In this document: positions 1-64,000 of the stretch, piece after piece
Numbering within the stretch: the first letter of the stretch is position 1
How the letters are laid out: each line of letters begins with the position of its first letter
DNA from: a virus
Taxonomy: Duplodnaviria > Heunggongvirae > Uroviricota > Caudoviricetes
Virus record (IMG/VR): IMGVR_UViG_3300048577_000420
Coordinates: 22,579 to 86,578 of that record
DNA: 64,000 nt
Direction: 5' to 3' (one strand)
The notes under the pieces: generated by a model
Told to the model about the DNA's origin: nothing
Seen by the model: only the letters and a program-made list of their open reading frames with translations
Databases searched by the model: none
Translations under genes and position numbers: made by a program

Positions 1-284
1 AAGGCAAGGATGAGGTCGGCGTCCCAGCCGCCGTCGCCAGCGGCACGGGCGGCGTCGTGGCGGCCCCAGGCGTACGACCAGGCGGCCTTGCGGGCCTCGC
101 GGCCCTTGGCCTCGAACTCCACGGGCTCTGCCACGATCGAGATGGAGGCGGCGGAGTCGTCGAGCCCGAGGAGCAGGCGTGCGACGTGCTCGGCCTGCTC
201 GATGTTCGCGACGCCCGAGACGGACGAGTCGATGACGAAGGTCGGCTCGCCAGTGGCGGCCTGGCAGCGGTAGAGGGTCCTCAT
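1..284 (-). CDS. Hypothetical protein, N-terminal part only; extends beyond the left edge of the window. Reverse translation starts MRTLYRCQAATGEPTFVIDSSVSGVANIEQAEHVARL
   Basis: Reverse-strand ATG at 282-284; the frame stays open to position 1. GC3 is high and composition is protein-like. Start overlaps the stop of the upstream leftward ORF (ATGA coupling). Confidence 0.4.
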   Translation of the reverse strand, partial: MRTLYRCQAATGEPTFVIDSSVSGVANIEQAEHVARLLLGLDDSAASISIVAEPVEFEAKGREARKAAWSYAWGRHDAARAAGDGGWDADLILA

Positions 285-517
285 CACGCGCCGTACTTCA
301 GCGCGCGGACGTGGCGGCGGCGCAGGGTCTCCCGGCGGCCGGCCTGGGTCTCCTTGAAGGTGCTGTGCGGCTTGGGCGTGGGCGTGGTCACGATCTCTCC
401 CGGTGTCGTGAAGGTGGGTTGGTTCCTCATCCCCTGTGCTGGCGCCGAGGCCGGCACGAGGCAGACCTGTGGCTCCGGCTGGAGGGGATGCGTCCTGAAG
501 GACAGAGGCCCCACCAC
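284..517 (-). CDS. Small hypothetical protein. A 48-aa version from the internal Met at 430 (MRNQPTFTTPGEIVTTPTPKPHSTFKETQAGRRETLRRRHVRALKYGA) is more likely than the full 77-aa ORF
   Basis: ORF track. GC3 is high in the C-terminal 48 codons. GGGG precedes the internal ATG. Confidence 0.3.
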   Translation of the reverse strand: MVGPLSFRTHPLQPEPQVCLVPASAPAQGMRNQPTFTTPGEIVTTPTPKPHSTFKETQAGRRETLRRRHVRALKYGA

Positions 518-968
518 CGCGCGGGTGGTGAGGCCTCAGACCCCAGGAAGAGGGGGTGTCCGCTGCCAGCCTTCGACCCGCGGCGGACGCGCGGGCAACG
601 ACCTGGGCTGGTCACCAGGGCCCCGATGCCCCCAGTGGGCGCCGTCGGTGCTCAGCGGCCTGAAGATGGCGTGCTTCAGTCACCCGTCTCTGCGCTGACG
701 GACCCGCGAGGCGGGTACCTATGGCACGTGGTCAGCCCCGCGCGCTGGCGCAGACTCGCACTCGGCGCAGGGCTCCCCGCCGCACGGGGGTGGTGTGGCT
801 TTCAATCCTGGGCAGGCTCCTTTCGTCGTCTGGGGCCCTGACGGACCAGATCCGGCACCGATGGCGCGGGGGGACCACCCTCGGTGCCGGGTCAAGCTCG
901 TCAGGTTGTGCAGGCCCGCCACCCGGAGGCGAGGTCGCGGGTGGCGGGCCTGAAGATCGGGTGCGGGC

Positions 969-1109
969 TCAGCGGACGACGGCGCGGTCCCCCACGCGCT
1001 CCACCGTGTAGCCCTGCTCGGCGTAGGCCGAGGCCGTACGGATGTCGCCGGTCGTGCTGATGTACCGGCCGCCGTACGAGTACACGTTCCACATCTCACC
1101 GCTGGTCAT
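969..1109 (-). CDS. Small 46-aa protein (MTSGEMWNVYSYGGRYISTTGDIRTASAYAEQGYTVERVGDRAVVR), below the ORF-track size cut-off
   Basis: Reverse ATG at 1107-1109 with GGGAGGGG immediately upstream. Clean protein-like composition. An IR motif copy sits 80 bp upstream at 1190. Confidence 0.4.
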   Translation of the reverse strand: MTSGEMWNVYSYGGRYISTTGDIRTASAYAEQGYTVERVGDRAVVR

Positions 1110-1189
1110 GACCCCTCCCGAGGGCGTGTGTTCCGTCCCTGTGCTGCCGACGTCTGGCCGGCGGCACGGTCGTGCGGCTCGCGAGGAGG

Positions 1190-1207
1190 TTCCTGCGAGC
1201 GCAGGAA
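1190..1207. promoter_or_regulatory. IR motif copy: TTCCTGC-GAGC-GCAGGAA (perfect 7-bp arms)
   Basis: Read directly from the sequence. Same motif family as the other 11 or more copies. Confidence 0.6.
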
Positions 1208-1468
1208 GCGCAGCGGCTGGCGCCGTCGGCGCCGCGTCGTGTGCGTTCCTTCCATCCCTAGTGCTGAATCGGAATCACTGGGAATGCACACCAATGGCTC
1301 CAAGATTCAGCGTTTCGGCGCCTGAAGAAGGCGCATTTTCCCCACCCGAGGGCCCGAAGGGGGCCGGCCTGGGCAGAGCTCTGGCTCCAGCTCGTGCGGC
1401 TCGCGCCCGCGCCCGGGCATGGCAAAGGGCCCGACCCCCGGAGGGATCGGGCCCTAGGGCCGGTCGGA

Positions 1469-2554
1469 CTAGGCGCGCGCCCCGAACCGGGCGAGCAGGG
1501 TCGCGCGCCCCGTAGCGGGGGCGACGCTCACGGGCGCGTCGGGCGCGTCCGTGGTGAGCGGGGCGACGCTCGGGACGTACTCCGAGCGGACCACCTGCGG
1601 ACGGGGGGCGAGGCCCTGGGCCGTCGCGCGCTCGCGCTGGGCCGCCTGGGACATCTCGGCGCGCTCCCCGTACAGGGACGCGCGCACGTCCTCGGGGATC
1701 GGCGCGACGGCGTGTGTCGTCTCGCCCGCCCATGGGAAACCGCCCGTCAGGTCACGCGCAGACGGGCGCATGTCGCGCCACGATGCGGCGTAGTCCCGTG
1801 CGTACGCGATCCGGTAGCGCTGGGACGGGGTGAGCCTGTCCGCGCTCATCGTGTGGCGCTCGATGTCCCGCACCCCTCCCAGGGTGCGCGTCTCGTCCTC
1901 CGCCATGATGCACGCGGCCCGATCGGCGACACGGTCCGTCACGTCACGGATGATCCGATCCACGGCGTCCCGGGTGGCGATGGGAGCGCGGCGCGTGTCA
2001 GGCGACACCAGGCCAGCGGCCCGAGCGACAGCGGTCCGGTTCACGCACCCGCGCGTCACGGCCTCCGGCACCGTGAGCCACGCGGACGCGACAACACGCG
2101 TCCCAGCGTCCAGCCCATCGCGCACGTCGTCCCACGACTCCCGGAGGAGGTCAGCGACCGGGCGCGACCCGTAGACACCCGGGCGCCCGTTGACGTCCCA
2201 CAGGGGGTCGCACAGCGCGTCCATCGTGTCCGGGGTGAGCGTGTCCAGGGAGACGAACGATCCCCCGCTGTTGGGACGGCACTCCGGCACGGCGTAGTGA
2301 GCGGGTGCGGACGGAATGCCCGTGACCGCCGTAGCGACCGCGTCCAGCATCGGCGCGGGCACAGCGGCCCATGCGGCCGTGCGCTGTGCCGATGTCTGCG
2401 CCGACAGGATGGCGCACGCGTGCTCCGCTACGGACGGCGTCAGGTCCTCGTCATCGGACAGTCGGTCCGTGACGCTGGCAGGCCGTGCGGCCCCTGGGTC
2501 CTTGTCGAGACCGTGAGCCGTGCGGCCCATCGTCTCGCTAGTGCTAGTGCTCAT
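1469..2554 (-). CDS. Hypothetical protein, 361 aa
   Basis: ORF track. GC3 is very high and composition is protein-like. The overlapping + strand ORF 1394..2647 is R/G-rich junk. Confidence 0.7.
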   Translation of the reverse strand: MSTSTSETMGRTAHGLDKDPGAARPASVTDRLSDDEDLTPSVAEHACAILSAQTSAQRTAAWAAVPAPMLDAVATAVTGIPSAPAHYAVPECRPNSGGSFVSLDTLTPDTMDALCDPLWDVNGRPGVYGSRPVADLLRESWDDVRDGLDAGTRVVASAWLTVPEAVTRGCVNRTAVARAAGLVSPDTRRAPIATRDAVDRIIRDVTDRVADRAACIMAEDETRTLGGVRDIERHTMSADRLTPSQRYRIAYARDYAASWRDMRPSARDLTGGFPWAGETTHAVAPIPEDVRASLYGERAEMSQAAQRERATAQGLAPRPQVVRSEYVPSVAPLTTDAPDAPVSVAPATGRATLLARFGARA

Positions 2555-2639
2555 CGTTCGATCCCTCCCGATCGGACCGGCGACACCATGCCTCCGGCCT
2601 GTTCCTCATTCTGTCTTCTTATCGGTCGGAACACCTTGC

Positions 2640-2720
2640 ACCCTTAGTGCTCATTCCGACTTTGTTACCGAACCGTTATCCACGGTAGTTACCGAATCGT
2701 TACCACTCGTGTCCCCCCCG
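2640..2720. repeat. Low-GC stretch with an 18-bp direct repeat GTTACCGAA(C/T)CGTTA(T/C)C present twice and an embedded GGTAGTTACC near-palindrome, upstream of lsr2
   Basis: Read directly from the sequence at about 2655-2700. Confidence 0.5.
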
Positions 2721-2907
2721 TTACTCGTGCCGTGACGGACCCCCCGCCGGCACCTAACGGCAGGTGGTCTCTCGCGATGGGGGCCGAGCGGATTTTCGAT
2801 AACGGGTCCTGTGCGCGCGCAGCATTGAGCCGCCGAGCGTGTCGATGACGCAGTCATCGAATCCGGCTACTCTCTCCGGGTCGAGACATCCACCCGAGGG
2901 AGAATCA

Positions 2908-3228
2908 GTGGCTACCCGCACGCATGTCGTCGTCACGGACGACATCACCGGCGCCGAGGGCGCGACCACGTACACGTTCCAGGTGGGCAAGGAGGCGTGG
3001 GAGATCGACCTCGCTGACCCGGCCCCGCTCTACGAAGCGCTCCAGCCGTTCATCGCAGCGGGGCGCAAGGTGAGCTCCCGGAGGGCCGGCCGAGTCAGCG
3101 AGCGGAACACGCACGCCGAGAGCTCGCGCATCCGGGCATGGGCCGTCGAGAACGGCTACGAGATCTCCGAGCGCGGGCGAGTTCCCGCGGCAGTGCGCGA
3201 GGCGTACGAGGCCGCCAAGGGGGCGTGA
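2908..3228 (+). CDS. lsr2: Lsr2-like nucleoid-associated xenogeneic silencer, phage-encoded
   Basis: N-terminal dimerisation-like segment VVTDDITGAEG..YTFQVGKEAWEIDL and C-terminal IRAWAVENGYEISERGRVPAAVREAYEAA with the RGR AT-hook motif typical of Lsr2. GTG start at 2908 with GAGGGAG RBS. Confidence 0.8.
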   Translation: MATRTHVVVTDDITGAEGATTYTFQVGKEAWEIDLADPAPLYEALQPFIAAGRKVSSRRAGRVSERNTHAESSRIRAWAVENGYEISERGRVPAAVREAYEAAKGA

Positions 3229-3534
3229 GGGCAGAGCCTTTCGTGGCTCTGACGTGCAGTCATGATGTCGATCCTCTGGGGGGAGTGGGGTCGCTGACTG
3301 CGGCCCCCTGCAGTCTCTGCGCGTTGTCGGGCAGGCATCGACCGTAACCAGCGGCACGAGGTGAACACGCCCGCGGGTCACTCGTCCGGACTATGCGCAG
3401 CGCCCCTCCGAGCCAGTCACGCGACCGTGTACGCGATGTGACAGGGACTTGTGTCCCAGAGATGAGCCCCTCGTCCGGGAACGGACGGGGGGCTCTCTGT
3501 CTTCATGCCAGCGTGTCGCCTCGCGCGACGCAGA

Positions 3535-3552
3535 TTCCTGCGCTAGCAGGTT
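3535..3552. promoter_or_regulatory. IR motif copy TTCCTGC-GCTA-GCAGGTT followed by the extension TCGTCGCGT, upstream of the 3599/sigma operon
   Basis: Read directly from the sequence. Confidence 0.6.
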
Positions 3553-3598
3553 TCGTCGCGTCAGCCGGGCGTGTGCCGGCTCCGGGTGGAATGGAGTC

Positions 3599-3868
3599 AT
3601 GCTCCGGAGCCGACTTCGCCCCCCTCGCGAGCAGGGTCGCGTGCTCGGATGGTGCGAGAGGCACCTGCCGATCGGCCCCACCGGGCTCCAGGTCACGCTG
3701 TCGAAGATCGGGTACGGCGTCTCCCCCGCCGTGCATCGCGTGATTCCGTGGGTCGTTCTCGTGCTGCATTCCCGCACGCTCGACTTCACCATTCCGCTCG
3801 TCCGCATTCCAGGAGCCACGTACGCCGAGCTCTGGTGGGACGACGACGAGGGCTGGGACGAGGCCTGA
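3599..3868 (+). CDS. Hypothetical 89-aa protein, translationally coupled to the sigma factor gene
   Basis: Frame 2 is protein-like with high GC3. The alternative upstream extension of the sigma frame is R-rich junk. Stop overlaps the sigma ATG (TGATG). Confidence 0.45.
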   Translation: MLRSRLRPPREQGRVLGWCERHLPIGPTGLQVTLSKIGYGVSPAVHRVIPWVVLVLHSRTLDFTIPLVRIPGATYAELWWDDDEGWDEA

Positions 3869-4611
3869 TGTACGAGGTCGACGTCGCGGAGCTGAGGGCC
3901 CTGTGGAGCCGCGCCCGCGCCGGGGATCATGCGGCCACGGAGGAGCTCGTCCGGCGGTACCACTGGCTCCCTCAGAAGATCGCCCGGTCCAAGCGGGTTC
4001 CCCCGCACTTCGATCGGGACGACATGGTGTCCTGGGCGAACTCGGGCCTGTTCGATGCGGTTCGCAAGTTCGACCCCGACAGCGGCGACGGCGCGCTGCA
4101 CGAGCACTTCATCGGGTACGCCACGCTCCGGATCAACGGGGCGATCCTCGACGGCATGAAGGCGCCCGGTCAGTCCTGGGCGACCCGCGAGGTGTGGCGC
4201 CGGCTGCGCGCGATGGAGGCCACCGAGGCCCAGGTCTCCCAGGATCTCGGTCGCCCGGCCACCCGGCAGGAGGTCGCCGCGGCCCTGGGGACGACGGTCG
4301 CCGACCTGCCCGTGTTCCAGCAGCAGGTCGGCCTGCAGGTGCCGACCCAGGGCGGCGAGGTCCTGCTCTCGGACTGGCTCCCGGACCACGAGGGCACCGA
4401 GGAGGCCGTCGAGATCTCGGAGATGGTGGACCGCGTCGCGGAGAAGGTCTCCCAGCTGCCGGCCGAGCACCTCGACGTCGTGTCCCGGCTCTTCCTGCGC
4501 GGTGAGGACGTCAAGGACGTCGCCGCCGAGGTCGGGCTGACCATCACCCGCACCCGCCGGCTCCGCGCCGAAGCGCTCCTGCGCCTGCGCGACCTGCTCC
4601 AGCAGGGCTGA
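3868..4611 (+). CDS. Sigma-70 family sigma factor (FliA/WhiG/SigF-like group 3)
   Basis: Region 2 reads FDPDSGDGALHEHFIGYATLRINGAILDGM. Region 4 HTH reads LFLRGEDVKDVAAEVGLTITRTRRLRAEALLRLR. Confidence 0.8.
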   Translation: MYEVDVAELRALWSRARAGDHAATEELVRRYHWLPQKIARSKRVPPHFDRDDMVSWANSGLFDAVRKFDPDSGDGALHEHFIGYATLRINGAILDGMKAPGQSWATREVWRRLRAMEATEAQVSQDLGRPATRQEVAAALGTTVADLPVFQQQVGLQVPTQGGEVLLSDWLPDHEGTEEAVEISEMVDRVAEKVSQLPAEHLDVVSRLFLRGEDVKDVAAEVGLTITRTRRLRAEALLRLRDLLQQG

Positions 4612-4704
4612 GTCGAGTTCCTCCAGCGTGACCGAGGGAGGTGGGGCGATGGCCAAGTGCAAGAGGAAGGGCACCAAGAAGTGACGAACCCGAGGAGGCG
4701 GCCA

Positions 4705-4881
4705 GTGGCCGACGCGACGAAGGGGCTGACCGACGAGGTCGAGCCCGAAGAGGCGGAGCCGGAGCGCGAGCTCGGCACCGCGGTGGAGGAGCCGCTGCTC
4801 CCCTACGAGGTCCGCAAGGACGGGTCCATCGCCCACTTCACCCAGGAGCGGGCTTCCCTGCAGCGAGAGGTGGGTTCATGA
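4705..4881 (+). CDS. Small acidic hypothetical protein
   Basis: GTG at 4705 preceded by GAGGAGG. Overlaps the next ATG (ATGA). Confidence 0.3.
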   Translation: MADATKGLTDEVEPEEAEPERELGTAVEEPLLPYEVRKDGSIAHFTQERASLQREVGS

Positions 4882-5264
4882 CGACCGAGGCCAGCGCCGC
4901 GGTGCTCAACCCCGGCCACATCCGGGTGCTCCCGCACGACACACCGGGCCTCTTCCGGCGCCGGGCCCGGGCGATCGAGGCCGCGGAGGATGCCGCCGAC
5001 GTGGCGGCCGCCCGTGAGGCCCTGTCCGAGGGTGGTGAGCGAGTCACGCTGGAGGAGATCCGGGCCGCGCTCGGCGCCGAGCCGGACCTCACGATCGGCG
5101 TGGACCCGGCGGCGACGCCCGCCGAGCCCACGGAGACCCCGGGCGACGAGCAGCCGTTCAACCCCGAGGCCACGCCGGAGGCGGAGGCGGAGCCGGAGCC
5201 TGACCCCGCGGCCACGCCGGAGGGCAAGCCGGAGGACGCGCCGCCGGCCGCGCCGGAGGACTGA
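4878..5264 (+). CDS. Hypothetical protein with an acidic Pro/Glu-rich C-terminal tail
   Basis: ORF track frame with internal ATG at 4878. ATGA coupling to the upstream ORF. Confidence 0.5.
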   Translation: MTTEASAAVLNPGHIRVLPHDTPGLFRRRARAIEAAEDAADVAAAREALSEGGERVTLEEIRAALGAEPDLTIGVDPAATPAEPTETPGDEQPFNPEATPEAEAEPEPDPAATPEGKPEDAPPAAPED

Positions 5265-5300
5265 CCTGGGAGGTGATCCCGCATCTGGCCGAGGCCCCGA

Positions 5301-5345
5301 GCACAGCGCTCGGGGCCTCGTGTCATCTCCGAAGGGTCAGTCGAT
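5301..5345 (+). terminator. Hairpin CCGAGGCCCCGAGC-acagc-GCTCGGGGCCTCG followed by TGTCATCTCC
   Basis: 13-bp perfect stem read directly from the sequence, at the end of the lsr2-sigma block. Confidence 0.5.
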
Positions 5346-5381
5346 CCAGGGCGTAGACCGGCCACGACGAGGAGACCCCCC

Positions 5382-5750
5382 ATGCCGCCACAGGACGAGA
5401 TCTACACGTTCGCAGGAGAGATCGGCGCCCTGCGGCAGGCGATCGAGAGCCTGACCGGTGCGGTAGGAGAGCTCAAGGCCGACGTCGGCCGCCAGGTGTC
5501 GGACCTCAAGACGGACATGGGCCGGCGCATGGAGGGCTTCGACCTGGCGCTCAAGGAGCTCGTCACCAAGGAGGCGTTCGAGGCCGAGCGCCTGCGGGTG
5601 AACCAGGAGATGGGCCACATCAAGGAGTCGGTCCAGGCCGAGAAGGAGGCCCGTCAGTCCATGTCCACCTTCCAGCGCTGGATCGTCGGGGTGCTCGTCC
5701 CGACCGTGATCGGCCTCGCCGGCCTGGCGATCAACGCCTTCAGCCACTGA
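5382..5750 (+). CDS. XhlA-like coiled-coil membrane protein (lysis-associated)
   Basis: Coiled-coil region followed by a C-terminal TM segment IVGVLVPTVIGLAGLAINAF. Sits immediately upstream of the endolysin. Confidence 0.55.
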   Translation: MPPQDEIYTFAGEIGALRQAIESLTGAVGELKADVGRQVSDLKTDMGRRMEGFDLALKELVTKEAFEAERLRVNQEMGHIKESVQAEKEARQSMSTFQRWIVGVLVPTVIGLAGLAINAFSH

Positions 5751-5808
5751 CCTCGCGCCGCGGTCGATCCCTCCCCGCGTAGGGAACCCCCGACACGAGG
5801 AGGCGGCT

Positions 5809-6912
5809 GTGGCCGCAGACGATCAGCAGTGGCTCACCGGCGCGATCCGCAAGGAGATCGCCAAGCATCACCGCGGGCCCCGCCCGTACCACAACCGCCA
5901 GGACTGCCACGTGGCGGTCTCCGAGGCTCCGAGCCTCTTCGGCTACTTCTCGGGCGCCGACGTGTGCTCGCACGCCTACGTCCGCAAGTCGACGCCGGAG
6001 CAGCTGGCCGCGGGCCTGCCGGCCGACTTCGAGCAGTACCTGCCGATCGACAACTACTCGGCGGCGGACAAGGACGGCAACAACGCCACGTTCTCCGTGG
6101 AGAGCCAGGGCGGTGTCATCGACGCCCAGAACGAGCCCTGGGACGCCGGCCAGCTGCTGCGCCTCGCGATGATCTTCGAGGAGCTCACGCGCATCCGGCC
6201 GTCCATCCAGATGAAGCTCGCGGTGGACTCGCGCGTGGGCGACAGCTCGAACGGCCTGTCGGACCACCGGCTCGGGATCGACCCGTGGCGCGTGCCGGGC
6301 GGCATGTCGTACTCGAACTCGCGGGGCAAGATCTGCCCGGGCGACGCGAAGCACGCGCAGATGCCGCAGATCCTCGCGCTGGCCCAGCAGATCCGTGCCG
6401 GCGAGCACCCGACGGTGACGCCGGCTGACCCGGCTGCGCCCGCGCCCGCTCCCGTCGGCAACGGCGGCGGCGTGAAGAACTGGCTGCAGCAGGGCGACAC
6501 CGGCCCCGAGGTCGAGGACCTCCAGCGCCTGCTCAACGCCCGCGGCGCCGGCCTGGCAGTGGACGGCTCGTTCGGCCCGGCGACCCTGGCGGCCGTCCGG
6601 TCGTTCCAGCACGACGCGGGCCTGGTCATCGATGGGCTCGCCGGCCCGGCGACGATGGCCGCGCTCCACGCCGCCCCGGCTCCGGCTCCGGCGCCCGCAC
6701 CGGTCGGCGTCCTGCGCCGCGGCTCGTCGGGCCCCGAGGTGGAGCGCCTCCAGGCGTTCCTCAACCGGAACTACCCGGCCTACTCGCGGCTCAAGGAGGA
6801 CGGCCTGTTCGGGCCGGCGACCGAGGCCGTCGTCAAGGAGTTCCAGCGCCGCTGCGGCATCGACGTGGACGGCTCCGTGGGCCCGATCACCCGATCGCGC
6901 CTGGGCATCTGA
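5809..6912 (+). CDS. Endolysin: N-acetylmuramoyl-L-alanine amidase (amidase_2/PGRP-like) with two C-terminal PG_binding_1 repeats
   Basis: HVAVSE, SHAYV and CPGD amidase motifs. Two repeats of the form GDTGPEV..LQ..LN..DG.FGP.T..AV..FQ. GTG start with GAGGAGG RBS. Confidence 0.85.
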   Translation: MAADDQQWLTGAIRKEIAKHHRGPRPYHNRQDCHVAVSEAPSLFGYFSGADVCSHAYVRKSTPEQLAAGLPADFEQYLPIDNYSAADKDGNNATFSVESQGGVIDAQNEPWDAGQLLRLAMIFEELTRIRPSIQMKLAVDSRVGDSSNGLSDHRLGIDPWRVPGGMSYSNSRGKICPGDAKHAQMPQILALAQQIRAGEHPTVTPADPAAPAPAPVGNGGGVKNWLQQGDTGPEVEDLQRLLNARGAGLAVDGSFGPATLAAVRSFQHDAGLVIDGLAGPATMAALHAAPAPAPAPAPVGVLRRGSSGPEVERLQAFLNRNYPAYSRLKEDGLFGPATEAVVKEFQRRCGIDVDGSVGPITRSRLGI

Positions 6913-6921
6913 GGAGGAGAC

Positions 6922-7329
6922 ATGGACAGGATCAAGGCCGTGCTCGCGCGGCTCAAGGCCAAGACGGAGTCCACGCGGCGCACCGTCCGCGGCGTGCTGC
7001 AGAACATCGCCGCCGGCCTCGTCGCCGTGGCAGCCCTGGCGGTGCCGGCCACCGCGGACGCCATCAACGCGGTGCTCCACTTCATCCACCTGCCGTACAC
7101 CGTGACGCCCGGCCTCATGACGGCGGCCGGCGTCCTTCTCACGGCGCTCGCGGCCCTGGTCACGAAGGTCCAGAACCTCATCGAGGGCCGCGACAAGGTG
7201 GAGTCGGTCGAGGACCTCAAGGCGGAGATCGACAGGCTCACCAGCGCCCTCGACGAGGTCGAGACCGCTGGACGCCACGTGGCCGACGAGGTCCACGAGT
7301 CCCTGCCCCCGGCGCACCACCAGGTCTAG
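6922..7329 (+). CDS. Holin-like membrane protein
   Basis: Two or three hydrophobic TM segments plus a charged coiled-coil C-terminus. Follows the endolysin. RBS GAGGAGGAGA. Confidence 0.55.
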   Translation: MDRIKAVLARLKAKTESTRRTVRGVLQNIAAGLVAVAALAVPATADAINAVLHFIHLPYTVTPGLMTAAGVLLTALAALVTKVQNLIEGRDKVESVEDLKAEIDRLTSALDEVETAGRHVADEVHESLPPAHHQV

Positions 7330-7337
7330 CCTGTACC

Positions 7338-7385
7338 GCGAAGCCCGGCCCTTCTCCTCCCGAGGGGGCCGGGCTTCGTCGTGTC
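7338..7385 (+). terminator. Hairpin GAAGCCCGGCC-loop-GGCCGGGCTTC
   Basis: 11-bp stem read directly from the sequence, after the holin. Confidence 0.45.
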
Positions 7386-7405
7386 CGGCGTCGATGGATG
7401 AGGGC

Positions 7406-7837
7406 ATGACGGCCCTCGTGAAGCTCAAGGTCGCCCAGGGGCAGACCTGGCGCCACACCTTCCTGCTGACGCGCCCCGACCCCGCGTCGACCACGGAGCA
7501 CCCGCTTCCCCCGATCCCGCTGGAGACGGTGGGCTGCACCGGCGCGATGCAGTGCCGCGCGAAGTACGGCGCCCCCGTGCTCCTGGAGCTGACCACCGCG
7601 AACGGCGGCATCGTCGTGGACCCGACCGTCGATGGCCGCGTGACGATCGTCATGACGGCTGCACAGACCGACGCCCTCGGCGCGACCGAGGACCCGGCGA
7701 AGCCGCGCCGGAGCTTCCACTACGACCTGGAGCTCACCTACCCGTCGGGCGACGTCGTGCGCGTGCTGCAGTCCCCCGAGGGCGACCCGAGCACGATCAG
7801 CCCGAACATCACGCGGAGCACCGGGGTGTCCGCGTGA
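7406..7837 (+). CDS. Hypothetical protein
   Basis: ORF track frame. ATG at 7406 has a GAGGG RBS; the upstream ATG at 7394 is an alternative start. Confidence 0.5.
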   Translation: MTALVKLKVAQGQTWRHTFLLTRPDPASTTEHPLPPIPLETVGCTGAMQCRAKYGAPVLLELTTANGGIVVDPTVDGRVTIVMTAAQTDALGATEDPAKPRRSFHYDLELTYPSGDVVRVLQSPEGDPSTISPNITRSTGVSA

Positions 7838-8139
7838 GCGAGACGGTGCTGGACGTCGAATCCGGAGAGGTGGTCGTCGTCGACCAGCCTCCCGTGATGG
7901 TCGCGGACGAGACGTCTGTCGTCGTCGTCCAGGACCAGGTCGAGTACCCGGCGCCGCTCGACGACCTGCCCGCCGACGTGCCCGTGCTGCTCGTCCAGGG
8001 CCCGAAGGGCGACCCCGGGGAGCCGGGCACCGCGGACTTCGAGAAGGCCCTCGGCGACCACGTCCAGGCGCCCGAACCCCACCCGGCCTACGACGACATG
8101 CTCGACATGACCCTGATCTTCGAGAACGGACTGGTGTGA
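7834..8139 (+). CDS. Hypothetical protein with a short collagen-like G-X-Y run (GPKGDPGEPG)
   Basis: GTG start overlapping the upstream stop (GTGA). Confidence 0.45.
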   Translation: MSETVLDVESGEVVVVDQPPVMVADETSVVVVQDQVEYPAPLDDLPADVPVLLVQGPKGDPGEPGTADFEKALGDHVQAPEPHPAYDDMLDMTLIFENGLV

Positions 8140-8140
8140 C

Positions 8141-8674
8141 ATGAGCTCTCTCGCGACCAACATCGGCAACGCCTTCCTCCGCGTCGCGACGGAGGCCAAG
8201 GCCCTCCGGACGCTGATCAACGGCAACTCGCCGGACCTCTCCGCCCTGCAGACGACCGCGAAGGGCAACCTCGTCGCCGCGATCAACGAGCTCGTGGCGT
8301 CGGTCGGCGGTGCGGGTGCGTCCATCGACGACACCAAGACGACGACGAGCTCGGTGTGGTCGTCGAGCAAGGTCAGCGCGGAGATCGTCTCGCAGGCCTC
8401 GGCCACGATGACGCAGATCCTCGGCGGCGCCCAGGAGGCGTACGACACGCTGAAGGAGATCAAGGACTTCATCGACGCCAGCCAGTCGACGGACGCCGAC
8501 TCGATCTCGCAGATCCTCGCCGCGCTCGCGAACCGCCTGCGCTTCGACGCCGCCCAGACGCTCACCCAGCCCCAGCAGGCCCAGGCGCGCGCGAACATCG
8601 ACGCCGCCTCCGCGAGCGCCGTCGGCAACACGGACGCGGACTTCGTCGCGGTCTTCGAGGCCGGTCTCGTCTGA
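8141..8674 (+). CDS. Hypothetical structural protein (Ala/Ser/Thr-rich, fibre-like)
   Basis: ORF track. Composition typical of fibre or needle proteins. Confidence 0.55.
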   Translation: MSSLATNIGNAFLRVATEAKALRTLINGNSPDLSALQTTAKGNLVAAINELVASVGGAGASIDDTKTTTSSVWSSSKVSAEIVSQASATMTQILGGAQEAYDTLKEIKDFIDASQSTDADSISQILAALANRLRFDAAQTLTQPQQAQARANIDAASASAVGNTDADFVAVFEAGLV

Positions 8675-8698
8675 TCCTCGGAGGTGAGGGAGTAGGGC

Positions 8699-11335
8699 AT
8701 GGCGACCAGCCTGAGCGAGCGCGTCGGCCTCCTGGCCAGCCGCATCGCTACCGAGTTCAACGACCGCGGGCTCCCGCTTCCCGGGCGCCTCGCTGGGCGC
8801 TACCTCCGCCTCGACGACGACGGTGCGCCCGCGTGGGGCGACCTCCCCCGGACGCAGTGGTCGGACGCGATGCCCGGGCCGGACAACCTGGTCGCGGACC
8901 CGAACTTCCTCGACACGGCGTGGCTGACGCTCGTCCGCACGACCGCCAGCAAGCGGGTCCAGTTCGCGCTCGACGGCGCCAACGGCTCCCCCAGCGGGCC
9001 CGGCTACTACCTCGCCAGGATGTCCCCGACCGCCACCCTGCCGTCCGAGCTCGTGCTCGCCAACGGCGAGATCCCGGCGAGCCAGACGATGACGGCCGCC
9101 GGCGACTTCACCTTTCCCCTCGCCCCGGGCAAGTCCTACCGCGTAGGCATGTGGATCAAGGGCACCGGGACGTTCACCCAGCGGCTCGCGGTGTACGTGG
9201 ACCACATCACCGTGATGGGCACCGCCCTCGTCCCGGTCGCCCTCGGCGCGACGATCATCCCGGCGGCCGCCTGGACCTGGTACGAGTGGGACTACACCGC
9301 GCCGGTCGACGCGGTCGCGGGCGTGCTGCGTGTCGTCCTGCCGGCCCAGGAGGCCCTGGCCTTCGTCGCCCGGCCGTCGGTCGTGCTGGCCCCCGTGGGG
9401 ATGGCGAGCGTCCCGTGGACGTCCCTGAACTCGGGCCCCGACAACCTGATCGCCGACCCCACCTTCACCTCGGCCGACCTCCGCGCCGTCAGGCTCCTCG
9501 GGGCCAGCGCCGGCGTGAGCTTCGCCCTGAACGACACGACGAACGGCAGCGCGAGCGGGCCGGGCTACAACCTCCTCAAGCTCGACAGCAGCGGCGGCAA
9601 GCTCACCTCGGCGACCCTCAAGAACGGCCGGAACTACGTCGACGGCAGCGTGCTCGGCGGCGGCTCCGCGGGCTTCCCGCTCATCCCCGGCGAGTCGTAC
9701 CGCCTCGGCATGTGGGTCAAGGCGACCGGGACCATCGACGACGGCATCACCGTCGGCATCCAGCACGTCACCAGCTGGTCGACCACGAGCGCCACCTGGC
9801 AGGACATCGTCACCCGCCTCGTGCCGACGAACGCCTGGACCTGGCGCGAGTGGGTCTTCACGTGCCCGCAGAACACGGTCGGCGGCTACGTCTACCTCGG
9901 CGGCAACACGGGCGAGGGTGCGGTCTACGTCGCGCGCCCCTCGCTCGTGCACCTCACAAACCCGGGGCCGAAGCTCTTCCCGATCCGCTACACCGGGTCG
10001 GCCTGGGAGTACGCGAGCCTCGCCGCGGCTCAGGCGGCCGGCCTCGCGGCGACCGACGTGGCGCTGTTCCTCGCACCCGACGGCGTGGCGGCCCCCGCGT
10101 GGAAGCGCACGGGCGACGTCGTGATCGCCTACGGCTCGACGGTCTCCCAGGCGAACGCGCCCGAGGAGATCGGCTCGATCAAGCCGTGGCCGACCCTGAA
10201 CCTCCCCGCGCGGATGGCCGACACGTGGATGCTCATGGACGGCCGCGCGATCAGCCGGACCACGTACGCCGAGCTCTTCGCGATGATCGGCACGACCTTC
10301 GGCGCCGGCGACGGCAGCACGACCTTCAACCTCCCGAGCGCGAAGGGTCGGGTCATCGTCGGCCTCGCCGCGACGAACCCCTTCGCGGCCTCCATCGGCC
10401 AGTACGGCGGCGAGTACCAGCACACGATGACGATCGAGGAGCTCGTCGGCCACGCGCACGCCGCGTTCTCCGGCCAGTTCGTGCTCTACGACGGCGGGAC
10501 GACGGGCGCGGCGTCGGGCACCAGCGGGGGCTCGAAGCTCTTCGTGAACGGGGCGACGGCGTCCGCCGGCGGCGGCCAGGCCTTCAACATCATGCAGCCC
10601 TACGTGGTCATGCCGTGGATCATCAAGGTCGCCCGCTCGGCCGCGGAGGCCGTGCCGGCGCCGGGTCACGTCCACAACTCGCTGGAGATCGTGGACTTCT
10701 CCTCGCGCGTCGACTCGCTCGTGCCGGTCACCTCGCGCGTCCACTACCTCCCGGCGGACCAGACGACGTTCACGAGCGCCTCGCCGCCCTCCGCCTACGG
10801 CGACGGCAGCACCGTCTTCTCGGTCGAGGGCACAGGGTCGTGGCCGGCGCCCTACGCGATCGTCGAGACGATCCGCACCGGCATCGGGCGGTGCATCCAG
10901 CGGCTCACGGCCCACGACGGCACGTCCTACCAGCGCAGCGCCAACGGCAACGGCACCGACACCTGGAACGCGTGGACCGGCGCTGGGGGCGGCGTCGCCG
11001 TCCCCTACAGCGTCACGAGCGCGATCAGCGCCGCCGCCGGCGACCTCGTCCGCGTCGGCCGGCAGGTCACGGCGACGCTCCAGTTCACGTTCCAGTCGAA
11101 CCCCGGCGCCTACGCGACCTTCGCGTCGATCGCGGTCGCCGACGCCCCGAGGAAGGTGGGCTCCGGCTGGGGGGTCGCCCACGGCGTCGTGCGCAACGAG
11201 ACCCGCGGCGGCATCGGGTACGCGCGCGTGGTCAACAACGGCTCGGCCGCGGGCCTGATGTTCTCCGACGGCGGCCTCCCGGGGATCGTCGCTGGCGACG
11301 TCGTGGCGTTCTCGGCGACCTGGGTGACGGGCTGA
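8699..11335 (+). CDS. Tail fibre protein with a phage tail-collar domain and a tandemly duplicated beta-sandwich (CBM-like) domain
   Basis: Collar-domain signature around FNLPSAKGRVIVGL...GGEYQHTMTIEELVGHAHA. About 185 aa is duplicated at nt 8879-9432 and 9433-9990. Confidence 0.75.
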   Translation: MATSLSERVGLLASRIATEFNDRGLPLPGRLAGRYLRLDDDGAPAWGDLPRTQWSDAMPGPDNLVADPNFLDTAWLTLVRTTASKRVQFALDGANGSPSGPGYYLARMSPTATLPSELVLANGEIPASQTMTAAGDFTFPLAPGKSYRVGMWIKGTGTFTQRLAVYVDHITVMGTALVPVALGATIIPAAAWTWYEWDYTAPVDAVAGVLRVVLPAQEALAFVARPSVVLAPVGMASVPWTSLNSGPDNLIADPTFTSADLRAVRLLGASAGVSFALNDTTNGSASGPGYNLLKLDSSGGKLTSATLKNGRNYVDGSVLGGGSAGFPLIPGESYRLGMWVKATGTIDDGITVGIQHVTSWSTTSATWQDIVTRLVPTNAWTWREWVFTCPQNTVGGYVYLGGNTGEGAVYVARPSLVHLTNPGPKLFPIRYTGSAWEYASLAAAQAAGLAATDVALFLAPDGVAAPAWKRTGDVVIAYGSTVSQANAPEEIGSIKPWPTLNLPARMADTWMLMDGRAISRTTYAELFAMIGTTFGAGDGSTTFNLPSAKGRVIVGLAATNPFAASIGQYGGEYQHTMTIEELVGHAHAAFSGQFVLYDGGTTGAASGTSGGSKLFVNGATASAGGGQAFNIMQPYVVMPWIIKVARSAAEAVPAPGHVHNSLEIVDFSSRVDSLVPVTSRVHYLPADQTTFTSASPPSAYGDGSTVFSVEGTGSWPAPYAIVETIRTGIGRCIQRLTAHDGTSYQRSANGNGTDTWNAWTGAGGGVAVPYSVTSAISAAAGDLVRVGRQVTATLQFTFQSNPGAYATFASIAVADAPRKVGSGWGVAHGVVRNETRGGIGYARVVNNGSAAGLMFSDGGLPGIVAGDVVAFSATWVTG

Positions 11336-11482
11336 CCGATGGCGAGCCAGGTCGATTCCAAGGTGACGGTGGACGGGCAGGGCGCCGCGGCCGCCGGAGC
11401 GAAGGTCCAGGTCGTGCTCGACGTCGCGGTGCTCGGCACCGCACGCCTGGGCATGTGCGTGCTCGGCTGAGAGGGAGAGGAC

Positions 11483-12160
11483 ATGCCCGTACCCCAGGGC
11501 GCGACCACCGACGTCATCACGGCTGACGTCTGGAACCGCCTCGTCGCGGCCGCCAACCAGGTGCAGCTCTTCCAGGTCGGCGCCAACCCCTACACCGACC
11601 TCTCGCTGCCCGGCGACTACCCCCAGGGCGTGACCGCCTTCAGCATCGAGGACGCGACGGGGTCGACCTGGCCTACGAGCTGGGCAGTCGTCGAGACCGT
11701 GCGCGTCAACACCACGCGGTGCCTGCAGCGGGCCACGAACAACCTCGGGTACGTCTACCAGCGGGTGGCGAACGGCGTCACGAACGCATGGTCGGCGTGG
11801 TCCCTCGTCGCCGGCCCCTGCGCCACCGCGGTACCCACGGCCGGCACCGGCTGGACCCAGATCCCCGGCCTGGCCGACCTGCAGTGCGTCCGCGACGAGA
11901 ACCTCATGGTCACCGTGCAGGGCATGGTGCGCCGGACCGGCGCGTCGATCACCGGCGGGTCGACGGGCACGATCATCAGCCTGCCTGCGGGCTTCCGGCC
12001 GACGAAGGCCATCTACGCGAGCCAGGCGCGTGACGGCGGCGCGGCGAACATGATCTTCGACAACACGGGCAACGTCAGCGCGGAGATCGCAGGCACCTGG
12101 AACAAGGACATCTCGTACGTGTCCTTCCACCTGACCTTCAAGGCCGCGGCAGTCAGCTAG
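11483..12160 (+). CDS. Tail fibre-like protein, paralogous to the C-terminal domain of the 8699..11335 product
   Basis: TWPTSWAVVETVRVNTTRCLQRATN here matches SWPAPYAIVETIRTGIGRCIQRLTA in the upstream gene. Confidence 0.6.
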   Translation: MPVPQGATTDVITADVWNRLVAAANQVQLFQVGANPYTDLSLPGDYPQGVTAFSIEDATGSTWPTSWAVVETVRVNTTRCLQRATNNLGYVYQRVANGVTNAWSAWSLVAGPCATAVPTAGTGWTQIPGLADLQCVRDENLMVTVQGMVRRTGASITGGSTGTIISLPAGFRPTKAIYASQARDGGAANMIFDNTGNVSAEIAGTWNKDISYVSFHLTFKAAAVS

Positions 12161-13007
12161 CGAGCGCGTCAGCCCGTCGGGGCTTGCGGCCGCGATCGGA
12201 CTGCCACAGGCGCTCCATCCAGCTGTCCGAGCGCCCCACACGCGCCGCGGCGCTCCAGGGGTCCATGCCGTGGTCGACGAGGAACCAGTACTCCTCGCGC
12301 ACCGCCTCGGTGTCCATCGCATCCTCGTCGGCCAGGATCCCGGTCTCGCCGTCCCAGAGCGGGTCGTCGAAGAAGAAGTCCCGGTCGAAGGCCTCGGGCG
12401 GCAGCCAGCCGGCGGACCGCGCGACTGCCGCCGCGTGTCTCTGTGGTCCTGGCGTCAGCGCGTGCTCGCGGACGACGTCCATGAGCCGCAGCGCGTACTC
12501 CATCGTGACCTTCGAGCGCCCGTAGCAGTTGGCGTCCCCGTGCATGAAGCGGCGCATCATCGCGTGGCCGTAGCCCATGACGGCCATCGCCTGGAACCGG
12601 CGCCGGCTCCCACCTACGGGTGCGAACCGCGCCGCGTTCTCCAGGTGAGGCAGCTCGCGGAGCTTCTGCATCGTCACGGGCGCGACGTACTCGCCCCGAC
12701 CGTGCTGGATCTTCCAGAGCTGGCTCGTGCTGATCCCCGCGGCCGTCGCCACCGCCTTCATCGAGAGGTTGTGCAGCGCGGCCTGCTTGTGGAGCACGAC
12801 CGCCGCCTCCTGGACGGGCGTGCGCCACTTCCAGTCCGGGTTCGCATGGCGGCGGAGCTCGTGCTCCTGCGCGCGCCGGTAGCGCGTCCTCCCGTCGGCA
12901 CCCACGCCTGGCCTTGGCACTCGCGCACTCCTCTCTCGATGCTGCGACGGAGAGGTTGACCTGCGGAGACGCTCGCCGTCCAGGCAGGGCGATTCCTGCC
13001 AGCGCAC
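12153..13007 (-). CDS. XRE-type HTH DNA-binding protein, leftward-transcribed (candidate repressor or regulator). Start codon uncertain
   Basis: HTH segment LHKQAALHNLSMKAVATAAGISTSQLWKIQHGRGEYVAPVTMQKL. Opposite orientation to the flanking operons. An IR copy overlaps the putative GTG start. Confidence 0.6.
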   Translation of the reverse strand: MRWQESPCLDGERLRRSTSPSQHRERSARVPRPGVGADGRTRYRRAQEHELRRHANPDWKWRTPVQEAAVVLHKQAALHNLSMKAVATAAGISTSQLWKIQHGRGEYVAPVTMQKLRELPHLENAARFAPVGGSRRRFQAMAVMGYGHAMMRRFMHGDANCYGRSKVTMEYALRLMDVVREHALTPGPQRHAAAVARSAGWLPPEAFDRDFFFDDPLWDGETGILADEDAMDTEAVREEYWFLVDHGMDPWSAAARVGRSDSWMERLWQSDRGRKPRRADALAS

Positions 13008-13010
13008 GTT
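12993..13010. promoter_or_regulatory. IR motif copy TTCCTGC-CAGC-GCACGTT plus the TCGTCGCGT extension, in the divergent control region
   Basis: Read directly from the sequence. Shares both half-site and extension with the copy at 3535. Confidence 0.55.
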
Positions 13011-13277
13011 TCGTCGCGTACCGGGAGGGCGCCCGCGGCGGCCTCAGGATCTCCCTGCGGCTGTAGTGGCCGCGGCTCCCTCGTGGATGACCCGGGACGG
13101 CAACGCCGGGTGGGCTAAGGACTGGACACGGACACCTGTCTCCGACGGAGGCGTCGGCAGGGAACGGGCTCGGTCGCTCTCTCCGGACCACCGTGGCGTC
13201 GCCGCGGGGGGAAGGGGGGGCGTACCCAGAAGCCGTTTCCTGCTCCTCAAGAGGCGCCGTAGTCCTCCTTCCTGAAC

Positions 13278-13293
13278 GTGCTCTAGCAGGAAG
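13278..13293. promoter_or_regulatory. IR motif copy in reverse orientation (reverse complement CTTCCTGC-TAGA-GCAC)
   Basis: Read directly from the sequence. Confidence 0.5.
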
Positions 13294-13334
13294 TGCACGG
13301 AGTTGATCCGCGCGAGGCGCGAGGTCGATGCTCC

Positions 13335-13349
13335 CGAACACACGTTCGA
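13335..13349. promoter_or_regulatory. LexA/Cheo-like SOS box CGAAC-ACAC-GTTCGA, 17 bp upstream of the helicase start
   Basis: Matches the actinobacterial LexA consensus TCGAAC-N4-GTTCGA at 14 of 16 positions. Confidence 0.55.
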
Positions 13350-13365
13350 TTGGAGAGGACAGCGC

Positions 13366-14886
13366 ATGGTCAAGGCCCAGGTCGTCAGCGGCGGAGGTCG
13401 CGCATGGAGCACCGCCCCGCGGAAGGTCGCAGCGCCGCCGGCCGCGCCGACCGAGGAGCAGGCGGCCGCGATCGAGGCGTTCGGCGACGGGCACAACATG
13501 GTGCTGGAGGCCCTCGCCGGCACGGGGAAGACGACGACCCTCCGCCAGCTCGCGCACAGCACGAACATGCGCGGGCTCTACCTCGCCTACAACCGGTCGA
13601 CGGCCGACGAAGCGCAGGGCATGTTCCCGTCCAGCACGCGCTGCTCGACGATCCACTCCCTCGCGTACCGCGCGGTCGTCGACGACGTCATGCGCGAGCG
13701 GCTGAACGCCCCGCGGCAGACCAGCGCGGACGTGGCGAAGATCATCGGGGCGCCGGCCGGGTTCAAGCTCGACGGTGGCCGCGGCCGCCTCCTCGGGTCC
13801 AGCCAGCTGGCCAGGCTCGCCCTGGAGACGGTCACCGCCTTCTGCTACTCGGACGACCAGGAGATCGGCCCGCAGCACGTGCCCGCCCAGACGGGGGTCG
13901 ACGCCCCCGCCGAGGTGCGCGCGCTCGCGGCCGTCGTGGTGCCGCTGGCGAAGTCGGCCTGGTGGGACCTGCGCTCCCCCGACGGCGCGGTGCGGTTCCA
14001 GCACGACCACTACATGAAGCTCTACGCGCTGCGCGAGCCCCAGCTCGCCGCCGACTTCGTCCTCGTGGACGAGGCACAGGACAGCAACGACGTCGTCGTC
14101 GGCCTGGTCAACCGCCAGCGCGACTGCCAGGTGGTGGCTGTCGGCGACCGGCGCCAGCAGCTGTACGAGTGGCGCGGCTCGGTCGACGCGATGGACGCCT
14201 TCCACCCCGAGACGCGGCTCTACCTGACCCAGTCGTTCCGCTTCGGCCCAGCGATCGCCGAGCGCGCCAACCGCTGGCTGATCGCGCTCGGCGCCGACGT
14301 GCTGCTGCGCGGTACCCGCTCCATCCAGTCGGTCGTGGGGCCGATGGCGAAGCCCGCGGCGGTCCTGTGCCGGACGAACGCCGAGGTCATCCAGCGCGTC
14401 ATGGACGCCCAGCTGGCCGGCACGCCGGTCGCGATCGCGGGCGGGGGGCGTGACGTGCGCGCGCTCGCCGAGGCCGCGGAGCAGCTGAAGGACGTGGGCC
14501 GCACGTGGCACCCCGAGCTGTGCATGTTCACCAGCTGGGGCGAGGTGCAGGACTACGTCGAGGAGGGCGGCGGCCAGGACCTGAAGACGCTCGTCCGCCT
14601 CGTCGATCGGCACGGCGCGCGCGCGATCGTGCGGGCCATCGACCGCTGCGTGCCCGAGGCGACCGCTCGCCTGGTGGTGAGCACGGTGCACAAGGCCAAG
14701 GGGCGCGAGTGGGGCACCGTCCTCATCGCCGACGACTTCGAGGGGCCCGGCGAGGAGGCGGACGGCTCCGCGAAGTCGCTCGTCGCCGCCGAGGCGATGA
14801 CCGCGTACGTCGCCGTGACGCGCGCTCGGTTCGGGCTCGACGACTCCAGCCTGTCGTGGCTCGATGCGCACCTGGACGCCGAGTGA
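13366..14886 (+). CDS. Superfamily-1 (UvrD/PcrA/RecD-like) DNA helicase, compact at about 506 aa
   Basis: Motif I ALAGTGKTTTL, motif II VLVDEAQDSND, motif III VVAVGDRRQQLYEWRGSV, motif VI VSTVHKAKGREWGTVLI. ATG at 13366 with GGAGAGGA RBS. Confidence 0.8.
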   Translation: MVKAQVVSGGGRAWSTAPRKVAAPPAAPTEEQAAAIEAFGDGHNMVLEALAGTGKTTTLRQLAHSTNMRGLYLAYNRSTADEAQGMFPSSTRCSTIHSLAYRAVVDDVMRERLNAPRQTSADVAKIIGAPAGFKLDGGRGRLLGSSQLARLALETVTAFCYSDDQEIGPQHVPAQTGVDAPAEVRALAAVVVPLAKSAWWDLRSPDGAVRFQHDHYMKLYALREPQLAADFVLVDEAQDSNDVVVGLVNRQRDCQVVAVGDRRQQLYEWRGSVDAMDAFHPETRLYLTQSFRFGPAIAERANRWLIALGADVLLRGTRSIQSVVGPMAKPAAVLCRTNAEVIQRVMDAQLAGTPVAIAGGGRDVRALAEAAEQLKDVGRTWHPELCMFTSWGEVQDYVEEGGGQDLKTLVRLVDRHGARAIVRAIDRCVPEATARLVVSTVHKAKGREWGTVLIADDFEGPGEEADGSAKSLVAAEAMTAYVAVTRARFGLDDSSLSWLDAHLDAE

Positions 14887-15827
14887 GCGGGTACCGCGTC
14901 AACGACCGGCGCCGGCGCCCCGAGATCCCGGCAAGCATCCCGAACCCCGTCAAGGCCAAGCTCGCCGAGGCACGGGCGGAGGGCAGCAGGGCTGTCGCGA
15001 CCGTCCGGGTCCAGGAGTTCGCCAACCGCCAGGAGATCGCCAGCAGGTGGCCCGCGGCGCCGGACCTCGGAGCCAACCTCACCTACGAGGCCCGGGTCGC
15101 CCCGGTGCTCGCCGACGCCAAGGCCCGCGAGTCCGGGCTCGTGCTCGCCGGTCAGAACGTCGTCGTGATGCGGAACCGCCCAGGGATCGGGTCGCCGTAC
15201 GGTGGGTGGGAGTCCGCGCTGTACGGCGTCCGACCCATCACCGTCTGGGCCGACGAGGCGACCCTCGACGGCATGGACGAGGACGACTGGCGCTGGGTGC
15301 TCGCCCAGGACGCGGAGCGGGTCATCCCCGCCACGGTGACCTCACACGTCCGGGCCCTCGCCTGGTACGAGGGCCTCCTGAACCGCGGGCAGGCACTCCC
15401 CGTCCTGCAGCGCTGGGGACGGGCGATCGACGCCGTGGAGGAAGGCATCGAGCTGGTGACCTCGCTCGCCGGATCCGGGTCCGCCTTCTACCCCGAGGCG
15501 CCGGGGGTCCTCGACCTGACCGCCCAGGCTGCCGTCGCCAGCCGGAGCCGCGCGGTCATGAGGGGCTGGCTGACGCAGGCAAGAACCGTTGCAGATGCTG
15601 CAAAGGCATCGCGCGCGAAGGCCCGGGCCGACTGGCTGGCCTACGCCACCGAGAAGGCGGCCGAGGAAGCCGAGCCCTCCTGGCCGGCGCGAACCGCGGC
15701 CACCGACGCCGCCGCACCAGCCGGCGGCGGTGTCTTCTTGCCGGGGGGCAGCATGGTCGCGGACATCCAGAGGACCGTCGGCCTGCGGGGGTTCTCCCCC
15801 TCGCATGTCCTCTACGACGAGGCGTGA
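14883..15827 (+). CDS. Hypothetical 315-aa protein, translationally coupled (GTGA) to the helicase
   Basis: GTG at 14883 in the long open frame of ORF 14505..15827. High GC3. Confidence 0.6.
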   Translation: MSGYRVNDRRRRPEIPASIPNPVKAKLAEARAEGSRAVATVRVQEFANRQEIASRWPAAPDLGANLTYEARVAPVLADAKARESGLVLAGQNVVVMRNRPGIGSPYGGWESALYGVRPITVWADEATLDGMDEDDWRWVLAQDAERVIPATVTSHVRALAWYEGLLNRGQALPVLQRWGRAIDAVEEGIELVTSLAGSGSAFYPEAPGVLDLTAQAAVASRSRAVMRGWLTQARTVADAAKASRAKARADWLAYATEKAAEEAEPSWPARTAATDAAAPAGGGVFLPGGSMVADIQRTVGLRGFSPSHVLYDEA

Positions 15828-15835
15828 CGTGCGCT

Positions 15836-15853
15836 TCCTGCGCTAGCAGCAAT
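15836..15853. promoter_or_regulatory. IR motif copy TTCCTGC-GCTA-GCAGCAA
   Basis: Read directly from the sequence. Confidence 0.6.
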
Positions 15854-15862
15854 CGTCACGTA

Positions 15863-15877
15863 CGAACATCTGTTCGA
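15863..15877. promoter_or_regulatory. LexA/Cheo-like SOS box CGAAC-ATCT-GTTCGA, upstream of the packaging operon
   Basis: Read directly from the sequence. Same GAACA..TGTTCGATG context as the boxes at 13335 and 25662. Confidence 0.55.
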
Positions 15878-15899
15878 TGCCCGGCCGACACTGGAAGGC

Positions 15900-16622
15900 G
15901 TGGGAGGACCGGGCAGCGGCCGCCGTAAGGCCGCGGAGACGATCGAGCGGGAGATCGCTGCTCACGCCGCGAGTCAGCCGCAGGCGGAGGCCACCGGCAC
16001 GCCCGCGATGCCCGAGCTCCGCGAAGTGACCCAGCCCACGGGCTCCATCCTCAAGGTCCAGGGCCCGGACGAGGAGCGCTTCTACAACGACGCGCGCGCC
16101 AAGTACCTGGAGCAGAACCACTTCGACGCCGTCACCGACCTCGCGGACCTCGACGCGCTGCTCATGCACGAGCTCCTCGACTTCCGCTACTCCACCCAGC
16201 TCGCGTCGGGGAAGTCGTACGACGGCCTCTTCCTCTCCTTCAGGGCCGAGGAGCAGCTGCGGCAGAACAAGCTGGCCGAGGCGAAGGTCATCGGAGAGCT
16301 GAAGAAGCAGCTCGGCCTGACGCGGGCGTCTCGTGACGCTGCGCAGGGCTCGACGGCCGACTACATCCGCGACCTCATGCGGCGGGCCAAGGAGTTCGGG
16401 GTCTACCGGGACGAGCAGATCATGCGCGCCGTGGTCCTCGCGAACGAGCTCAAGAGCATCGTCGAGACCTTCGACCGCTCCAACGACACGGAGAAGCGCG
16501 TCGTCGGCATCGAGTCCGAGTCCGACATCGTCGACTGGGTCCGGCAGATGTTCATCCCGGCGTTCGACAGCATCGACCAGCAGTTCCGGGCGAACCAGCG
16601 GCTGTGGGTCGGGACCCTGTGA
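15900..16622 (+). CDS. Hypothetical protein, first gene of the packaging operon
   Basis: ORF track. GTG start with GGAAGG RBS. Confidence 0.6.
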   Translation: MGGPGSGRRKAAETIEREIAAHAASQPQAEATGTPAMPELREVTQPTGSILKVQGPDEERFYNDARAKYLEQNHFDAVTDLADLDALLMHELLDFRYSTQLASGKSYDGLFLSFRAEEQLRQNKLAEAKVIGELKKQLGLTRASRDAAQGSTADYIRDLMRRAKEFGVYRDEQIMRAVVLANELKSIVETFDRSNDTEKRVVGIESESDIVDWVRQMFIPAFDSIDQQFRANQRLWVGTL

Positions 16623-17203
16623 CCCTCCCGTCGGCGGCGGACTGGCGGCAGCACTTCACGGACGTGCCCCCGGCCTTCTACCGGCTCCTCGGCGAGCTCC
16701 TGCAGGAGGTCCAGGCCGAGCGAGAGCGCGAGCAGGGCGTGGAGCGGCGCGGCCGGCGCCCCGCACTGGCCTCCGGCTCGATGCAGGACGTCGCCGACCT
16801 CGTCTACCCGCGGCGTTCGTCTCTGCCCTTCGCCGAAGCCCTGCGCGCCGCGACCCGCCAGACGCCGTCGACGATCGCACGCCTCGCCTCGATGAACCCC
16901 GGCACCCTCCACGGGCTCATGAACGGCTCGCGCCAGCTCAACATGGCGGTCCTGCAGGACATCGCACGAGCCATCCACGTCGACCCCGCGTACTTCCACG
17001 AGTACCGCGTCCTCGCGATCCACGAGGCCATCGACTCCCTGCTGACGCCGGAGCGCTCTGCGCGCGCGTACGCGGCCATCGAGCCCACCTACAACGCCGC
17101 CCGGCCGGAGCCGAAGAACGCGGCCGGGTTCACGACGACCGCCCGGCCGGGCACGAATACCTTTGCCAATCCTGCAAAGCGAGTCGAGGGCTCTCGGGCA
17201 TGA
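16619..17203 (+). CDS. HTH (XRE-like) DNA-binding protein, putative terminase small subunit
   Basis: HTH segment TIARLASMNPGTLHGLMNGSRQLNMAVLQDIARAI. Sits directly upstream of and coupled to TerL (ATGA). Confidence 0.5.
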   Translation: MTLPSAADWRQHFTDVPPAFYRLLGELLQEVQAEREREQGVERRGRRPALASGSMQDVADLVYPRRSSLPFAEALRAATRQTPSTIARLASMNPGTLHGLMNGSRQLNMAVLQDIARAIHVDPAYFHEYRVLAIHEAIDSLLTPERSARAYAAIEPTYNAARPEPKNAAGFTTTARPGTNTFANPAKRVEGSRA

Positions 17204-18816
17204 CCGCCCTTGCACGCCTGACCGAGGAAGAGGCCTACCTCGCCGCGATCCTCATGGACCCGACCGGTGTCGACATCGCCGAGTTCCTCTGGGAGGACAC
17301 GGAGGCATCGCCCGACGGCTGCTACCGCCTCTGGCCCTTCCAGTGGCCCTGGTCGCACTCCGGCGAGCAGTACGAGATCGACGCGATGGCCCGCCAGCTG
17401 GGCAAGTCGTTCTCCGTCGTCTGGAAGGCGATGGGCTTCGTCTTCCAGCAGCCCGGCCAGGAGATGCTCGTCACGGCGCCCGAGCTCAACCACCTGGAAC
17501 TGCTCACCTCGAAGATCGAGGACGCCTTCAACCGCTACCGCCTGCTCGACGAGATGCGACCGCGCACCGCCGCGCGCGGCATCAAGAAGCAGCCGCACTG
17601 GACCATGAAGTGCCAGAACGGCGCCACCATCATGACCCGCCTGCCGAACCGGGACGGCCGCGGCGTCAAGGGCACCCACCCGGTCGTGATCGAGCTCGAC
17701 GAGGTCCAGGACTACCCCACCGCCGGCTACACCGAGCTCATCGAGACGATCAAGACCACGGCCGCCGGCATGACCTGGCGCGTGCACGGGGTCTCGAAGG
17801 GCGTCGGCCGCGACCTCCACTACACGCTCACGCAGGGCAAGAACGAGGGCCACCGCTTCTACGTCCACCACTACATCGCCGCCCACCGGCCGGGCTGGAC
17901 CGACGAGGAGCGGCAGACCAAGATCGCGCAGTACGGCGGCGACGAGTCGCACCCGGACTACCAGCGCAACGTCCTCGGCCTGCCCAGCGACGCCGGCTCG
18001 ACCCTCTTCGTCACCGCTCGCCTCCTCGCGTGCGTGCGCATCCGCGAGAGCGAGTGGGCCATCGAGTACAACGACGACGTCTACGCGCGCATCAAGGTCA
18101 ACGACGCCCTCGTCGAGCGCGTCGGCGCGATCGAGTCGCTCATCGACCTGCCGATCTGCCACCTGCGCGAGGAGTACCGGACCTACTGGGCTGGCGCCGA
18201 CATCGGCTTCACGAACGACCCCACCGAGATCCTCGTCTTCGGGTCGCTCAAGGACGGCACGGACCGCCTCCTCGCGCGCATCCGACTGGAGCGCATCTCC
18301 GCGCAGGACCAGGTCCGGGTCATCAAGCACGTCTTCGAGTTCTACGGTCTGCGGCTGCAGCGCTTCGGGATGGACCGGACCGGCAACGGCCTGCCGCTGA
18401 TGCAGTTCCTCAAGGACGACCGCGCGATCGCCGAGCGCATCGTCGGCTACAACTTCGCCGAGAAGCGCCCCGTGGAGTTCCAGGATCGCGAGCCGCGCCA
18501 GGGCGAGAAGCCCGAGGACATGGTCATCGTGCGGAACGTCAAGGACTACGCCACCGACGAGCTCCGCAAGATGGTCGACGCGAAGAAGCTGGAGCTGCCG
18601 TTCGACGACGAGCTGCTCAAGGAGTGGCAGGGCCAGACCGCCTACATCGTCAGGACCTCGAAGGACGACGACGGGGTCAAGCGCTCCTACGGCGGCGGCG
18701 CCTGCCACACCCTGGACGGCGCTCGGATGTACGCCGCGGCCAAGACACTGATGGCCATCGAGAAGCTGCTGGAGAAGCCCGCGAAGGCCGCACCGGTGCT
18801 CGATCGCTTCTTCTAG
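17200..18816 (+). CDS. terL: Terminase large subunit
   Basis: ATPase and nuclease hallmarks (VVIELDEVQD Walker B-like region). Size and position are typical of TerL. Confidence 0.8.
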   Translation: MTALARLTEEEAYLAAILMDPTGVDIAEFLWEDTEASPDGCYRLWPFQWPWSHSGEQYEIDAMARQLGKSFSVVWKAMGFVFQQPGQEMLVTAPELNHLELLTSKIEDAFNRYRLLDEMRPRTAARGIKKQPHWTMKCQNGATIMTRLPNRDGRGVKGTHPVVIELDEVQDYPTAGYTELIETIKTTAAGMTWRVHGVSKGVGRDLHYTLTQGKNEGHRFYVHHYIAAHRPGWTDEERQTKIAQYGGDESHPDYQRNVLGLPSDAGSTLFVTARLLACVRIRESEWAIEYNDDVYARIKVNDALVERVGAIESLIDLPICHLREEYRTYWAGADIGFTNDPTEILVFGSLKDGTDRLLARIRLERISAQDQVRVIKHVFEFYGLRLQRFGMDRTGNGLPLMQFLKDDRAIAERIVGYNFAEKRPVEFQDREPRQGEKPEDMVIVRNVKDYATDELRKMVDAKKLELPFDDELLKEWQGQTAYIVRTSKDDDGVKRSYGGGACHTLDGARMYAAAKTLMAIEKLLEKPAKAAPVLDRFF

Positions 18817-18855
18817 GCGTTCGTTCGGCTTCGTCTCGGTTCGATTGACGAGTAC

Positions 18856-19317
18856 GTGCCGACCGCCACCGTCCAGCCCGGATCCCCGTTCCGCTCGCCC
18901 GCGCCCGCCGTCCCGGCCGCCCAGACCGCCTGCGGCTCGTGCGGCGCCGTCTTCACGATGGGCCAGGCGCACATCTGCGCGCCCCGGATGACCAACGCCG
19001 GCATGGCCGCCATGCGCCAGGGCCTCGGGACCCGCGAGGAGATCCAGGGCGAGCTCGACGAGATCGCCGCCGCGATGCGGGGCTTCTACCTCAAGGCGCC
19101 GGACCAGGTGCTCCGTGAGTGCTCCGCCTACTCGGCGCGGCTGACCGAGCTCTACGTCCTCCTGCACCGCGCCGAGGGCCTGGACCGGCAGTACACCCGC
19201 CTCCGCACCCAGCAGGTCCAGGTCTTCCTGGACGAGATGCGCGAGCAGTGGAAGACCGCGAGCCGGCTCATCGAGGTCCAGCGACAGGACCTCCTGCTCC
19301 TGGGGGGTCAGGCGTGA
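18856..19317 (+). CDS. Hypothetical protein
   Basis: ORF track. Coupled to the portal gene (GTGA). Confidence 0.5.
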   Translation: MPTATVQPGSPFRSPAPAVPAAQTACGSCGAVFTMGQAHICAPRMTNAGMAAMRQGLGTREEIQGELDEIAAAMRGFYLKAPDQVLRECSAYSARLTELYVLLHRAEGLDRQYTRLRTQQVQVFLDEMREQWKTASRLIEVQRQDLLLLGGQA

Positions 19318-21020
19318 CGAGCATCGACACCGGCTGGGTCGGCGCCAGCGCCGTCAACCTCACCGACCTGCCCGACGAGGTCATCCTCCCGAGCGTCCGC
19401 GAGACCGCCCAGTACCTCCAGAACTGGGTGCGCGAGACCCGCGCCCAGAAGGCGAAGCCCGGGTCGCTCTTCGACCGCACCAAGTTCACGGCACCCAAGG
19501 GGCCGTACGAGGAGATGGAGGTCGCCCGGACGGCGGTCCGCGACGACGACGTGGTCTCGGCGGCCGCGGACGTCACCGAGGGCCTGATCCTCCAGGGCAC
19601 GGCGTGGGGCTCGTCGAGCGAGAAGGCCGCCGACGTCATGAACCAGGTCTCCGCCGGGCTGGACCTCGACGGGTACCTCCGCGCCGCGTACCGCGAGCAG
19701 TTCACGTACTCGCAGGTCGTGTCCGCCGTCTGGTGGGGCAGGCGCGACTTCGTCCCGCGCGTCCGGACGACCTCCGACACTCCGAACGCGGACGGCTCGA
19801 AGCGCACCTACCCGCAGCGGAAGGCCATCACCCTCAACGTGCCCACCCGCATCGTCACGCTGGACCCCCGCAAGGTCGTGCCGATCGGGGACACGATCTT
19901 CGGCGAGCAGCGCCTGGCGTGGCACGCGACGGCCGGCATGATGTCCGCCTGGACCGCGATGGAGGATCACCCCATCGCGAGCTACGACGCGACGATGGCC
20001 GCCCTCTTCCTGGGGCCGTACACGCCGTCCGACGACGAGGCCATGCGCCTGTCGGAGTGGGGCGTCGACCCCAAGCGCCTCATCGAGTTCCGGCCGGGCG
20101 CCGTGTGGCGGCACACCCGCACGAAGCCCGACTACGAGCCCTTCCCCGACCTGCGGATGCGCTCGGTCTTCCGCCTGCTCGACCTCAAGCAGCAGCTCCT
20201 GGAGTCCGACCGCGTCATGCTCGTCGGCGCCGCCAACTACATCCTCCTGGTGAAGAAGGGCTCCGACGCCCAGCCGGCGTCCCAGCCCGAGGTGGACAAC
20301 CTCAAGGAGGGCTTCCAGGTCATCGCCAAGCTCCCGGTGATCGTCTCGGACCACCGGCTGAGCATCGAGATCATCTCGCCGAAGCTCGACGCCACCCTCA
20401 TCGCGGACAAGTACGACCTGCTCGACTCGCGCATCCTCGCGCGGCTCTTCGGCGCGCCGACCGTCAACAGCGGCGCCCGCGGCGACCAGACGGCCGGCAC
20501 GACGACCCGCATGATGCAGCGCCACCTGGAGACCCAGCGGCACATGCTCCGGCGCACCGTCGAGGAGCGGATCCGCGACGCGATCTGGGAGCACCCGGGG
20601 AACGCCGAGGCCCTGCGCCAGTTCAAGCCGGACGAGAAGCCGAGCCTCTTCTTCACGCCGCGCAACGTCCAGCTAGACAACGACAGCCAGGTCATCGCCT
20701 CGATCATGGCCGCCCGGCAGAGCCGCGACCTCTCGCGCGAGTCGTTCCTGGAGACGCTCGGCTTCGACCAGGACGTCGAGGCGCAGCGGATGAAGCGCGA
20801 GGCCGACCTCTACGACGACATCTTCCAGACCCAGGTGCCTTTCAGCGCTGACGGTGGCGATGGGAACCAGGGGGCGGGCGACAAGCCGAGCGAGCCGAGT
20901 CAGGTCTCGGGGGCCCGCGGCGGCCGGCCGGCAGGGGGCGGCCAGTCGCCGCAGTCGGCCAAGGGCCAGGTGAAGCGCCGCACCGCGAGCGGGGCGCCAT
21001 CGACGGGAGGTGCGAAGTGA
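19314..21020 (+). CDS. Portal protein
   Basis: 568 aa, follows TerL, acidic/Gly-rich C-terminus. GTG start at 19314. Confidence 0.7.
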   Translation: MTSIDTGWVGASAVNLTDLPDEVILPSVRETAQYLQNWVRETRAQKAKPGSLFDRTKFTAPKGPYEEMEVARTAVRDDDVVSAAADVTEGLILQGTAWGSSSEKAADVMNQVSAGLDLDGYLRAAYREQFTYSQVVSAVWWGRRDFVPRVRTTSDTPNADGSKRTYPQRKAITLNVPTRIVTLDPRKVVPIGDTIFGEQRLAWHATAGMMSAWTAMEDHPIASYDATMAALFLGPYTPSDDEAMRLSEWGVDPKRLIEFRPGAVWRHTRTKPDYEPFPDLRMRSVFRLLDLKQQLLESDRVMLVGAANYILLVKKGSDAQPASQPEVDNLKEGFQVIAKLPVIVSDHRLSIEIISPKLDATLIADKYDLLDSRILARLFGAPTVNSGARGDQTAGTTTRMMQRHLETQRHMLRRTVEERIRDAIWEHPGNAEALRQFKPDEKPSLFFTPRNVQLDNDSQVIASIMAARQSRDLSRESFLETLGFDQDVEAQRMKREADLYDDIFQTQVPFSADGGDGNQGAGDKPSEPSQVSGARGGRPAGGGQSPQSAKGQVKRRTASGAPSTGGAK

Positions 21021-21838
21021 CCACGGCCGAGATCAGGGACCGCCTGAACCCGCGGCTCCCCGGGCGCCGGATCCTCCGCGCGGTTCCTGCGCCCGCAGGT
21101 TCCGTCACGAGCGCGCCGGCCTTCGTCGTCGAGGACCCGGACTCGAACCGGGTCGTGCTCGCCCAGCCGATCGAGACCGCCGCCTTCACGGCTGACGACT
21201 TCCTGCTCAAGTTCCGCGGCCGCCTCGTGCGCGCCGAGCAGGCGAACCGCAACGGCGCCTTCTGGTCCTCGAAGGACCTGGAGTTCGGCCTGCCGTCGGT
21301 CGCTCACGGCCCGCTCAACTGGGGTCACGACGTCGCGACGATCGTCGGCACCCTCGTCGACCCGAAGCTCGTGAAGGCCGAGCACGCCGCGGCGGGCGCG
21401 GGCACGCACATCCAGACCGGCGCCGTCATGTGGGCCTACCTCTACCCGGAGCGCGCGCGCGTCCTGCGCCAGCACATCGACTCCGGCACCGCGTGGCTCT
21501 CGATGGAGTGCGTCTCGAACGAGGTCGCGTGCGTGGGCCCGAACGGGTGCGGCGCCGTCATGCCCTACGCGGACGCGCAGATGCGCACTGGAAAGGCGTG
21601 CCAGCACATCAAGGAGCGCGCCTCGCACCGACGCTTCGTGAACCCGATCTTCCAGGGCGCCGGCGTCATCGTGCCGCCCCAGGCGCCCGGCTGGGCGGAC
21701 GCGCACATCACCGGCGTCGCCGAGGCGGAGGGGCTGGCCGAGGCCGCCTCCCTGCAGGTGCCCGGGCTGAGCGACGCGGACGTCGTCGGGATGGTGGCTT
21801 CGATCCTGGAGTGGTCGAAGAACAAGGCCGCGAGCTGA
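21017..21838 (+). CDS. Hypothetical protein, possibly a head maturation protease (by position)
   Basis: Follows the portal and is coupled to it (GTGA). No clear catalytic triad could be assigned by eye. Confidence 0.45.
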   Translation: MTTAEIRDRLNPRLPGRRILRAVPAPAGSVTSAPAFVVEDPDSNRVVLAQPIETAAFTADDFLLKFRGRLVRAEQANRNGAFWSSKDLEFGLPSVAHGPLNWGHDVATIVGTLVDPKLVKAEHAAAGAGTHIQTGAVMWAYLYPERARVLRQHIDSGTAWLSMECVSNEVACVGPNGCGAVMPYADAQMRTGKACQHIKERASHRRFVNPIFQGAGVIVPPQAPGWADAHITGVAEAEGLAEAASLQVPGLSDADVVGMVASILEWSKNKAAS

Positions 21839-21881
21839 CCACAAGCCAGCCCGCGGCTCGCTTCGAGGAAAGGGGCCGCTC

Positions 21882-22127
21882 GTGACCCTCCGGAACCGCA
21901 TCGACGACGAGCGCAGCAAGGGGGGCGGCTGCCTCCTCGCGCAGAGCAGGGCGCGCCTCCCGGAGGACGAGCGCACCGCCTTCGACGAGCTCATCGGCGC
22001 GAAGGTCGGGGGCGAGTACGAGTTCTCGGCCCGCCGCGCCGTCGCCATCCTGGCGGAGTCGGGAGTCAAGGTCGGCACCACGCTGGTCCTCACCCACCGC
22101 CGCGGCGAGTGCAGGTGCTCGCGATGA
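21882..22127 (+). CDS. Small hypothetical protein
   Basis: ORF track. ATGA coupling to the next gene. Confidence 0.4.
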   Translation: MTLRNRIDDERSKGGGCLLAQSRARLPEDERTAFDELIGAKVGGEYEFSARRAVAILAESGVKVGTTLVLTHRRGECRCSR

Positions 22128-23311
22128 GCCTCAAGGAGAGCATCGCGCAGGAGCGCGCGTCCCGGACGCCCGGCGAGATCGTCAGCAAGGTCGCCGACCT
22201 GCTGGAGCGCTCCGGCATCGACATCGAGGACGTCGGCCGCATCCACAAGGTCGAGCTCGGCGAGTACCAGGCCATCACCAAGGACGACAAGGGCGTGGCC
22301 CACACCCACGACCTGGAGCGCGCCTCGCTCGTGCTCACGCCGAAGTGGGCGGACGGCCCGGCATGGCCCGTCGTCCAGCCCGCGCCGCAGGCGGTCATCC
22401 GCGGCCGGAAGCCTCCCCGCCGCTCCCCCGCGCTCATCCGCAAGTGGGGCACCGGCATCCTCCTGCCGGACCCCCAGATCGGCTTCCGGCTCATCGACGA
22501 GGTGCTCGACCCGTTCCACGACGACGGCGCGATGGACGTCGCGCTCCAGGTCGCCGCAGCCCACGAGCACGAATGCGGCGTCGACAAGATGATCAACCTG
22601 GGCGACTACCTCGACCTCGCGACCATGTCGCGGTTCATCCAGGAGGCCGCGTTCGCCCAGACGATGCAGCCGGCCGTCGACCGCGGCTACCGCTTCATGG
22701 CCGAGCAGCGCGCGACGGCGCCGAACGCCGACCTCGTCCTGATCGAGGGCAACCACGACCGGCGCCTGCAGAACTTCATCACGACCAACGCGCTCGCGGC
22801 GTTCGGCCTCAAGCAGGCGCAGCGCCCCAAGAGCTGGCCCGTCCTCTCGCTGCCTCACCTGCTGCGCCTCGACGAGATGGACGTCACGTACATCGATGCC
22901 TGGCCCGCCGGCGAGTACTGGGTCAACCAGAACCTCCGGTGCATCCACGGCAACAAGGTCCGCTCGTCCGGGTCGACAGCCAACGCGGTCGTCAAGGACA
23001 ACCCGGCGATCTCCACGGTCATGGGCCACATCCACCGGATCGAGACGCACTACAAGACGATCGGCACCCGCAACGGGCCGCTCCGGACCGCCGCGATCTC
23101 CCCCGGGTGCCTGTGCCGCGTGGACGGGGCGGTCCCGAGCGTCAACGGCTCGACCGGTCTCGACGGGCAGCCGGCGGTCCACTGGGAGGACTGGCAGCAG
23201 GGCGTCGGGGTCGTCAAGTACACCGACGACCGCTTCTTCGTGACCGTCCACCAGATCGTCGACGGGGCCACCGTCGTGGGCGGGCAGGAGTTCAAGGCCT
23301 TCGCCGCCTAG
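22124..23311 (+). CDS. Calcineurin-like metallophosphoesterase
   Basis: Motifs GDYLD, LVLIEGNHD and GHIHR. Confidence 0.65.
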   Translation: MSLKESIAQERASRTPGEIVSKVADLLERSGIDIEDVGRIHKVELGEYQAITKDDKGVAHTHDLERASLVLTPKWADGPAWPVVQPAPQAVIRGRKPPRRSPALIRKWGTGILLPDPQIGFRLIDEVLDPFHDDGAMDVALQVAAAHEHECGVDKMINLGDYLDLATMSRFIQEAAFAQTMQPAVDRGYRFMAEQRATAPNADLVLIEGNHDRRLQNFITTNALAAFGLKQAQRPKSWPVLSLPHLLRLDEMDVTYIDAWPAGEYWVNQNLRCIHGNKVRSSGSTANAVVKDNPAISTVMGHIHRIETHYKTIGTRNGPLRTAAISPGCLCRVDGAVPSVNGSTGLDGQPAVHWEDWQQGVGVVKYTDDRFFVTVHQIVDGATVVGGQEFKAFAA

Positions 23312-23317
23312 CCACCC

Positions 23318-23366
23318 CCGAGGGGCGTTCTCCAGGTCTCTGACCTGCGAGGACGCCCCTCTTGCT
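23318..23366 (+). terminator. Hairpin GAGGGGCGT-loop-ACGCCCCTC followed by TTGCTGTCTCT
   Basis: Read directly from the sequence. Confidence 0.5.
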
Positions 23367-23378
23367 GTCTCTGGGGCA

Positions 23379-23396
23379 TTCCTGCGGGCGCACGAT
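23379..23396. promoter_or_regulatory. IR motif copy TTCCTGC-GGGC-GCACGAT followed by TCGGCGT, upstream of the scaffold/capsid operon
   Basis: Read directly from the sequence. Confidence 0.5.
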
Positions 23397-23482
23397 TCGG
23401 CGTTCCTCCGCAAGCCCGTCGAGTACCTCCCGCGAGGCCCGCGCAAGCCAGGCCTGACTTCGAGCGAGGAGGAGGACGGCTC

Positions 23483-24061
23483 ATGGCACGTGAGCTCGCA
23501 CTTCCGCGGGAGACCGCGGAGGACGCAACCGTCCCGCGTGAGGTGGCAGCCGAGGAGCGCACCTTCACGGAGGGCGAGACCTACGCACTGGTGGCGGACA
23601 ACGTCGCCCGTGAGACGGCGTCGCTGCAGGCGGAGAAGGCCGGCCTGGAGACCCAGGTCGCCACGCTGACCGCGGAGAAGGCCGAGCTGCAGAACCGGCT
23701 CGACACCGAGACCGCCCGGGCGGAGAAGGCCGAGCAGGACTTCGAGGCGTACAAGGCGGACGAGGTCCGCAAGGCCGAGCTCGCCGAGCTGGCCGGGACG
23801 CGCACGAAGGCGGTGCGCGAGGTGGCCAAGCACCTGAAGGACGACTTCTTCACGCCCGAGCGCGCCGAGCGCTGGGCCGCGATGGACCAGGCGGACTTCG
23901 ACACCTACCTCGCCGAGATGGCCGCCGCCTCCGCCGGCGCCGGCGAGCCCAAGCCGGGTGCGGAGACCGCCGCGCTCGACAGCACCGCGATGTCCGGCGA
24001 GCAGCCCGCTGCTCCCAAGGGCGGCGCGGCGTTCTTCGACTTCCTCGGAAGGGGGAACTGA
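23483..24061 (+). CDS. Scaffolding-like coiled-coil protein
   Basis: Long Ala/Glu-rich coiled coil (LQAEKAGLETQVATLTAEKAELQNRLDTE), immediately upstream of the capsid gene. Confidence 0.55.
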   Translation: MARELALPRETAEDATVPREVAAEERTFTEGETYALVADNVARETASLQAEKAGLETQVATLTAEKAELQNRLDTETARAEKAEQDFEAYKADEVRKAELAELAGTRTKAVREVAKHLKDDFFTPERAERWAAMDQADFDTYLAEMAAASAGAGEPKPGAETAALDSTAMSGEQPAAPKGGAAFFDFLGRGN

Positions 24062-24062
24062 C

Positions 24063-24581
24063 GTGTCCGACTACGGCAAGAACTTCGGCTTCCGGCGCTC
24101 GGAGCCGGCGGTTCGGGAGGGCCGGCTCAAGGTCCCCGCGAGCGGCACCTACCTGCAGGGCGAGCTGGTCACCTACAACCCGGCCAAGCCCGGCGAGCTC
24201 ACGCACGCCGCGGCCGGCGCCGCGGTCCAGGCCGGCTTCACCGGCCTCCTGATCCAGGAGGAGGGCTGGGACGTCTCGGCGTTCGGCCCGCCCGTCGTGG
24301 ACAGCAACTCCAAGGGCAAGGCGCTCAACGCCAAGCCCGGCGTCATCACGACCGGCGCCGGCCTGAAGGTCTGGCTGCGCAACACGGCCACGGACACGCA
24401 CTTCGACGGCCGGGTCATCCCCGCCGTCACGCGCGTGGACCTCACCGGCGTGACGGCCATCGGCGACGAGCTCCAGTGGGACGGCGCCAAGTACGTGAAG
24501 AAGAGCACCGGCGCCGCCGTGCTCAAGGTCACCGCGATCGACGTGGCCGGCGGCTACGTCGAGGCGGTCCTGGTCGGCTGA
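24063..24581 (+). CDS. Hypothetical head protein
   Basis: GTG start 2 nt after the upstream stop. Confidence 0.5.
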   Translation: MSDYGKNFGFRRSEPAVREGRLKVPASGTYLQGELVTYNPAKPGELTHAAAGAAVQAGFTGLLIQEEGWDVSAFGPPVVDSNSKGKALNAKPGVITTGAGLKVWLRNTATDTHFDGRVIPAVTRVDLTGVTAIGDELQWDGAKYVKKSTGAAVLKVTAIDVAGGYVEAVLVG

Positions 24582-24598
24582 CGAGAGAGGAGATGACG

Positions 24599-25567
24599 AT
24601 GCGCAAGACCAACGTGCTCTCCCAGCTCATGGCGAGCGCCCCGCGGCGCGAGTTCGCCTCGGTCGAGCAGGAGCGGGCCTACAAGACGGCCGCCGACGCG
24701 CTGAACGCCGACGCCCAGGCCAGGTGGGGCGACCCGACGTGGCACCGCGAGCAGGCCGCCCTGATCGCGGAGCGCCTGGAGTGGGGCTTCCAGAACGACA
24801 ACATCCTCGGGTCGTACTTCCCGACGCAGTCGGTCGGGCAGTTCGACAAGGTGGTGCTGGAGGAGCTCCGCGGCCTCAAGGTCTTCTGGACCGCCCGCAA
24901 CGGCCAGATCGACGAGAGCCAGATGTCGACCGACCGCTTCGAGCTGCCGCGCGAGACGCTCGGCTGGCACGTCTCGGAGTTCGAGGACAACTGGCAGGCC
25001 GACTACGCCGCGACGGTCGAGAAGCTGGTGGCGTACGCCCGCCTGCGCGAGACCGCCGAGGTCAACCGCCGCATCTTCTCGGTGCTGCAGGAGGCCATCC
25101 CGTCGTCCTCGCCGTACTTCGAGGACGCGAGCTCGGCCGGCCTCAAGCCGGAGGTGCTCAACCCGCTCCTCTCGGAGGTCGCGGACATCGCCCCGCCGAG
25201 CAACGGCTCCCTGTCGATGCCCCTGGCGATCGTCGGCCGTGCGGCCGCGATCGACCAGATCTCGGACTTCACCAACTTCGCCCCCGAGGCGCAGGAGGAG
25301 ATCCGCAAGAAGGGTCGGCTGGGCGTCTACCGCGGCGCGAACATCGTCCGGATCACCAACTGGACGGACGAGGACGGCAAGCCGTACATCCCCGAGGACG
25401 AGGTCTTCGTGATGGGCGGCGACCTGGGTCGGTTCGTGAGCTACGGCGACGCGAAGTTCCGGACGTGGTCCGAGGACGCGACCGACCACTTCCACGCCCG
25501 CTCGCGGCGCGACATCGGCCTCGCGATCTACCGGCCGCAGTTCGCGCGCCGCATCAAGGTCGCCTGA
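24599..25567 (+). CDS. Putative major capsid protein
   Basis: About 322 aa. Follows the scaffold gene. Strong AGGAG RBS. A terminator follows the gene. Confidence 0.6.
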   Translation: MRKTNVLSQLMASAPRREFASVEQERAYKTAADALNADAQARWGDPTWHREQAALIAERLEWGFQNDNILGSYFPTQSVGQFDKVVLEELRGLKVFWTARNGQIDESQMSTDRFELPRETLGWHVSEFEDNWQADYAATVEKLVAYARLRETAEVNRRIFSVLQEAIPSSSPYFEDASSAGLKPEVLNPLLSEVADIAPPSNGSLSMPLAIVGRAAAIDQISDFTNFAPEAQEEIRKKGRLGVYRGANIVRITNWTDEDGKPYIPEDEVFVMGGDLGRFVSYGDAKFRTWSEDATDHFHARSRRDIGLAIYRPQFARRIKVA

Positions 25568-25587
25568 CCGAGCACGGCAAGGCGGAA

Positions 25588-25628
25588 GGCCCCTGGGGAC
25601 ATACCCGGGGGCCTTCCCCTTTCTGCGG
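25588..25628 (+). terminator. Hairpin GGAAGGCCCC-loop-GGGGCCTTCC followed by CCTTTCT
   Basis: 10-bp perfect stem read directly from the sequence. Confidence 0.6.
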
Positions 25629-25637
25629 TAGCAGGAA
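25620..25637. promoter_or_regulatory. IR motif copy TTTCTGC-GGTA-GCAGGAA followed by TCGGCGCGT
   Basis: Read directly from the sequence. Confidence 0.6.
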
Positions 25638-25661
25638 TCGGCGCGTCCCGGCGGTCGAGGG

Positions 25662-25675
25662 GAACACGTGTTCGA
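25662..25675. promoter_or_regulatory. LexA/Cheo-like box GAAC-ACGT-GTTCGA
   Basis: Read directly from the sequence. Confidence 0.5.
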
Positions 25676-25708
25676 TGGACACGTGGCCACCCACTCCGGA
25701 GGAGACAG

Positions 25709-26197
25709 ATGAGCGAGACCCCGCAGTACGAGACCTGGGAGAAGACCACCGCCGGCGGCGTGTGGATCCAGAACGTCGACCCCGTGCGGAACACCGAGAC
25801 CCCGAAGCGCGTCCGCGGCAAGTCCGGCTACCGGTTCCGCATCCCCACCCGCGACCGCGAGGCCACGAGCGCGCGCTTCTACGAGGCCGAGCGCGACCCG
25901 TTCCGCAACGGCACGCTCGTGCGCGTCGACATGGACCCCGAGGCCGTCATCGAGGCGATCCCCGGCTACGACGCCGACCAGGCCCTCACCGACGAGGCGC
26001 TGGTCGCGATCTTCGCCAAGAACGGCAACGCCTTCCAGTCGGCGGTCAAGAAGCTCAACGAGCGCAACTGCCGGCGGCTCGCCGACCTCGCGGCGGCCAA
26101 CCCGGAGACCGTGCGGGCCGCCCAGGTGACCTTCCTGAGCTCGTACATCGTCGAGAACTACCGCGTCGGCGGCGCCCCCACGGACCCCGACGACTGA
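25709..26197 (+). CDS. Hypothetical protein
   Basis: ORF track. RBS GGAGGAGA. Confidence 0.55.
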   Translation: MSETPQYETWEKTTAGGVWIQNVDPVRNTETPKRVRGKSGYRFRIPTRDREATSARFYEAERDPFRNGTLVRVDMDPEAVIEAIPGYDADQALTDEALVAIFAKNGNAFQSAVKKLNERNCRRLADLAAANPETVRAAQVTFLSSYIVENYRVGGAPTDPDD

Positions 26198-26204
26198 CCC
26201 TGGC

Positions 26205-26365
26205 GTTCACGTCGGTGGCGGGCGCTTGGCTCCCTGGTCGCGCCCGCCACAACGAAGGCCGGAGAGCCGGCTGATTACCGGCTGAGACCCGACCTGCGCC
26301 CTCCCTGCAGAGCCCCCGCCGCCCCTCGCTACCGGGCCGCGGGGGCTCTGCGCTGTCCGCTGTCG
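26205..26365 (+). terminator. Two strong hairpins: GTGGCGGGCGC/GCGCCCGCCAC and GCAGAGCCCCCGC/GCGGGGGCTCTGC
   Basis: Read directly from the sequence. Neither has a clear T tract. Confidence 0.4.
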
Positions 26366-26377
26366 AGTGATGGGGCC

Positions 26378-26887
26378 ATGACCGACCTCGCAGACCTCCG
26401 GGATGCCTACAAGCGCGAGGTGTCCCTCCCGGGAGCCTTCGCCGCCGACTTCCCCACGATCAGCGACACCCAGATCGCGGCCGCGCTCGGGGACGCCTTC
26501 GGCGAGGCCCAGATCGACGGCTTCTTCTCCACGATGGCCCTGGACACCGACGACTGGAGCATCACCCCGGACCTCAGCACCGCCGGCGCCGCCCTCGTGG
26601 TGATGTACGCCGGGATGCGGGTGCTGCGCCAGGAGATCAAGCGACTGGCCGCCTCAGCGGAGTACAAGGCCGGCCCCGTGCAGTACAAGACCGGCGCCTC
26701 GCCGCAGGTCCTGACCGAGCTCCTCAAGCAGCTGGACGCGCGGCGCAAGGAGATCATCAAGAGCGCGCAGCGCGGCGTCGGGACCTCGACCTTCATGATC
26801 GAGGGCTACGCCTCGCGCGCCGCGTCGAGCAACTTCTACGGCGGCCTGTTCCCGTACGAGGTCGCTCTCCCCCGCTGGAGCGTGTGA
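26378..26887 (+). CDS. Hypothetical head-tail connector-like protein
   Basis: ORF track, assigned by position. Confidence 0.5.
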   Translation: MTDLADLRDAYKREVSLPGAFAADFPTISDTQIAAALGDAFGEAQIDGFFSTMALDTDDWSITPDLSTAGAALVVMYAGMRVLRQEIKRLAASAEYKAGPVQYKTGASPQVLTELLKQLDARRKEIIKSAQRGVGTSTFMIEGYASRAASSNFYGGLFPYEVALPRWSV

Positions 26888-27342
26888 TGGCCGGCGCGAT
26901 CCCGGGGTTCGCCGCGGCGGCCGTCCGCGAGGGCCTCCGCCTGCCGATGCGGATGGGCCTGCCAGTCGACGAGGCCCAGTGGCCCACCTTCGTCACCCCC
27001 GGAGCCGTGACGGCGCCCGAGGGCGGCATGGACGCCCACGGCGTGCCGTGGGACCCCGCCGCGACGCCGGTGCGCGAGCCCGACAGCCGCGTCCACGTCG
27101 TGTGCGCCGTCGAGTGGGAGTCCGGCGGGGTCAAGGTCGAGCACTTCGGCACCCGCCAGCCCGAGGTCGCCGTGATCACCCTCCTCGACGAGGAGTGGGC
27201 CAAGGTCCGCGGCTTCGAGTACGTCGAGCTCTTCCCGGCCGGCACGCCGGTGCGCTTCCACTACCGCAAGGTCCGCGGCCGCTACGCCCTCGACGTCGTC
27301 GAGGTGTTCGAGATCGAGTGCAGCACGGAGGATGTCGCGTGA
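26884..27342 (+). CDS. Hypothetical protein
   Basis: ORF track. GTGA coupling. Confidence 0.5.
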   Translation: MMAGAIPGFAAAAVREGLRLPMRMGLPVDEAQWPTFVTPGAVTAPEGGMDAHGVPWDPAATPVREPDSRVHVVCAVEWESGGVKVEHFGTRQPEVAVITLLDEEWAKVRGFEYVELFPAGTPVRFHYRKVRGRYALDVVEVFEIECSTEDVA

Positions 27343-27842
27343 CCGTCCGGTTCGCCTCTCGCTTCATCAAGCACAGCGTCGGCCAGGCGATCGAGGCCTT
27401 CCTCGCCGAGTACGGCTGGACCACCGACCGGCCGCCGTTCGGGACGGACCGCGTCGTCGTCGAGCACCGCGCGCCGGAGACCAAGGACCTCCGGCCGCTC
27501 GCCGGCAACGTGGTCTTCATCTCCTTCGGCGGCGACGACGACGTCCGCCCTCGCCAGATGGGCGGCGGGATGCTCCGCCAGGGCTACGTCGTGTTCGTCG
27601 ACGTCGTCGGCACCGACGAGTCGATCGCCGACGCCCTCGCGGGCGACCTCAAGGACCGCCTCACGGGCCTGTTCGGCGGCACCCGCTACCTGCGGCCCAC
27701 CGACCCGAGCACCGGCCGGGAGCTGCCCGGCTACCTCGGCGAGTTCACCGACGTGGTGCGCGACCAGCCCAGCGGCGAGCGGCGGAACTGGTACTCGATC
27801 TCCTGCACGCTGGAGATGGACTTCCCCGCCACGGACGACTGA
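27339..27842 (+). CDS. Hypothetical protein
   Basis: GTG start within the open frame of ORF 26979..27842. Confidence 0.5.
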   Translation: MTVRFASRFIKHSVGQAIEAFLAEYGWTTDRPPFGTDRVVVEHRAPETKDLRPLAGNVVFISFGGDDDVRPRQMGGGMLRQGYVVFVDVVGTDESIADALAGDLKDRLTGLFGGTRYLRPTDPSTGRELPGYLGEFTDVVRDQPSGERRNWYSISCTLEMDFPATDD

Positions 27843-28117
27843 TGGCGTCCGACCCGGTCGTCGCGATCGTCGGCGAGCAGCGCAAGCGCCTCATCGGCGC
27901 GATCCTCGGCCACGCCGAGCGCGAGATTTACCCCTCGCTGACGGTCGCGCAGCAGCAGGCCTTCCGCGCGAAGGTCCTGGGCGCCATCGGCTCGTTCAGC
28001 GACTTCGTCATCGACGTCCTCCGCGGCACCTCCCAGGGCCAGTGGGTCAACGACGACGCCATGCGTCTGCTCGCGGAGATCTCCGCCCAGGTCACCAACC
28101 TCGCCCGGGAGGACTAG
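27842..28117 (+). CDS. Hypothetical protein
   Basis: ATGA coupling. Confidence 0.45.
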   Translation: MASDPVVAIVGEQRKRLIGAILGHAEREIYPSLTVAQQQAFRAKVLGAIGSFSDFVIDVLRGTSQGQWVNDDAMRLLAEISAQVTNLARED

Positions 28118-28914
28118 TGCCGCTCGTCGCGCGCATCCCCGTCGCGGACACCGGCCTCTTCATCACCATGCGGGTGGGGAGCGACTCGATCATGGGCCGG
28201 CTGGAGGCCAACCGGCCGAAGCGCGTCTCGTGGTCGCGGATGATGCAGGTGATGCAGGCCTACAACCACGAGATGGCGGAGGAGCTCCAGCTCCTCGTCG
28301 TCGAGATGCAGGAGCGCTCTCGCCTGCGGCCGCACGTGAGCACGAAGCGCTGGGAGACCGCGACCCTCAACGAGGGCAACGCGGCCTTCTGGAAGAACGG
28401 CTTCGGCGTGGGCGTGCCGAAGTACCTCGACGAGTCCGTGGCGAAGTACTGGCGCCAGATCGACGAGGGCTACTCGGGCCACGCGCTCCAGCACCGGATC
28501 ATGTACGGCGTCTTCGGCGAGAACCTCGGTCCGGCGGCCGGCTTCGCGAGCGGCCCCGGCTACTACGGCGCGCCCGCGTGGTCCTGGGTCGGCCAGGGCG
28601 GCCGCGACGGGAAGTTCAGCCCCAACCGCCGCGGAGCCGACGGCCACTACGGGCCGCCCGACGGGATGCCTCGGCCCCACAAGCTCGCGGCCCGCGGCGG
28701 CTTCGCCCGCCAGCGCGCGACCACCGGCTCGACGCGGTTCGAGATCAAGAAGGCGATCGCCGGCCAGCACATGTACGCGCGCGCCTGGGACGCGTACCGC
28801 CGCACGAACCGGCCGTTCCAGCTCTTCCGGCAGGTCGTGCTCCGCGAGCTCGGCGCCCAGCTGGGCCTGACGAAGTTGCCGAACTCCGTCGAGGGCGTCC
28901 TCAGACTGCTGTAG
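28117..28914 (+). CDS. Hypothetical protein
   Basis: GTG start overlapping the upstream stop. Confidence 0.5.
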   Translation: MPLVARIPVADTGLFITMRVGSDSIMGRLEANRPKRVSWSRMMQVMQAYNHEMAEELQLLVVEMQERSRLRPHVSTKRWETATLNEGNAAFWKNGFGVGVPKYLDESVAKYWRQIDEGYSGHALQHRIMYGVFGENLGPAAGFASGPGYYGAPAWSWVGQGGRDGKFSPNRRGADGHYGPPDGMPRPHKLAARGGFARQRATTGSTRFEIKKAIAGQHMYARAWDAYRRTNRPFQLFRQVVLRELGAQLGLTKLPNSVEGVLRLL

Positions 28915-29521
28915 CGAGGGCGGCGTCGGCCTCGTCTTCGAGCCCCATCGCGAGGAGCATCTCGGCGCGGAGGAACGCGATCCCCTCGGCGGCCGCGGTC
29001 CCCCACCGCTTCAGCACGTAGCCGTCGCGCGTGGCCAGCGCCTCTGTCGCGCGCATCGTCTCGATCGCGTAGGGCTCCCAGACCCGCGGCTCCGCTGGCA
29101 GCCTCTCGGCGAGCTCCAGCGCGAGCTCGGCATCGGCGGCCATCTCCTTCGACATCACCGCCATGTCACGGACGACGTCGCCGGGCAGCGGTCGTCCCTG
29201 CTGCTCGCTCAGCCGCAGGAGCGCAGGCCACGTCTTGGTGACCATCGCCGGCGACCCGTTGTTCCACTGCTCGCGCAGGATGCCGACGACCTCGGCCCGG
29301 AAGCTGGAGCCGTCGTCGACGTTGGTCGCGAGCGCGCTCAGGTCCGGCTCGGCGACGAGGTCCACACCACCCAGGGTCATGAGCGCCTCGGGGTGGATGC
29401 CGCGCCCGGTGTCGCTCCGAAAGGCCCACAGGTCGGTGAGGCGCCCCTCGGGCAGGTTGCGCTGCGTGAGCCAGCTGCGCACGGCCTTCGTGTTGGCGAG
29501 CGGGGCGTTCGGGTGGACCAC
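28901..29521 (-). CDS. Leftward-transcribed moron (206 aa) inserted between the head and tail modules
   Basis: Protein-like composition. Opposite strand to all neighbours. Has its own upstream region carrying an IR copy. Confidence 0.55.
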   Translation of the reverse strand: MVHPNAPLANTKAVRSWLTQRNLPEGRLTDLWAFRSDTGRGIHPEALMTLGGVDLVAEPDLSALATNVDDGSSFRAEVVGILREQWNNGSPAMVTKTWPALLRLSEQQGRPLPGDVVRDMAVMSKEMAADAELALELAERLPAEPRVWEPYAIETMRATEALATRDGYVLKRWGTAAAEGIAFLRAEMLLAMGLEDEADAALATAV

Positions 29522-29568
29522 GCCCTCGATGATCGTCGCCTGCCTGGGCGGCCAGCAAGGTTCTCCAG

Positions 29569-29586
29569 GACCTGCGAGCGCAGGAT
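29569..29586. promoter_or_regulatory. IR motif copy GACCTGC-GAGC-GCAGGAT followed by TCGCTGCC, between the moron and the major tail gene
   Basis: Read directly from the sequence. Confidence 0.5.
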
Positions 29587-29660
29587 TCGCTGCCCCCTCC
29601 GTCGAGTACTTCCTCCGTCAAGTCGTCGGCCCCTGGCGGGCCATGCGTCAGGAGGTACTC

Positions 29661-31145
29661 ATGGCGATCAAGGCCGGAAGCATCATCACGGTCGGCCACG
29701 GGACCACGCTCATCGAGCGGCTCCAGTCCGGTGGTCCCGGCCAGCTCAACATCCCGAAGACCAAGGTCTACGAGCTCGGCAACTACAAGGCCGTCGCGAC
29801 CGTCCGCGACACCCCGGAGCTGACCTTCACGCTGGAGAGCTTCGACGTGTCGACCGACACCGAGGCGCTGCTCTGCGACGTCAGCCCGGAGACGGACGGC
29901 ATCGACCTCGGCACGGCGATCCCGCTCAACATCATCCAGAACTTCAAGCCCGGCAAGAAGCTGGCGAACCCCTTCACGGCCGCCAAGGGCGTCGCGATCC
30001 CGTACCTCACGGTCGAGTCGGTGTCCTACAAGTTCGGCTACAAGGACAACGCCACCGAGACCGTCACGCTCAAGGGCGACTCGATCTACTACACGGCGGG
30101 CCCGGCGTACATCGACGAGTTCGACGGCACCGGCACGGCGGGCCAGCAGGTGCAGCTCTCCCACCCGGCGTACGCCTACGGCGACGGGGCCAAGCTCACC
30201 CGCGTCCTCGCGGTCACCGTCGGCCTCAACCGGCTCACGGAGGGCCCGGACTTCACGCTCACCTACGGGGCTGTCACGGACGGCGCCTCGCCCGTGACGG
30301 TGCACCTGGTCGAGCCGGTCGCGGTCGGCACGAAGATCCGCGTCACCTTCCACTCGCCGGACCCCGTCACCTACCCCGAGACGATCCACACGCCGGCGAC
30401 GCTCAAGCCGGCCGCGATCCGCGGCAAGGACATCAAGGTCTACATCGGCGGCTACGACCCGGCGCACCCGTCGGCGAGCGCTGCCAACCTCTGGACCGGC
30501 GTCCAGGACGTCTCGGTCGACTGGCGCGTGACCCAGGAGGTCGAGAACGAGCTCGGCAACGCGAACGCGGTCTCCCGCGACTTCGACACCCCGACCTGCT
30601 CGGGCTCGATCGGCATCCTGCCGCGCGACGTGGCGGACCTCTTCCGCAAGATCCGCCTCATCACGGGCGTGACCGACCTCACCAAGGCCGTCGGCCCGGA
30701 CGTGGCGGTCCCACTGCCGCTCGACATCGTCATCACCGACCCGGAGACGGGCGGCACGACGCTCAAGCGGCTGCACGTCGACGACGCCCGCTTCTCGGTG
30801 CCGGGCTACAGCCCGCGTGTCGAGCAGAACGTGACGATGAGCCTGGAGTGGGAGTCGGACGAGGGCGGCCTCACGGTCTTCCGCGACCTCACCGCCCCGG
30901 TCATCACCGGGCTGGAGGAGCCCAGCGGCAAGGCCGGCGACACCGTCCTGATCTCGGGCGTCAACTTCATCGGCGTCACGGCCGTGAAGTTCGGCGCGAC
31001 CGCGGCCACGTCCTACACCGTCCGCGGCCACCGGCAGATCGAGGCGGTGGTCCCGGCCGGCACGAACACGGTCGACGTCACCGTCACCAACGCGAAGGGG
31101 ACCAGCGCCGTCGACGACGACGCGAAGTTCACCTACATCGCCTGA
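29661..31145 (+). CDS. Major tail protein with a C-terminal Ig-like (IPT/TIG-type) domain
   Basis: C-terminal PVITGLEEPSGKAGDTVLISGVNFIGVTAVKFGATAATSYTV..VPAGTNTVDVTV. Strong GGAGGT RBS. Terminator downstream. Confidence 0.7.
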   Translation: MAIKAGSIITVGHGTTLIERLQSGGPGQLNIPKTKVYELGNYKAVATVRDTPELTFTLESFDVSTDTEALLCDVSPETDGIDLGTAIPLNIIQNFKPGKKLANPFTAAKGVAIPYLTVESVSYKFGYKDNATETVTLKGDSIYYTAGPAYIDEFDGTGTAGQQVQLSHPAYAYGDGAKLTRVLAVTVGLNRLTEGPDFTLTYGAVTDGASPVTVHLVEPVAVGTKIRVTFHSPDPVTYPETIHTPATLKPAAIRGKDIKVYIGGYDPAHPSASAANLWTGVQDVSVDWRVTQEVENELGNANAVSRDFDTPTCSGSIGILPRDVADLFRKIRLITGVTDLTKAVGPDVAVPLPLDIVITDPETGGTTLKRLHVDDARFSVPGYSPRVEQNVTMSLEWESDEGGLTVFRDLTAPVITGLEEPSGKAGDTVLISGVNFIGVTAVKFGATAATSYTVRGHRQIEAVVPAGTNTVDVTVTNAKGTSAVDDDAKFTYIA

Positions 31146-31177
31146 CCCCTCCCAGCGCCGCTGGCGCTTGGTCGCGA

Positions 31178-31235
31178 GGCCGGTCGAGTGCTCTCCCCGT
31201 GAGGGCCTCGACCGGCCTCTCGCATTGGACCTGAG
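31178..31235 (+). terminator. Hairpin GAGGCCGGTCGAG-loop-CTCGACCGGCCTC
   Basis: 13-bp perfect stem read directly from the sequence. Confidence 0.5.
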
Positions 31236-31258
31236 CACCACCCTGGAAGAGGAGCCTC

Positions 31259-32122
31259 ATGGCAGGCACGCTGAAGCGCATCCAGGACCTGTTCCGTCAG
31301 GGAGAGGTCGTCATCCTGGAGCCCCGAGATCCCGAGACCGGCGAGGTCGTCGAGCGGATCCCCGTCTACGTCAAGAAGCTCTCCGCGCTGGAGAAGGACG
31401 AGGCGATCAAGGACGCCCGGTCCGCCCGCGCGCGGCGCGTCCTGACCTTCGACCGCGATGAGGACGAGCAGCTCCAGCTCTCCGCGCTGCTCGCCGGGAT
31501 GACCGACGCCGACATCCACGAGGACCTCCTGCGGCGCAAGGCCGGCGAGTTCCTCCACCAGGCCGAGGACGAGGTGCGCTCCGACCCCAAGTGGCGCGAG
31601 CGCCTGGAAGCCATCGACCGCGCGTCGATCGTCGACGACGGCGCCGCGAGCGAGCAGGAGCGCCAGGTGCTCGCCGACCTCCTGGAGGAGTTCCAGAAGG
31701 CCATCGGCAAGGACCACCAGCGCCGGATGAGCGCGCACCTGCGCGAGCTGCGCGACACCCCGCGCGAGGAGCTGGAGGCGTCCTACCGGCAGGCCTGGCG
31801 GGACATGCTCGGCGCGACCTCCTTCTACGAGGCCCGGCGCCAGTCGGAGATCTGGTACGCGCTCCGCGAGTGCTCGTGCGAGCTCGACGCCGACGGCCGC
31901 CCGGTCCAGGGCACCGAGATCATCGGCGGTCGGCTGTGCGCCACGCGTGCCGACGTGAACGACCTCCCGGACGACGTCATCGTCCGGGTGCTGCAGTCGC
32001 TGGACGGGGAGATGACCTCCCGTGAAGCGGGAAACTCGGGCGCTCCGTCGGCTTCCTCCGGGTCGTCGGAGCAGCGAAGCGCGGAGGCGGCATCGACTCC
32101 CTCTACCCCGAGCGCGACGTAA
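31259..32122 (+). CDS. Tail assembly chaperone (G-like)
   Basis: Positioned between the major tail protein and the tape measure protein. Acidic protein. Confidence 0.6.
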   Translation: MAGTLKRIQDLFRQGEVVILEPRDPETGEVVERIPVYVKKLSALEKDEAIKDARSARARRVLTFDRDEDEQLQLSALLAGMTDADIHEDLLRRKAGEFLHQAEDEVRSDPKWRERLEAIDRASIVDDGAASEQERQVLADLLEEFQKAIGKDHQRRMSAHLRELRDTPREELEASYRQAWRDMLGATSFYEARRQSEIWYALRECSCELDADGRPVQGTEIIGGRLCATRADVNDLPDDVIVRVLQSLDGEMTSREAGNSGAPSASSGSSEQRSAEAASTPSTPSAT

Positions 32123-32364
32123 CGAAGGCCGGCTGGGACCTCATCGAGGCGGTCTCGGCGGCCATGTCCGTCCTCGGCTGGTTCGAACTGCCCGAGGACC
32201 AGGTCCCGCCGGAGACGTACTGGCACAGCCCTGACCTGATCGAGGACTGGTTCAAGGCCGTCAAGCGCCGCCAGGACGACCGCAAGCGGGGCTTCGAGTC
32301 GATCGATGAGCCCGACGGCGACGACGACTACGTGGACGACGAAGTGGCTGCCCTTCGGGGCTGA
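32029..32364 (+). CDS. -1 frame extension (T-like) of the tail assembly chaperone. Frameshift at slippery heptamer G_GGA_AAC (32029-32035); the -1 frame is open from 32026 to the stop at 32362-32364
   Basis: XXXYYYZ heptamer lies in the 0 frame of the G-like ORF. The -1 frame opens immediately after a TGA at 32023-32025. Location matches the conserved G/GT arrangement in tailed phages. Confidence 0.55.
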   Translation, partial: GKLGRSVGFLRVVGAAKRGGGIDSLYPERDVTKAGWDLIEAVSAAMSVLGWFELPEDQVPPETYWHSPDLIEDWFKAVKRRQDDRKRGFESIDEPDGDDDYVDDEVAALRG

Positions 32365-32383
32365 CGCGGAGGGGGTGAGGGCG

Positions 32384-35300
32384 ATGGCGGAGGAGTCCGA
32401 GAACGTCCTGATCGGCATCGAGTACACCGGCTCGGCTGCGGTCGAGAAGTTCGGTGCCGACCTCTCCGCGGTGCCAGCCGAGCTCGGCGCGGTCATCAAG
32501 GAGATGGCTGCCGTCGCGGGCAAGGACGAGAACGTCGTCCGGGCCTCGGCCAAGGCCCTCGCCCAGGCCTTCATCGCCACGTGGAAGCTGGAGATGGCCG
32601 AGGCCCAGGGCCTCCTCTCCGGCGTCGGCATCAACCGCGGCAACTTCACCTCCACCGCCGTCGGCTCGCTCGGGCTGACGGACCCGAAGCAGCTCGCGGC
32701 CGCCACCCGCGTGATCGAGCAGGTGCGCCGGCAGATGGACGCCGGCGCGTCCTCGGTCCTCAAGGCCACCGACCTGGCCCCCACCATCCGGGCCCTCCAG
32801 CAGGTCGAGAGCCAGGCAGACCGCACCCAGCGGGCTCTGCAGGGCGCGGCCGCCGCACAGGCCAAGGTCTCGTCGACGCCGACGGTCATGCAGCGCGACC
32901 TGCAGGCGATCCAGAAGGCACCGGTCGCGCCCGACGTGCGCGAGCGCCTCACGAAGCAGCTCGCCCAGGACACCCCGGTGCGCCAGGCGATCGTGGAGCG
33001 CCGAGCCGCCGGCGACGACTCCGGCGCCCGCACGCTGGCGGCCGACCTCGGCACCACCCGGTACCAGGTCATGGCCGCGGACAAGGAGTACCTGGACCTC
33101 ATCGCGGCGCTGCGCCAGGAGTCCGCGGCACACCGCGAGGCCGCCGAGGCCGCTCGCGTCCGCGCGGTGGGCGGCTCCGGCGCCTCGATGGGTCTCGGCG
33201 CCCAGATCACGCCCTGGCAGGTCGGCCGCAGCGCCTACTGGCAGACCGACATGGGCCAGCGGTTCGCGACCCAGATGGGCCTGCCCACCTCGGCCTTCGG
33301 CGGCCCCACCATGCCGGCCGCCGACGCCTCCTGGTGGCAGCGGAACTTCATGCCGGGGCTGTCGGCGCGCCTGACGGAGCAGGTGGCGGCGCTGCCCAAG
33401 GCCGAGCAGCGCCAGGTCTCCCCCAACCCGGGCTTCAAGCAGTCCTTCACGACGGCGTTCACGCACGAGGACGAGCCCGGCGCCTTCGGCCAGATGGTCG
33501 GCCAGACGGCGCGCGTCTCCCTCTTCTACGGCGTCGCCTACCGGGCGCTGTCCGCCCTGCAGCAGGGCCTGGAGCAGGCCGTTCAGGAGACGGTGGCGTA
33601 CGAGGACGCACTCACGTCGCTGAACATCGTCACCGGGCGCACGCGGTCCGCGAACGAGGAGCTGGCCGGCACCCTCTCGGACATCGCCGCGGCCGCCGGC
33701 TACACGCCGTCCCAGGGCGTCGCCCTGGGCTCGAAGGCGCTCGGCCTCTACGGCGTCGCGAGCGCCGACCAGGCCACGCAGGAGCACACGATCGAGGTCT
33801 CGGCCACGGTCGCGACCCGCATGGCACGCGTGGCGAACGCCGACCCGGTCGGCACCCAGGGCCAGCTCGCGGGCGCCCTGCGCTCCCTCGGCTGGGGCAT
33901 CGACCGCCTGCCCGAGCTGGAGGACACGATCTCCTTCATCTCGCGCCAGACGGGCCAGGCGCCCACCGAGCTCCTCGGCGCGGTCTCGAACATCGCGACG
34001 CTCGGCACCCAGGCCGGCTTCACCCCGCAGCAGCTGGCCGCTCTCGTCGCGCAGGTCGGCACGACGACCGGCCAGAACCCCGAGAGCACCGCGGGCCAGT
34101 TCCGCCAGCTCCTGTCGCGCTCGGCGCCCGAGATCGCCTCGCAGGCGTCCGGCATCGTCGGCGTCGACCTCACCGGCCTGGACCTGCAGCAGATCTTCGC
34201 CAAGGTCTCCCAGCTCAGCCTCAGCGCCGACCAGCTGAACGCCTTCGCGTCCCTGTTCGGCAAGGGCGGCTCGCAGCAGGTCGCCACGATCCTCACCCAG
34301 CAGTACGGCGCGGTCCAGAAGCTCTCCACGGAGGCCCAGGCCCCGGAGAACGCGGGCTTCGGCCGCCGCGCCTACGACGAGGCGATGACGTCGTTCGGCA
34401 ACCGGGTCAAGGAACTCGGCGGCCAGTTCGCGCAGTTCGGGGTCGCGCTCATCGAGACCGGCGTGCTCGACTGGCTCGGCGCTCTCGTCGTCGCGATCAC
34501 CCAGCTGGTCGAGGTGGGCACCAAGGTCCTCGGGTGGTTCAACGAGCTCCCGCGGCCCCTCCGATCGGTGGCGCTCGCGCTGGCCGAGGTCTACGGCGCC
34601 GCGCTCCTGATCGGCAAGACCGGGATCGGCGCGAAGGCGCTCGGCGGTGTCGCCGGCACCGCGCTCGACCTCCTGCCCACGCGGGTGACGAACCGCGTCC
34701 TCTCCACGAGTGCCGACGCCGTCACCGAGTCGCAGGTGACCCGGCTCTTCGCCCGGGGCGCCCAGGGCCCGCTCATGGCGGACGGGCGCTTCGCGACCAA
34801 CCAGGTGTCGGCCGCGACCCTGCGCGCCGCGCTGGGGACGGACGTCTCCGCCCTCTTCGCCCAGGGCGGCCCCCTTCGCCTGTCCGCGGACGCGCGTCTG
34901 GCCGCGTCGCAGTCGGGCACGCTGCTGGGCCGGGCGCAGGGCGCGACGGGCCTGACCGGGCTCGGCATGGCCGGCGCCGTGGGCGCCGCGGCGCTCGCCG
35001 CAGGCACGATCTACGAGGGCTTCAAGGTCACCAACGACGCCCAGGCCCGCGTCGACGAGGCCCGCGCCGCCCTGGCCGCCGCGAAGAGCCTGGACGAGCT
35101 GCGCGACGCCACGGCGCTCGCCCGGAACTCGATGCAGGACCTGCGCCAGGAGGGCCTGGAGGGCCTCAAGACCGGCGACGTCGTCAACCTCATCCCGGCG
35201 CTCATGACCTCGCTGCTCACCGGCGGCGAGAAGAAGGCGCTCCAGGAGACCGCGGACGAGGGCCAGCGCCGCGCCGACGCTCTCCAGCAGTACCGCGACA

Positions 35301-37531
35301 CGATCGTGGCCGCCGACAAGTCGAACGTCTTCCAGGACTTCTCGGTCGACGGGATCAACTCGACCCTCAAGGAGCTGACCGACCAGGGGTACAACGCCTC
35401 CGAGCGCCTGGAGCTCCTCAACCGCGCGCTCTTCGACTTCACGAAGCAGACGGCCGGCGCCAAGGACGCCTTCGCGGTGCTCAACCCCGAGGAGCGCACG
35501 GCCGTCGGGGCCAAGTCCGGCCAGATCCTCGTCGACGCCGTCTCCAACGCGAAGTCGCTCTTCCAGGTCAGCCAGTCGGAGTGGACGTACGGCGTCAACA
35601 CCGACCGCAAGGACCGGCCGAGCTCGTACGCGCTCGGCGAGGCGATCGACCGCTTCACGCTCTCGTCGAAGGACGAGACCGCGCTGCGCGACGCGATGGC
35701 CCGCACGATGGAGGAGTCGCTGGCCACCTGGTCGGCCGGCGGCGTCATCGACAAGGAGGACGTCGACCGGATCGTCGCCGACGTCCAGTCCGGAGCCCAG
35801 ACCGCCCTCGGCAAGGACCGCTGGAACGACCTCGTCAAGGACGGCCAGGTCGAGCTCTTCAAGTCCATGCTCTCCTCGCAGGTCCGCGGGATGCTCGCGG
35901 GCTTCGGGGGCACGCTCACGCGCGACAGCATCGCGGGCTTCATGCAGGTCGCCCCCCAGGTCGCCCAGGCGCGGGGCGAGCTCGTCCAGCAGCAGACCGG
36001 CAGCTCGCCGCTCGGCAACGAGGCCACCCTGGCCGCGCTGCAGAAGAACCGCGACGACCTCATGGCGGTCGTCGACCAGAGCGGCTCCCCCCTGACCGAG
36101 GAGGAGCAGCGCGACCTGGCCAACCTGGACCTCTCGATCCTCCAGTGGAAGCGGACGGTCCTGAGCGACCGCATCCAGGCGATCCAGACGATCACCGGGG
36201 TCGCGCAGTCCAGGCTCGCGGACGACGACGTCTTCGGCCGGCTCACCCTGAGCCAGCAGTCCGTGGCACAGCAGCGCGCCGCGGACGCCGGCAACGCGCC
36301 CTCGATCCTCAACGGCGGCAAGTGGGACCCGGCGTACGCCCAGCGTGAGGCGGCCCGGCAGGCGCAGGAGGTCGCCGACGCCAAGGCCCTCGCGCAGGCC
36401 AACCTCCAGGGGACCCAGAACCGTAACCTCGCGAACGTCGGCGCGAACGACGCGCTCGGGCGGTCGCGCGTCGAGATCGAGAACTCCCGCCTCTACCTCA
36501 ACTCGCTCACCGCGGGCTCGCCGGAGTACTGGGCCGCCGTCGCCAACCTCAACCAGGCCCAGTTCGCCTACGCCCAGGCCAACGCGCAGAACACCTCGGC
36601 CAACGCGCTCGCGAACATCGACCCCCGCGACAACCTCGCGCGGATCAACCAGCAGATCGCCAACGCGCGGCGCGAGATGGCCCTGCTCCCCTCGAACCAG
36701 CGGGGGCAGTACCGGGAGCAGATCGCACAGCTCAACCAGCAGTACCAGGAGGGGCTGGTCTCCCAGGCGAACGCTGCTGCTACCGCAGGAATCGCAGGCA
36801 ACCGGTCCTCGATCGACCAGGCCCGCGTCAACCTGGCGAACGCCAACCGCTCCCTGGGCATCCAGCTGCAGGGCACCGAGTCCTACTACTCGGCGCTCTC
36901 CGGCGTCCGCGAGGCGCAGTCGGCGCTCGCCCAGGCCGAGCGCGAGCAGGCGGACCGGGTGGCCCGACTCGGCTCGGACCTCACCAACCCGGTCGAGCAG
37001 GCGCGCCTCGACGTGGAGAAGGCCCGAGCCCAGCTCACCGCCGACCAGGCGTCCGGCCAGGGCCCCGACGTCGTCACGCAGGACCAGCTCGACCTCAAGA
37101 ACGCCCAGAACACCCAGGAGGCCGCGGCCTTCAACCAGCGGATCTCCGACCTGCAGACGGCCGAGGACCTCGGGCGGATCTCGCACACCGCCTACATGAG
37201 CTACCTGCAGGCCGAGCACGACCGCCTGAGCGCCGTGGCCAACCGGACCCGGCAGCAGCAGGAGCAGCTCGACCAGGTCGACAAGCTCATGAAGAGCGCC
37301 TCGGAGCAGATCCAGGGCCAGTTCAACATCGGCGACATCAAGCTCCCGACGATCTACGAGGTCCGGCGGGCGATCGCCTCGAACGCGCCCACCTCCGTCG
37401 CGGACTACAGCCACTCGAACAACGTCATCAACATCAACGGCGCCCCGCTGGAGCAGGTCCTGGAGTACCTGGAGACCTACCTCGGCGCCGGCGCTCAGGT
37501 CGTCACCGCGACGGCGGGGAGGAAGATCTGA
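32384..37531 (+). CDS. Tape measure protein (1715 aa)
   Basis: Size and position. Long Ala/Gln-rich helical repeats. ATG with GAGGGGGTGAGGG RBS. The antisense 1717-aa ORF is an artefact. Confidence 0.85.
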   Translation: MAEESENVLIGIEYTGSAAVEKFGADLSAVPAELGAVIKEMAAVAGKDENVVRASAKALAQAFIATWKLEMAEAQGLLSGVGINRGNFTSTAVGSLGLTDPKQLAAATRVIEQVRRQMDAGASSVLKATDLAPTIRALQQVESQADRTQRALQGAAAAQAKVSSTPTVMQRDLQAIQKAPVAPDVRERLTKQLAQDTPVRQAIVERRAAGDDSGARTLAADLGTTRYQVMAADKEYLDLIAALRQESAAHREAAEAARVRAVGGSGASMGLGAQITPWQVGRSAYWQTDMGQRFATQMGLPTSAFGGPTMPAADASWWQRNFMPGLSARLTEQVAALPKAEQRQVSPNPGFKQSFTTAFTHEDEPGAFGQMVGQTARVSLFYGVAYRALSALQQGLEQAVQETVAYEDALTSLNIVTGRTRSANEELAGTLSDIAAAAGYTPSQGVALGSKALGLYGVASADQATQEHTIEVSATVATRMARVANADPVGTQGQLAGALRSLGWGIDRLPELEDTISFISRQTGQAPTELLGAVSNIATLGTQAGFTPQQLAALVAQVGTTTGQNPESTAGQFRQLLSRSAPEIASQASGIVGVDLTGLDLQQIFAKVSQLSLSADQLNAFASLFGKGGSQQVATILTQQYGAVQKLSTEAQAPENAGFGRRAYDEAMTSFGNRVKELGGQFAQFGVALIETGVLDWLGALVVAITQLVEVGTKVLGWFNELPRPLRSVALALAEVYGAALLIGKTGIGAKALGGVAGTALDLLPTRVTNRVLSTSADAVTESQVTRLFARGAQGPLMADGRFATNQVSAATLRAALGTDVSALFAQGGPLRLSADARLAASQSGTLLGRAQGATGLTGLGMAGAVGAAALAAGTIYEGFKVTNDAQARVDEARAALAAAKSLDELRDATALARNSMQDLRQEGLEGLKTGDVVNLIPALMTSLLTGGEKKALQETADEGQRRADALQQYRDTIVAADKSNVFQDFSVDGINSTLKELTDQGYNASERLELLNRALFDFTKQTAGAKDAFAVLNPEERTAVGAKSGQILVDAVSNAKSLFQVSQSEWTYGVNTDRKDRPSSYALGEAIDRFTLSSKDETALRDAMARTMEESLATWSAGGVIDKEDVDRIVADVQSGAQTALGKDRWNDLVKDGQVELFKSMLSSQVRGMLAGFGGTLTRDSIAGFMQVAPQVAQARGELVQQQTGSSPLGNEATLAALQKNRDDLMAVVDQSGSPLTEEEQRDLANLDLSILQWKRTVLSDRIQAIQTITGVAQSRLADDDVFGRLTLSQQSVAQQRAADAGNAPSILNGGKWDPAYAQREAARQAQEVADAKALAQANLQGTQNRNLANVGANDALGRSRVEIENSRLYLNSLTAGSPEYWAAVANLNQAQFAYAQANAQNTSANALANIDPRDNLARINQQIANARREMALLPSNQRGQYREQIAQLNQQYQEGLVSQANAAATAGIAGNRSSIDQARVNLANANRSLGIQLQGTESYYSALSGVREAQSALAQAEREQADRVARLGSDLTNPVEQARLDVEKARAQLTADQASGQGPDVVTQDQLDLKNAQNTQEAAAFNQRISDLQTAEDLGRISHTAYMSYLQAEHDRLSAVANRTRQQQEQLDQVDKLMKSASEQIQGQFNIGDIKLPTIYEVRRAIASNAPTSVADYSHSNNVININGAPLEQVLEYLETYLGAGAQVVTATAGRKI

Positions 37532-37962
37532 TGGGCGTGCTCCGCTGGAGGCTGCAGGACCCGAGCGACCCGTCGCCGGCCGGCACCTACCGGTTCCCCT
37601 GGAACCCCCAGAAGCAGACGCCGCCCTTCCCGGAGCGCGCGATCACGACCCAGGCGACCACCGCCATCGACGGCCAGATCCTGCTCTGGGAGGGCATGGC
37701 CCAGCCCGCGGCCTGGACGTTCTCGGGCGTGATCAAGGACGCGGCCCACTACGAGGCGCTGCGGTCGTGGGTGTACGACCGTCAGGGCCGCCTCTTCCTG
37801 TACGACCACTTCGGCCGCCGCCTCGTGATCGTCATGAAGGCGTTCAAGCCCTCGGCCGAGGCCAACGTGAAGGTCGGCCGCTACTGGCACCACAGCTACG
37901 ACGTCGACGCGCTCGTGCTCTCGGTCAGCCAGCCCACCGTCGGAGACGAGGGCCCGCAGTGA
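37531..37962 (+). CDS. Hypothetical tail protein
   Basis: ATGA coupling to the tape measure gene. Confidence 0.5.
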   Translation: MGVLRWRLQDPSDPSPAGTYRFPWNPQKQTPPFPERAITTQATTAIDGQILLWEGMAQPAAWTFSGVIKDAAHYEALRSWVYDRQGRLFLYDHFGRRLVIVMKAFKPSAEANVKVGRYWHHSYDVDALVLSVSQPTVGDEGPQ

Positions 37963-40241
37963 GGGGCGACATCCCGGCCGGCATGGAGGCCATCTGGCGC
38001 TCGGGCAACTACCTCGGCTCGCGCCGCGCCTTCGCGCGCGTCACCGTCCAGCGGCCCCAGATGCGGCTCGACACCTTCGCCATGCAGTCGACGTTCCGCC
38101 GCGTGCCGGCGATCACCTCGGACGTCTCGTCCTTCAACCCCTACCCCGAGGGCATCGACCCGACGCACGGCGAGCCGATCACGAACGTCTACGCCGACTA
38201 CCACTTCACGGCGCCCGAGCCGCCGAAGGAGCTGCCCAACGTCGCCAAGGTCTCCTGGTCCCGGACGACGGACACCGACGCCGCCACGGCCACGATCGAG
38301 TTCTGGAACACGGCGCCGCTGCCCCTCGGCGAGAAGCCGGCGAACGGCGACCTCGACCAGCCGGGCTTCTACACGGCCGGCCGCGGCACGGCCGCCTTCT
38401 CCTCGCGCTGGGGCCACACCCCGAACGAGTGGGCGAACATGCTCATGCCGGACAACATCCTGCGCACGTACGAGGGCTACGGCTTCGACCCCGACGTCCC
38501 GCCGGAGGCAGACCCGCACCTCATGCGGACGGGCGTGTGGAAGATCGATGAGGTCAAGCTGTCGGCGTTCGGCATCCTGGTGTGCTCGTGCCGGGACGAC
38601 GGACACCTCCTCCTCGACCAGATGGCCTTCCTCCCCGTCATCCCGGAGGACTTCTACCCGGTCGTCTTCAAGGACTGGTCCGACAAGGTCACCGTCCAGT
38701 CCCAGCGCACGGTGATCACCGAGACCAACAACGTCGAGCGCCTCACCGTCACGCCCCTCGGCTCCGGCAACGACCGCTGGCCGGAGAGCGCGTACACGGG
38801 CGCCAAGGTCTACGGGCACTCGCACACCGACGCCTTCGACGGCGACGCCGCGTCGTACTGGCTCTCGGTGGGCAACGTCTCGCCCGGGCTGCGCCACAGC
38901 TACGAGTACGTCGACTTCGCCGTCGGCGGGGCGACCGTCAGCCAGATCCGGTTCTGGACGGTCGGCTCGGGCTATAACGCCTACGTCTCCGTCAGGGTCA
39001 ACGGCGCCTGGGTCGACGGCCCCGTCATGCCGTACCACCGCGACGGCCAGGGCCGCTACGACGAGGGCGTGCCGTACGTGGCCGCTGTCGGCGGCCTGGC
39101 CGGTGAGGGCGAGCACGTGATCGCCCTCGGGCCGATCGCGGGCGTGGATGTGGTCCGGCTGTGGCTGGGCAACCTCCAGAACTTCGGCCTCGCGGGCGCG
39201 AAGTACCGCGCGGCGCTCCGCGAGGTGACCGCCTGGGGTCCAGTCCACCGCGTCGACCGGACCGTCGTGACCGACTCGGCCGAGACGGCCCTCACCGCCG
39301 GCCCCGCGGGCTCGAACCCCGGCCGCGTCCAGGACTACACGGACATCGTCAAGCTCTTCTGCGCGTGGGCCGGCTTCTACTGGCCGATGGACGCCTACGA
39401 GCTCTACTCCGACGGCACGAAGCACCCCCTCGTGCCGGCCTCCCCCGACACCGCGGTGCTCGGCGAGGTCGTGCACGGGCGTGTCTGGGGCGACTTCCAG
39501 CAGACGGGCACCGCGCCGCCGAACCAGATCCTCGCGAGCGCCTTCGACAAGAAGAGCCTGCTGGACGGCATCCGCTACATCGCGGACACGATCGGCTTCC
39601 TCTTCTTCATCGACGAGACCGGCGGCGTCCAGTGGCGGCTGCCGAACGTCTGGAACGTCGGCAACTGGGTCACGGGCCTCGCGCCCAACCCCGGCCGCAC
39701 GGTCCGGCCGTGGGTCATCGATGAGCGCCAGGTGCTGCTCGGGCTCGACGCGTCGCTGCAGTCGCGCAACGTCCGCGAGGGCGTGTTCGTCGCGAACGCC
39801 GTCGGCAAGGTCGCCGCGATGGTCGGCGGCTACAACCCCAACCCGACGGGGCTGCGCCGCGTCGCCGGCTGGACGGACCAGTACTTCGAGAGTGCTGACG
39901 AGGCCCGGGTGATGGCCGACCTGGTCGCCGTCCGGCAGATGTTCAAGTACCGCACGGACCAGGTGGTGATCCCCGGCTTCCCCGGGATCCAGGTCGACGA
40001 CCAGGTCCGGATCTTCGAGCGCGTGACGTCCGAGGGCTTCATCCACTACGTCAAGGGCATCTCGTCGACCAACGACCTGAAGTCGGGCCAGTGGACGTAC
40101 ACCCTCCAGACGCACTGGCTCGGCGACGACCCGAACGGGCGATGGGTGCTCGACAAGTCGACGCTCAACACCACCACGCTCGCCTACGTCGATTCACTCC
40201 AGCAGGGAGCGGAGTGGTCGCGCGCGGGACTGGAGGCATGA
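37959..40241 (+). CDS. Minor tail / tail-tip protein (760 aa)
   Basis: Size and position downstream of the tape measure gene. Confidence 0.6.
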   Translation: MRGDIPAGMEAIWRSGNYLGSRRAFARVTVQRPQMRLDTFAMQSTFRRVPAITSDVSSFNPYPEGIDPTHGEPITNVYADYHFTAPEPPKELPNVAKVSWSRTTDTDAATATIEFWNTAPLPLGEKPANGDLDQPGFYTAGRGTAAFSSRWGHTPNEWANMLMPDNILRTYEGYGFDPDVPPEADPHLMRTGVWKIDEVKLSAFGILVCSCRDDGHLLLDQMAFLPVIPEDFYPVVFKDWSDKVTVQSQRTVITETNNVERLTVTPLGSGNDRWPESAYTGAKVYGHSHTDAFDGDAASYWLSVGNVSPGLRHSYEYVDFAVGGATVSQIRFWTVGSGYNAYVSVRVNGAWVDGPVMPYHRDGQGRYDEGVPYVAAVGGLAGEGEHVIALGPIAGVDVVRLWLGNLQNFGLAGAKYRAALREVTAWGPVHRVDRTVVTDSAETALTAGPAGSNPGRVQDYTDIVKLFCAWAGFYWPMDAYELYSDGTKHPLVPASPDTAVLGEVVHGRVWGDFQQTGTAPPNQILASAFDKKSLLDGIRYIADTIGFLFFIDETGGVQWRLPNVWNVGNWVTGLAPNPGRTVRPWVIDERQVLLGLDASLQSRNVREGVFVANAVGKVAAMVGGYNPNPTGLRRVAGWTDQYFESADEARVMADLVAVRQMFKYRTDQVVIPGFPGIQVDDQVRIFERVTSEGFIHYVKGISSTNDLKSGQWTYTLQTHWLGDDPNGRWVLDKSTLNTTTLAYVDSLQQGAEWSRAGLEA

Positions 40242-40690
40242 TGCAGGGCTTCTACAGCCTGATCGTCGCGCAGGACGCCGCGAACGCCGCCAGGTCGGCC
40301 CAGGCCGAGAACGGCGCCCGGTGGGCGGTGTCGAGCCACACCATCGAGACGAAGGGCCTCACCTCCGCCAGGATCGCCGACCCGGTGATGTTCGAGGCGC
40401 CCTTCACCCAGGCGCCCTACATCTCCACGGGCCTCGCGATCCGCCAGGACGCGGACCCCGCCTCGGGCTGGATCCCGCAGGTCTCCGCGGGCGTGTGGCA
40501 GTGGCACCGCAACACGAAGGGCCACTACACGGGCGCCTACCTCTTCGTGCACGTCGGCGCCGGCGCGATCGGGTCCGTCCTGCAGCACCACTTCACGTTC
40601 TCCGGCCTGGCCTACAAGGACCTCGGCCAGGACGTCTCCACCGAGGCCCAGCTCCTGGCGCCTCGCCCAGTCGGATTCGGAGGGATCTGA
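40238..40690 (+). CDS. Hypothetical tail protein
   Basis: ATGA coupling. Confidence 0.5.
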   Translation: MMQGFYSLIVAQDAANAARSAQAENGARWAVSSHTIETKGLTSARIADPVMFEAPFTQAPYISTGLAIRQDADPASGWIPQVSAGVWQWHRNTKGHYTGAYLFVHVGAGAIGSVLQHHFTFSGLAYKDLGQDVSTEAQLLAPRPVGFGGI

Positions 40691-41880
40691 TGTCTGGCCT
40701 GACCTCGCGGTTCAAGCTGAGCCGGTTCGGCGGTGGCACGCCGGGCACCATCCTCGACGACGGGCAGAAGTTCACCAGCCTGGACCGGGACACCATCGAC
40801 CGGCTCCTCGCCCAGACCGAGGTTCACGACCACCTCTTCAGGCCCGTGACCCTCGTTGGCCCCGCGGCGCCCACGGGTGCGCTCCAGACCAACGCCGGCA
40901 CGATGCAGTGCGGCTTCACCTACTACTACCGCTACGCGGTCGTCGACGAGCTCGGAGCCGAGACCATCGCGAGCGCCGAGCTCGCCGTGCCGACTCCGGC
41001 GGTCCTGGCCACGCCGGGTCTCCCGGCCGTGTCGCTCGCGACCGACGCCGGCCAGCTCGCGCCCGGGCTCTACTACTACGGCCTCACGGCGATCCGCGGC
41101 ACCGAGGAGACGCCGCTCGGCCCGGCAGTCCTCATGGCGCTGCAGGCCGGGGAGACCGCCGTGCGCATCGACCTGCCGACGGCCAACGGCGCCACCCAGT
41201 TCCGCGTCTGGCGGATGGGCTCGACGGAGTCCGGCTACACCAAGGTGGGCGTCGTTTCTGCGTCCGCAGGTTTCTTCGTCGACGCCGGGTCTGTCCCCGC
41301 CGACCCGTGCGCCTGCGACCCCGGCAACGCCCCGCCCCAGGTGAACACGGGCACCGCCTCGTACGCGATCGCCGTGACGCTCCCGACGGACCTCGACATC
41401 TCCAAGGCCCGGGGCTGGCGCCTGTACCGGACGGTCTACCCCGGGATCTACCCGACCACGTCGCTCGTGCACCAGGTCGTCGAGCGCGAGCACGAGTGGG
41501 ACGCGACGTCGGCGCTCCTGCGCACGTGGGTCGACACGGGCGCCCCGCTCGCCGCCGGCCAGCCGATGAGCACCGACCTGAACATGCGGTTCCAGGCGTT
41601 CACCTTCGACTCGGCCGCGGCCCTGCCCGACCCGGCCCCATACCCGCAGCGCTACCCGCTGCTCGTCGGCCAGGTGCTCTACGTCAAGGTCGGTACCGAG
41701 TGGGTCAAGGTCACCGGCTCGGGGTCGGACCCCTCCGGGGGCACCCCCGCGAGCTCGGTCCTGACCGCACCCGGCGGCGGCCGCTACATGCTCACCGTCG
41801 CCGACGACGGGACGCTCACGACCGTCACGACGCCGTTCCCTGGCCCGCCCACCCCGCCGATGAATGTGCAGGTGCACTGA
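40690..41880 (+). CDS. Hypothetical tail protein
   Basis: ATGA coupling. Confidence 0.5.
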   Translation: MSGLTSRFKLSRFGGGTPGTILDDGQKFTSLDRDTIDRLLAQTEVHDHLFRPVTLVGPAAPTGALQTNAGTMQCGFTYYYRYAVVDELGAETIASAELAVPTPAVLATPGLPAVSLATDAGQLAPGLYYYGLTAIRGTEETPLGPAVLMALQAGETAVRIDLPTANGATQFRVWRMGSTESGYTKVGVVSASAGFFVDAGSVPADPCACDPGNAPPQVNTGTASYAIAVTLPTDLDISKARGWRLYRTVYPGIYPTTSLVHQVVEREHEWDATSALLRTWVDTGAPLAAGQPMSTDLNMRFQAFTFDSAAALPDPAPYPQRYPLLVGQVLYVKVGTEWVKVTGSGSDPSGGTPASSVLTAPGGGRYMLTVADDGTLTTVTTPFPGPPTPPMNVQVH

Positions 41881-43247
41881 TGATCCCCGACGGCGCGTTC
41901 CTCGTCCTCGACCCGGCCGCGATCACCCTCGACCCGGGCTACTACTACGAGCCGATCGCCCTCGGCGACGTGCTCCTCACGCCGGGCGAGGTCCTGGTCG
42001 GCAACAACATCTCGAACCCGAAGATGGTCTCCACCTACGCGATCGCGGCCTCGTCCCTCCCGTGGGCGGTGAACCCCGGCGCGACGAACGTCGGCAGCGC
42101 GACCTACCAGTCGGGCGGGGGCATCACGACGGACTGCACGACGCCCGCCGTCACGATCGCGCAGCTGCGGTACGGCTTCGGCTTCGACAACGTCATCCCG
42201 GGAGAGCGCCTCTCGGCCACGCCCGGCGATGTCATCGAGGTCGGGTTCACCGTCACGCCGCTGGCCACCGCCACGATCCGCGTCAAGGTCACGCCGATCT
42301 GGTTCAGCGAGGACGCCGCCACGTTCACCGTCGGCACCGCGGCGGGCTACGCGCAGACGATCACCGGCACGAGGGAGTACATCTGGAACCTCGGCGCCGT
42401 CCCGGACGGCGTGGACTCCTTCGCGTTCCAGATCGACGTCGTCACCGCCTCCGGCACCGCGACCGGCGGGGTCAAGATCGAGCGCATCTACCAGCGCACG
42501 GCGACCGCGGCGATCCACGGCTACGTCGACGGCAGCGTGGCCGGCTGGTCCTGGGCGGGCGACCCCAACGCCTCTGCCACCATGACGGTCCAGCCGGTCG
42601 CGGCCTGGACGGGTCGGGGCCTGCGCCTCGAAGGCACGTGGCACGCGACCAGCACGCCGTCGCCGATGTCCATCGTGATGGCCGTGAAGGCGCTCGGCGA
42701 CTGCTCGATCGCCGTCGGCCGCGAGACGTTCCGCTGGGCCCACGGGGTGGCCAACGGCCTCGACACCTTCGACCTGACCACGGACTACACGCGGTTCGCG
42801 TACACCTTCGTGAACCAGCCGACGGTCATCGCCCTCGTGCTCGACAAGTTCGGCAGCGCCCAGATCCAGCTCGACGCGACCCTGAGCCCCGCGGTCCAGA
42901 GCGACGTCGCCAGCGGGAACTCGAACGTGACGATCACCGGCCCGATCGAGCTCTACTACCTGGCCGCCCACGGCCAGTGGCTCGCCTGGGACGCTGTCAA
43001 CTACATGGTCAACGAGCCGCGCCTGCAGGCCGGGCGGTTCGTGACCTGGGACCTGCCCGAGCACGACGGGGGCACGCAGTACACCGGCTTCATCGTAGAG
43101 GTCTATGACGCGACCCTGGCGTACCAGCGCCACGAGCTCCCCGTCGGCCCCACCTTCTTCGAGGTCGGCCCGACGGTCGGCACGACGCAGATCCAGGTGC
43201 GCGCCGTGAACCCGGCCGGCGTCTCCCTGCCAGCGCGGGCGAGCTGA
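41880..43247 (+). CDS. Hypothetical tail protein
   Basis: ATGA coupling. Confidence 0.5.
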   Translation: MIPDGAFLVLDPAAITLDPGYYYEPIALGDVLLTPGEVLVGNNISNPKMVSTYAIAASSLPWAVNPGATNVGSATYQSGGGITTDCTTPAVTIAQLRYGFGFDNVIPGERLSATPGDVIEVGFTVTPLATATIRVKVTPIWFSEDAATFTVGTAAGYAQTITGTREYIWNLGAVPDGVDSFAFQIDVVTASGTATGGVKIERIYQRTATAAIHGYVDGSVAGWSWAGDPNASATMTVQPVAAWTGRGLRLEGTWHATSTPSPMSIVMAVKALGDCSIAVGRETFRWAHGVANGLDTFDLTTDYTRFAYTFVNQPTVIALVLDKFGSAQIQLDATLSPAVQSDVASGNSNVTITGPIELYYLAAHGQWLAWDAVNYMVNEPRLQAGRFVTWDLPEHDGGTQYTGFIVEVYDATLAYQRHELPVGPTFFEVGPTVGTTQIQVRAVNPAGVSLPARAS

Positions 43248-43465
43248 TGGCGCTGCACCGCCCGGCCGTGCTTGCGTACGCCGCCGACCGGCGCGACTAC
43301 ACGGGGTACAAGGCCATCCCGTACAAGGACGGCGCCGACTTCCCCAGCGGCCCCGTCACACCCGCTCCCCCGCGCAACTACACGCCGACCGACTGGGCGT
43401 ACCGGTCCTTCGGCGCCGATCCCAACGCCGGCGTGCTCCTCGCCGGCCCTGGAGTGGCGTCCTGA
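43247..43465 (+). CDS. Small hypothetical protein
   Basis: ATGA coupling. Confidence 0.4.
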   Translation: MALHRPAVLAYAADRRDYTGYKAIPYKDGADFPSGPVTPAPPRNYTPTDWAYRSFGADPNAGVLLAGPGVAS

Positions 43466-43851
43466 TGCTCAAGCTCTCCCTGCCCGCATACGACGCCGAG
43501 CGTCCGCTCACCATCCGCCTGGTGGGCCGCTCGCGCGTCGCCCCGAACGGCGATCCCTTCTCCGGGGGCCAGGCCTACGCGCCGTTCTCGATCGAGCTCT
43601 ACCCCGACGCGTGGATCGGGGATGTCCGCGTCGCGCTCGACGAGGCGGCCTTCGCGACCCCTGCAGGTTCCGGCTGGTTCGACTTCGACGTGAGCCACTC
43701 CATCGACGTGCCCGCCGCGCTCGGACTCCACGGCGGTGAAGGCTGGTTCCGGCTTTGGTCGGAGAAGTGGGTGCTGATCACCGACTGCCAGGTGAGCTAC
43801 ACGCCGTCTGGACCGGGCGACGGCACCACCGCGCAGGGCTTCTTCTCGTGA
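43465..43851 (+). CDS. Hypothetical protein
   Basis: ORF track. Confidence 0.5.
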   Translation: MLKLSLPAYDAERPLTIRLVGRSRVAPNGDPFSGGQAYAPFSIELYPDAWIGDVRVALDEAAFATPAGSGWFDFDVSHSIDVPAALGLHGGEGWFRLWSEKWVLITDCQVSYTPSGPGDGTTAQGFFS

Positions 43852-44498
43852 TCCCTGTCCTCGTGCCACGTCGCCCGGACGGCGGCGTGCGCGATGCCGC
43901 CTGGTCGGTCCTGCAGGGCTCGGTGTGGGCGGGTCAGCCGTACGAGGTCGTCGAAGGCTTCCACGCCGAGGGGCCCTTCAACCGCTCGATGGCGCTCAAC
44001 GCCGCCGCGGCCAGCGCGGGCGTGTGGGAGGTTGCGGTCGTCGCCGACGCCGACACGTGGGTACACCCAGGCGCCCTGGCCGCGGCCGTCGAGCAAGCGG
44101 CGCGAGCCCGGCACATGGTCGTGCCGCATCGGTCCTGGCGCTGCCTGACCCCCACGGCGACCGCCCGGGTCCTGTCGACGAGGCGCGCCGTGCCGGGCGA
44201 GTGGCACCTGGAGCGGACCGGGGCGGAGGCCGTCTCGGGCGTGCTGGTCGTGCACCGCGAGCAGTGGGACGCCGCCGGAGGGTTCGACGAGCGGTTCGTC
44301 GGGTACGGCTGGGAGGACCTGGCGTTCGCGCGGGCCTGCGTGCTCACGGGCGGCTGGGAGCGGCTGGCCGGGGCCGGCGCCTGCTGGCACCTGCACCACG
44401 GCCACGACGTCGACCTCAACGATCCCCAGGTGCGGGCGAACGGGCGTCTCTTCGGCGTCTGGCAGCGGGCCGAGAGCGTCACCGATGCGCGCGCCTGA
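43848..44498 (+). CDS. Glycosyltransferase, GT-A fold (family-2-like)
   Basis: DXD-like motif VVADADTW and a GYGWEDLAF motif resembling the GWGGED motif of GT2/galactosyltransferases. Confidence 0.5.
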   Translation: MIPVLVPRRPDGGVRDAAWSVLQGSVWAGQPYEVVEGFHAEGPFNRSMALNAAAASAGVWEVAVVADADTWVHPGALAAAVEQAARARHMVVPHRSWRCLTPTATARVLSTRRAVPGEWHLERTGAEAVSGVLVVHREQWDAAGGFDERFVGYGWEDLAFARACVLTGGWERLAGAGACWHLHHGHDVDLNDPQVRANGRLFGVWQRAESVTDARA

Positions 44499-44745
44499 CC
44501 TCGTCCGCGTCCGCGGCGGCTGGCTGGTGAAGGAGGAGGCCGGCTGGCGCCTGGAGGTGCGTCCGCTCCTTCAGCTCTTCCGGCTCGTCGAGGTGCCGGC
44601 CGACTCGCCGATGGAGGTGGGCCGGTTCTGGTGCTACGCGACGTTCGAGGCCGCGGTGCTCGCGGCCGCAGCCTGGTCCGTGGCCGCCGACTCGCAGCCG
44701 GTGGGGTGGGTCCGCTCCGGGGGCGCCAGGCTCAGTGCCCCGTGA
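44485..44745 (+). CDS. Small hypothetical protein
   Basis: ORF track. Confidence 0.35.
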   Translation: MRAPDLVRVRGGWLVKEEAGWRLEVRPLLQLFRLVEVPADSPMEVGRFWCYATFEAAVLAAAAWSVAADSQPVGWVRSGGARLSAP

Positions 44746-44989
44746 GGAAGGTCGCCTCCACAGGCACCGTGCTCTTCGCGGGGATGGTCAGCGTCAGCTC
44801 GCCGGCGAACCCGTCCGTGGCGGCCGCGGTCACCGCGAGCGAGAGCGCCCAGCGGCCGGCCGTCTTGAGGCGCTTCATCGGCTCGCTCCTGGCGAGGGCA
44901 AGGAGGGCCTGTTCCAGCTCGACCTGGCTCGCGTCGGCACCCTTGTCCGGGGCGTTGGTGTTCGCCCGGACCGCAGGGGATGCAGTCAC
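44732..44989 (-). CDS. Small leftward hypothetical protein (85 aa)
   Basis: ORF track. Convergent with the tail module. Confidence 0.4.
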   Translation of the reverse strand: MTASPAVRANTNAPDKGADASQVELEQALLALARSEPMKRLKTAGRWALSLAVTAAATDGFAGELTLTIPAKSTVPVEATFLTGH

Positions 44990-45104
44990 TGTGACTCCTT
45001 GATCAAGAACTTACAACGGTGTGGTTCTCGCTGATCCTGTGTATCGCCCCTGCTCAGCGTCGGGGACTTTAGTCCGGTAACACGGGCGATGACCAAAAGT
45101 CAGC

Positions 45105-45152
45105 ATTCCGCTGCGCTAGCAGGAATCGCCGCGAAACCTGCGCTAGCAGGAA
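45105..45152. promoter_or_regulatory. Tandem pair of IR motif copies: ATTCCgcTGC-GCTA-GCAGGAAT and AACCTGC-GCTA-GCAGGAA, 30 bp centre to centre
   Basis: Read directly from the sequence. Lies in the 360-bp non-coding hub between the late and early regions. Confidence 0.65.
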
Positions 45153-45282
45153 GCAGCGCCGCTTGCGTCCCTGTCGGAGGCTGTGCGTAGAGTCCTCACC
45201 ACAAGCGAATCACCGGCCCGGACAGCGGGCCAGGCATCCGCGGCCTGAGCGCCGGGATGAGCCACCAAAGCAATCGGCTGAG

Positions 45283-45347
45283 GGCGGCACCTGAAAGCAC
45301 ACGCAGGAATGCGTGCGCCTCCAGGTGCCGCCCTCTTTTCGTTTTCC
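45283..45347 (+). terminator. Long compound hairpin GGCGGCACCTG..CAGGTGCCGCC with an inner stem and the T tract CTCTTTTCGTTTTCC, ending 10 nt before the RBS and ATG of the first early gene
   Basis: Read directly from the sequence. Confidence 0.5.
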
Positions 45348-45357
45348 AGGGAGAGTC

Positions 45358-45918
45358 ATGACGGAAGAGGTGCGGCACCCCAACGAGGTGCTGTCGCTGC
45401 TCGTCCTCGCGGCGACGGAGGCCTCACGCGAGGCCGACGTCTGCCTGGCCGCGGGGGACGCGGACGGCGTCCGGCAGTACCACGAGCTCCTGCACGGACT
45501 CGTCCACTCGATGGTCTACGGCTGGGGCGCCCAGGCCACAGCCCGCGCGATCTCGGCTCTCTGCGCCCAGGCGGTCGTCCTGCTCGACGGCGGCGACGGC
45601 AAGGTCGCGTCCTTCTCGAAGGACAGCGACGTCTGGACGTTCAAGGTGCTGCCGACGGACATCCCCGGCTTCCCCACGGAGATCGTCACCCGCGCCGCCC
45701 AGATCGTCTGCTCCTACGCGAACCTCATGGGCGACGCGGCGGCCCAGATCGCGGACCGCGGGCTGCCGGAGTCGTCCGCGGAGCCGCCGAGCCCGGACGT
45801 CGCAGCCTCGGTCGCCTCCTTCTACGCCCTCGTCGGCGCCGTGCCGCAGAACGAGACGTGCGCGGTGCTCGTGTGCCTCGTCTCGTTCGCCGGCGCCCTC
45901 TGCCAGGTCGGTGCCTGA
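45358..45918 (+). CDS. Hypothetical early protein
   Basis: ATG with GGGAGAG RBS. Confidence 0.55.
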   Translation: MTEEVRHPNEVLSLLVLAATEASREADVCLAAGDADGVRQYHELLHGLVHSMVYGWGAQATARAISALCAQAVVLLDGGDGKVASFSKDSDVWTFKVLPTDIPGFPTEIVTRAAQIVCSYANLMGDAAAQIADRGLPESSAEPPSPDVAASVASFYALVGAVPQNETCAVLVCLVSFAGALCQVGA

Positions 45919-46388
45919 TGGAGAAGTGGCTCATCGTCGCCGTCGTCGTCGTCACGGTCAGTGGCCTCGACTACCTCTGGCTCCGCCTGGAGGCGCGCCA
46001 CCGTTGGCACGGCCGGTCGCTGACCTCAGTCGCAATCGACGTCCTCGACGAGCGGCGCCGCCAGGACCAGAAGTGGGGCATCCAGAACCATCCTGACGTC
46101 TCCGAGCCCGACGACCCGGACTACGTCGCGATGGTCGTCGAGTCCTCCATGGATCGCGCGGAGCACTGGAAGGCGGAGAACGCCCGCCGGGTCGAGCAGG
46201 GCAACCTCTCGTGGGACGGGATCCTCCTGGAGGAGGTCTACGAGGCCCTCGCCGAGACCGACCCCGAGCGCAAGGCCGAGGAGCTCATCCAGGTCGCCGC
46301 CGTCGCCCAGGTCTGGGTGGAGTGCATCGATCGCAGGCTCGACGCCGCGGAGGTCATCGCGGGCAAGCGCCAGGCGGTGCTCCCGTGA
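45918..46388 (+). CDS. Hypothetical protein with an N-terminal TM helix
   Basis: ATGA coupling. N-terminus WLIVAVVVVTVSGL. Confidence 0.5.
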   Translation: MEKWLIVAVVVVTVSGLDYLWLRLEARHRWHGRSLTSVAIDVLDERRRQDQKWGIQNHPDVSEPDDPDYVAMVVESSMDRAEHWKAENARRVEQGNLSWDGILLEEVYEALAETDPERKAEELIQVAAVAQVWVECIDRRLDAAEVIAGKRQAVLP

Positions 46389-46672
46389 AGATGACCGCCG
46401 GCACCGACTCCACCAGCGCGCGGCTCATCGCCGCGGCCCAGGCCATCCAGCTCGCCGAGCGTTTGCCCGACGCGACCGCCAAGACGGTCGTCAACCGCGC
46501 CAAGGCGGCGAGGGCAGCCATCGTCGCCTGCGAGCCGTCGCTCGCCCTCTCGGTCCTCAGGGACATCGAGGAGGTAGTCGCTGACTGCGGCGACGCCGAG
46601 GTCATCGAGGTCGTGAAGCGGCGGATCGAGGAACTCCGTCGGCCGGTCGAGTTCGCCGCGAGGCGCTCGTGA
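46385..46672 (+). CDS. Small hypothetical protein
   Basis: GTGA coupling. Confidence 0.45.
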   Translation: MKMTAGTDSTSARLIAAAQAIQLAERLPDATAKTVVNRAKAARAAIVACEPSLALSVLRDIEEVVADCGDAEVIEVVKRRIEELRRPVEFAARRS

Positions 46673-47625
46673 TCATCCGACAGAGCGACCTGGCGTCCTT
46701 CCAGCGCTGCGCGCAGGAGGTCAAGCTCCGTCGCCTCGCCGTCGAGCAGGGCTGGGCCGAGCCCGCGCTCTCGGCGACCCTGCGCGGCAGCGTCCTGCAC
46801 TACGCCTTCATGGTCCTCGCCCGGCTGATGCACGAGGGCCGCGAGGACGCACTGGAGGTCGCGCTCGCGACGTTCGAGCACTACTGGGACCCGCGCCACA
46901 TCACGGAGCTGGAGGGCATCGACCGGCCCGTCGACGAGTGGATCGGCACGGACACCTGGGGCGGCCTGCTCCAGCGCTCCCTCGGCAACCTCCGGGCCGC
47001 GGCTGCCTGGCTGAAGCGTGACAAGGCGGTGCTGCTCGGCCTGGAGCACTCCTTCGACGTGCCCATCGTGATCGACGGCGAGGAGCACACCCTCCACGGG
47101 ACCGTCGACATGCTCAACCTCCGCATGGTCAACAGCCGGCCCGAGCTCGGCATCGACGACCTCAAGGGGTACCGGCGGAAGAAGACCCGGCTCGACCGGG
47201 CGACCCAGTGGACCGTCTACTCCTACGCCTCGCTGCAGCCCCAGTTCTGGGTGCCCTTCTACGAGAACGCCGAGGTCCTGGAGGGCTTCGCGGAGGTCGT
47301 CGACCGCCTCGACCTGCGCGGCCTCGCGCTCTACCCGCCGGCGACGCCCGACGAGCGCACGGTCATCCCCCGCGTGGGCCGCCTGCTGTGGGCCTGGGAC
47401 GGCTTCGAGGTCCAGTCCACCGGCTACCGCACGGACCTGCACTACGCCCAGCTCCGCGCCCAGCTCCGCGAGTACATCGGCGCGGTCCGGCACGGCGTCT
47501 GGCCCCTGACCGTCGACGCCCACGTCTGCGACTACTGCCCGTTCGGCGGTCTGCGAGCCGACGGCTCCGGGCTCCCCATCTGCGGCGACGCACCCATCCC
47601 ACCCCGACAGGAAGGCATCCAGTGA
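46669..47625 (+). CDS. PD-(D/E)XK nuclease of the Cas4/RecB family (recombination exonuclease)
   Basis: N-terminal Cys (QRC) and a C-terminal CDYCPF..C Fe-S-type cysteine cluster. Confidence 0.65.
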   Translation: MIIRQSDLASFQRCAQEVKLRRLAVEQGWAEPALSATLRGSVLHYAFMVLARLMHEGREDALEVALATFEHYWDPRHITELEGIDRPVDEWIGTDTWGGLLQRSLGNLRAAAAWLKRDKAVLLGLEHSFDVPIVIDGEEHTLHGTVDMLNLRMVNSRPELGIDDLKGYRRKKTRLDRATQWTVYSYASLQPQFWVPFYENAEVLEGFAEVVDRLDLRGLALYPPATPDERTVIPRVGRLLWAWDGFEVQSTGYRTDLHYAQLRAQLREYIGAVRHGVWPLTVDAHVCDYCPFGGLRADGSGLPICGDAPIPPRQEGIQ

Positions 47626-48308
47626 CCGGCCCCATCACCCACGAGGAGCACCAGGCGATCGAGCGCCTGGACCGCCTCTCCGACGTCATCGCGAGGTGGC
47701 GCATGGAAGTCGACCCCGGCGCGGAGTACGCCGCCAAGGTCGCCCAGGAGATCGCCACCGTCGGCACCTACCTGCTCGACAACCCGCGGCCCGTCGTCCA
47801 GCCGCACGTCTCGTACGAGGGCGACGACCTCGCCGCCCTCCGCATGAGCATCGACGAGCGGATCGAGCGCCTCGGCACGGGCTTCGAGGACGAGGACGAG
47901 GACCCGATCCTCGCGCTCGTCGCCGACCTGATCGAGTACCGGGTCGCGCTCTGGGACGAGCCCGCCGGCTACGTGCTCGCCGAGCCGACCAAGGCCCTCT
48001 GGCAGCAGGACCAGGCCGTCGAGGAGGCGCTGGGCGAGCTGGAGCAGGTCCTCAGCGACGAGCCGGTCATCGTGCCCGCCTCGGAGCTGGCGCACGTGGA
48101 CCACGGCCTCCTGCTGCGCGCCACGCACCTGCACTCCACCGACGGCGCCTGCCTCAAGCACCGCTCGGGCCCGCCGTGCAACCCGGCGAAGGGGATGGCC
48201 GACCACCCCTCCAGCAACACCTACGCGGGCGTCGCCGGCGCGCTGCGCAACCCGGTCAAGGGCGGCCCGGCCACCCACGTCGCGATCAACCTGGTGGTGA
48301 CCCTGTGA
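47622..48308 (+). CDS. Hypothetical protein
   Basis: GTGA coupling. Confidence 0.5.
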   Translation: MTGPITHEEHQAIERLDRLSDVIARWRMEVDPGAEYAAKVAQEIATVGTYLLDNPRPVVQPHVSYEGDDLAALRMSIDERIERLGTGFEDEDEDPILALVADLIEYRVALWDEPAGYVLAEPTKALWQQDQAVEEALGELEQVLSDEPVIVPASELAHVDHGLLLRATHLHSTDGACLKHRSGPPCNPAKGMADHPSSNTYAGVAGALRNPVKGGPATHVAINLVVTL

Positions 48309-49594
48309 TCCAGATCAAGACCACCGGCCTCGACGACTACCTCGACGGCGACGGCGGCACCACGAACATCAAGGCGCTCATCCTCGGGCGCCCCGGCACC
48401 GGCAAGACGCGCGGTGCCTCGTACTGGAAGCGCCCCTTCCTGATCGACGGCGAGAAGAGCCGCTCGGTCCTGAACGACCGCCCGACCCCGTACGCCGAGG
48501 TCTCCTGCGCGGAGGACCTCAAGGAGATCATCCGCTACCTCAAGGTCGAGGCGGGCAAGCCCAACCGGAAGTACGACACGGTCATCGTCGACACGGTCGA
48601 CGGCATCCAGCTGAAGCTCATCAAGGAGCGTCTGGCGAAGGTCAAGCGCGACCGGATGGAGGCCTACGAGGGCGACTACGACGCCGTCAACACGCCGCTC
48701 ACCGACTTCATCGACGAGCTCCGTGAGCTGCCCTACAACGTCGTCGTCAACGTCCACCTCAAGGAGGCCGGCAAGGTCGCCAAGAAGGACGACCCGGGCC
48801 CCGCGGCGCGCGGCGACGACACGATCACCCAGGCCCAGGCGTGGGACCCGGACCTCGCAGGTGGGATCCGCCAGAAGCTTGCCGGCTGGTTCGACCTCGT
48901 GGGCCTGATGGAGAACACCTGGACGGTCAAGGACGGCAAGAAGGTCATCGGTCGCCAGATCCGCTGGCAGCCCACGCCGGAGCTGCCCTACCTCAAGGAC
49001 CGCCTCTACGCCTTCCCGCCCGTCACGCCCGTCAACTTCGAGGACGCCGACTACGAGCGGCTGGTCGGGTACCTCCAGAAGAAGGCCGCGCGGCTGAAGC
49101 CGGGTGAGGTCGTCGAGGAGATCGGCGAGCCGAGCAAGGCGGCACCGCCGGACATCCCGGGCGGGCCCGTCAAGGCCGAGCCGTCGGGCGTCCTCCCGAG
49201 GCCGCGCGCCGCCGCCAAGCCGAAGGGGGCGAAGGCAGAGGGCGCCGCGAAGGACGCGCCCGAGCCCGCCCCCGATCCGACTCCCGAGGTCCCGTCGGCG
49301 GAGGGCCCGGCGCCCGAGGCGGTCACCGCCCCGCTCGACCAGGTCGTCGACGCCGAGGTCGTCACCGAGGCCGCAGCCGAGCCGGAGGTCGCGCCCGAGG
49401 AGGCCGTCGCCGCCGTCCAGGAGGTCCTCGGCGGGGAGGTCGTCGCGGAGGAGGTCGACTACGCCGCCCAGGCCGAGAAGGCCACCAACCGCGAGGAGAT
49501 CCGCGCGATCTGGGACGCGGCGAAGACCGCCGGCCAGCTCACTTCTGCCCTGAAGGCGCGGCTCACCGTTCTGGGCCGCAAGCTCGCGGCCTGA
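48305..49594 (+). CDS. RecA-fold ATPase, Sak4/AAA_24-like, with an acidic Pro/Ala/Glu-rich C-terminal tail
   Basis: Walker A ILGRPGTGKT, Walker B-like VIVDTVD. Confidence 0.6.
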   Translation: MIQIKTTGLDDYLDGDGGTTNIKALILGRPGTGKTRGASYWKRPFLIDGEKSRSVLNDRPTPYAEVSCAEDLKEIIRYLKVEAGKPNRKYDTVIVDTVDGIQLKLIKERLAKVKRDRMEAYEGDYDAVNTPLTDFIDELRELPYNVVVNVHLKEAGKVAKKDDPGPAARGDDTITQAQAWDPDLAGGIRQKLAGWFDLVGLMENTWTVKDGKKVIGRQIRWQPTPELPYLKDRLYAFPPVTPVNFEDADYERLVGYLQKKAARLKPGEVVEEIGEPSKAAPPDIPGGPVKAEPSGVLPRPRAAAKPKGAKAEGAAKDAPEPAPDPTPEVPSAEGPAPEAVTAPLDQVVDAEVVTEAAAEPEVAPEEAVAAVQEVLGGEVVAEEVDYAAQAEKATNREEIRAIWDAAKTAGQLTSALKARLTVLGRKLAA

Positions 49595-49638
49595 TTCAGC
49601 AAGAACAGCACCGAGAAACGAGAAGGGAAAACAACGGA

Positions 49639-50130
49639 ATGCCCAAGGCATCGGTCGAGCAGGGCTCGCCCTACTACTTCGAGGAGGGCGAGTACGCCGC
49701 GATTCTCCTGAGCGTCAAGGAGAACCACGTCGAGTTCACCTACAAGTCGCACCACAAGGCGGTGCAGAACGGCAAGGCGCGGGTCGGCGACAAGGGCGCC
49801 TTCGACAACTGGCTGTGGGAGTTCAAGCTCCTGGAGGGCAACCGGGCCGGCGAGACGATCACCCTCACGACCGACCCCAAGGTCGAGCTGGAGGGCTGGT
49901 CGCCCGCACGGGTCGCGTACGAGGCGCTCCTCGGGCAGCCGCTGGAGCTCGGTCAGGACGTCGACACGGACCTGGTCTGCGGCCTCCGCGCCCGGGTCGT
50001 GATCGCCAACCTGGAGCCGGAGACCCGCGGCGACCGCACCTACTACAACTCCCGCGTCACGGACGTCCTGCCGGCGAAGGACGGCGACGACTCGATCGAC
50101 GAGCCCGACTCGGACGAGCCCCCGTTCTGA
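49639..50130 (+). CDS. Hypothetical protein
   Basis: Very strong low-GC RBS region (GAAAACAACGGAATG). Confidence 0.55.
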   Translation: MPKASVEQGSPYYFEEGEYAAILLSVKENHVEFTYKSHHKAVQNGKARVGDKGAFDNWLWEFKLLEGNRAGETITLTTDPKVELEGWSPARVAYEALLGQPLELGQDVDTDLVCGLRARVVIANLEPETRGDRTYYNSRVTDVLPAKDGDDSIDEPDSDEPPF

Positions 50131-50214
50131 CGGACCCCGGCGGGGCGGTATGCCCACGCGCGCTCTGCGGACCGCGCCTGTAGCCCGCCCCGCCGGCCGC
50201 CCGGCTCCCACCAC

Positions 50215-50232
50215 TTCCTGCGCTAGCAGCAA
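50215..50232. promoter_or_regulatory. IR motif copy TTCCTGC-GCTA-GCAGCAA upstream of the primase-helicase
   Basis: Read directly from the sequence. Identical to the copy at 15836. Confidence 0.6.
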
Positions 50233-50246
50233 TCGAGAGGATCCCC

Positions 50247-52208
50247 GTGTCTGACCTGGACGTCCGCGGCTACCTGCGGTCCAAGGCCCTCGACGTGAAG
50301 GCCGCGGGCAAGGAGCTCGTCGTCCCCTGCTTCTTCCTCTGCGGGGAGCCCGGGGACTCCCGCAAGAAGAAGCTCTACGTCAACGCCGAGCACGGCGCGT
50401 TCTCCTGCAAGGTCTGCGGCACCGAGGGTGGCTGGCGCCGCATCCTTGAGCACTTCGGCGACGAGGAGCGCGCCGACACCTTCAAGCCCTCGCGGCGCCT
50501 GCAGGTCAACGCCGAGTACGTCCGGGCCTGCCAGGACGCGCTCATGGCGAACGAGCGTGCGCTCACCTACCTCTTCGACCGCGGCCTCACGCTGGACACG
50601 ATCGAGGCCGCCCGCCTGGGCTACCACCCCAAGGGCACGGCGATCGTCGAGCACCTGCCCTCGGCCCTGAAGCCGGGCGGCTTCACGCGGGACGAGCTGC
50701 GCGAGTCCGGCCTGCTCACCGCGAGCGGCCGCGACTTCCACGAGGGCCGGATCATCCTGCCGTACGTCGTCTCCGGCCAGGTCGTCCAGGTCCGCGGCCG
50801 GGCGCTCGACCCCAAGGCGCAGATCAAGTACGCCACGCCCGCCGGCGACGAGGTGCGCCTCTACAACTCCGACGCGCTGCGCGGCGCTGACGCGGTGATC
50901 GTCGTCGAGGGCGAGATCGACCTGCTCATGCTGCAGCAGGCGCTCCAGTCCTCTCCCGACGTCCGTGCGCGGAACCTCGCGGTCGTCGCCGTGCCCGGGT
51001 CGCAGGCGCTGCCCGGCGGCAAGGAGGGGTTCGGCGAGTACTTCGAGGACATCCGCCGGGTCTACGTCGGCTTCGACAGCGACAACGCCGGCAAGCAGGG
51101 CGCGATCAAGGTCAAGGACATGCTCGGGGCCAAGGCCCGGGTCGTCGAGCTCAAGGGCGCGAAGGACTGGGCCGAGCTCATCGCGGACGGCTCGACCTGG
51201 CGCGACGTCATGGACCTCGTCGCCGAGGCCGACATGCGCGGCAAGAGGGTCTTCTCGATCGAGGAGTCGGCCCGGAAGCTCTTCGCGATCGAGCAGGGCA
51301 AGCCCGGCATCAAGACGGGCTTCGCCAGCCTCGACGCGTTCCTCGCCCCCGGCCTCCTGCCGGGCGGCGTCACGATCCCGCTCGCGAAGACGGGCAACGG
51401 GAAGTCGATCTTCCTCGCCAACGTCGCCTACTACGCCCGCCACGTCCCGACGCTCTACATCACGCTGGAGCTCACCGCGGCGGAGACCTACAACCGCCTG
51501 CGCCGGATCACTCGCTTCCACCACCCGACCGCGGGCGAGCGCGAGGTCTGGGCCCAGTACCCGCTGCTCGGCCTCGTCGAGGACAACCGGCTCTCCCCCG
51601 AGGACTTCGAGCGCCTCGTGGAGGAGTTCGCCGAGGAGCGCGGCGAGCGCCCCCAGCTGGTCTTCGTCGACCACCTCACCTACTACGCCCACTACCAGAA
51701 GGGCGCCGGCGAGTACGAGAAGACGACCGCCGCCGTCATGCAGCTGAAGGAAGAGGCCAAGCGGCACGAGGTCCACATCATCGCGCCGTCGCAGGTCAAC
51801 CGGACCAAGAAGCAGGGCGAGGCCCTGGAGCTGGAGAGCGCTCGCAACTCGGGGGCGATCGAGGAGACGGCCGACTTCGCCCTGGGCATCTGGCGGCCGC
51901 ACCTGGCCGACGACGTGGCCGGAGCGGCCCAGGCCGGCGCGGTCGGGGACGACCTGAACATCTCGATCCTCAAGTCGCGGCACGGCAACCAGGGGCGCAT
52001 CGCTCCGCTCGTCTTCTCGGCCGCCTCCCTCGTGATGGTCGACCGCGCCGACCGCAGAAACGCCCAGCGCGTGGCGCTGGAGAACGCCGCCATCAACCGC
52101 GGCGAGAAGTACCAGGCCATCTATGACCGCGACCGCCAGCGGGCGTGGGCAGACCAACAGGGAGCGCTGCTCCCCTCCGGAAAGGACACCGCAAGTGGCA
52201 ACTGCTGA
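50247..52208 (+). CDS. Bifunctional primase-helicase (zinc-binding domain, Toprim primase domain, DnaB-like helicase)
   Basis: Cys cluster CFFLCG..CKVCG. Toprim segment VVVEGEIDLLML. DnaB-like GNGKSIFLANVAYY and SQVNRTKKQGEALELESARNSGAIEETADF. Confidence 0.8.
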   Translation: MSDLDVRGYLRSKALDVKAAGKELVVPCFFLCGEPGDSRKKKLYVNAEHGAFSCKVCGTEGGWRRILEHFGDEERADTFKPSRRLQVNAEYVRACQDALMANERALTYLFDRGLTLDTIEAARLGYHPKGTAIVEHLPSALKPGGFTRDELRESGLLTASGRDFHEGRIILPYVVSGQVVQVRGRALDPKAQIKYATPAGDEVRLYNSDALRGADAVIVVEGEIDLLMLQQALQSSPDVRARNLAVVAVPGSQALPGGKEGFGEYFEDIRRVYVGFDSDNAGKQGAIKVKDMLGAKARVVELKGAKDWAELIADGSTWRDVMDLVAEADMRGKRVFSIEESARKLFAIEQGKPGIKTGFASLDAFLAPGLLPGGVTIPLAKTGNGKSIFLANVAYYARHVPTLYITLELTAAETYNRLRRITRFHHPTAGEREVWAQYPLLGLVEDNRLSPEDFERLVEEFAEERGERPQLVFVDHLTYYAHYQKGAGEYEKTTAAVMQLKEEAKRHEVHIIAPSQVNRTKKQGEALELESARNSGAIEETADFALGIWRPHLADDVAGAAQAGAVGDDLNISILKSRHGNQGRIAPLVFSAASLVMVDRADRRNAQRVALENAAINRGEKYQAIYDRDRQRAWADQQGALLPSGKDTASGNC

Positions 52209-52494
52209 CCCCACCCCGACCGAGGCGGCCGAGGAGGCCCCCGAGCAGGTCGAGATGATCGAGGTCCTGCGTATCGGCCTCGCGGGCGACCTGCCCGACG
52301 GCACCATGAACCGCCTCCACGTCGTCGTGCTGAGCGAGTTCCCCGTGCCCTTCGCGGCCGCCGTCTCCGCGCTCCAGTTCGCGGGCTCGCCCGAGGCGAT
52401 CACGTCCCTCGTTCGCGAGGAGCTCGCGGCGCTGGGAGCGGACCCCGAGGACGTGCCGGCCCCGTCCGACCCAGCCGAGGAGGTCGGGGCGTGA
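52195..52494 (+). CDS. Small acidic hypothetical protein
   Basis: GTG start within the open frame. Overlaps the primase 3' end. Confidence 0.4.
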   Translation: MATADPTPTEAAEEAPEQVEMIEVLRIGLAGDLPDGTMNRLHVVVLSEFPVPFAAAVSALQFAGSPEAITSLVREELAALGADPEDVPAPSDPAEEVGA

Positions 52495-52835
52495 CGACCA
52501 GCGGCTTCTTCCAGAGGAAGGCGGTCGTCGTCCAGGCGATCCGGTGGGACCGGGCGGAAGCCGGGTACGACGTCCTGGAGTGGGCCGACATGCGCGCTGC
52601 CGAGCAGGGCGTGGGCTTCGCCGAGGTGACCTACGACGAGTTCGTCGCTGGGCCGTCGGAGCCCGAGACCGGCGAGGACTGGGGCCTCCTGCAGGTGGAG
52701 ACCGCCACGGGCAAGGCGACGATGGCGCCCCACGACTGGCTCGTGCAGGGCTCGCTCGGCGAGTTCTCCGTGGTGACCACCGAGGTCTTCGAGGCGACCT
52801 ACGAGCGGCTCGGGGGCGACCGTGTCCCTTCGTGA
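52491..52835 (+). CDS. Hypothetical protein
   Basis: GTGA coupling. Confidence 0.45.
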   Translation: MTTSGFFQRKAVVVQAIRWDRAEAGYDVLEWADMRAAEQGVGFAEVTYDEFVAGPSEPETGEDWGLLQVETATGKATMAPHDWLVQGSLGEFSVVTTEVFEATYERLGGDRVPS

Positions 52836-53385
52836 CGAGAACCTCCGCATCGCCCTGACGAAGGCGATCGCGGATGCGATGGCCGGCGCGATGGCCAAGC
52901 TGCGCGAGGCCCACTTCGCCACGCTCCTGGAGCAGTACGACGAGGTCGGCACCAAGCAGTTCTCCGTGGCCCTGCCGGACGGCACCAAGGTCGCCACGAT
53001 CACCCTGACCGAGAAGAAGGAAGCCTTCGAGGTCACCGACGAGATCGCGTTCCTCACCTGGGCCCAGGAGAACCTGCCCGAGGACGCGATCCACGAGGTC
53101 GTCGTCCCGCCCGTCCCCGAGATGCGCTTCATCGAGGTCGACCCGAAGGCCCAGGCGGCGCTGATCAAGCGGCTCGACCACCGCGGCGACCTCGCCTTCG
53201 ACCCCGAGACCGGCCAGGCCGTCGACGGCATCACCTACCGGCCCGCGGGGCGCCCGTCGCAGTTCGCGGTCACGTACGTGAACAAGGACGAGGGGCGCGA
53301 GCGGCTCATCGACGCCTGGCGTGCCGGCGACCTCGCCGAGCTCGTCGGCACGGACGTGCTGCCCGCGATCGAGAGCGGGTCCTGA
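52822..53385 (+). CDS. Hypothetical protein
   Basis: ORF track. Confidence 0.5.
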   Translation: MSLRDENLRIALTKAIADAMAGAMAKLREAHFATLLEQYDEVGTKQFSVALPDGTKVATITLTEKKEAFEVTDEIAFLTWAQENLPEDAIHEVVVPPVPEMRFIEVDPKAQAALIKRLDHRGDLAFDPETGQAVDGITYRPAGRPSQFAVTYVNKDEGRERLIDAWRAGDLAELVGTDVLPAIESGS

Positions 53386-53846
53386 TGGGGTACGCCGAGA
53401 AGACGGACGTCTCCAGTGCGCAGTCGCGCATCGAGCTGGAGCGGATCCTGGAGCGCTACGGCGCCGAGCAGTTCGCGTACATGAGCCGCCCGGGACAGGC
53501 CGTGGTCGCCTTCGTGCACCTCGACCGCCAGGTGCGCTTCGTCCTGCCGCTGCCGGACCGGAACGACCGTCGCTTCACGCACACGCCCGACCGCGGCCTG
53601 GTCCGCTCGGCTGACGCGGCCGCGCGCGAGTACGAGCAGGCGGTTCGGCAGCGGTGGCGCGCCCTGTGCCTGGTCGTCAAGGCCAAGCTCGAAGCGGTCG
53701 ACGCGGGCATCACGACGTTCGACGAGGAGTTCCTCGCGAACCTCGTGCTGCCGGGCGGCGCGAGCGTCTACGAGTCGATCGCCGAGGACATCTCGGTCGC
53801 CCGCCTCACCGGCGCCGTGCCCGTGCTCCAGATCGCGGCCCGATGA
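53385..53846 (+). CDS. Hypothetical protein
   Basis: ATGA coupling. Confidence 0.5.
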   Translation: MGYAEKTDVSSAQSRIELERILERYGAEQFAYMSRPGQAVVAFVHLDRQVRFVLPLPDRNDRRFTHTPDRGLVRSADAAAREYEQAVRQRWRALCLVVKAKLEAVDAGITTFDEEFLANLVLPGGASVYESIAEDISVARLTGAVPVLQIAAR

Positions 53847-53989
53847 CACCGGCCCCCTACCCGTGCGCGGCGCAGCCCGGCCGCGGCCTCGTCCATCTCG
53901 ACGGGCCGTGCCGGTGCTTCGCCGGCGGGCCGGCGCCTGCCTTCCCGCAGGTCCCCCGGCTCGACGAGGGCGAGGGGGCGAAGTGAGCG

Positions 53990-54181
53990 ATGGAGCAGGA
54001 CCGGATCTACCAGGCGATCGCCAAGAGGCACAGCGGCCTGAAGCAGGACGGCTTCCCCGGACTCGACCAGGTCGACGCAAGGGCACGTGGGCCGCTCGCG
54101 AAGGTCTTCGCCCGCGAGGCGGGTGTGACCCGCTGGCGGGAAGTCGAGGTGTGGCCCCAGGAGGAGGACGCAGGTGAATGA
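53990..54181 (+). CDS. Small hypothetical protein
   Basis: ORF track. Confidence 0.35.
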   Translation: MEQDRIYQAIAKRHSGLKQDGFPGLDQVDARARGPLAKVFAREAGVTRWREVEVWPQEEDAGE

Positions 54182-54674
54182 CCCGACGGACGGCACCGTC
54201 TTCGACGCGCTTCACCGGCTCTTCGGGGCGGGCGAGTTCACCGGGGACGACGCCGAGTGGCACCGGTGGCGGGCGCAGGAGATCTCGAAGATCAAGGCCT
54301 ACCGCACCAAGCGGAACGTCGACCCCTTCGAGCTCGTGCGCGCCGCCCAGTACTGCCGCCGCCACGGCATCTGGATCAGAGCCCATTGGGAGCTCTACGA
54401 GCACCTCGCCGCGGCCAACCGCGAGGAGCTCGACCGCCAGCGCGCCGCGGAGATCGCGGACCTCGACGGCCTCATCGAGGACGCCCTGGCGATCGAGCTC
54501 ACCAACCCGGACAGCCCTTGGGTCGACCGGCTCATCCGGGCCGCCGGCCCCGCACGGAAGGAGGTCTACGACGCATGGAAGCAGTGGTCCTCCGCTTCCC
54601 AGCGCCGCGACGGGACTGCACCGACTGCGCCTTCCACCGGGCCGGCTGGTGCACGACCTGGGGGGAGGCCGTAG
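54174..54674 (+). CDS. Hypothetical protein. The 3' end has low GC3 and an overlapping alternative frame, so the stop is uncertain
   Basis: GTG start. ORF track. Confidence 0.45.
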   Translation: MNDPTDGTVFDALHRLFGAGEFTGDDAEWHRWRAQEISKIKAYRTKRNVDPFELVRAAQYCRRHGIWIRAHWELYEHLAAANREELDRQRAAEIADLDGLIEDALAIELTNPDSPWVDRLIRAAGPARKEVYDAWKQWSSASQRRDGTAPTAPSTGPAGARPGGRP

Positions 54675-55049
54675 GTGGCCCGTCGTCTGACCTGGACGCC
54701 CAAGCCTGCGAGCACTTCGAGCGCCAGGAAGGCGAAGGTCGAGCTGACGGGCAGGCACCGGCACGGGTGTACGACCTGCAGCGCCACCTACGAGGACGCC
54801 TGCGACGACCCCTGGGCGAACGGCCGCTGCACCCCTCATCGCCACCCTGAGCGGCTCGCCCCGATCTGGGAGCAGAACCTGCGCCCGCAGGAATGCTGCG
54901 CCGCCTCCATCGAGGCCACGCCCGCCGACATCGCGACCTACCGACTCGGCGGCGACGCGCCCTGGTGGATCTGCCCGACCTGCAAGAGACCCCACATCTT
55001 CAAGCCGCGCCCGACCGGGCCCGGCGAGACCCGAGAGGAGAGCACGTGA
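54675..55049 (+). CDS. Cys-rich putative zinc-binding protein
   Basis: GTG with GGGGGAGG RBS. GC3 about 88%. Contains HGCTTCS and CPTCKRPH. Confidence 0.5.
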   Translation: MARRLTWTPKPASTSSARKAKVELTGRHRHGCTTCSATYEDACDDPWANGRCTPHRHPERLAPIWEQNLRPQECCAASIEATPADIATYRLGGDAPWWICPTCKRPHIFKPRPTGPGETREEST

Positions 55050-55459
55050 CCACCACCCCTGCTGACGACGAGGTCGACTTCGACCCCGACGCCAAGCCCG
55101 ACGACTTCGACACCGCGATGGGCCAGGCGCTCGCCGAGGCGGCCGGCAGCGCGCCGCGGCACAACGTCGGCGGCTCCGACGACGCCGAGCGCGAGCCCCT
55201 GATGTTCGAGGGCCGCGAGGTCAAGAAGACCGAGGTCGTCATCAAGGGCCTCACCGGCCTGTCCGAGGCGTACGAGGGCCTGAGGATCGGCATGGACGAC
55301 CGCGTGCGCCTCGTCGTCGAGACCCGGGCCACGAAGGTCAACCACTACGTCGACAAGGACGGCGAGCTCGTGCGCTCGCAGGAGCTCAAGGTCCTCGTCG
55401 CGGACATCGTGCCGTGGGACCCGACGAACCCGAGCGACGACGGGATCCTCCGCGCATGA
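55046..55459 (+). CDS. Hypothetical protein
   Basis: GTGA coupling. Confidence 0.5.
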   Translation: MTTTPADDEVDFDPDAKPDDFDTAMGQALAEAAGSAPRHNVGGSDDAEREPLMFEGREVKKTEVVIKGLTGLSEAYEGLRIGMDDRVRLVVETRATKVNHYVDKDGELVRSQELKVLVADIVPWDPTNPSDDGILRA

Positions 55460-55773
55460 GCACCCACGCGGACATCCTGACCGCGCTCGCCGAGCCCCGA
55501 GCCGAGGTCATCCTCGCCGGCGACCGCGTGCGCACCCGGGACGCCTTCTACCGCGTGGCGTCCCGGGTGGACCCGGTCACGATCTCGCGTGCCGTCGGTC
55601 GCGAGCACGTCGAGCTCGGCAACGGCGCGCGCCTCCTGGTGGCTCCGGGCTGGCCGCAGATGCGCGGGATGCACCCCGACCGGATCTTCGTGCTCGGCGA
55701 GCTCAGCGACCAGTTCCGCACGGAGTGCATCGCCCTGCTCCGGCCGGGCGGCGTCCTGGTGCACGAGCCGTGA
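55456..55773 (+). CDS. Hypothetical protein
   Basis: ATGA coupling. Confidence 0.45.
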   Translation: MSTHADILTALAEPRAEVILAGDRVRTRDAFYRVASRVDPVTISRAVGREHVELGNGARLLVAPGWPQMRGMHPDRIFVLGELSDQFRTECIALLRPGGVLVHEP

Positions 55774-56291
55774 GGGCGCTCCTGGCCATCGACCCGGGCA
55801 ACACAGAGTCCGGCTGGGTCGTCATCGACCCGACGACCAGCCGTCCGCTCGCCTTCGCCAAGAGCCCGAACGCCGAGCTCCTGGAGATGCTCCGCGGCCG
55901 CTACTTCCCGGTGAGGGCGGCCCAGGCCGGCGCGAGCGAGACCGCCTTCGACGTCGACCGAGTCGTGATCGAGATGGTGGCGTCGTACGGGATGCCCGTC
56001 GGCGCGGAGGTCTTCGAGACCTGCGTGTGGATCGGGCGCTACCAGCAGGCCCTCGTCGACGAGTGGAGCCTCGACGCGGCCCTCGTCTACCGGCAGCCGG
56101 TGAAGCTCCACCACTGCCATTCCACGAAGGCGACCGACGCCAACATCCGCCAGGCGTTGGTGGACCGGTTCGCGAAGGGTCTGCCCAACTTCGGGAAGGG
56201 CACCAAGAAGGCCCCGGGCTGGTTCTTCGGATTCGGCAAGGACGTCTGGCAGGCGTACGCGCTCGCCGTCTACGCGGCGGACACGGAGTAG
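55770..56291 (+). CDS. RuvC-fold Holliday junction resolvase
   Basis: N-terminal LAIDPGNTESGWVV (RuvC/YqgF-like D-P-G motif). Confidence 0.6.
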   Translation: MRALLAIDPGNTESGWVVIDPTTSRPLAFAKSPNAELLEMLRGRYFPVRAAQAGASETAFDVDRVVIEMVASYGMPVGAEVFETCVWIGRYQQALVDEWSLDAALVYRQPVKLHHCHSTKATDANIRQALVDRFAKGLPNFGKGTKKAPGWFFGFGKDVWQAYALAVYAADTE

Positions 56292-56594
56292 GTGCACGTG
56301 ATCACGCTCGGGGTCCGAATGACGGCGCAGACGGACGGTTCGCAGGTCTGTCAGGGGGACCCCGAGCTGTTCTTCTCGGAGGTCTCGGCCGACAACGTCG
56401 CCGCAGCCAAGGCGTGCAGCCACTGCCCGTTTCAGCTGCCGTGCCGCCTCGAAGGTCTGGTCAACGACGAGGAGGGCGTGTGGGGCGGCTGGTCCTACAA
56501 CCGGCGCCGCCGGATGGGTCAAGCCGGCCGCCAGCGCGCAATCGAGGAACTGCGGTTTCTGCTAGCACAGGAAAGGACGGGATTGGCCTCTTGA
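56292..56594 (+). CDS. WhiB-like (Wbl) Fe-S transcription factor
   Basis: Four Cys spaced C-X22-C-X2-C-X5-C plus the GVWGG turn motif. The alternative ATG at 56319 gives a shorter product. Confidence 0.75.
   Translation: MHVITLGVRMTAQTDGSQVCQGDPELFFSEVSADNVAAAKACSHCPFQLPCRLEGLVNDEEGVWGGWSYNRRRRMGQAGRQRAIEELRFLLAQERTGLAS
56556..56573. promoter_or_regulatory. Degenerate IR copy TTTCTGC-TAGC-ACAGGAA inside the 3' end of the WhiB-like gene
   Basis: Read directly from the sequence. 5 of 7 arm matches. Confidence 0.35.
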
Positions 56595-56845
56595 CTGACA
56601 GCGATGTCAAGATTCTCGCGGTCCAGATCACCGACTCCGGAATGGAGTTGGTCGTCGCCGCAGAGAGCGAACGAAGGAAGGGACTGGGCGTCGCCCACAG
56701 CTACTTCGTCGATTTCGCCGGAGAGCGTTTCGGGCAGCAGGCCCGCGACATTCTCGACGAGATCGAGGACCTGGCAGAACGTGTCCACGTCGGCTGGAAG
56801 CGAGAGCCGAAGGCAGAGCCCGACAAGGAGGTGAGCGAGGAGTGA
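56591..56845 (+). CDS. Small acidic hypothetical protein. Start uncertain (TTG at 56591 or ATG at 56642)
   Basis: Open frame ending with a GTGA overlap into the next gene. Confidence 0.3.
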   Translation: MTDSDVKILAVQITDSGMELVVAAESERRKGLGVAHSYFVDFAGERFGQQARDILDEIEDLAERVHVGWKREPKAEPDKEVSEE

Positions 56846-57816
56846 AGGTCTACGTCGCGGGGCCCATGCGCAAGCGCCGGGCCTTCAACTTCCCCGCCTT
56901 CATGGAGGCCACCAGCGAGCTCCTGCAGCTCGGGCACGAGGTCTTCAACCCCGCCCAGCGGGACATCGACACCGGCTTCGACCCGCTCGGCATGACCGGG
57001 TTCGAGGACCTCAACGACGGCACGCACCGCTTCGACCTCCGCGAGGCCCTCGCGGCCGACACCGCGTGGATCGCCACCCAGGCGGAAGCGCTGTGCCTGC
57101 TGCCCGGGTGGGAGGAGTCCTCGGGCGCCCGGGCGGAGGTGGCCCTCGCCGCGGCCCTCGGGCTCCAGGCTGGCGAGCTCGCCGACTTCTACATCGGGAA
57201 CACCCTGCGGCCGGCAGCGGACTTCTACGCCGCCCGGTGGAACGCGAACCCGCCCAAGGTCGAGGGCGAACCGGTCCGCATCCACCTCACGGCCAACCGC
57301 CCGGGCACGCCCGGCGCGCCCCTGAGCGTGAACCCGGGCGCAGCGTCGCTCGGCACGCTCAGCATCGAGGACCTCGGCGGCCGCGACGGAGACGGCTCCC
57401 ACGAGGTCATTCCGCAGGGCGACGAGGTGCGCTTGACCTCCTCCACCGGTGGCCAGAAGGGCGACAAGGAGGCCCGGTTCGACCTCATCCCCGCCCGGCC
57501 GCTGTGGGAGCTCGCGACCCTCTACGGCCGCGGCGCCCAGAAGTATGCCGAGCGCAACTGGGAGAGCGGCTACGAGTTCCACCTGTCGTTCTCCGCCGCC
57601 ATGCGCCACGCCTGGTCGTGGTGGAACGGGGAGGACCGCGACCCCGAGACCGGCGTCAGCCATCTCGTCAACGCCGCCTGGCACCTCCTCAACCTCGTCC
57701 AGCTCCAGATCACCCACCCCGAGCACGACGACCGCCCCCAGCGGCGTCTCCCGCTCACCATCCCGAAGGGGGCGCTCCAGCGCCGCCCGCTCCCCACCCC
57801 GAGAGGAACCATCTGA
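56842..57816 (+). CDS. Fusion protein: N-terminal nucleoside 2-deoxyribosyltransferase-like (DUF4406/DNPH1-like) domain plus C-terminal dATP/dGTP pyrophosphohydrolase-like domain
   Basis: N-terminal MKVYVAGPM..FNPAQRD. C-terminal ARFDLIPARPLWELATLYGRGAQKYAERNWESGYEF. Confidence 0.55.
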   Translation: MKVYVAGPMRKRRAFNFPAFMEATSELLQLGHEVFNPAQRDIDTGFDPLGMTGFEDLNDGTHRFDLREALAADTAWIATQAEALCLLPGWEESSGARAEVALAAALGLQAGELADFYIGNTLRPAADFYAARWNANPPKVEGEPVRIHLTANRPGTPGAPLSVNPGAASLGTLSIEDLGGRDGDGSHEVIPQGDEVRLTSSTGGQKGDKEARFDLIPARPLWELATLYGRGAQKYAERNWESGYEFHLSFSAAMRHAWSWWNGEDRDPETGVSHLVNAAWHLLNLVQLQITHPEHDDRPQRRLPLTIPKGALQRRPLPTPRGTI

Positions 57817-58793
57817 TGTTCGTCCTGCTCCTGCTGCTCGCGGTCGCCGCGATCGGCGTGGCGATCGGCTCGTGCTTCGCGCCGAAGAAGTCGTCGTACG
57901 GCACCCCGATGCGCTCGATCCTGCGGCTCGCGGCCGGCGCCCTCGCCGTGCTCGCGGTCGTCGTCGGGCTCTTCTCGACGATCTACACCCAGCGGCCCGG
58001 CGAGGCGAAGGTCATCCTCAACTGGGGTGGCGGCGTCGCCGACGTCGACACGACGCCCGGCATCAGCTTCAAGGCGCCCTGGCAGTCGGCCAGCACGTGG
58101 GATCTGCTCTCGCAGACCGCCACGTACGCCGGCGACGACAAGGCGGTGCCCGCGTACACCGAGGGCAACATCCAGGGCAAGGAGATCACCGTCTCGCTCG
58201 CCAAGGGCGTGCAGGGCGACATCGACGCCCAGATCACCTACTCGCTGGACGCCGACAAGGCGACGCTGACGGACCTCTACAACCGGTTCCGCTCCCAGGA
58301 GTCCTTCACCCGCCAGATCATCCAGACCAACAACCTCTCCGAGATGCGCGAGGGGCCGAAGGAGATGGACGCCGTCACCTTCCGTGGTGAGGGCCGTGCG
58401 TCGGTGGAGCAGTCGGTGAAGGCCGCCCTCAACGATATCTACCGCCCGTACGGCGTGACGGTCTCGCAGGTCACCATCCAGGGCATCCGGTTCTCCGACA
58501 GCGTGGAGGCCTCGATCCAGGAGGCCGCCGCGGCCGCCCAGCGCCAGGTCACGGCCCAGGCCAACCTCGCGGCGACTCAGATCGACGCCCAGGCCCAGGT
58601 CGTCCAGGCCGAGCAGGCGGCGAAGGCGGCCGTCGCGAAGGCCCAGGGCGAGGCGGACGCGAACGCGCTGCTCGCCGCGTCGCTCACCCCCCAGGTGCTC
58701 CAGCAGCACTACATCGACGCCCTGAAGGCCGGCACGGTGTTCGTGGTGCCGGAGGGCTCGAACCCGCTCGTCCAGGTCCCCAGCGGCCACTGA
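57816..58793 (+). CDS. SPFH/band-7 (stomatin/prohibitin/HflC-like) membrane protein
   Basis: N-terminal TM helix, SPFH core, and a C-terminal Ala/Gln coiled coil. ATGA-coupled to the upstream fusion gene. Confidence 0.65.
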   Translation: MFVLLLLLAVAAIGVAIGSCFAPKKSSYGTPMRSILRLAAGALAVLAVVVGLFSTIYTQRPGEAKVILNWGGGVADVDTTPGISFKAPWQSASTWDLLSQTATYAGDDKAVPAYTEGNIQGKEITVSLAKGVQGDIDAQITYSLDADKATLTDLYNRFRSQESFTRQIIQTNNLSEMREGPKEMDAVTFRGEGRASVEQSVKAALNDIYRPYGVTVSQVTIQGIRFSDSVEASIQEAAAAAQRQVTAQANLAATQIDAQAQVVQAEQAAKAAVAKAQGEADANALLAASLTPQVLQQHYIDALKAGTVFVVPEGSNPLVQVPSGH

Positions 58794-58940
58794 GATGAGC
58801 GACCAGGAGAAGGCGGACTTCCTCCGCGAGACCGCCGAGGCTGTCATGGCCGAGAGGTGGGGCGGGCGCGTCTGGAGGCTGTGCGCCTTCGCCTGGTTGA
58901 CCGCCCGCGCTGACCGCCTCGCACCCAGGAAGGCGAAGCG

Positions 58941-59432
58941 GTGAGGCACATCGCGGGCCGGGTCCCCGTCTCCGCTCCAGAGGCTCCCCTCGGGGGGTCT
59001 CTGGAGCGGGGCGAGGTCGACTGGGACGGATCGGCGAGCTACGGGACGCCGGTCCAGCCGACGCGGCGCTACGACCGGGCCAACGTGAACACCTCGAAGA
59101 TCCGCGGCTCCAACGACATGCACTACCTGGCCGTCGACATCGACCACCCGGCTCAGCTCATCCCCAGCAGCACGCCGGGCCACTCCCACCTCTACATCGC
59201 GAAGCCGCTCACGTGGCCCGAGATGGTCGACGTGCTGGGCGCCCTCGCCCGGGTGGGGATCGTCGAGCCCGGCTACGCCGCGGCGGCCATCCGGCAGGGC
59301 CACACGACGCTCCGACTGCCCTGGGTGCGCAAGAGCCGGCGACCTCGAAGCCGGCGCCGCTACCGCGAGCCCGATCCCCCGTCCGACTTCCTGCCGCTGC
59401 TGCTGCTCACTCCGAACGGAGACCCCTTCTGA
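58941..59432 (+). CDS. Hypothetical protein
   Basis: ORF track. GTG start. Confidence 0.5.
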   Translation: MRHIAGRVPVSAPEAPLGGSLERGEVDWDGSASYGTPVQPTRRYDRANVNTSKIRGSNDMHYLAVDIDHPAQLIPSSTPGHSHLYIAKPLTWPEMVDVLGALARVGIVEPGYAAAAIRQGHTTLRLPWVRKSRRPRSRRRYREPDPPSDFLPLLLLTPNGDPF

Positions 59433-59719
59433 TGACCACCCCGGAGCCCGGCCAGGTCTGGGCGGACAACGACCCCCGTGTTGCCGGTCGGACGATCCAG
59501 ATCGCCGCCATCGAAGGCGACGTGGCCCTCTGCACCGTGCTGACCAACAGCGACGCGGACCAGCGCGACATCGACCTGCTCGGCTCTCACGGGCCTCGCG
59601 GTCGGTACGTCGCCGGCGGCTGGGTCCCGGGCGACCGCCGAGGCGCCACCACCCGAGTCCGGCTCTCGCGGCTGCGGCCGACGTCGACCGGCTTCCGACT
59701 GATCGAGGAGACACGATGA
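59432..59719 (+). CDS. Hypothetical protein
   Basis: ATGA coupling. Confidence 0.45.
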   Translation: MTTPEPGQVWADNDPRVAGRTIQIAAIEGDVALCTVLTNSDADQRDIDLLGSHGPRGRYVAGGWVPGDRRGATTRVRLSRLRPTSTGFRLIEETR

Positions 59720-60078
59720 CGTTCGCCGTCGGGGACAAGGTCCTGATCGTCTGCCACAACCGGCCGTCCCAGGCCCCGGTCGAGGCCGAGGTGCTCTCGG
59801 TCGCGCGCAAGTACCTCTTCGCGCGCCCGCTCGGCGGTGGCCCCGCCTCGGGCGCGCGCTTCGACAAGGAGACGGGTGCCGAGAAGGACGGCGGCTTCTA
59901 CCACCGCACGATCTACACCCCGGAGGCCCTCGCCGAGAAGCGCGAGCGCGACACCCTGGGGCAGCGCCTCGCGTTCGCCACGCGCCCGTCCAACTGGACG
60001 AGGCGCCTCAGCCTGGAGGAGCTCCGCGCGGTGGCGGCCATCGTCGCGCCCGTCGCCGACGAGGAGGCGAGCCGCTGA
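59716..60078 (+). CDS. Hypothetical protein
   Basis: ATGA coupling. Confidence 0.5.
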   Translation: MTFAVGDKVLIVCHNRPSQAPVEAEVLSVARKYLFARPLGGGPASGARFDKETGAEKDGGFYHRTIYTPEALAEKRERDTLGQRLAFATRPSNWTRRLSLEELRAVAAIVAPVADEEASR

Positions 60079-60356
60079 TGCCCACGCCTCCCCCGCCGCC
60101 GACGCCGGCGTTCTGCACGGTCATCGAGGCTCGCAAGCCGAAGACGAAGATGCACCGGACGCTCGGGCACGCCAAGGCCGCGTTCTGGCGCTACGACCGG
60201 ACGTGCCGCCGCGAGGTCCAGCGCTCGTGGGGCACGTCTCACGAGTACGCCCTCGCGCCCGGTCAGCTCTACCGGTGGGACTCGGACGCCAAGGACTGGG
60301 TCGTGCTCTACGACATCAAGCCCGGGACCTTCGAGGCGCCGTGGGGTGACCGATGA
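60078..60356 (+). CDS. Hypothetical protein
   Basis: ATGA coupling. Confidence 0.45.
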   Translation: MPTPPPPPTPAFCTVIEARKPKTKMHRTLGHAKAAFWRYDRTCRREVQRSWGTSHEYALAPGQLYRWDSDAKDWVVLYDIKPGTFEAPWGDR

Positions 60357-60976
60357 GCAACGAGGACCGCGTCAAGGTGCAGTTCCCCAAGGACATCGCT
60401 GAGCACGAGCTCACGGTGCTCCACAACGACGGCCTGTACCGGCACCTGCGCTTCAAGAAGCCCGGGACGTCCGTGTACTACGTCGACGTCATCACGTGGC
60501 CCGGGTGCCTCACGATCCACGGCGACATGGGCACGTACACGTTCAGCCGCATCGAGGACATGATCCGGTTCTTCGCCGGCAAGGGCTCCATCGACCTGCG
60601 CTACTGGCAGGAGAAGCTCCAGGGCCTGGGGCGCGGCGAGACGATGGTCTGGGACCCGGCGTCGTTCAAGCAGCAGGTCATGGAGGAGTACGAGCGCGAG
60701 GTCGAGGAGAACCCCGGCGCCCCGTACCTGCACGAGCTGATGGAGGAGATCCAGGAGGACGTCCTCGACGTGGCCGACGACGAGGACCTCGCGCACCGCG
60801 CCCTCCAGGACTTCCGCCACAAGGCCTCGGGCTTCGAGTTCGTGGACTCCTGGGAGTGGGAGTGCCGCGACTACGACTACCGCTTCGTCTGGATCTGCTA
60901 CGTCCTCCGGCACATCGCAGACCTGTGGCTTGCCCGCCAGGCCGCCGAGGCGCAGGCCGAGCTGGTGACCGCATGA
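60353..60976 (+). CDS. Hypothetical protein
   Basis: ORF track. Confidence 0.55.
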   Translation: MSNEDRVKVQFPKDIAEHELTVLHNDGLYRHLRFKKPGTSVYYVDVITWPGCLTIHGDMGTYTFSRIEDMIRFFAGKGSIDLRYWQEKLQGLGRGETMVWDPASFKQQVMEEYEREVEENPGAPYLHELMEEIQEDVLDVADDEDLAHRALQDFRHKASGFEFVDSWEWECRDYDYRFVWICYVLRHIADLWLARQAAEAQAELVTA

Positions 60977-61119
60977 AGCACGCCAACTGCCCGGCCTGCG
61001 GCCGGAAGGTCTCGCTGAAGAAGGACGGGGCGTTCCGCCACCACACGAACGGCCACCCCGAGTGGCCCGGCTCGCCCTGGAAGCGTGTCTGCGAGATGAG
61101 CGGGAGGACCCCGGCATGA
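60973..61119 (+). CDS. Small zinc-ribbon protein (48 aa, CPACGRK)
   Basis: ATGA coupling at both ends. Confidence 0.4.
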   Translation: MKHANCPACGRKVSLKKDGAFRHHTNGHPEWPGSPWKRVCEMSGRTPA

Positions 61120-61649
61120 CCACGTACGCCCACCACCCCAGCGCGCCCGAGTTCTCGGACACGCCGGCCTTCGCACCCGCCCCCTACAACGAGAACTACC
61201 GCACCGACGTCCTCACGGCCGTGGACTGGCTCGGCGCCCGCTTCGGCGTGGGCGAGCGCGTCATGTACTGCATCGGCGCCGGCCACGGCCAGATGATGGC
61301 CGTCGGCACCGTCGTCGCGATGCGCGCGCTGGAGGTCAACGACGACTTCGACCGCGAGACCCGCACCTGGCGCGGGAAGCGCTGGGACGTCGAGGTCCGG
61401 GTCCTCACGGAGAAGACGTCCGGTCACTGGGGCAACCGGGCGCGCTCGAAGCCGGCGTGGGTGAACCCGATGAACATCACCTCGCTCCGGGCGTTCGAGG
61501 CCGAGGGCCGGCTCGCCGAGATCGTCGACGCGGTGTCCGTGGTGGACGAGAGCACGGACGCTCGGGCCCTCGCCGCCGGGGTGCTCGCGCTCGCCAAGGG
61601 CGAGGACGCCGACGAGGCGATCGCGCAGGCATGGGAGGACCAGGCATGA
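61116..61649 (+). CDS. Hypothetical protein
   Basis: ATGA coupling. Confidence 0.5.
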   Translation: MTTYAHHPSAPEFSDTPAFAPAPYNENYRTDVLTAVDWLGARFGVGERVMYCIGAGHGQMMAVGTVVAMRALEVNDDFDRETRTWRGKRWDVEVRVLTEKTSGHWGNRARSKPAWVNPMNITSLRAFEAEGRLAEIVDAVSVVDESTDARALAAGVLALAKGEDADEAIAQAWEDQA

Positions 61650-62158
61650 AGTGCGTCCGCTGCGGCCGTGTCCGCGGGTACGGCGCCATGCGGCCCACGC
61701 GCGCGGGGCTCGCGTGCAGCGCCACGGCGAGCTGCAAGACCGCCAAGAAGCGCGCTCGGAAGAAGGCCGAGCGGCAGCAGGAGGTCGCCGAGACGTGCTG
61801 CGCCCCCTACTGGTGCCCGACGGCTGGGGAGATCGAGTGCCCGCGGCACGGCGGCTTCGACACGTGCTGCGCGGCGCCGGAGCTCCACGTCCCCGTCGCT
61901 GACCTCGTCCCCCGGCCGACTCCCCCGTCCACCGGCGAGATGCACCCGGAGTACCGGCGGGGTGCGCACGATGAGGCGCGAGCGCGCATCCAGGGGATGC
62001 GGCCCGACGCGCTCGACGTCTACGACTACGTCACCGTCTGCGCGCAGATGGGCTACCGCGGGCCCCGGATCGTCTCCGACGTCGTGTTCGTCTTCACGGC
62101 CGACTGGTCGCTCCGCGATCGCCTGGCCCTGTCGTGGCGGCTGGTGACCGGCCGATGA
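61646..62158 (+). CDS. Cys-rich hypothetical protein
   Basis: CVRCGRV, CCAPYWCP and ECPRHGGFDTCC clusters. Confidence 0.5.
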   Translation: MKCVRCGRVRGYGAMRPTRAGLACSATASCKTAKKRARKKAERQQEVAETCCAPYWCPTAGEIECPRHGGFDTCCAAPELHVPVADLVPRPTPPSTGEMHPEYRRGAHDEARARIQGMRPDALDVYDYVTVCAQMGYRGPRIVSDVVFVFTADWSLRDRLALSWRLVTGR

Positions 62159-62337
62159 GCAACGTCGCTCCCCTCCGCGAGGGGCCCGAGAACCCCCGAA
62201 AGGGTCGCTCTGACGAACGTGCTACCGCACGTTTCGTCCCACCGGCCAACTACGTGAAGTCGCCCGCGCTCGCCCGTAGCCTGCTGGACATCATCCGCGC
62301 CGTCGGCGAGCGCGAGGGCATCCTGACGAAGGGTTGA
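62155..62337 (+). CDS. Small hypothetical protein
   Basis: ATGA coupling. Confidence 0.4.
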   Translation: MSNVAPLREGPENPRKGRSDERATARFVPPANYVKSPALARSLLDIIRAVGEREGILTKG

Positions 62338-62341
62338 GAGC

Positions 62342-64000
62342 GTGGAACTGGCCTTCTACGGCCGCGTGTCGACAGAGGACGCGCAGGACCCGGAGGCGTC
62401 CCGCGCCTGGCAACTTCGCCGGGCGCGGGACCTCGTTGAGCCGCTCGGCCACCGCATCGTGGTCGAGTACTTCGACATCGGCCAGAGCCGCTCCCTCCCC
62501 TGGAAGCGCCGCCGCGAGGCGAGCCGCCTGCTTGAGGACGTCCAGGGCGCCGGGCGCACGTTCCAGGGCATCGTCGTCGGCGAGCCCCAGCGCGCGTTCT
62601 ACGGCAACCAGTTCTCGCTGACCTTCCCGGTGCTGGTCCACTACGGCGTCGCCCTGTGGGTGCCGGAGGTCGGCGGCAAGGTCGACCCGGACTCCGAGGC
62701 GCACGACCTCGTGATGTCCCTCTTCGGCGGCATGTCGAAGGGCGAGCGGTCCCGCATCCGCACGAGGACCCGCCTGGCGATGCACGAGCTCGCCGCGAAC
62801 ACGGACCGCTTCCTCGGGGGGCGGCCGCCGTACGGCTACCAGCTGGCCGACGCCGGGCCGCACCCGAACCCCTCGAAGGCGGCGGCGGGCCAGCGGGCGC
62901 ACCGGCTGGAGCCCGACCCCATCACCGCGCCGCACGTGCGCACGATCTTCCACGCGTACGCCCAGGGTGCCGGCCTGCGCGAGATCGCCGACTCGCTCAC
63001 CTCGGCTGGGGTGCCCTCGCCGTCGGCGTACGACCGGCGCCGGAACTCCCACCGGGACCCTCGCGGCTGGTCGCACAGCGCCGTGCGCGCGATCCTGGCG
63101 AACCCGGCCTACAGCGGCGTCCGGGCCTGGGGCAAGCAGGAGAAGTACGAGACCCTCATGGACGTCGAGGACGTCGCCCTGGGCACCCAGGTCCGGATGC
63201 GCTGGCGCGACGCCGACGCGTGGGTGCGGCCCCACAGCAAGACGCACGAGGCGCTGGTGGACGACGACACGTTCGCCACCGTCCAGGGTCGCCTCGGCGC
63301 GCCGGGGCACAACGCCGACGCGACCCGGAAGCCCCGGGAGTCGGCCCACGTCTACACGCTGCGCGGCCTGCTTTACTGCGGCCTCTGCGGGCGCCGGATG
63401 CAGGGCGCGCGTCGCCCGAACCGCACCGAGGGCAGCGACCGCATCCTCTACCGCTGCGAGCTGATGCGGGGCCGGTCCATCGGCGACGAGTGCCCGGGCC
63501 ACCCGAAGACCGTCTACCTCAACGAGGCCGAGGTCGTGCCGCAGATCGACGCCTGGCTGGGCGGTCTGATGGCCGACACCTCGTGGCTCCTGGACTCCCA
63601 GCGGGCCGTCCGCGAGCCCGCCGAAGTGGTCGCGCTCCGCGAGCGCGCACGGGAGGTGGACGCCGCCCTGGCGAACCTCATGGCCGCCATCGAGCGGGGC
63701 GTGATGTCCGAGGCGATCCTCAGCCAGCTCCAGCAGCGGGAGGCCGAGAAGGCCGGGATCGCGGCCCGTCTGGCGGCCGTTGACCGGCCTCGGGAGGGCA
63801 TGTCGGCCGCCGACATCCGGGCCGTCATGGAGGCGTTCGGGGGCATGGCGGAGGTGCTCGCGCAGGCGACTCCGGAGGAGCGCGCGGCGGCGTATCAGAC
63901 CGTTGACCTGCGGCTTGACTTCGACCCGGGTACCAGGGAGATCGCCGCTGCGGCCGACCCGACCGCGTGTGTCGCTAACCGTGTCCGGAGGGGGACTTGA
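62342..64000 (+). CDS. int: Large serine recombinase (phage integrase), truncated at the window end
   Basis: N-terminal resolvase catalytic domain YGRVSTEDAQ with catalytic Ser. Recombinase domain and Zn-ribbon Cys (CGLCGRRM..C) further downstream. Confidence 0.85.
   Translation: MELAFYGRVSTEDAQDPEASRAWQLRRARDLVEPLGHRIVVEYFDIGQSRSLPWKRRREASRLLEDVQGAGRTFQGIVVGEPQRAFYGNQFSLTFPVLVHYGVALWVPEVGGKVDPDSEAHDLVMSLFGGMSKGERSRIRTRTRLAMHELAANTDRFLGGRPPYGYQLADAGPHPNPSKAAAGQRAHRLEPDPITAPHVRTIFHAYAQGAGLREIADSLTSAGVPSPSAYDRRRNSHRDPRGWSHSAVRAILANPAYSGVRAWGKQEKYETLMDVEDVALGTQVRMRWRDADAWVRPHSKTHEALVDDDTFATVQGRLGAPGHNADATRKPRESAHVYTLRGLLYCGLCGRRMQGARRPNRTEGSDRILYRCELMRGRSIGDECPGHPKTVYLNEAEVVPQIDAWLGGLMADTSWLLDSQRAVREPAEVVALRERAREVDAALANLMAAIERGVMSEAILSQLQQREAEKAGIAARLAAVDRPREGMSAADIRAVMEAFGGMAEVLAQATPEERAAAYQTVDLRLDFDPGTREIAAAADPTACVANRVRRGT

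Follow-up and report, generated by a model that had tools for sequence, protein, structure and literature searches.

The window, that is, the whole 64-kb stretch of viral DNA analysed here, is 71% GC and 91% coding, and it carries genes for Lsr2, WhiB and a serine integrase. It lies on a 440-kb metagenome contig, and we infer a prophage whose host, placed by Lsr2 and WhiB, is an uncultured actinobacterium. Relatives were sought in reference genomes and none was found; comparisons were made with about ten related phage lineages. Three operons of the window (helicase, packaging, and head completion with tail) are each preceded by a copy of an operator-like repeat (IR), and a short palindrome lies between this copy and the first gene (boxes 1 to 3; Table 1). 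All three boxes are intergenic, and the start codons 15–32 nt 3' of them belong to the first genes of the operons, whose promoters are putative.

Table 1. Features at and around the three boxes, with positions counted from the first letter of the window.
Feature	Position	Strand	Remarks
Sigma factor of FliA/WhiG (sigma-28) type, phage-encoded	3868..4611	+	TIGR02479, FliA PDB chains, phrog_351
Divergent 250-aa protein, weak HTH, repressor candidate	12153..12905	-	
Degenerate IR copy (cTTCCTGaacgtGCTCTAGCAGGAAg; GTGCTCTAGCAG) upstream of box 1	13269..13293	+	
Box 1, CCGAACACACGTTCGAT, LexA-type palindrome	13334..13350	.	15 nt 5' of helicase ATG at 13366
SF1/UvrD-like helicase, first gene after box 1	13366..14886	+	
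IR copy TTCCTGCGCTAGCAGCAA upstream of box 2	15835..15852	+	core identical in L090, L092, L097
Box 2, ACGAACATCTGTTCGAT, LexA-type palindrome	15862..15878	.	IR 14 nt before, GTG at 15900 21 nt after
Operon after box 2: 240-aa protein, HTH_31 protein, large terminase	15900..18816	+	phrog_2, E = 5.6e-16
Fourth intergenic GTTCGATTG	18839..18847	+	8 nt 5' of GTG at 18856, after terminase gene
GC-rich hairpin (GGAAGGCCCCTGGGG-acata-CCCGGGGGCCTTCC) then CCTTT, terminator-like, after capsid gene	25584..25617	+	read from sequence
IR copy TTTCTGCGGTAGCAGGAAT upstream of box 3, directly 3' of the capsid-gene terminator hairpin	25620..25638	+	
Box 3, GGGAACACGTGTTCGAT, LexA-type palindrome	25660..25676	.	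IR 27 nt before, ATG at 25709 32 nt after
162-aa protein, first gene after box 3, opens head-completion and tail block	25709..26197	+	

Repeated repressor sites are known from other phages, such as the stoperators of cluster A mycobacteriophages and the conserved inverted repeats of phiC31. IR (TTCCTGCGCTAGCAGGAA) has at least seven intergenic copies in the window, which mostly run with transcription, following terminators and preceding operons. By analogy, it is IR, and not the boxes, that may be compared with these sites in its recurrent intergenic copies. The IR of box 3 is kept at the same place in seven lineages (L090, L092, L096, L097, L099, L103 and L104). The hairpin that precedes it has an equivalent in the relatives, and was not picked up by a strict T-run scan.

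The sequence GAACNNNNGTTCGAT (GAAC-N4-GTTCGAT) had been predicted to occur three times, before the SF1 helicase, the packaging operon and the gene after the capsid gene. We found exactly three matches in the window (13336-13350, 15864-15878 and 25662-25676), all on the plus strand and ahead of the genes starting at 13366, 15900 and 25709, which agrees with this prediction; no match was found in 100 dinucleotide-preserving shuffles of the window. When the pattern was shortened to GAAC-N4-GTTC, the same three boxes and no further copies were recovered, with 0.6 expected per window. Two other details of the original prediction have to be corrected. The context GAACA-NN-TGTTCGAT, said to be shared by all three, fits two of them, box 1 reading GAACA-CA-CGTTCGAT. 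Between the IR core (…TAGCAG) and GAAC there are 46 nt for box 1, 14 nt for box 2 and 27 nt for box 3, and not 13–35. Because this gap varies, the proposal that IR and box form a bipartite promoter is not supported; a unit of fixed spacing was rejected on these gaps and on the right-half element at 18839, which has no IR.

The SOS boxes of actinobacteria are 16-bp palindromes, with the consensus TCGAAC-N4-GTTCGA in Mycobacterium, TcGAAmAnnTGTtCGA in Corynebacterium glutamicum and tCGAAC-N4-GNNCGa in Streptomyces venezuelae. The match to TCGAAC-N4-GTTCGA is 15/16 for box 1 (CCGAACACACGTTCGA), 15/16 for box 2 (ACGAACATCTGTTCGA) and 14/16 for box 3 (GGGAACACGTGTTCGA), which is better than the 12–14 of 16 positions first proposed. 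The boxes also agree with the C. glutamicum consensus, the positions flanking the central spacer included, and the first 13 bases of box 1 are those of the S. venezuelae lexA-2 box. A LexA weight matrix was made from 17 published S. venezuelae SOS boxes (PMC9380542). With this matrix, which may not be that of the host, the boxes scored 19.0, 18.0 and 18.9 bits, respectively, and were the top three sites of the window. The score of box 1, the highest, belongs to its minus-strand reading, TCGAACGTGTGTTC. All three exceed every training site (best, 17.5 bits), and the next unrelated site of the window reaches 14.2 bits; hits of at least 18 bits are expected 0.04 times per simulated window. The boxes are thus like actinobacterial SOS boxes in their 16-bp palindrome, half-sites, spacing, spacer preferences and position just 5' of genes. 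However, they are prophage-borne and lie at helicase, packaging and tail operons, not at repair genes; moreover, all three point the same way, and each is joined to a phage motif that is conserved and has an operator-like IR beside it.

Phage-like genes under LexA control have been documented in S. venezuelae (PMC9380542). Other regulators, such as ArsR-family proteins, are able to bind SOS-box-like motifs (PMC8151990). Host LexA is the best reading of the palindromes because the prophage is actinobacterial, as judged from its GC content, Lsr2, WhiB and serine integrase. Direct control by host LexA, one of the two readings offered by the original prediction, is well supported at the sequence level by the matrix scores, the C. 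glutamicum consensus and the actinobacterial prophage.

The right half of the boxes, (T)GTTCGAT(G/T)G, is conserved as a phage element of its own, also in places without a palindrome. The right half of box 1 is the same sequence as the stand-alone element at 18839, for which no palindromic partner, no IR and no Shine-Dalgarno sequence between the motif and its GTG were found. The block at 18839 is invariant in 8 lineages, and a GTTCGTTT block is located 13 nt upstream. In a search with TCGA(G/T)NR-N8-start, 17 of 23 occurrences had the motif 8 nt 5' of a start codon that was called independently and lacks a Shine-Dalgarno sequence. We read the element at 18839 as the −10-like element of a putative leaderless-type promoter, and infer that GTTCGAT(G/T)G may serve in the same way at phage-sigma promoters. 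The second reading of the original prediction, a phage-specific box, stands for the right half only, which is kept in relatives without the palindrome, and not for a bipartite arrangement with IR. It had also been argued that a 16-mer absent from the host SOS regulon and found only next to IR sites would be a phage promoter element. The evidence points neither way, with a half element free of IR at 18839 and a full palindrome confined to a subgroup of the lineages.

Sigma-28 (FliA/WhiG) promoters have TAAA at −35 and GCCGATAA at −10 (PMC8325347). The phage encodes a sigma factor of this type, which matches NCBIfam TIGR02479 FliA_WhiG over the full length (E = 5.9e-25; 88 bits, below the cut-off of 190) and phrog_351 sigma factor (E = 8e-17), and whose best PDB matches are FliA chains. 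Homologues of it are present in two related viral contigs. This protein is a candidate reader of the GTTCGAT and GTCGAGT elements. The phage elements TTCGATTG and GTCGAGTG share a CGA(T) core with GCCGATAA and are placed as a −10 for leaderless starts. However, between GCCGATAA and the phage TTCGATTG and TTCGATGG only the CGAT core is common (4/8 positions), and no TAAA −35 was found about 15 nt upstream; the stand-alone promoter has GTTCGTTT instead. The similarity of these predicted promoters to the sigma-28 class is functional and is not membership. The link of the phage elements to sigma-28 consists of the 4-base core only.

Conservation of the full palindrome was compared across the lineages. 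L097 keeps box 2 in the form AGAACACCTGTTCGAT, with unchanged spacing (13/16 identical, vs 6/22 in the downstream flank), and the box is absent in 5 of the 6 other lineages compared at this site (L090, L092, L094, L098 and L099). Box 3 is 12/16 identical to the site of L096, vs 12/25 in the flanks. Both identities were counted as signs that the palindrome as a whole may be under selection. At site 3, the window, L096 and L097 have a palindrome that is full or nearly so, with a full left half only in the window and a partial one (TCGATC) in the other two; L090, L092, L103, L104 and L099 have the right half only. This right half lies 35 nt after the IR TAGCAG in 8 lineages, even without the left half. 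Variants of site 3 in relatives (GTTTGATGG, GTTCAATGA and GAACGATGA) break the most conserved LexA positions. Therefore, the ancestrally conserved element at site 3 is not a LexA site.

Taken together, we lean with modest confidence towards three host LexA operators laid over a short phage promoter element. Host DNA-damage signalling would probably gate the three phage operons directly. It may be explained as follows. RNA polymerase with the phage sigma factor would read GTTCGAT(G/T)G as a −10-like element, and transcription would start about 8–9 nt downstream. On the opposite strand this element would already be a perfect LexA half-site, TCGAAC. GAAC would have arisen 4 nt upstream at three such promoters in the lineage of the window, producing full LexA operators over the −10 and spacer. 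In a lysogen, LexA would block the three promoters jointly with whatever binds the adjoining IR, and after DNA damage RecA-stimulated cleavage of LexA would free them. Two further points run against LexA operators. The better-matching half is on the gene-proximal side in all three boxes, which a symmetric dimer does not require, and lytic growth in undamaged cells would need SOS induction or read-through for the helicase, packaging and tail genes.

SOS boxes are well known from temperate phages, and their usual targets are the lysis-lysogeny switch or an antirepressor; examples are coliphage 186 tum, CTXphi PrstA (LexA plus RstR) and the Gifsy-type antirepressors. Helicase, packaging and tail operons under LexA repression would be unusual because the known LexA-controlled phages mostly gate such a switch or antirepressor. 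In Bacillus phage GIL01, LexA acts with gp7 at P1, and gp6 acts at the late promoter P3, where LexA-like boxes are present (PMC4551915 and PMC6182141). The window resembles such phages in having SOS repressor sites, here predicted, inside phage promoters. In CTXphi and GIL01 the LexA sites stand side by side with the sites of phage factors, and in the window IR adjoins each box. The window differs from them in that its boxes lie at three separate operons, not at a switch or one late promoter, and overlap a putative sigma-specific −10 element. Unlike in GIL01, no gp7-like or gp6-like protein was recognised in the window.

The palindromes could instead be the operators of a dimeric regulator that the phage encodes and whose specificity is LexA-like, e.g., a small gp6-like, LexA-like winged-helix activator or repressor of late promoters. 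The boxes are at late or structural operons, as are the gp6 sites of GIL01 (PMC6182141), and the presence of the full palindrome in the window, L097 and L096 and not in L090, L092 and L099 agrees with a factor specific to the lineage. The divergent HTH gene also differs strongly among lineages, its product having only 22% identity to the positional counterpart in L090, and many small ORFs have no assigned function. However, neither LexA_DNA_bind nor Peptidase_S24 was matched at E ≤ 0.01 among the 49 non-structural ORFs, and the regulator candidates gave no such match either, with the reservation that small divergent winged-helix proteins could escape Pfam. In addition, the 14–15/16 match to host-type LexA boxes and the spacer preferences would be a coincidence if the regulator were unrelated. 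We regard such a regulator as unlikely.

It is less likely still that the boxes are promoter sequence alone, with GTTCGAT(G/T)G as the −10-like element for an alternative sigma factor of phage or host and GAAC as spacer without a binding protein of its own. Several lineages indeed keep the right half but not the left, the right half stands alone at 18839, the orientation of the boxes relative to the gene is always the same, and the phage has its FliA/WhiG-like sigma factor. However, three independent promoters of one genome have GAAC at a distance of exactly 4 nt upstream (chance of about 0.003 per site from base composition), and conservation between the window and L097 extends to the left half. 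Moreover, the best-conserved stand-alone promoter lacks the left half, which therefore does not belong to the promoter consensus. That the palindromes are RNA hairpins in 5' leaders (processing, stability or antitermination signals) is very improbable: each box can form a stem of 4–5 bp with a 4-nt loop and would fall in a leader if transcription starts at IR, but the stems are very short, leader folding energies do not differ from those of shuffles (z from −1.4 to +1.5), the TT>AA change at site 3 of L097 is uncompensated, and no Rfam family was matched.

Returning to LexA operators over the phage −10 element, the setting consists of near-consensus boxes at three downstream operons, each beside an operator-like repeat and atop a −10-like motif. 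If LexA binds, late functions of an actinobacterial prophage would be gated by SOS directly and at several points, and this would be a concrete case of a phage promoter family pre-adapted to recruit the host repressor; simple testable predictions would follow for a group of phages that only metagenomes have revealed. Should LexA not bind, the group still has, as defined here, a phage sigma factor and a promoter-like element that is conserved. A wider proposal, which we put forward tentatively and hold to be rather doubtful, is that the −10-like GTTCGAT of phage sigma-28-type promoters is itself a LexA half-site and that late promoters could therefore become full SOS operators, repeatedly, by the gain of four bases. 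LexA and the sigma factor would then compete for the same bases, tying the expression of helicase, packaging and tail genes to host DNA damage besides the control by IR. Apparent repeated gains of the palindrome are seen at the three promoters of the window, at site 2 of L097, at site 3 of L096, and in L090, where a GTTCGTACGTTCGA site lies before a leftward operon.

The box sequence GAACNNNNGTTCGAT has exactly three matches in the window (boxes 1–3, LexA-type palindromes GAAC-N4-GTTCGAT), compared with none in 100 dinucleotide-preserving shuffles. The three occurrences claimed in the original prediction are thus borne out, and the coordinates and gene assignments given for them were correct. 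GAAC-N4-GTTC is confined to the same three places in the window, where about 0.6 copies are expected, and the 16-mers CCGAACACACGTTCGA, ACGAACATCTGTTCGA and GGGAACACGTGTTCGA agree with TCGAAC-N4-GTTCGA at 15, 15 and 14 of 16 positions. Each box has as its neighbour an IR, a short operator-like inverted repeat that recurs upstream of operons, and the IR core (CTGCGCTAGCAG or a variant) is 46, 14 and 27 nt away from boxes 1, 2 and 3. The predicted spacing of 13–35 nt was slightly off, as was, for box 1, the common context GAACA-NN-TGTTCGAT. A bipartite promoter formed by IR and box at a fixed spacing is contradicted by the varying gaps.

The published degenerate LexA consensus CGAAC-N4-GNNCG has many coding matches in DNA of 71% GC, a value found along the whole window. 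It was therefore too permissive, and we used instead a weight matrix built from the 17 SOS boxes of S. venezuelae (PMC9380542). On this matrix, which may not be the host's motif, boxes 1, 3 and 2 read on the minus strand scored 19.0 (TCGAACGTGTGTTC), 18.9 (TCGAACACGTGTTC) and 18.0 bits (TCGAACAGATGTTC). No other site in the window scores as high, and all three exceed every one of the 17 training sites (maximum 17.5); the next unrelated site lies well below, at 14.2 bits, and matches of at least 18 bits averaged 0.04 per simulated window (n = 100). Box 1 and the validated S. venezuelae lexA-2 box have 13 consecutive bases in common, and the A...T flanking the central four bases of the boxes agrees with the C. 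glutamicum consensus TcGAAmAnnTGTtCGA. In S. venezuelae, phage-tail-like genes are reported to be bound by LexA and strongly induced (PMC9380542), which gives a precedent within this clade for phage-derived structural genes under LexA control. When viral contigs were scanned for GAACANNTGTTCGATG, at least 119 loci of all GC contents came up, which is roughly chance level. One unrelated IMG/VR contig (L201, 63% GC) carries GAACAGGTGTTCGATG, AACACCTGTTCGATG and GAACATGTGTTCGATG in tandem within about 70 nt, that is, two exact boxes and the near copy AACACCTGTTCGATG. This arrangement resembles an SOS-type promoter with several boxes; the adjoining ORFs were examined and gave nothing clear.

The window sequence is contained, without mismatch, in the 440-kb contig Ga0498942_000115 of JGI metagenome 3300048575. 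Contigs of two sister samples also carry this prophage, with 0 differences from the window, so these copies offer no variation usable for comparison. Because it carries Lsr2-like and WhiB-like genes, we regard it as a phage of Actinobacteria. No close relatives were found among deposited phages (INPHARED), where capsid matches were distant only, and terminase or capsid searches found none in reference genomes.

Genes and sequence elements of the window, with positions, strands and remarks
Feature	Position	Strand	Remarks
Direct repeats (two)	2640–2710		GTTACCGAAyCGTTAyC; unusually A/T-rich; between a minus-strand gene and the Lsr2-like gene
Lsr2-like gene	2908–3228	+	both domains
IR TTCCTGCGCTAGCAGGAA(TCG)	3538, 13278, 15838, 25623, 45111, 45138, 50218	+	
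IR TTCCTGCGCTAGCAGGAA(TCG)	36777, 56559	−	
Sigma factor gene	3868–4611	+	best family match FliA/WhiG (E = 5.9e-25, full-length alignment, below family cut-off)
Weak-HTH gene	12153–12905	−	first in order around the boxes
460-nt gap			between weak-HTH gene and helicase; contains degenerate IR and box 1
Box 1	13336	+	next start codon 15 nt away
SF1 helicase			first gene after box 1; then 314-aa gene, IR and box 2
Box 2	15864	+	next start codon 21 nt away; then 240-aa gene, HTH_31 gene, terminase, portal, onward to capsid gene
Large terminase			phrog_2
Portal			phrog_9232
Metallo-phosphoesterase	22109–23311	+	phrog_20266 (E = 6e-96); within head-gene block, between portal-side and scaffold/capsid genes
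Capsid protein			PF27364/YonB family; then hairpin, IR and box 3
Box 3	25662	+	next start codon 32 nt away; then head-completion and tail genes
WhiB-like gene	56292–56594	+	
Primase-helicase and large serine recombinase	right end of window		

We compared the box sites among about 10 related lineages on metagenome contigs (L090, L097 and others), reached via capsid and terminase homologues (63–84% identity). For box 1, the 80 helicase homologues on viral contigs were uninformative because they lie in other gene contexts; none has an upstream box. At site 2, which precedes the packaging operon, AGAACACCTGTTCGAT is found in L097, likewise 14 nt from the IR. Window and L097 agree at 13 of the 16 positions of this 16-mer, compared with 6 of the following 22 nt. 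The box is absent at this site in L090, L092, L094, L098 and L099. At site 3, downstream of the capsid gene, eight lineages have an element exactly 35 nt past the ...TAGCAG of the IR: GTTCGATGG in the window, L090, L092 and L103, GTTCGATAGG in L096, GTTTGATGG in L104, GTTCAATGA in L099 and GAACGATGA in L097. A full GAAC left half is found in the window only; L096 and L097 have TCGATC instead, and the other lineages an unrelated sequence. The variants retain an A/T-rich hexamer ending in AT and break core LexA positions, and the ancestral site 3 element was therefore not a LexA site. Elsewhere, L090 has two LexA-like sites: TCGAACGTACGAAC, which scores 16.8 bits, separates an IR from the leftward operon, and TCGAACACACGTCG lies ahead of a tail gene, where L096 has a near copy of it, GCGAACACACGTCG.

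The right, gene-proximal half of the box also occurs alone. After the terminase gene, GTTCGATTG (18839) stands 8 nt ahead of the next start codon, with no Shine-Dalgarno sequence between them and no IR or palindromic partner at the site. An alignment of relatives around this element showed that its GTTCGA(T/G)TG block is invariant in eight lineages; these also share a conserved block, GTTCGTTT, 13 nt upstream (GTTCGTTT-N13-TTCGATTG, 18814–18858). The sister motif GTCGAGT(G/A) stands ahead of several tail genes, often 8 nt before ATG, and GTCGAGTG-N8-ATG is found before a tail gene (26362–26380). Across all lineages, TCGA(G/T)NR-N8-(A/G)TG occurs 23 times, and in 17 of these it coincides precisely with an independently called start. 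Such geometry is what one would see for a −10 element whose transcript is leaderless or nearly so, and the two arrangements together look like promoters for leaderless transcripts. No housekeeping sigma-70 promoters were found in 12.9–26.3 kb. A SigR/SigH-like GGAAT-N18-GTT can be read at site 2 of both the window and L097 by way of the GGAAT of the IR, and not at sites 1 or 3; we rejected it as a by-product of spacing.

The best solved relatives of the phage sigma factor are FliA chains, and homologues are encoded on two related viral contigs (L106, 3001–3702; L107, 1245–1991). The sigma gene is followed by GTCGAGTG in both contigs and, directly, by GTCGAG at 4612 in the window; the IR at 3538 lies upstream of the window gene. 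The −10 consensus of the FliA/WhiG family is GCCGATAA (PMC8325347). The phage elements share the CGAT core alone with it and have no TAAA −35 element, so their assignment to the phage sigma factor is one that we infer.

On the opposite strand GTTCGA reads TCGAAC, which matches a LexA half-site perfectly. The window has four intergenic GTTCGAT elements, and at three of them GAAC stands exactly four bases upstream. This placement cannot be chance, because about 0.6 GAAC-N4-GTTC are expected and all three seen fall at these elements. The simplest account would be a dimeric protein on the palindrome, and the known specificity that fits 14–15 of 16 positions is that of host LexA. From these comparisons, we lean slightly towards the boxes being putative operators of the LexA type that overlie a phage promoter element. 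The promoter layer, rather than LexA, accounts for the same orientation of all boxes and for the T after GTTCGA. LexA on a box would prevent initiation by covering the putative −10 element and spacer (about −26 to −11), while the neighbouring IR would serve a phage regulator in parallel. With essential late operons repressed in this way, lytic growth would suffer in undamaged cells, unless SOS is induced by the infection itself, LexA loses out to the phage holoenzyme, or read-through is enough. Temperate phages with SOS boxes are already known, and the prophage boxes would be a variation on them.

A dimer on the palindrome could instead be phage-encoded, for example a LexA-like protein as in GIL01; we consider this unlikely. 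In a Pfam search of 49 non-structural ORFs, neither a LexA_DNA_bind nor an S24 domain turned up (the ORFs were concatenated with GS linkers, and spurious Serglycin matches were disregarded). That the boxes are plain promoter sequence would suit the conserved right half and seems quite improbable to us. The left half lies outside the promoter consensus, because it is missing at 18839 and in several relatives, yet it is conserved between the window and L097. An RNA hairpin was rejected, since folding was no better than in shuffles and Rfam gave no matches.

The IRs have arms of up to 10–12 bp around a non-palindromic GCTA centre, and at least seven copies precede operons. They lie after terminators and ahead of operons, nearly always in the direction of transcription, and their core is unchanged in most related lineages, though the capsids are just 72–84% identical. 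The copies at 45111 and 45138 form a tandem pair ahead of the early region. A second IR class with a GC-only centre (CCTGCG-GG/AG/CC-CGCAGG) is found at about 23395–23415 and 29568–29585, with equivalents in L090, L094, L096, L098 and L099; GTCGAGT(A/G)C follows 13–23 nt downstream, and then scaffold-region and tail genes.

Some further features were observed. The protein encoded at 56842–57816 (+) fuses DUF4406 to the N-terminal domain of a dATP/dGTP diphosphohydrolase, a type that in other phages is part of nucleotide-pool-altering pathways for modified DNA. In L105, a more distant relative, the terminase homologue (391–4194) has 1267 aa and bears an intein (Hint_2, LAGLIDADG). A non-coding block of some 220–250 nt (13040–13260; ...GGCNGTAGTGGCCGYGGCTCCC...GGGGGGNAGGGGGGGCGT...), located between the divergent HTH gene and the genes on the helicase side, has no Rfam match. 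Its counterparts in L090 (1290–1540) and L092 (1340–1570) are kept although the flanking genes are barely similar, and the block may represent a phage RNA or a site for replication or packaging.

Follow-up and report, generated by a model that had tools for sequence, protein, structure and literature searches.

The locus examined here raises the question of what is controlled from a gap of 368 bp (44990-45357) flanked by divergent genes, and by which elements. It lies within a window of 64,000 nucleotides, a term used here for the whole stretch of viral DNA that was analysed. To its left, an 85-aa gene recognised from its ORF and its GC3 periodicity, with homologues P0013-P0023, is encoded on the minus strand (44732-44989; GTG start, RBS AAGGAG). 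To its right, the RBS and start codon of the first early gene occupy 45348-45360 on the plus strand, with the ATG at 45358 and not at 45359. The GC3 periodicity of these neighbours is absent from every frame across 44975-45350, which bears out the non-coding status that an earlier note had assigned to the region. The locally low-GC segment proposed in the same note is also real (0.54-0.58 at 44950-45100 versus 0.71 for the whole window), and its statement that the right half of the window has no other non-coding stretch of any size is roughly right, with a few gaps of about 200 bp existing besides; coding periodicity is seen in two more intervals that look like gaps, 57.8-58.8 kb and 61.65-62.15 kb.

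The answer preferred here is that a temperate actinobacterial phage controls its early (lytic) genes from this gap, in which expression would be governed by three layers: operators, a promoter of the PafBC type, and a leader RNA bearing a switch. For the region and the three-layer model taken jointly, the chances are put at about even. The window encodes a large serine integrase, whose gene is located 17 kb from the gap. A DNA search of GenBank phages with 44400-46000 returned no match, a tblastn search with the Sak4-like protein gave one irrelevant match only, and a profile search of genome contigs with the primase alignment found nothing.

The two halves of the gap differ in character. The left one (44990-45107, GC 0.54-0.58) is poorly conserved, and no conservation was found in it when it was compared with relatives; it presumably holds the leftward promoter and the 5' UTR of the 85-aa gene. 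A candidate for this promoter can be read directly from the sequence on the minus strand, consisting of TTGGTC (45096-45091) and TAAAGT (45071-45066) separated by 19 nt, and these hexamers are not conserved in the relatives L006 or L007. Definition of the leftward promoter by conservation was attempted and failed, as the left half differs among relatives.

Only the position between modules and the locally lower GC might point to an element that acts as DNA, be it a replication origin, a cos/pac site or an attachment site, and the first two of these had been considered in the earlier note. Such a function appears most improbable. The low-GC half is not conserved, neither iterons nor an AT-rich unwinding element are present, the sole repeats are the operators described below, and the integrase gene is distant. 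Moreover, the junction measures just 21-149 bp in relatives with the same gene order, which means that the gap cannot house a function indispensable to replication or packaging. The part that is conserved covaries as a strand-specific RNA.

That conserved part is preceded by a promoter. A core promoter of the PafBC (RecA-NDp) type is found on the plus strand at 45172-45193, formed by TGTCGG (-28 to -23), a spacer of 10 nt and the -10 hexamer TAGAGT (45188-45193). Promoters of this type have the consensus tGTCgg(N10)tA(N3)T, with a canonical -10 and, at -27 to -25, a GTC triplet that is strictly conserved, and they have been described as devoid of a -35 element (PMC8635444). The sequence TGTCGG-aggctgtgcg-TAGAGT matches this consensus exactly and is unique within the 64-kb window when both strands are scanned, in a comparison where the short motif, taken loosely, is expected 0.5-0.8 times per window by chance. 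All ten loci of the phage family (a count that includes L065 and L068) have a single copy of the pattern GTC-N12-TAGN[GT]T, placed at the homologous site.

A -35-like hexamer, TTGCGT (45163-45168, plus strand), lies 19 bp upstream of the -10. The arrangement TTGCGN, 19 nt, TAG(A/T)GT is kept in the ten loci, where the hexamer reads TTGCGN, TTGCAA, TTGACC or TTACAC at equal spacing and the spacers otherwise vary. As TTGCGN is conserved, although PafBC promoters are described as having no -35 element, the promoter might simply be of the usual housekeeping-sigma kind, with a spacer of 19 bp. A spacing of 19 bp is unfavourable for direct contact by sigma region 4, though the TTGCGN-like hexamer is conserved.

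From the motif match and its conservation we infer that the promoter is PafBC-dependent. It shares the bipartite motif with the known members of the class, but these are promoters of host DNA-repair genes, whereas here it is a candidate phage early promoter, which furthermore carries a conserved -35-like TTGCGN at 19 bp and, immediately upstream, operators for another protein. No phage early promoter of the PafBC type was found reported in the literature searched. It should be added that one study reports no conservation of the mycobacterial PafBC motif in S. venezuelae (PMC9380542). The claim that the main early promoter and operator reside in this gap has gained weight: the promoter motif is present in all ten family loci, and the promoter together with an operator 10 bp upstream of the -35-like hexamer displays one geometry in all eight loci that bear the leader (the window, L006, L073, L076, L075, L077, L007 and L070).

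The operators are two copies of an 18-bp inverted repeat, TTCCTGC-GCTA-GCAGGAA, with symmetric arms of 7 bp. Its core CTGCGCTAGCAGGAA occurs in exactly two copies, at 45111 and 45138, so that the tandem pair reported earlier is indeed present, at a start-to-start distance of 27 bp instead of the 30 bp then given. The putative distal operator CCGCTGCGCTAGCAGGAA (45108-45125, plus strand) is centred at about -83.5 from the probable transcription start, and a degenerate second copy is found at the matching place in L006, L073, L076, L007 and L070. The putative proximal operator AACCTGCGCTAGCAGGAA (45135-45152, plus strand) is centred at about -56.5 and keeps its position, 10 bp upstream of TTGCGN, in each of the eight leader-bearing loci, with a variant sequence in L007 and L070.

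The repeat is by no means confined to the gap. A 15-mer of the operator has 20 matches in the window at up to three mismatches versus 1.5 expected (0 of 100 shuffles reach 20), and a position weight matrix finds 22 versus 0.45 expected. Altogether, the family is dispersed over about 17 places in the window (<1 expected), nearly all of them intergenic, and 10 of the 11 strongest sites are situated between genes, just upstream of gene starts. The same 18-mer is present at least nine times within the fetched parts of the relative UViG_3300012827_000001, including homologous sites upstream of the primase gene, of the sigma-factor gene and of the homologue of the gene at 15900. In L007 and L070 the palindrome has changed to TTCCSCGCTAGSGSGGAA at the same positions, again including the one upstream of the primase gene, and in L002 the orientation is reversed at homologous sites. 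By their operators, L007 and L070 thus make up a group B, next to a group A composed of the window, L006, L073, L076 and L077. Dispersed copies at homologous sites, together with a changed version in two relatives, are what the operator of a phage regulator should show. On these grounds we infer that the repeat is bound by a phage-encoded dimeric regulator, presumably the immunity repressor. The one candidate for this role is the XRE-like HTH protein of 255 aa encoded at 12153-12920 on the minus strand, and the upstream region of its gene carries operator copies. Centres at -56.5 and -83.5 are, in general, more typical of activators than of repressors.

Some further candidate sites were rejected. 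Exact matches to the 18-mer in L004 (33% GC) and L005 were judged to be chance or repeat matches, and GCAGGAAT, in the terminator loop, was discarded as a third operator half-site because L070 has the same loop and a different operator.

The conserved inverted repeats of phiC31 are known as dispersed sites for the phage repressor. As in those repeats and in the stoperators of Cluster A mycobacteriophages, one motif is shared here by the early promoter and numerous intergenic sites, and the motif, presumably along with its binding protein, diverges between related phages. The pattern that defines the phiC31 type, a single inverted repeat that recurs between genes all over the phage as well as at its early promoter, is found in this window. 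In contrast, Cluster A stoperators are asymmetric 13-mers that are bound by a monomer and act in one orientation (PMC9283540), and the present site is an 18-bp near-palindrome whose orientation flips between homologous sites. With its diverged version in sister phages, this operator lends itself readily to work on the evolution of immunity specificity.

Downstream of the promoter, a leader RNA of about 145 nt (45200-45346, plus strand; 5' end deduced from the -10 hexamer) is predicted, comprising the hairpins P1 and P2, an alternative hairpin termed AT (AT/P3) and a terminator hairpin T. The covariance model R1 scores 147.8 bits at the leader on the plus strand versus 42.8 bits on the minus strand, and its homologues score 168, 157, 144, 124, 113 and 51 bits, which makes seven distinct phages with the window included. 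In the alignment of these seven sequences 93.7% of the cells are paired, and 22 pairs covary versus 9.8 in shuffles (0 of 500 with as many) and at most 4 in slid controls, the alignment having been fitted to a model built from those same sequences. The entire leader folds with z = -3.7. The many G-U pairs, together with the weak minus-strand score, indicate an RNA of the plus strand.

P1 (45215-45231, plus strand) is the hairpin GGCCCG-GACAG-CGGGCC, in which 100% of the cells are paired and two of the six pairs show compensatory changes (GACCCG/CGGGTC in L007 and GGTCCG/CGGACC in L077). P2 (45237-45256, plus strand) follows after a short linker and has a UCC-G-CGGC ... GCCG-GGA core, with 98% of the cells paired and compensatory changes in five of seven pairs. 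A search of Rfam with the leader found no family, returning just sub-threshold noise of microRNA-like hairpins (E ~0.2), and a search for tRNA and tmRNA gave none. The leader is thus a conserved structured RNA that had not been described previously. The earlier note had offered attenuation or antitermination, or else a small structured RNA, as the meaning of a hairpin in the 5' leader; the covariation test that it called for now documents compensatory changes in this hairpin among related phages, and the pair of options is still the right one.

Within the window, the invariant motifs of the leader have no other copy and no complementary match. A scan of genome contigs with the terminator pattern retrieved unrelated terminator hairpins only (from Sphingomonas, Streptomyces and Micromonospora, with some 30 bits derived from the stem alone), and a metagenome pattern scan gave 46 loci, of which the real ones were just two phages already known. 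As for other features of the leader, a helix P0 proposed by RNAalifold between the 5' end of the RNA and the U-tail was considered doubtful, as its register shifts and no more than 75% of the cells in it are paired. A leader peptide was dismissed, since the 34-codon ORF at 45257-45361 is not conserved, its ATG being in another register in L006 and missing in L007.

The terminator is a compound hairpin of 56 nt on the plus strand (45280-45335), whose arms of 26 nt each (45280-45305 and 45310-45335) are 88% complementary. The compound hairpin had been recognised before, with an outer stem of 11 bp; the outer stem in fact has 14 pairs (GAGGGCGGCACCUG/CAGGUGCCGCCCUC). A simple terminator scanner missed the hairpin because its stem is compound. 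It folds at -46.2 kcal/mol with z = -7.5 (0 of 200 shuffles as good), and the homologous hairpins at -31.6 to -46.4 kcal/mol. Across the alignment 97.4% of the cells are paired and 10 of 24 pairs covary; the outer ~10 pairs are invariant, while the inner stem and the loop have been wholly turned over and still pair. The many G-U pairs make this structure specific to the plus-strand RNA. It is accordingly on the transcribed strand that the stable G+C-rich stem-loop of an intrinsic terminator is found. A U-rich tail follows (TTTTCGTTTTCC, 45336-45347, plus strand), with 8 U in 10 in its segment TTTTCGTTTT (45336-45345). The tails of the relatives (CTTTTCGTGTT, CTTTCTGCGTTT, CTTGTTGCGTTT, CTCTTTCTGTTT, CTTGTTGCGTCT and CTTTTCTGTCGT) are U-rich and imperfect, particularly in L007 and L076, and some of their U-tracts are interrupted, e.g. 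TTGTTGCGTTT. The stem ends 13 nt before the RBS AGGGAGAG (45348-45355), with the tail in between; the earlier note had put this distance at some 10 nt. A pairing of the 3' arm with 45361-45379, inside the first gene, was ruled out because the downstream sequence differs in relatives.

In six of the seven family members the start codon lies 14-30 nt past the hairpin (L077, with a gap of 70 nt, is the exception), which leaves no space for another promoter in those six. This arrangement bears on the notion that the hairpin is an unconditional terminator or insulator, stopping read-through from the late operon or transcription from the operator region in the lysogen, with the conserved part upstream being regulatory at the DNA level. 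The great stability of the hairpin and its position at the junction of late and early modules on the same strand would suit such a role. However, the conserved promoter is directed into the hairpin from just 80 nt upstream, and with no promoter space beyond it an unconditional terminator would silence the early operon. In addition, the covariation in P1 and P2 is that of RNA helices, G-U pairs included, and the minus-strand 85-aa gene separates the late operon from the hairpin. An insulator therefore seems improbable.

The alternative to unconditional termination is suggested by a second fold. A candidate antiterminator hairpin, AT (GCCACC...AGC/GCU...GGGCGGC; 45261-45288, plus strand), is predicted immediately upstream, and its 3' strand is formed by the first 7 paired nt of the 5' arm of the terminator. 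For the nascent transcript, AT is the predicted fold of lowest free energy in all seven sequences. Taken alone, the hairpin reaches -8.9 to -10.0 kcal/mol (-10.6 to -11.7 with two extra 3' nt), being some 35 kcal/mol weaker than the terminator. Its 5 outer pairs are invariant, so covariation speaks neither for nor against it; the sole change within GCCACC is an A to U in L077, at an unpaired position. The overlap would explain why change is tolerated in the inner stem of the terminator but seen neither in its outer stem nor in GCCNCC. These predicted folds suggest an antiterminator/terminator switch in the leader.

Protein-dependent switches between an antiterminator and a terminator are well known from the RAT elements of the BglG/SacY/LicT systems. 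The likeness lies in an imperfect hairpin of ~28 nt with internal loops, placed in a 5' leader, which shares its 3' strand with the 5' arm of an intrinsic terminator of far greater stability. There is no resemblance in sequence to RAT, and two more covarying hairpins, P1 and P2, are situated upstream here. Systems of the BglG type employ a partner with CAT/PRD domains, and none was found by Pfam among the ~60 window proteins scanned, whereas the sole candidate partner in the present case is the 85-aa protein.

This protein is linked to the RNA by co-occurrence. The leader adjoins the 85-aa gene in seven of seven loci with enough flanking sequence, and it is missing from four of four relatives that lack the gene. 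In relatives lacking the RNA the same promoter stands directly before the early genes, and the terminator is also missing. Since it always accompanies the RNA, the 85-aa protein is the best candidate for the factor that would set the balance between termination and read-through. It has no match in Pfam, PHROG or PDB. The AlphaFold2 model (pLDDT 73) consists of two helices and a beta-hairpin, and the predicted fold gave no informative match and nothing recognisable as RNA- or DNA-binding. The fast-evolving product of the first early gene, of 186 aa, is an orphan, having no relatives in a set of 5.8 billion proteins or in IMG/VR.

The order of elements recalls two lambdoid systems, lambda nut/N and HK022 put, in which an early promoter is followed by a structured RNA signal and by a terminator that must be overcome for early and delayed-early expression. 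The succession early promoter, structured RNA, terminator is common to all of them; the differences are that the phylum is another one, that there is no sequence similarity, and that the terminator is here before the first gene and not after it. No N-like protein was identified. Compared by layout alone, P1, a short linker, P2 and then a terminator resemble put, and P1 and P2 might accordingly act in cis, binding RNA polymerase and rendering it resistant to adjacent and downstream terminators with no protein factor involved. Two adjacent covarying stem-loops between an early promoter and a terminator ahead of the early genes fit this idea, as does the loss of the terminator in relatives that lack the RNA. 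But it leaves unexplained both the invariant overlap of AT and terminator and why the RNA is found strictly together with the 85-aa gene, and an adjacent terminator would be pointless unless the put-type action were regulated. The put element is not known outside lambdoid phages of enterobacteria, and a put-like RNA is given a low probability here.

Rather unlikely, too, is a single reading under which the ~145-nt transcript is a stand-alone small RNA acting in trans, as a protein sponge or by base-pairing through its invariant loops ACCAAAGCA and GACAG, with the hairpin merely as its terminator and the early genes expressed by constitutive leak-through. A compact multi-hairpin RNA with its own promoter, a strong terminator and invariant loop sequences would have this appearance, and its mean column identity of 83% (window, L006 and L007) exceeds the 62% amino-acid identity of the flanking exonuclease. 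The mobility of the RNA/85-aa pair between phages with differing downstream genes, and a ProQ_C-like phage protein encoded at 59716-60078, also agree with it. Nonetheless, the terminator abuts the first early RBS in six of seven members and no promoter is left for the replication/recombination operon, so that termination efficiency would necessarily set early expression. Furthermore, no second copy or complement of the invariant motifs occurs in the rest of the window, and the AT/terminator overlap would serve no purpose in a plain small RNA.

Under the three-layer reading, a dimeric phage regulator would bind the two 18-bp operators, as well as a dozen or more further sites at the heads of phage transcription units, and, if it is the immunity repressor, would block activation of the promoter from the -56.5 and -83.5 positions. 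After DNA damage, host PafBC activated by ssDNA might then recruit the housekeeping RNA polymerase, whereby early-gene expression would be coupled directly to the RecA-independent damage response. Transcription from near 45200 would first yield the ~145-nt leader with P1, P2, the terminator and the U-rich tail, and the early genes, having no room for a promoter of their own, would be transcribed only through read-through. The weaker AT is predicted to form first in the nascent RNA, occupying 7 nt of the 5' arm of the terminator, and a factor stabilising AT, or acting via P1/P2, may decide between termination and read-through. Four features were missed by the earlier note, namely the dispersal of the operators, the PafBC architecture, the alternative stem pairing and the linkage of RNA and 85-aa gene.

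A wider scenario can be offered tentatively, as possible though doubtful. The phage family may have wired its lytic switch to PafBC through the -26 element, and a subgroup may have added a cassette composed of the RNA switch and its 85-aa reader; as three other operons of the phage carry LexA boxes, the prophage would in that case sense both arms of the actinobacterial damage response. Damage sensing by prophages of high-GC Gram-positive bacteria is far less understood than that of lambda, and an early promoter operating by PafBC "sigma adaptation" would, if real, represent a direct route of induction with no cleavage of a repressor. If the promoter is instead an ordinary housekeeping one and the terminator just leaky, this would be a normal, well-organised phage early control region. 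The leader RNA itself is new to Rfam, supported by covariation and tied to a small protein of unrecognised fold, which makes the two, travelling as a cassette between phages with different downstream genes, a promising and tractable case of what may be a new antitermination pair of protein and RNA.

Window 44990-45357 shows no coding periodicity and lies between a minus-strand gene for an 85-aa protein (44732-44989) and the rightward early operon, whose first gene starts at ATG 45358. The region is best described as an early switch with three layers (operators belonging to a dispersed family, then a promoter of PafBC type, and lastly a leader RNA that contains a terminator and probably an antiterminator), with a new small protein, the 85-aa product, coupled to it. 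The features listed for it in the earlier note were all found, with minor corrections only. Nearby genes encode a glycosyltransferase (43830-44498), a PD-(D/E)XK exonuclease (46669-47625), a Sak4-like AAA_24 ATPase (48305-49594) and a primase/DnaB helicase (50247-52208), and a tail-collar fibre and a PG-binding lysin are encoded elsewhere in the window. The window (71% G+C) derives from a 440-kb JGI metagenome contig and, judging from its gene content, is part of a temperate actinobacterial phage or prophage. It encodes an Lsr2-like nucleoid protein (2839-3228) and a sigma-70-family sigma factor holding regions 2 and 4 (phrog_351; 3571-4611), while a temperate, phiC31-style lifestyle is indicated by a large serine recombinase with Resolvase, Recombinase and Zn_ribbon_recom domains (62342-64000, running past the right edge) and a WhiB-like regulator (56292-56594).

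Ten loci were aligned at the early promoter, three recruited via the exonuclease and DNA patterns, four via a conserved 86-aa late protein, and the remainder via the 85-aa protein. The eight that carry the leader (the window and the related-phage loci L006, L073, L076, L075, L077, L007 and L070) show an invariant order of proximal operator, 10 bp, TTGCGN, 19 bp, TAG(A/T)GT and CCTC. This fixed arrangement of operators and promoter across relatives supports the reading of the region as the early promoter/operator. With a putative start near 45200, the operator centres lie at about -56.5 and -83.5. The spacer preceding the -10 element is variable except for one block, which gives TGTCGG-N10-TAGAGT in the window (45172-45193), the block being CGTCGG (two), TGTCAG (three), TGTCGG (two), TGTCTG (one) and TGTCAC (one) in nine relatives. 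The PafBC binding motif is tGTCgg(N10)tA(N3)T, in which the strictly conserved contact is the GTC at -27 to -25, and PafBC acts by "sigma adaptation" in place of -35 recognition (PMC8635444). The window block matches this motif. The pattern GTC-N12-TAGN[GT]T occurs exactly once per locus in 10/10 loci, always at the promoter site, and no second PafBC motif exists in the 64 kb of the window, both strands considered, although the motif is short and chance alone would give 0.5-0.8 loose matches per window. The -35-like TTGCGN (45163-45168), at an unusual 19-bp spacing, is conserved at homologous sites in the ten loci and stands beside a PafBC-type -26 element, whereas PafBC promoters are described as devoid of a -35. 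From these elements we infer a PafBC-type promoter, whose activity would depend on DNA damage. In one study the mycobacterial PafBC motif was not found to be conserved in S. venezuelae (PMC9380542); for Streptomyces, however, there are reports of RecA-NDp promoters (PMC5087735). The literature searched yielded no phage early promoter described as being of PafBC type.

The operator, TTCCTGC-GCTA-GCAGGAA, is an inverted repeat of 18 bp. Its two copies in the early control region (45108-45125 and 45135-45152) are arranged in tandem, as the earlier note had stated, at a spacing of 27 bp and not 30 bp. The 15-nt core has 20 matches in the window with up to three mismatches (1.5 expected), and a weight matrix gives 22 matches at around 17 places (0.45 expected). 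The strong copies are located just upstream of transcription units: at 1190 and 54876 (both intergenic), at 3535 (18 nt upstream of the start of the sigma-factor gene), at 12993 (minus strand) and 13275, where an XRE-like HTH gene and a UvrD-like helicase gene diverge, at 15835 and 25620 (upstream of the genes at 15900 and 25709), and at 50215 (14 nt ahead of the primase RBS). The sole exception is the copy at 56556 (minus strand), at the 3' end of the WhiB gene. Weaker copies lie at 21084, 23379, 29569, 36774, 41255, 55367 and 62216. At 3535 and 15835 the operator forms part of a longer palindrome with CGYGACG...CGTCRCG flanks, and the one at 25620 immediately follows a terminator-like hairpin (GGAAGGCCCC...GGGGGCCTTCC).

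Two true relatives are present in IMG/VR, UViG_3300012827_000001 and UViG_3300020138_000006, which are collinear with the window and hold an exonuclease 62% identical. The fetched parts of the former contain at least nine copies of the same 18-mer, some of them at the early promoter and at the counterparts of 3535, 15835 and 50215. The early promoters of the latter and of L070 exhibit a different palindrome, TTCCSCGCTAGSGSGGAA, also found upstream of the primase gene in UViG_3300020138_000006. Positions are thus kept while the sequence changes between sister phages, which fits an operator co-evolving with a phage-encoded regulator. The obvious candidate for such an operator binder, and a candidate immunity repressor, is the 255-aa XRE-like HTH protein encoded against the flow at 12153-12920 (minus strand; phrog_1590, with weak matches to the transcriptional repressor phrog_6223 and to TetR_N), the divergent upstream region of which carries operator copies. 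Among the closest precedents of this family are the conserved inverted repeats of phiC31. The other is the stoperators of Cluster A phages (PMC9283540), from which the operator differs in being symmetric and in flipping orientation between homologous sites. The terminator loop CGCAGGAAUGCG (45300-45311), which includes the operator half-site GCAGGAA, is shared with L070 (about 355-366, minus strand); since L070 uses the other operator variant, the half-site is probably a coincidence.

Conservation of the sequence from promoter to RBS exceeds that of the adjacent proteins, with a mean column identity of 83% in the first three phages. A covariance model built from these three sequences matches four more phages and three truncated contigs, always adjoining a homologue of the 85-aa gene; the element was absent from the genome-contig and metagenome pattern matches. 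This leader RNA is new and conserved, with no match in Rfam. In the seven-sequence alignment, canonical pairs fill 93.7% of pair cells, and both partners have changed in 22 of the 52 pairs, where column shuffles give 9.8 (22 reached in 0/500), numbers that lean towards structure because the alignment was fitted to a model from the same sequences. Nevertheless, sliding the partners by 1-3 columns leaves at most four covarying pairs, which, together with the independent and divergent L077, argues that the signal is real. Hairpins P1 (45215-45231; 100% of cells paired, 2/6 pairs covarying) and P2 (45237-45256; 98%, 5/7) and the terminator T (97%, 10/24) are supported, whereas P0, formed by the 5' end with the U-tail, is doubtful (75%). 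G-U pairs are frequent and the two strands differ by 105 bits, which assigns the structure to the plus-strand RNA. A leader peptide was rejected, as the small ORF is unconserved in relatives.

The reading of a terminator in the 5' leader is supported by this conservation and covariation. T is a compound hairpin of 56 nt (-46 kcal/mol, z = -7.5) followed by TTTTCGTTTT; its outer stem has 14 pairs and not 11, and the stem ends 13 nt from the RBS of the first early gene, close to the roughly 10 nt claimed. Its inner stem and loop differ wholly among phages with pairing kept, while some ten outer pairs (AGGGCGGCA/UGCCGCCCU) are invariant. When the nascent transcript is folded without the 3' arm of T, the same alternative hairpin, AT, is predicted in 7/7 sequences. 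In it, a small inner helix is enclosed by the pairing of GCCNCC (45261-45266) to GGGCGGC (45282-45288); the energy is -8.9 to -10.0 kcal/mol for AT in isolation and -10.6 to -11.7 when two flanking nucleotides are included. AT is a candidate antiterminator, possibly forming a switch with T, and its use of both GCCNCC and the outer T arm would explain why both are frozen. As its pairs never vary, AT offers no covariation test; the sole GCCACC substitution, seen in L077, is at the position predicted to bulge. AT alone is thermodynamically no match for T; in a real switch, some factor would have to stabilise AT or act through P1/P2. The U-tail abuts the RBS of the first early gene in 6/7 members, leaving the exonuclease/Sak4/primase operon without another promoter, and in relatives that lack the RNA the early genes directly follow the same promoter. 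Both facts suggest a role for termination in the life of the phage, and this termination may be conditional. Pairing of T with the start of the first gene was rejected as unconserved. That gene (45358-45915) evolves very fast and is an orphan by database search; a weak "..LHG..H....YG" block is common to the first early genes of the window, L076 and L077 (37-42% identity over 36-64 aa), and L007 and L070 have a different first gene of 72-76 aa.

The 85-aa gene and the leader RNA occur together in 7/7 informative loci and are both absent from 4/4 syntenic relatives, behaving like a single cassette placed between the late and the early module. This co-occurrence suggests that the protein may act on the leader. 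It has conserved RPAS and G-x-LTI-x-IPxK motifs and an AlphaFold2 model (pLDDT 73) with two helices and a beta-hairpin, and no match in Pfam, PDB sequences or Foldseek; its JGI name (P0015, "outer membrane protein W") has no family or fold support. The suggestion that the region holds the replication origin or the cos/pac neighbourhood did not hold, as the only repeats are the operators, the left half is unconserved and the junction of relatives measures only 21-149 bp; an attachment (att) site was rejected on the same grounds.

Other regulatory and accessory elements were observed in the window. The exact actinobacterial SOS (LexA) box core GAACnnnnGTTCGA is present only at 13336-13349, 15864-15877 and 25662-25675. 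Each box has an operator copy 11-43 nt upstream and lies just before the start of a gene (the UvrD-like helicase at 13303 and the genes at 15900 and 25709), which makes three phage operons possible targets of host LexA. The SOS boxes of Streptomyces start with TCGAAC (PMC9380542). An SPFH/Band 7 protein is encoded at 57819-58793, and a protein with a Phage_ProQ_C_like domain (E = 5e-18), which may be associated with RNA, at 59716-60078. A MazZ-like dATP/dGTP diphosphohydrolase N-terminal domain (PF18909; E = 1e-30) is fused to DUF4406 at 56842-57816, and MazZ-like enzymes are found with phage genomes containing a modified base (2-aminoadenine).

Follow-up and report, generated by a model that had tools for sequence, protein, structure and literature searches.

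Only one characterized enzyme, DmtZ-DutZ, unites dNTP pyrophosphohydrolysis and N-glycosidic chemistry on the dNMP in a single polypeptide. The 2026 description presented it as peculiar to phages whose genomes contain 2-aminoadenine; it occurs as a fusion in phage Wayne (ALY10777.1) and as separate DmtZ and DutZ proteins in Gordonia phage Ghobes (Poubanne et al., NAR 2026, PMC12884076). The Wayne enzyme converts dATP to adenine and is also able to transfer deoxyribose-5-phosphate (dR5P) to 2-aminoadenine. The DUF5664 protein of Wayne hydrolyzes dATP, dUTP, and dGTP to the dNMPs with Mn2+, in the order of preference dATP > dUTP > dGTP and with a kcat of 0.48 s-1 for dATP. In the nucleoside 2'-deoxyribosyltransferase (NDT) superfamily, roles are assigned to a triad of Tyr, Asp or Asn, and Glu, in which the Glu is the nucleophile and the Tyr gives specificity for deoxynucleotides (PMC12884076). 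A DUF5664-DUF550 "MazZ-type" dATP/dGTP pyrophosphohydrolase is described for Acinetobacter phage SH-Ab 15497 (Zhou et al. 2021, cited in PMC12884076 and PMC8342488).

The stretch of DNA analyzed here (the window) is 64,000 nucleotides long, has 71% G+C, and contains a gene, ORF A, in which DUF4406 is fused to DUF5664 (Table 1). The product of ORF A would be a bifunctional enzyme that processes deoxynucleotides, encoded in an early/replication operon of a temperate actinobacterial prophage; this reading has a probability of roughly two in three. ORF A is a genuine gene. Its GC3 is 0.957, its start overlaps the stop of the upstream ORF as GTGA, and a 440-kb metagenome contig encodes a 100% identical protein, P0001. 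The public gene call on that contig is 316 aa long from Met9 and lacks the first 8 residues, including Tyr4 of the predicted catalytic triad, whereas ORF A starts with MKVYVAGPM and its homologues begin with MxVYxAGPM in the alignment. The homologues range in length from 225 to 496 aa. The disorder of the linker means that the geometry of any channeling in ORF A cannot be inferred. No NCBIfam model matched the fusion, and the best DNA relative among sequenced phages had about 70% identity over 240 bp, in the DUF5664 region only.

Table 1. Features discussed in the text, with positions in the 64,000-nt window
Feature	Position	Strand	Basis
PD-(D/E)XK nuclease	46669-47625		
AAA_24 ATPase	48305-49594		
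DnaG-DnaB primase-helicase	50247-52208		
Holliday-junction resolvase	55725-56291		PHROG match
WhiB-like protein	56292-56594; also given as 56319-56594	+	Pfam Whib E 1e-11; PHROG; synteny with L170, L059
Upstream 84-aa ORF, no Pfam match	56591-56845	+	Gene call in L003; 47-51% identity in L170, L059
Shine-Dalgarno-like AAGGAGG, 10 nt 5' of the ORF A GTG	56826-56832	+	Read in sequence
ORF A, DUF4406-DUF5664 fusion, 324 aa, GTG start, TGA stop	56842-57816	+	ORF list, GC3, both Pfam domains
N-terminal domain, aa 1-142, DUF4406, predicted NDT/DNPH1-like fold	56842-57267	+	
Disordered linker, aa 143-190, length varies among homologues	57268-57411	+	AF2 pLDDT <50 at 143-145, 148-190
C-terminal domain, aa 191-298, PF18909/DUF5664	57412-57735	+	Pfam, Wayne identity, AF2, invariant columns
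Pro/Arg-rich C-terminal tail, aa 299-324, and stop codon	57736-57816	+	AF2 pLDDT 60-76; tail not conserved in alignment
ORF B, membrane-anchored SPFH/Band-7 protein, 325 aa	57816-58793	+	Pfam Band_7 E 1e-17; phrog_200 E 4.5e-50

The layout of ORF A resembles that of DmtZ-DutZ, with an NDT-superfamily domain at the N terminus, a flexible linker, and a predicted dNTP-to-dNMP pyrophosphohydrolase at the C terminus. As with DmtZ and DutZ, both fused and split forms of DUF4406 and DUF5664 occur, and the Tyr/(Asp or Asn)/Glu triad is accompanied by a Ser six residues ahead of the Glu (Ser93 and Glu99 in ORF A). The modules, however, come from different families: DUF4406 takes the place of DmtZ, and DUF5664 that of a trimeric Dut. 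The triad of ORF A has Asp73, not Asn. In hhalign, a 96-sequence profile aligned with Wayne DmtZ-DutZ at a probability of 1% and over S-x-G-x-x-x-E only. When Wayne PurZ0, DpoZ, and DmtZ-DutZ were used as tblastn queries against the window, nothing better than E 0.17 was obtained; no Dut and no polymerase were found in the window either, and a Z-genome phage was rejected. The sequence-only reading had pointed to pool-cleaning enzymes of base-modifying phages as analogues; DmtZ-DutZ, with its conversion of dATP to adenine, is a characterized analogue. The combination of DUF4406 and PF18909 seen in ORF A is shared by UPU15984.1 of Stenotrophomonas virus Jojan60 (42% identity at 92% query coverage), whose gene belongs to a replication module and has a Holliday-junction resolvase as its neighbor. 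It differs from ORF A in having a 75-aa N-terminal extension and a proteobacterial host, and it is a "purine trans deoxyribosylase" by name only.

From close homology, we infer that the C-terminal half of ORF A is a dNTP pyrophosphohydrolase, which would convert dNTP to dNMP and PPi. Pfam matched PF18909 (dGTP_diPhyd_N, the same as DUF5664) at aa 201 to 298 (E 1e-30, 105.9 bits, cut-off 27), covering positions 2 to 99 of the 99 in the profile. The pyrophosphohydrolase signature that had been named in the sequence-only reading was confirmed at aa 211 to 240 as ARFDLIP / LWELA / YGRGAQKY / ERNW. Residues 192 to 298 align without gaps to the assayed Wayne DUF5664-1 (ALY10775.1), with 58% identity over the whole of PF18909 (E 2e-40). 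Common to both proteins are K206, K209, R212, K234, Y235, R255, H256, E264, D267, E269, H274, H281, D296, and R298. Among these are all the residues that are invariant in the C-terminal half of the homologues (K206, K209, K234, Y235, R255, H256, D267, D296, and R298). In the AF2 model, the domain consists of a beta-hairpin followed by three long helices (mean pLDDT, 90). Placement in the all-alpha MazG/HisE superfamily of NTP pyrophosphohydrolases, which is marked by a four-helix fold and EExxE...ExxD metal-binding motifs, would be tentative. PF18909 is the sole Pfam domain of the Wayne protein, which is active, and the idea that PF18909 is a noncatalytic "N-terminal" accessory of MazZ-type enzymes was therefore rejected. 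Since the Wayne protein has an extra, unrelated 88-aa region at its N terminus, catalysis by PF18909 alone is a point that we infer. That protein is a stand-alone enzyme encoded in a PurZ0 cluster, whereas in ORF A the domain makes up the C-terminal part of a fusion protein, carried by a temperate prophage that looks canonical. The enzyme of SH-Ab 15497, compared by its description, has the same PF18909 (it is the origin of the Pfam name) and the same dNTP-to-dNMP role; as described, it is unlike ORF A in that its partner DUF550 is not NDT-like and its gene lies in a PurZ cluster.

The N-terminal half matches DUF4406 at aa 1 to 109 (Pfam; E 5e-14, 52.9 bits, cut-off 22), a family with more than 3,000 detectable relatives. 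No characterized member was found in the titles and abstracts of the literature on DUF4406, and searches on deoxyribosyltransferase/MazG/phage and DNPH1/bacteriophage gave no further characterized relative. This half shows the fold of NDT and DNPH1 together with their set of active-site residues, and its predicted chemistry is on the N-glycosidic bond of a dNMP. The model shows an alpha/beta fold with a parallel sheet, which is common to the solved NDT, DNPH1, and MilB structures, and all of the top 20 Foldseek matches (20/20) belong to the NDT superfamily, in line with the fold proposed in the sequence-only reading. The predicted active site comprises Tyr4, Arg10, Asp73, Ser93, Gly95, and Glu99; in an alignment of 96 homologues, Tyr4 and Glu99 are at least 90% conserved and Asp73, Ser93, and Gly95 are invariant. 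Five of these residues were paired by hhalign with those of verified rat Rcl (Y4=Y13, R10=R19, D73=D69, S93=S87, and E99=E93) in an alignment that is marginal (E 0.003, probability 10.7%) and ends before Ser117, the second phosphate-binding residue of Rcl. Against solved structures, the single ORF A sequence gave no direct match and the profile only marginal ones (7m5h, E 0.1; 1t1j, E 0.65).

These alignments bear on the nature of the substrate. The Tyr, Arg, Asp, Ser, and Glu of DNPH1/Rcl and of the CMP N-glycosidases MilB, BcmB, and BlsM align with those of ORF A, for which a 5'-phosphorylated substrate is predicted. ORF A differs from DNPH1/Rcl in that the sequence similarity is marginal, the domain is DUF4406 and not Nuc_deoxyrib_tr, and it is fused to a predicted pyrophosphohydrolase. 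An ordinary salvage NDT, fused to DUF5664 without any meaning for a pathway, would be consistent with the match to phrog_355, "nucleoside 2-deoxyribosyltransferase" (E 4e-20), the many NDTs among the structural neighbors, and the annotation of the Jojan60 protein. In the alignment with the NDT 7m5h, however, in which the D...E of that enzyme are also aligned, the Asp that binds the 5'-OH is opposite the invariant Ser93, like Ser87 of Rcl, which fits a 5'-phosphate and not a 5'-OH substrate (by the logic of PMC12884076). Furthermore, all partner domains act on phosphorylated deoxynucleotides, and the module has no phosphatase to make nucleosides. A simple salvage enzyme is thus improbable.

The survey of fused and split arrangements that had been called for was carried out on a sample of 165 related loci (there are about 3,000 DUF4406 homologues). 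The DUF4406-DUF5664 fusion is common, with hundreds of clusters in several phyla, including prophages. Among the 80 best viral loci, about 32 carry it in the N-to-C order, as do 10 of the 80 best genome loci; P0217 has it in the reversed order. The two genes were separate but adjacent, in either order, in nine loci (L102, L110, L114, L119, L096, L152, L117, L128, and L138) and split by 1.5 kb in two (L068 and L089). This pattern supports a functional link between the two halves. At the same syntenic slot as ORF A, L170 carries [DUF4406-DNMK][DUF550 dATP/dGTP pyrophosphohydrolase] and L059 carries [DUF4406][DNMK][PRA-PH NTP pyrophosphohydrolase], where DNMK is a dNMP kinase. The contents of this slot point to a dNMP-level role of DUF4406 and were counted in support of it.

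The recurrence of a dNMP kinase as partner makes transfer a serious alternative. DUF4406 could be chiefly a dR5P transferase, as in the second activity of DmtZ; the pyrophosphohydrolase would supply the dNMP donor, DUF4406 would pass its dR5P to a different base, canonical or noncanonical, and a dNMP kinase, of the host in this case and phage encoded in relatives, would rephosphorylate the product. Fusions usually join consecutive steps, and DUF4406 is fused or adjacent to both dNMP makers (DUF5664, DUF550, and PRA-PH) and the dNMP consumer DNMK (L170, L059, L139, L121, and L154). DmtZ is an existing natural transferase of such a type, and Pro37 of ORF A, which is at least 90% conserved and follows strand 2 in EVFNPA, at a position where Rcl has no Pro in the alignment, parallels Pro57 of Ghobes DmtZ, a transferase-type residue (PMC12884076). 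However, this parallel comes from motif resemblance (to AYDPGA of Wayne DmtZ) and not from a structural alignment, and DmtZ P57A still transfers (PMC12884076). In addition, no DNMK, DUF550, or gene for an unusual base was found in the window, including by Pfam, and a DNMK homologue was within 4 kb in none of the 50 loci holding DUF4406 and DUF5664. Base swapping is therefore possible but doubtful. A broader version, in which DUF4406 is a widespread dR5P transferase that works with an interchangeable all-alpha pyrophosphohydrolase (DUF5664, DUF550, or PRA-PH) and a dNMP kinase along dNTP to dNMP, base swap to dN'MP, and then dN'DP in non-PurZ temperate phages, is unlikely. If this route were true, rebalancing of the pool for a 71% G+C genome or loading of a noncanonical base could be its purpose.

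For the bifunctional enzyme, the following course is proposed, its first step from close homology and its second from the fold, the residues of the active site, and the genomic linkage. Using a divalent metal, the DUF5664 domain would hydrolyze the dNTP to dNMP and PPi. The DUF4406 domain would then bind the 2'-deoxynucleoside 5'-monophosphate, with Tyr4 keeping ribose out and Ser93, Gly95, and Arg10 holding the 5'-phosphate. Glu99, aided by Asp73, may attack C1', so that the free base would leave and a covalent Glu99-deoxyribose-5-phosphate intermediate would stay. Resolution of the intermediate by water would give a net conversion of dNTP to base, dR5P, and PPi, an irreversible removal; resolution by an incoming base would instead convert one dNMP into another. 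In this phage, which does not itself encode a dNMP kinase, we tentatively read the role as hydrolysis-dominant trimming or sanitizing of the pool, at a little under even odds, and a transfer-dominant role is a lesser possibility that we regard with doubt. The two-domain reading of ORF A was correct, and the earlier proposal that one polypeptide couples dNTP-to-dNMP conversion to N-glycosidic chemistry on the dNMP gains from the Wayne homology, the NDT constellation, the fusion pattern, and the DmtZ-DutZ analogue, which together argue for such a coupling.

The neighbors of ORF A that had been named in the sequence-only reading, a nuclease, an ATPase, a primase-helicase, a resolvase, and a WhiB-like protein, were recovered as listed (Table 1). 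The order RuvC-like gene, WhiB, small ORF, and DUF4406 is a conserved synteny marked by WhiB (L170 and L059). We propose that the carrier of ORF A is a temperate actinobacterial prophage and that ORF A is expressed from its early/replication operon. No base-modification or defense-related context was found in the window. It is not obvious why a temperate phage with no polymerase or base-modification genes of its own should have to destroy purine dNTPs, and this was counted against the main reading.

An enzyme that destroys a nucleotide-derived defense molecule or a toxic nucleotide analogue of the host is quite improbable, more so than a salvage NDT. The location in an early phage operon, the spread of the fusion in prophages of several phyla, and a family that has no assigned role in phages with canonical genomes would agree with counterdefense. 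PADLOC, however, gave no defense-system match for the fusion, and the loci examined showed no conserved association with antidefense genes. A site of the Tyr4 type is deoxy specific, whereas the signaling nucleotides known are, to our knowledge, ribonucleotides. Moreover, the characterized DUF5664 works on ordinary dNTPs (PMC12884076).

ORF B follows ORF A directly. Its Band_7 match is clear (65.2 bits versus a cut-off of 23.6), whereas its match to the HflC/HflK equivalogs is weak (29.8 versus a cut-off of 134.4). It had been suggested that the two genes overlap as ATGA, which would imply coexpression, and that their pairing is unusual. The overlap was confirmed, but the junction is TGATG with one shared base (stop at 57814 to 57816 and start at 57816 to 57818). 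A functional pair, for example, an enzyme tethered at the membrane, could be read from this overlap and from L025, in which a true Band_7 gene lies 1.2 kb downstream of the fusion gene. Overlaps are found, however, at 20 of the 29 gene junctions of the operon as called, and L025 is the only one of the 165 related loci with an SPFH ORF within 4 kb, nonadjacent, in a search with a profile HMM of four SPFH proteins. In the SPFH position, the syntenic loci L170 and L059 instead carry a dNMP kinase and/or a different pyrophosphohydrolase. Homologues of ORF B were found in 13 actinophage records. Both inspected neighborhoods, in phages Richie and Yappy, had no DUF4406/DUF5664 gene beside the SPFH homologue, which adjoins unrelated genes, and in phage Count the SPFH and DUF4406/DUF5664 genes are about 27 kb apart. 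SPFH as a partner was rejected by inspection of three contigs, tblastn on 163 loci, and the profile HMM on 165 loci. A functional pair, which the comparative data have already largely refuted, is very improbable. The best explanation is that the SPFH gene is cotranscribed with ORF A but functionally unrelated and that tight gene packing links the two. The sequence-only reading as a whole is partly supported.

The ORF A locus is predicted to follow the logic of DmtZ-DutZ with different parts, in a temperate prophage without Z-genome genes. If this prediction is true, removal or exchange of the base at the dNMP level would be a general strategy of phages for the nucleotide pool and not a Z-genome curiosity, and DUF4406 would have its first function. 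The interchangeable partners at one syntenic slot (DUF5664, DUF550, PRA-PH, and dNMP kinase) would offer natural variants for a comparison of hydrolase and transferase.

The fusion gene and the gene downstream of it were recovered as the sequence-only reading had described them, with Pfam matches to DUF4406 (aa 1-109, E 5e-14) and PF18909 "dGTP_diPhyd_N" (aa 201-298, E 1e-30) in the fusion protein and to Band_7 in its neighbor. PF18909 is the former DUF5664, as shown by the source's own name for the homologue P0118. A Shine-Dalgarno sequence, AAGGAGG, lies 10 nt before the GTG at 56842, which overlaps the upstream stop as GTGA, and this start fits the conserved N-terminus of the family, MxVYxAGPM. 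The public (JGI) gene call, P0001 (316 aa), begins at Met9 and loses 8 residues (window 56842-56866), including the predicted catalytic Tyr4.

The DUF5664 protein ALY10775.1 of Arthrobacter phage Wayne was purified by Poubanne et al. (NAR 2026, PMC12884076). With Mn2+, it converted dATP, dUTP and dGTP to dNMPs, with a kcat of 0.48 s-1 and a Km of 20 uM on dATP and about ten-fold slower activity on dGTP. PF18909 is the sole Pfam domain of ALY10775.1, and aa 192-298 of the fusion protein share 58% identity with it without gaps (E 2e-40). All invariant or near-invariant columns of this half in the 96-sequence alignment (K206, K209, R212, K234, Y235, R255, H256, E264, D267, E269, H274, H281, D296 and R298) are common to the Wayne and window proteins. 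Modelled with AlphaFold (mean pLDDT 90), the domain consists of a beta-hairpin and then three long helices, so the fold assignment is weak; the predicted function as a dNTP pyrophosphohydrolase rests on close homology to the characterized Wayne enzyme, and this C-terminal half falls within the DUF5664 family of pyrophosphohydrolases. The view of PF18909 as a mere accessory "N-terminal domain" of MazZ-type enzymes, taken from the Pfam name, was ruled out by the activity of the Wayne DUF5664 protein.

The model of the full-length protein had pLDDT values of 91-98 in 10-residue blocks to residue 130 and a disordered linker at 143-190, and its top Foldseek matches were exclusively structures of the nucleoside deoxyribosyltransferase (NDT) superfamily. 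The hallmark of this superfamily is a Tyr/Asp(Asn)/Glu triad, in which Glu forms the covalent intermediate and Tyr excludes ribose; the dNMP-specific members are without the Asp/Asn that holds the 5'-OH in nucleoside transferases (PMC12884076). Among 96 homologues, Tyr4 and Glu99 were at least 90% conserved, and Asp73, Ser93 and Gly95 were invariant. A marginal profile alignment (E 0.003) to rat Rcl (DNPH1), whose sequence was checked against PDB 2khz beforehand, paired Tyr4, Arg10, Asp73, Ser93 and Glu99 with Tyr13, Arg19, Asp69, Ser87 and Glu93, respectively, and in the alignment to the nucleoside transferase 7m5h, Ser93 sits on the transferase's Asp. Because the triad residues align and Ser93 replaces the NDT Asp, the N-terminal half looks, under the rules of PMC12884076, like a 2'-deoxynucleoside 5'-monophosphate enzyme. 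Comparison with the family of DmtZ, the NDT-like part of the DmtZ-DutZ fusion of phage Wayne, gave no membership by sequence (hhalign probability 1%, with the S-x-G-x-x-x-E motif alone aligning). This half is an NDT superfamily member with DNPH1-like phosphate-site features that belongs by sequence to neither the DmtZ nor the DNPH1 family.

The DUF4406-DUF5664 fusion is common. Both domains were present in 120 of the 120 best database matches, and an exhaustive search of 1.84 billion representatives gave 396 clusters at E <= 1e-30, nearly all of the 150 listed being two-domain proteins. The fusion was found in genomes of Actinomycetota, Verrucomicrobiota, Pseudomonadota and Planctomycetota and in the sequenced phage Stenotrophomonas virus Jojan60, where it is annotated "purine trans deoxyribosylase." The best 80 viral loci comprised about 32 with the fusion, 39 with DUF5664 only (2 of them with a DUF4406 gene 1.5 kb upstream) and 7 with DUF4406 only. 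A second set of 83 loci, in which 80 genome loci and 3 metagenome contigs were scored together, contained 10 fusions and 9 cases of separate neighboring genes, in N-then-C order (L102, L110, L114, L119, L096 and L152) or C-then-N order (L117, L128 and L138). In the homologue P0217, the fusion is reversed, with DUF5664 preceding DUF4406. Fusion in two orders together with adjacency is a classical sign of two proteins in one pathway, indicating that the two halves are functionally linked. In P0268 and P0327, DUF4406 is fused to the 81-residue domain DUF6378 (PF19905), which may be yet another nucleotide-handling partner. The homologue P0250 (478 aa) has DUF5664 in two matched stretches with a Cys/Ser/Thr-rich insertion of >200 residues.

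The prophage in the window (G+C, 71%) extends from about 19 kb to the right end, and its early/replication operon begins at about 46.7 kb and reaches the large serine recombinase, which marks the end of the prophage. In L003, a 440-kb metagenome contig with an identical stretch, the phage genes are followed by the host genes for an AI-2E transporter and DnaE. The early operon also contains the gene for the ProQ-like protein, and the 247-aa ORF lies between this operon and the structural genes. The Tail Collar protein, well upstream of the presumed structural module, may be part of this prophage or of a different phage-derived element. Very long minus-strand "ORFs" at 53000-59900, overlapping real plus-strand genes (e.g., 57570-59867, 765 aa), were rejected as artefacts of the G+C content.

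Features of the window and of three related loci
Sequence	Coordinates	Strand	Feature	Details
Window	8699-11335		878-aa protein	Phage Tail Collar + CBM_4_9 domains
Window	43755-44498		247-aa ORF, glycosyltransferase-like	Glyco_transf_7C, E 7e-7
Window	56842..57816	+	Fusion ORF; slot: DUF4406-DUF5664, SPFH	GTG start, 324 aa, GC3 0.957
Window	57816..58793	+	Band_7/SPFH membrane protein	Pfam E 1e-17
Window	59716-60078		ProQ C-terminal-like phage domain protein	PF24203, E 5e-18
Window	62342-64000		Large serine recombinase (Resolvase + Recombinase + Zn_ribbon_recom)	Continues past right window edge
L170	5001-6720		Slot: DUF4406-DNMK, DUF550	DUF550, dATP/dGTP pyrophosphohydrolase
L059	4001-5455		Slot: DUF4406, DNMK, PRA-PH	Consecutive overlapping genes; PRA-PH/HisE-type all-alpha NTP pyrophosphohydrolase, E 7e-15
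L025	4001-7014		Fusion gene and true Band_7 gene	Band_7, Pfam E 1.8e-21

The SPFH protein had been proposed as a partner of the fusion protein, coupled to it through an ATGA overlap. The actual junction is TGATG, with one shared base, and 20 of the 29 junctions in this operon overlap as called. Four SPFH proteins were used to build a profile HMM, which, among all ORFs of 165 related loci, matched only in L025 (IMGVR_UViG_3300013104_000035), the only other locus among the 165 with the fusion and a true Band_7 gene within 4 kb. There, the fusion gene is followed after 1.2 kb by the Band_7 gene, with other ORFs intervening, and the locus is otherwise non-syntenic with the window. The SPFH gene was absent from the syntenic relatives L170 and L059. 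Homologues occurred in 13 actinophage records, labelled "band-7-like membrane protein" or "lipoprotein"; unrelated genes lay alongside in the two neighborhoods inspected (Richie and Yappy), and in Microbacterium phage Count, the DUF5664 and band-7 genes are about 27 kb apart. With one non-adjacent case in 165 loci, the proposed partnership was wrong, and the adjacency in the window is a chance local arrangement in an operon whose genes are tightly packed. The N-terminus of the SPFH protein (57816-57890) is a hydrophobic segment ending in a lipobox-like AIGSC, in keeping with the "lipoprotein" annotation of phrog_200, and a second hydrophobic segment lies at about aa 35-60. Similarity to HflC/HflK was weak and below the cut-off.

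Different partners of DUF4406 were found at the syntenic slot. Outside the fusion family, the closest relative of the N-domain among the matches listed was P0182 (66-67% identity over aa 1-130), in which DUF4406 is fused not to DUF5664 but to a deoxynucleotide monophosphate kinase (DNMK, PF21448). Its phage contig, L170 (ENA ERZ27314312 k141_2978813), shares with the window the primase-helicase (57%), several small ORFs (45-52%), WhiB (47%) and an 84-aa ORF (51%). The slot contents of the window, L170 and L059 (IMGVR_UViG_3300012827_000001) indicate that one locus exists in three versions in three related phages, the constant being DUF4406 and some dNTP pyrophosphohydrolase. DNMK is also fused to or beside DUF4406 in L139, L121 and L154. 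All slot partners of DUF4406 make or use dNMPs.

The idea that the polypeptide acts on nucleotides in sequence was broadly right, given a C-terminal half 58% identical to an active dNTP enzyme and an N-terminal half with a dNMP-type site. In the favored two-step scheme (probability about 0.68), the C-domain would convert dNTP to dNMP and PPi, a step supported by its 58% identity to the Wayne DUF5664 protein, for which others measured activity, and the N-domain would cut the glycosidic bond of that dNMP via Glu99. The intermediate would then be resolved by water (hydrolysis) or by a second base (transfer). The DNMK partner in relatives points to a mainly transferring enzyme, passing dR5P to a second base, since the step after a base swap would be phosphorylation by a kinase; however, DNMK was within 4 kb at 0 of 50 loci holding both DUF4406 and DUF5664, and a search of the 64-kb window for DNMK, DUF550, PurZ, DpoZ and Dut found none, both of which favor simple hydrolysis. 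Within this scheme, predominant hydrolysis is tentatively preferred, at somewhat under even odds, and predominant transfer is a less likely but serious alternative.

The only characterized analogue, Wayne DmtZ-DutZ, yields adenine from dATP and also transfers dR5P to 2-aminoadenine (PMC12884076). Based on the substrates of the Wayne DUF5664 enzyme, the best guess for the substrate base would be purines and uracil. DmtZ-DutZ is the closest known system and resembles the window fusion in logic and domain order, but both protein families are different, and the Z-genome context is absent here. A literature search, judged by the titles and abstracts of papers mentioning DUF4406, found no characterization of this domain or of the fusion. 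The predicted fusion enzyme is moderately interesting, and the prediction is readily testable.
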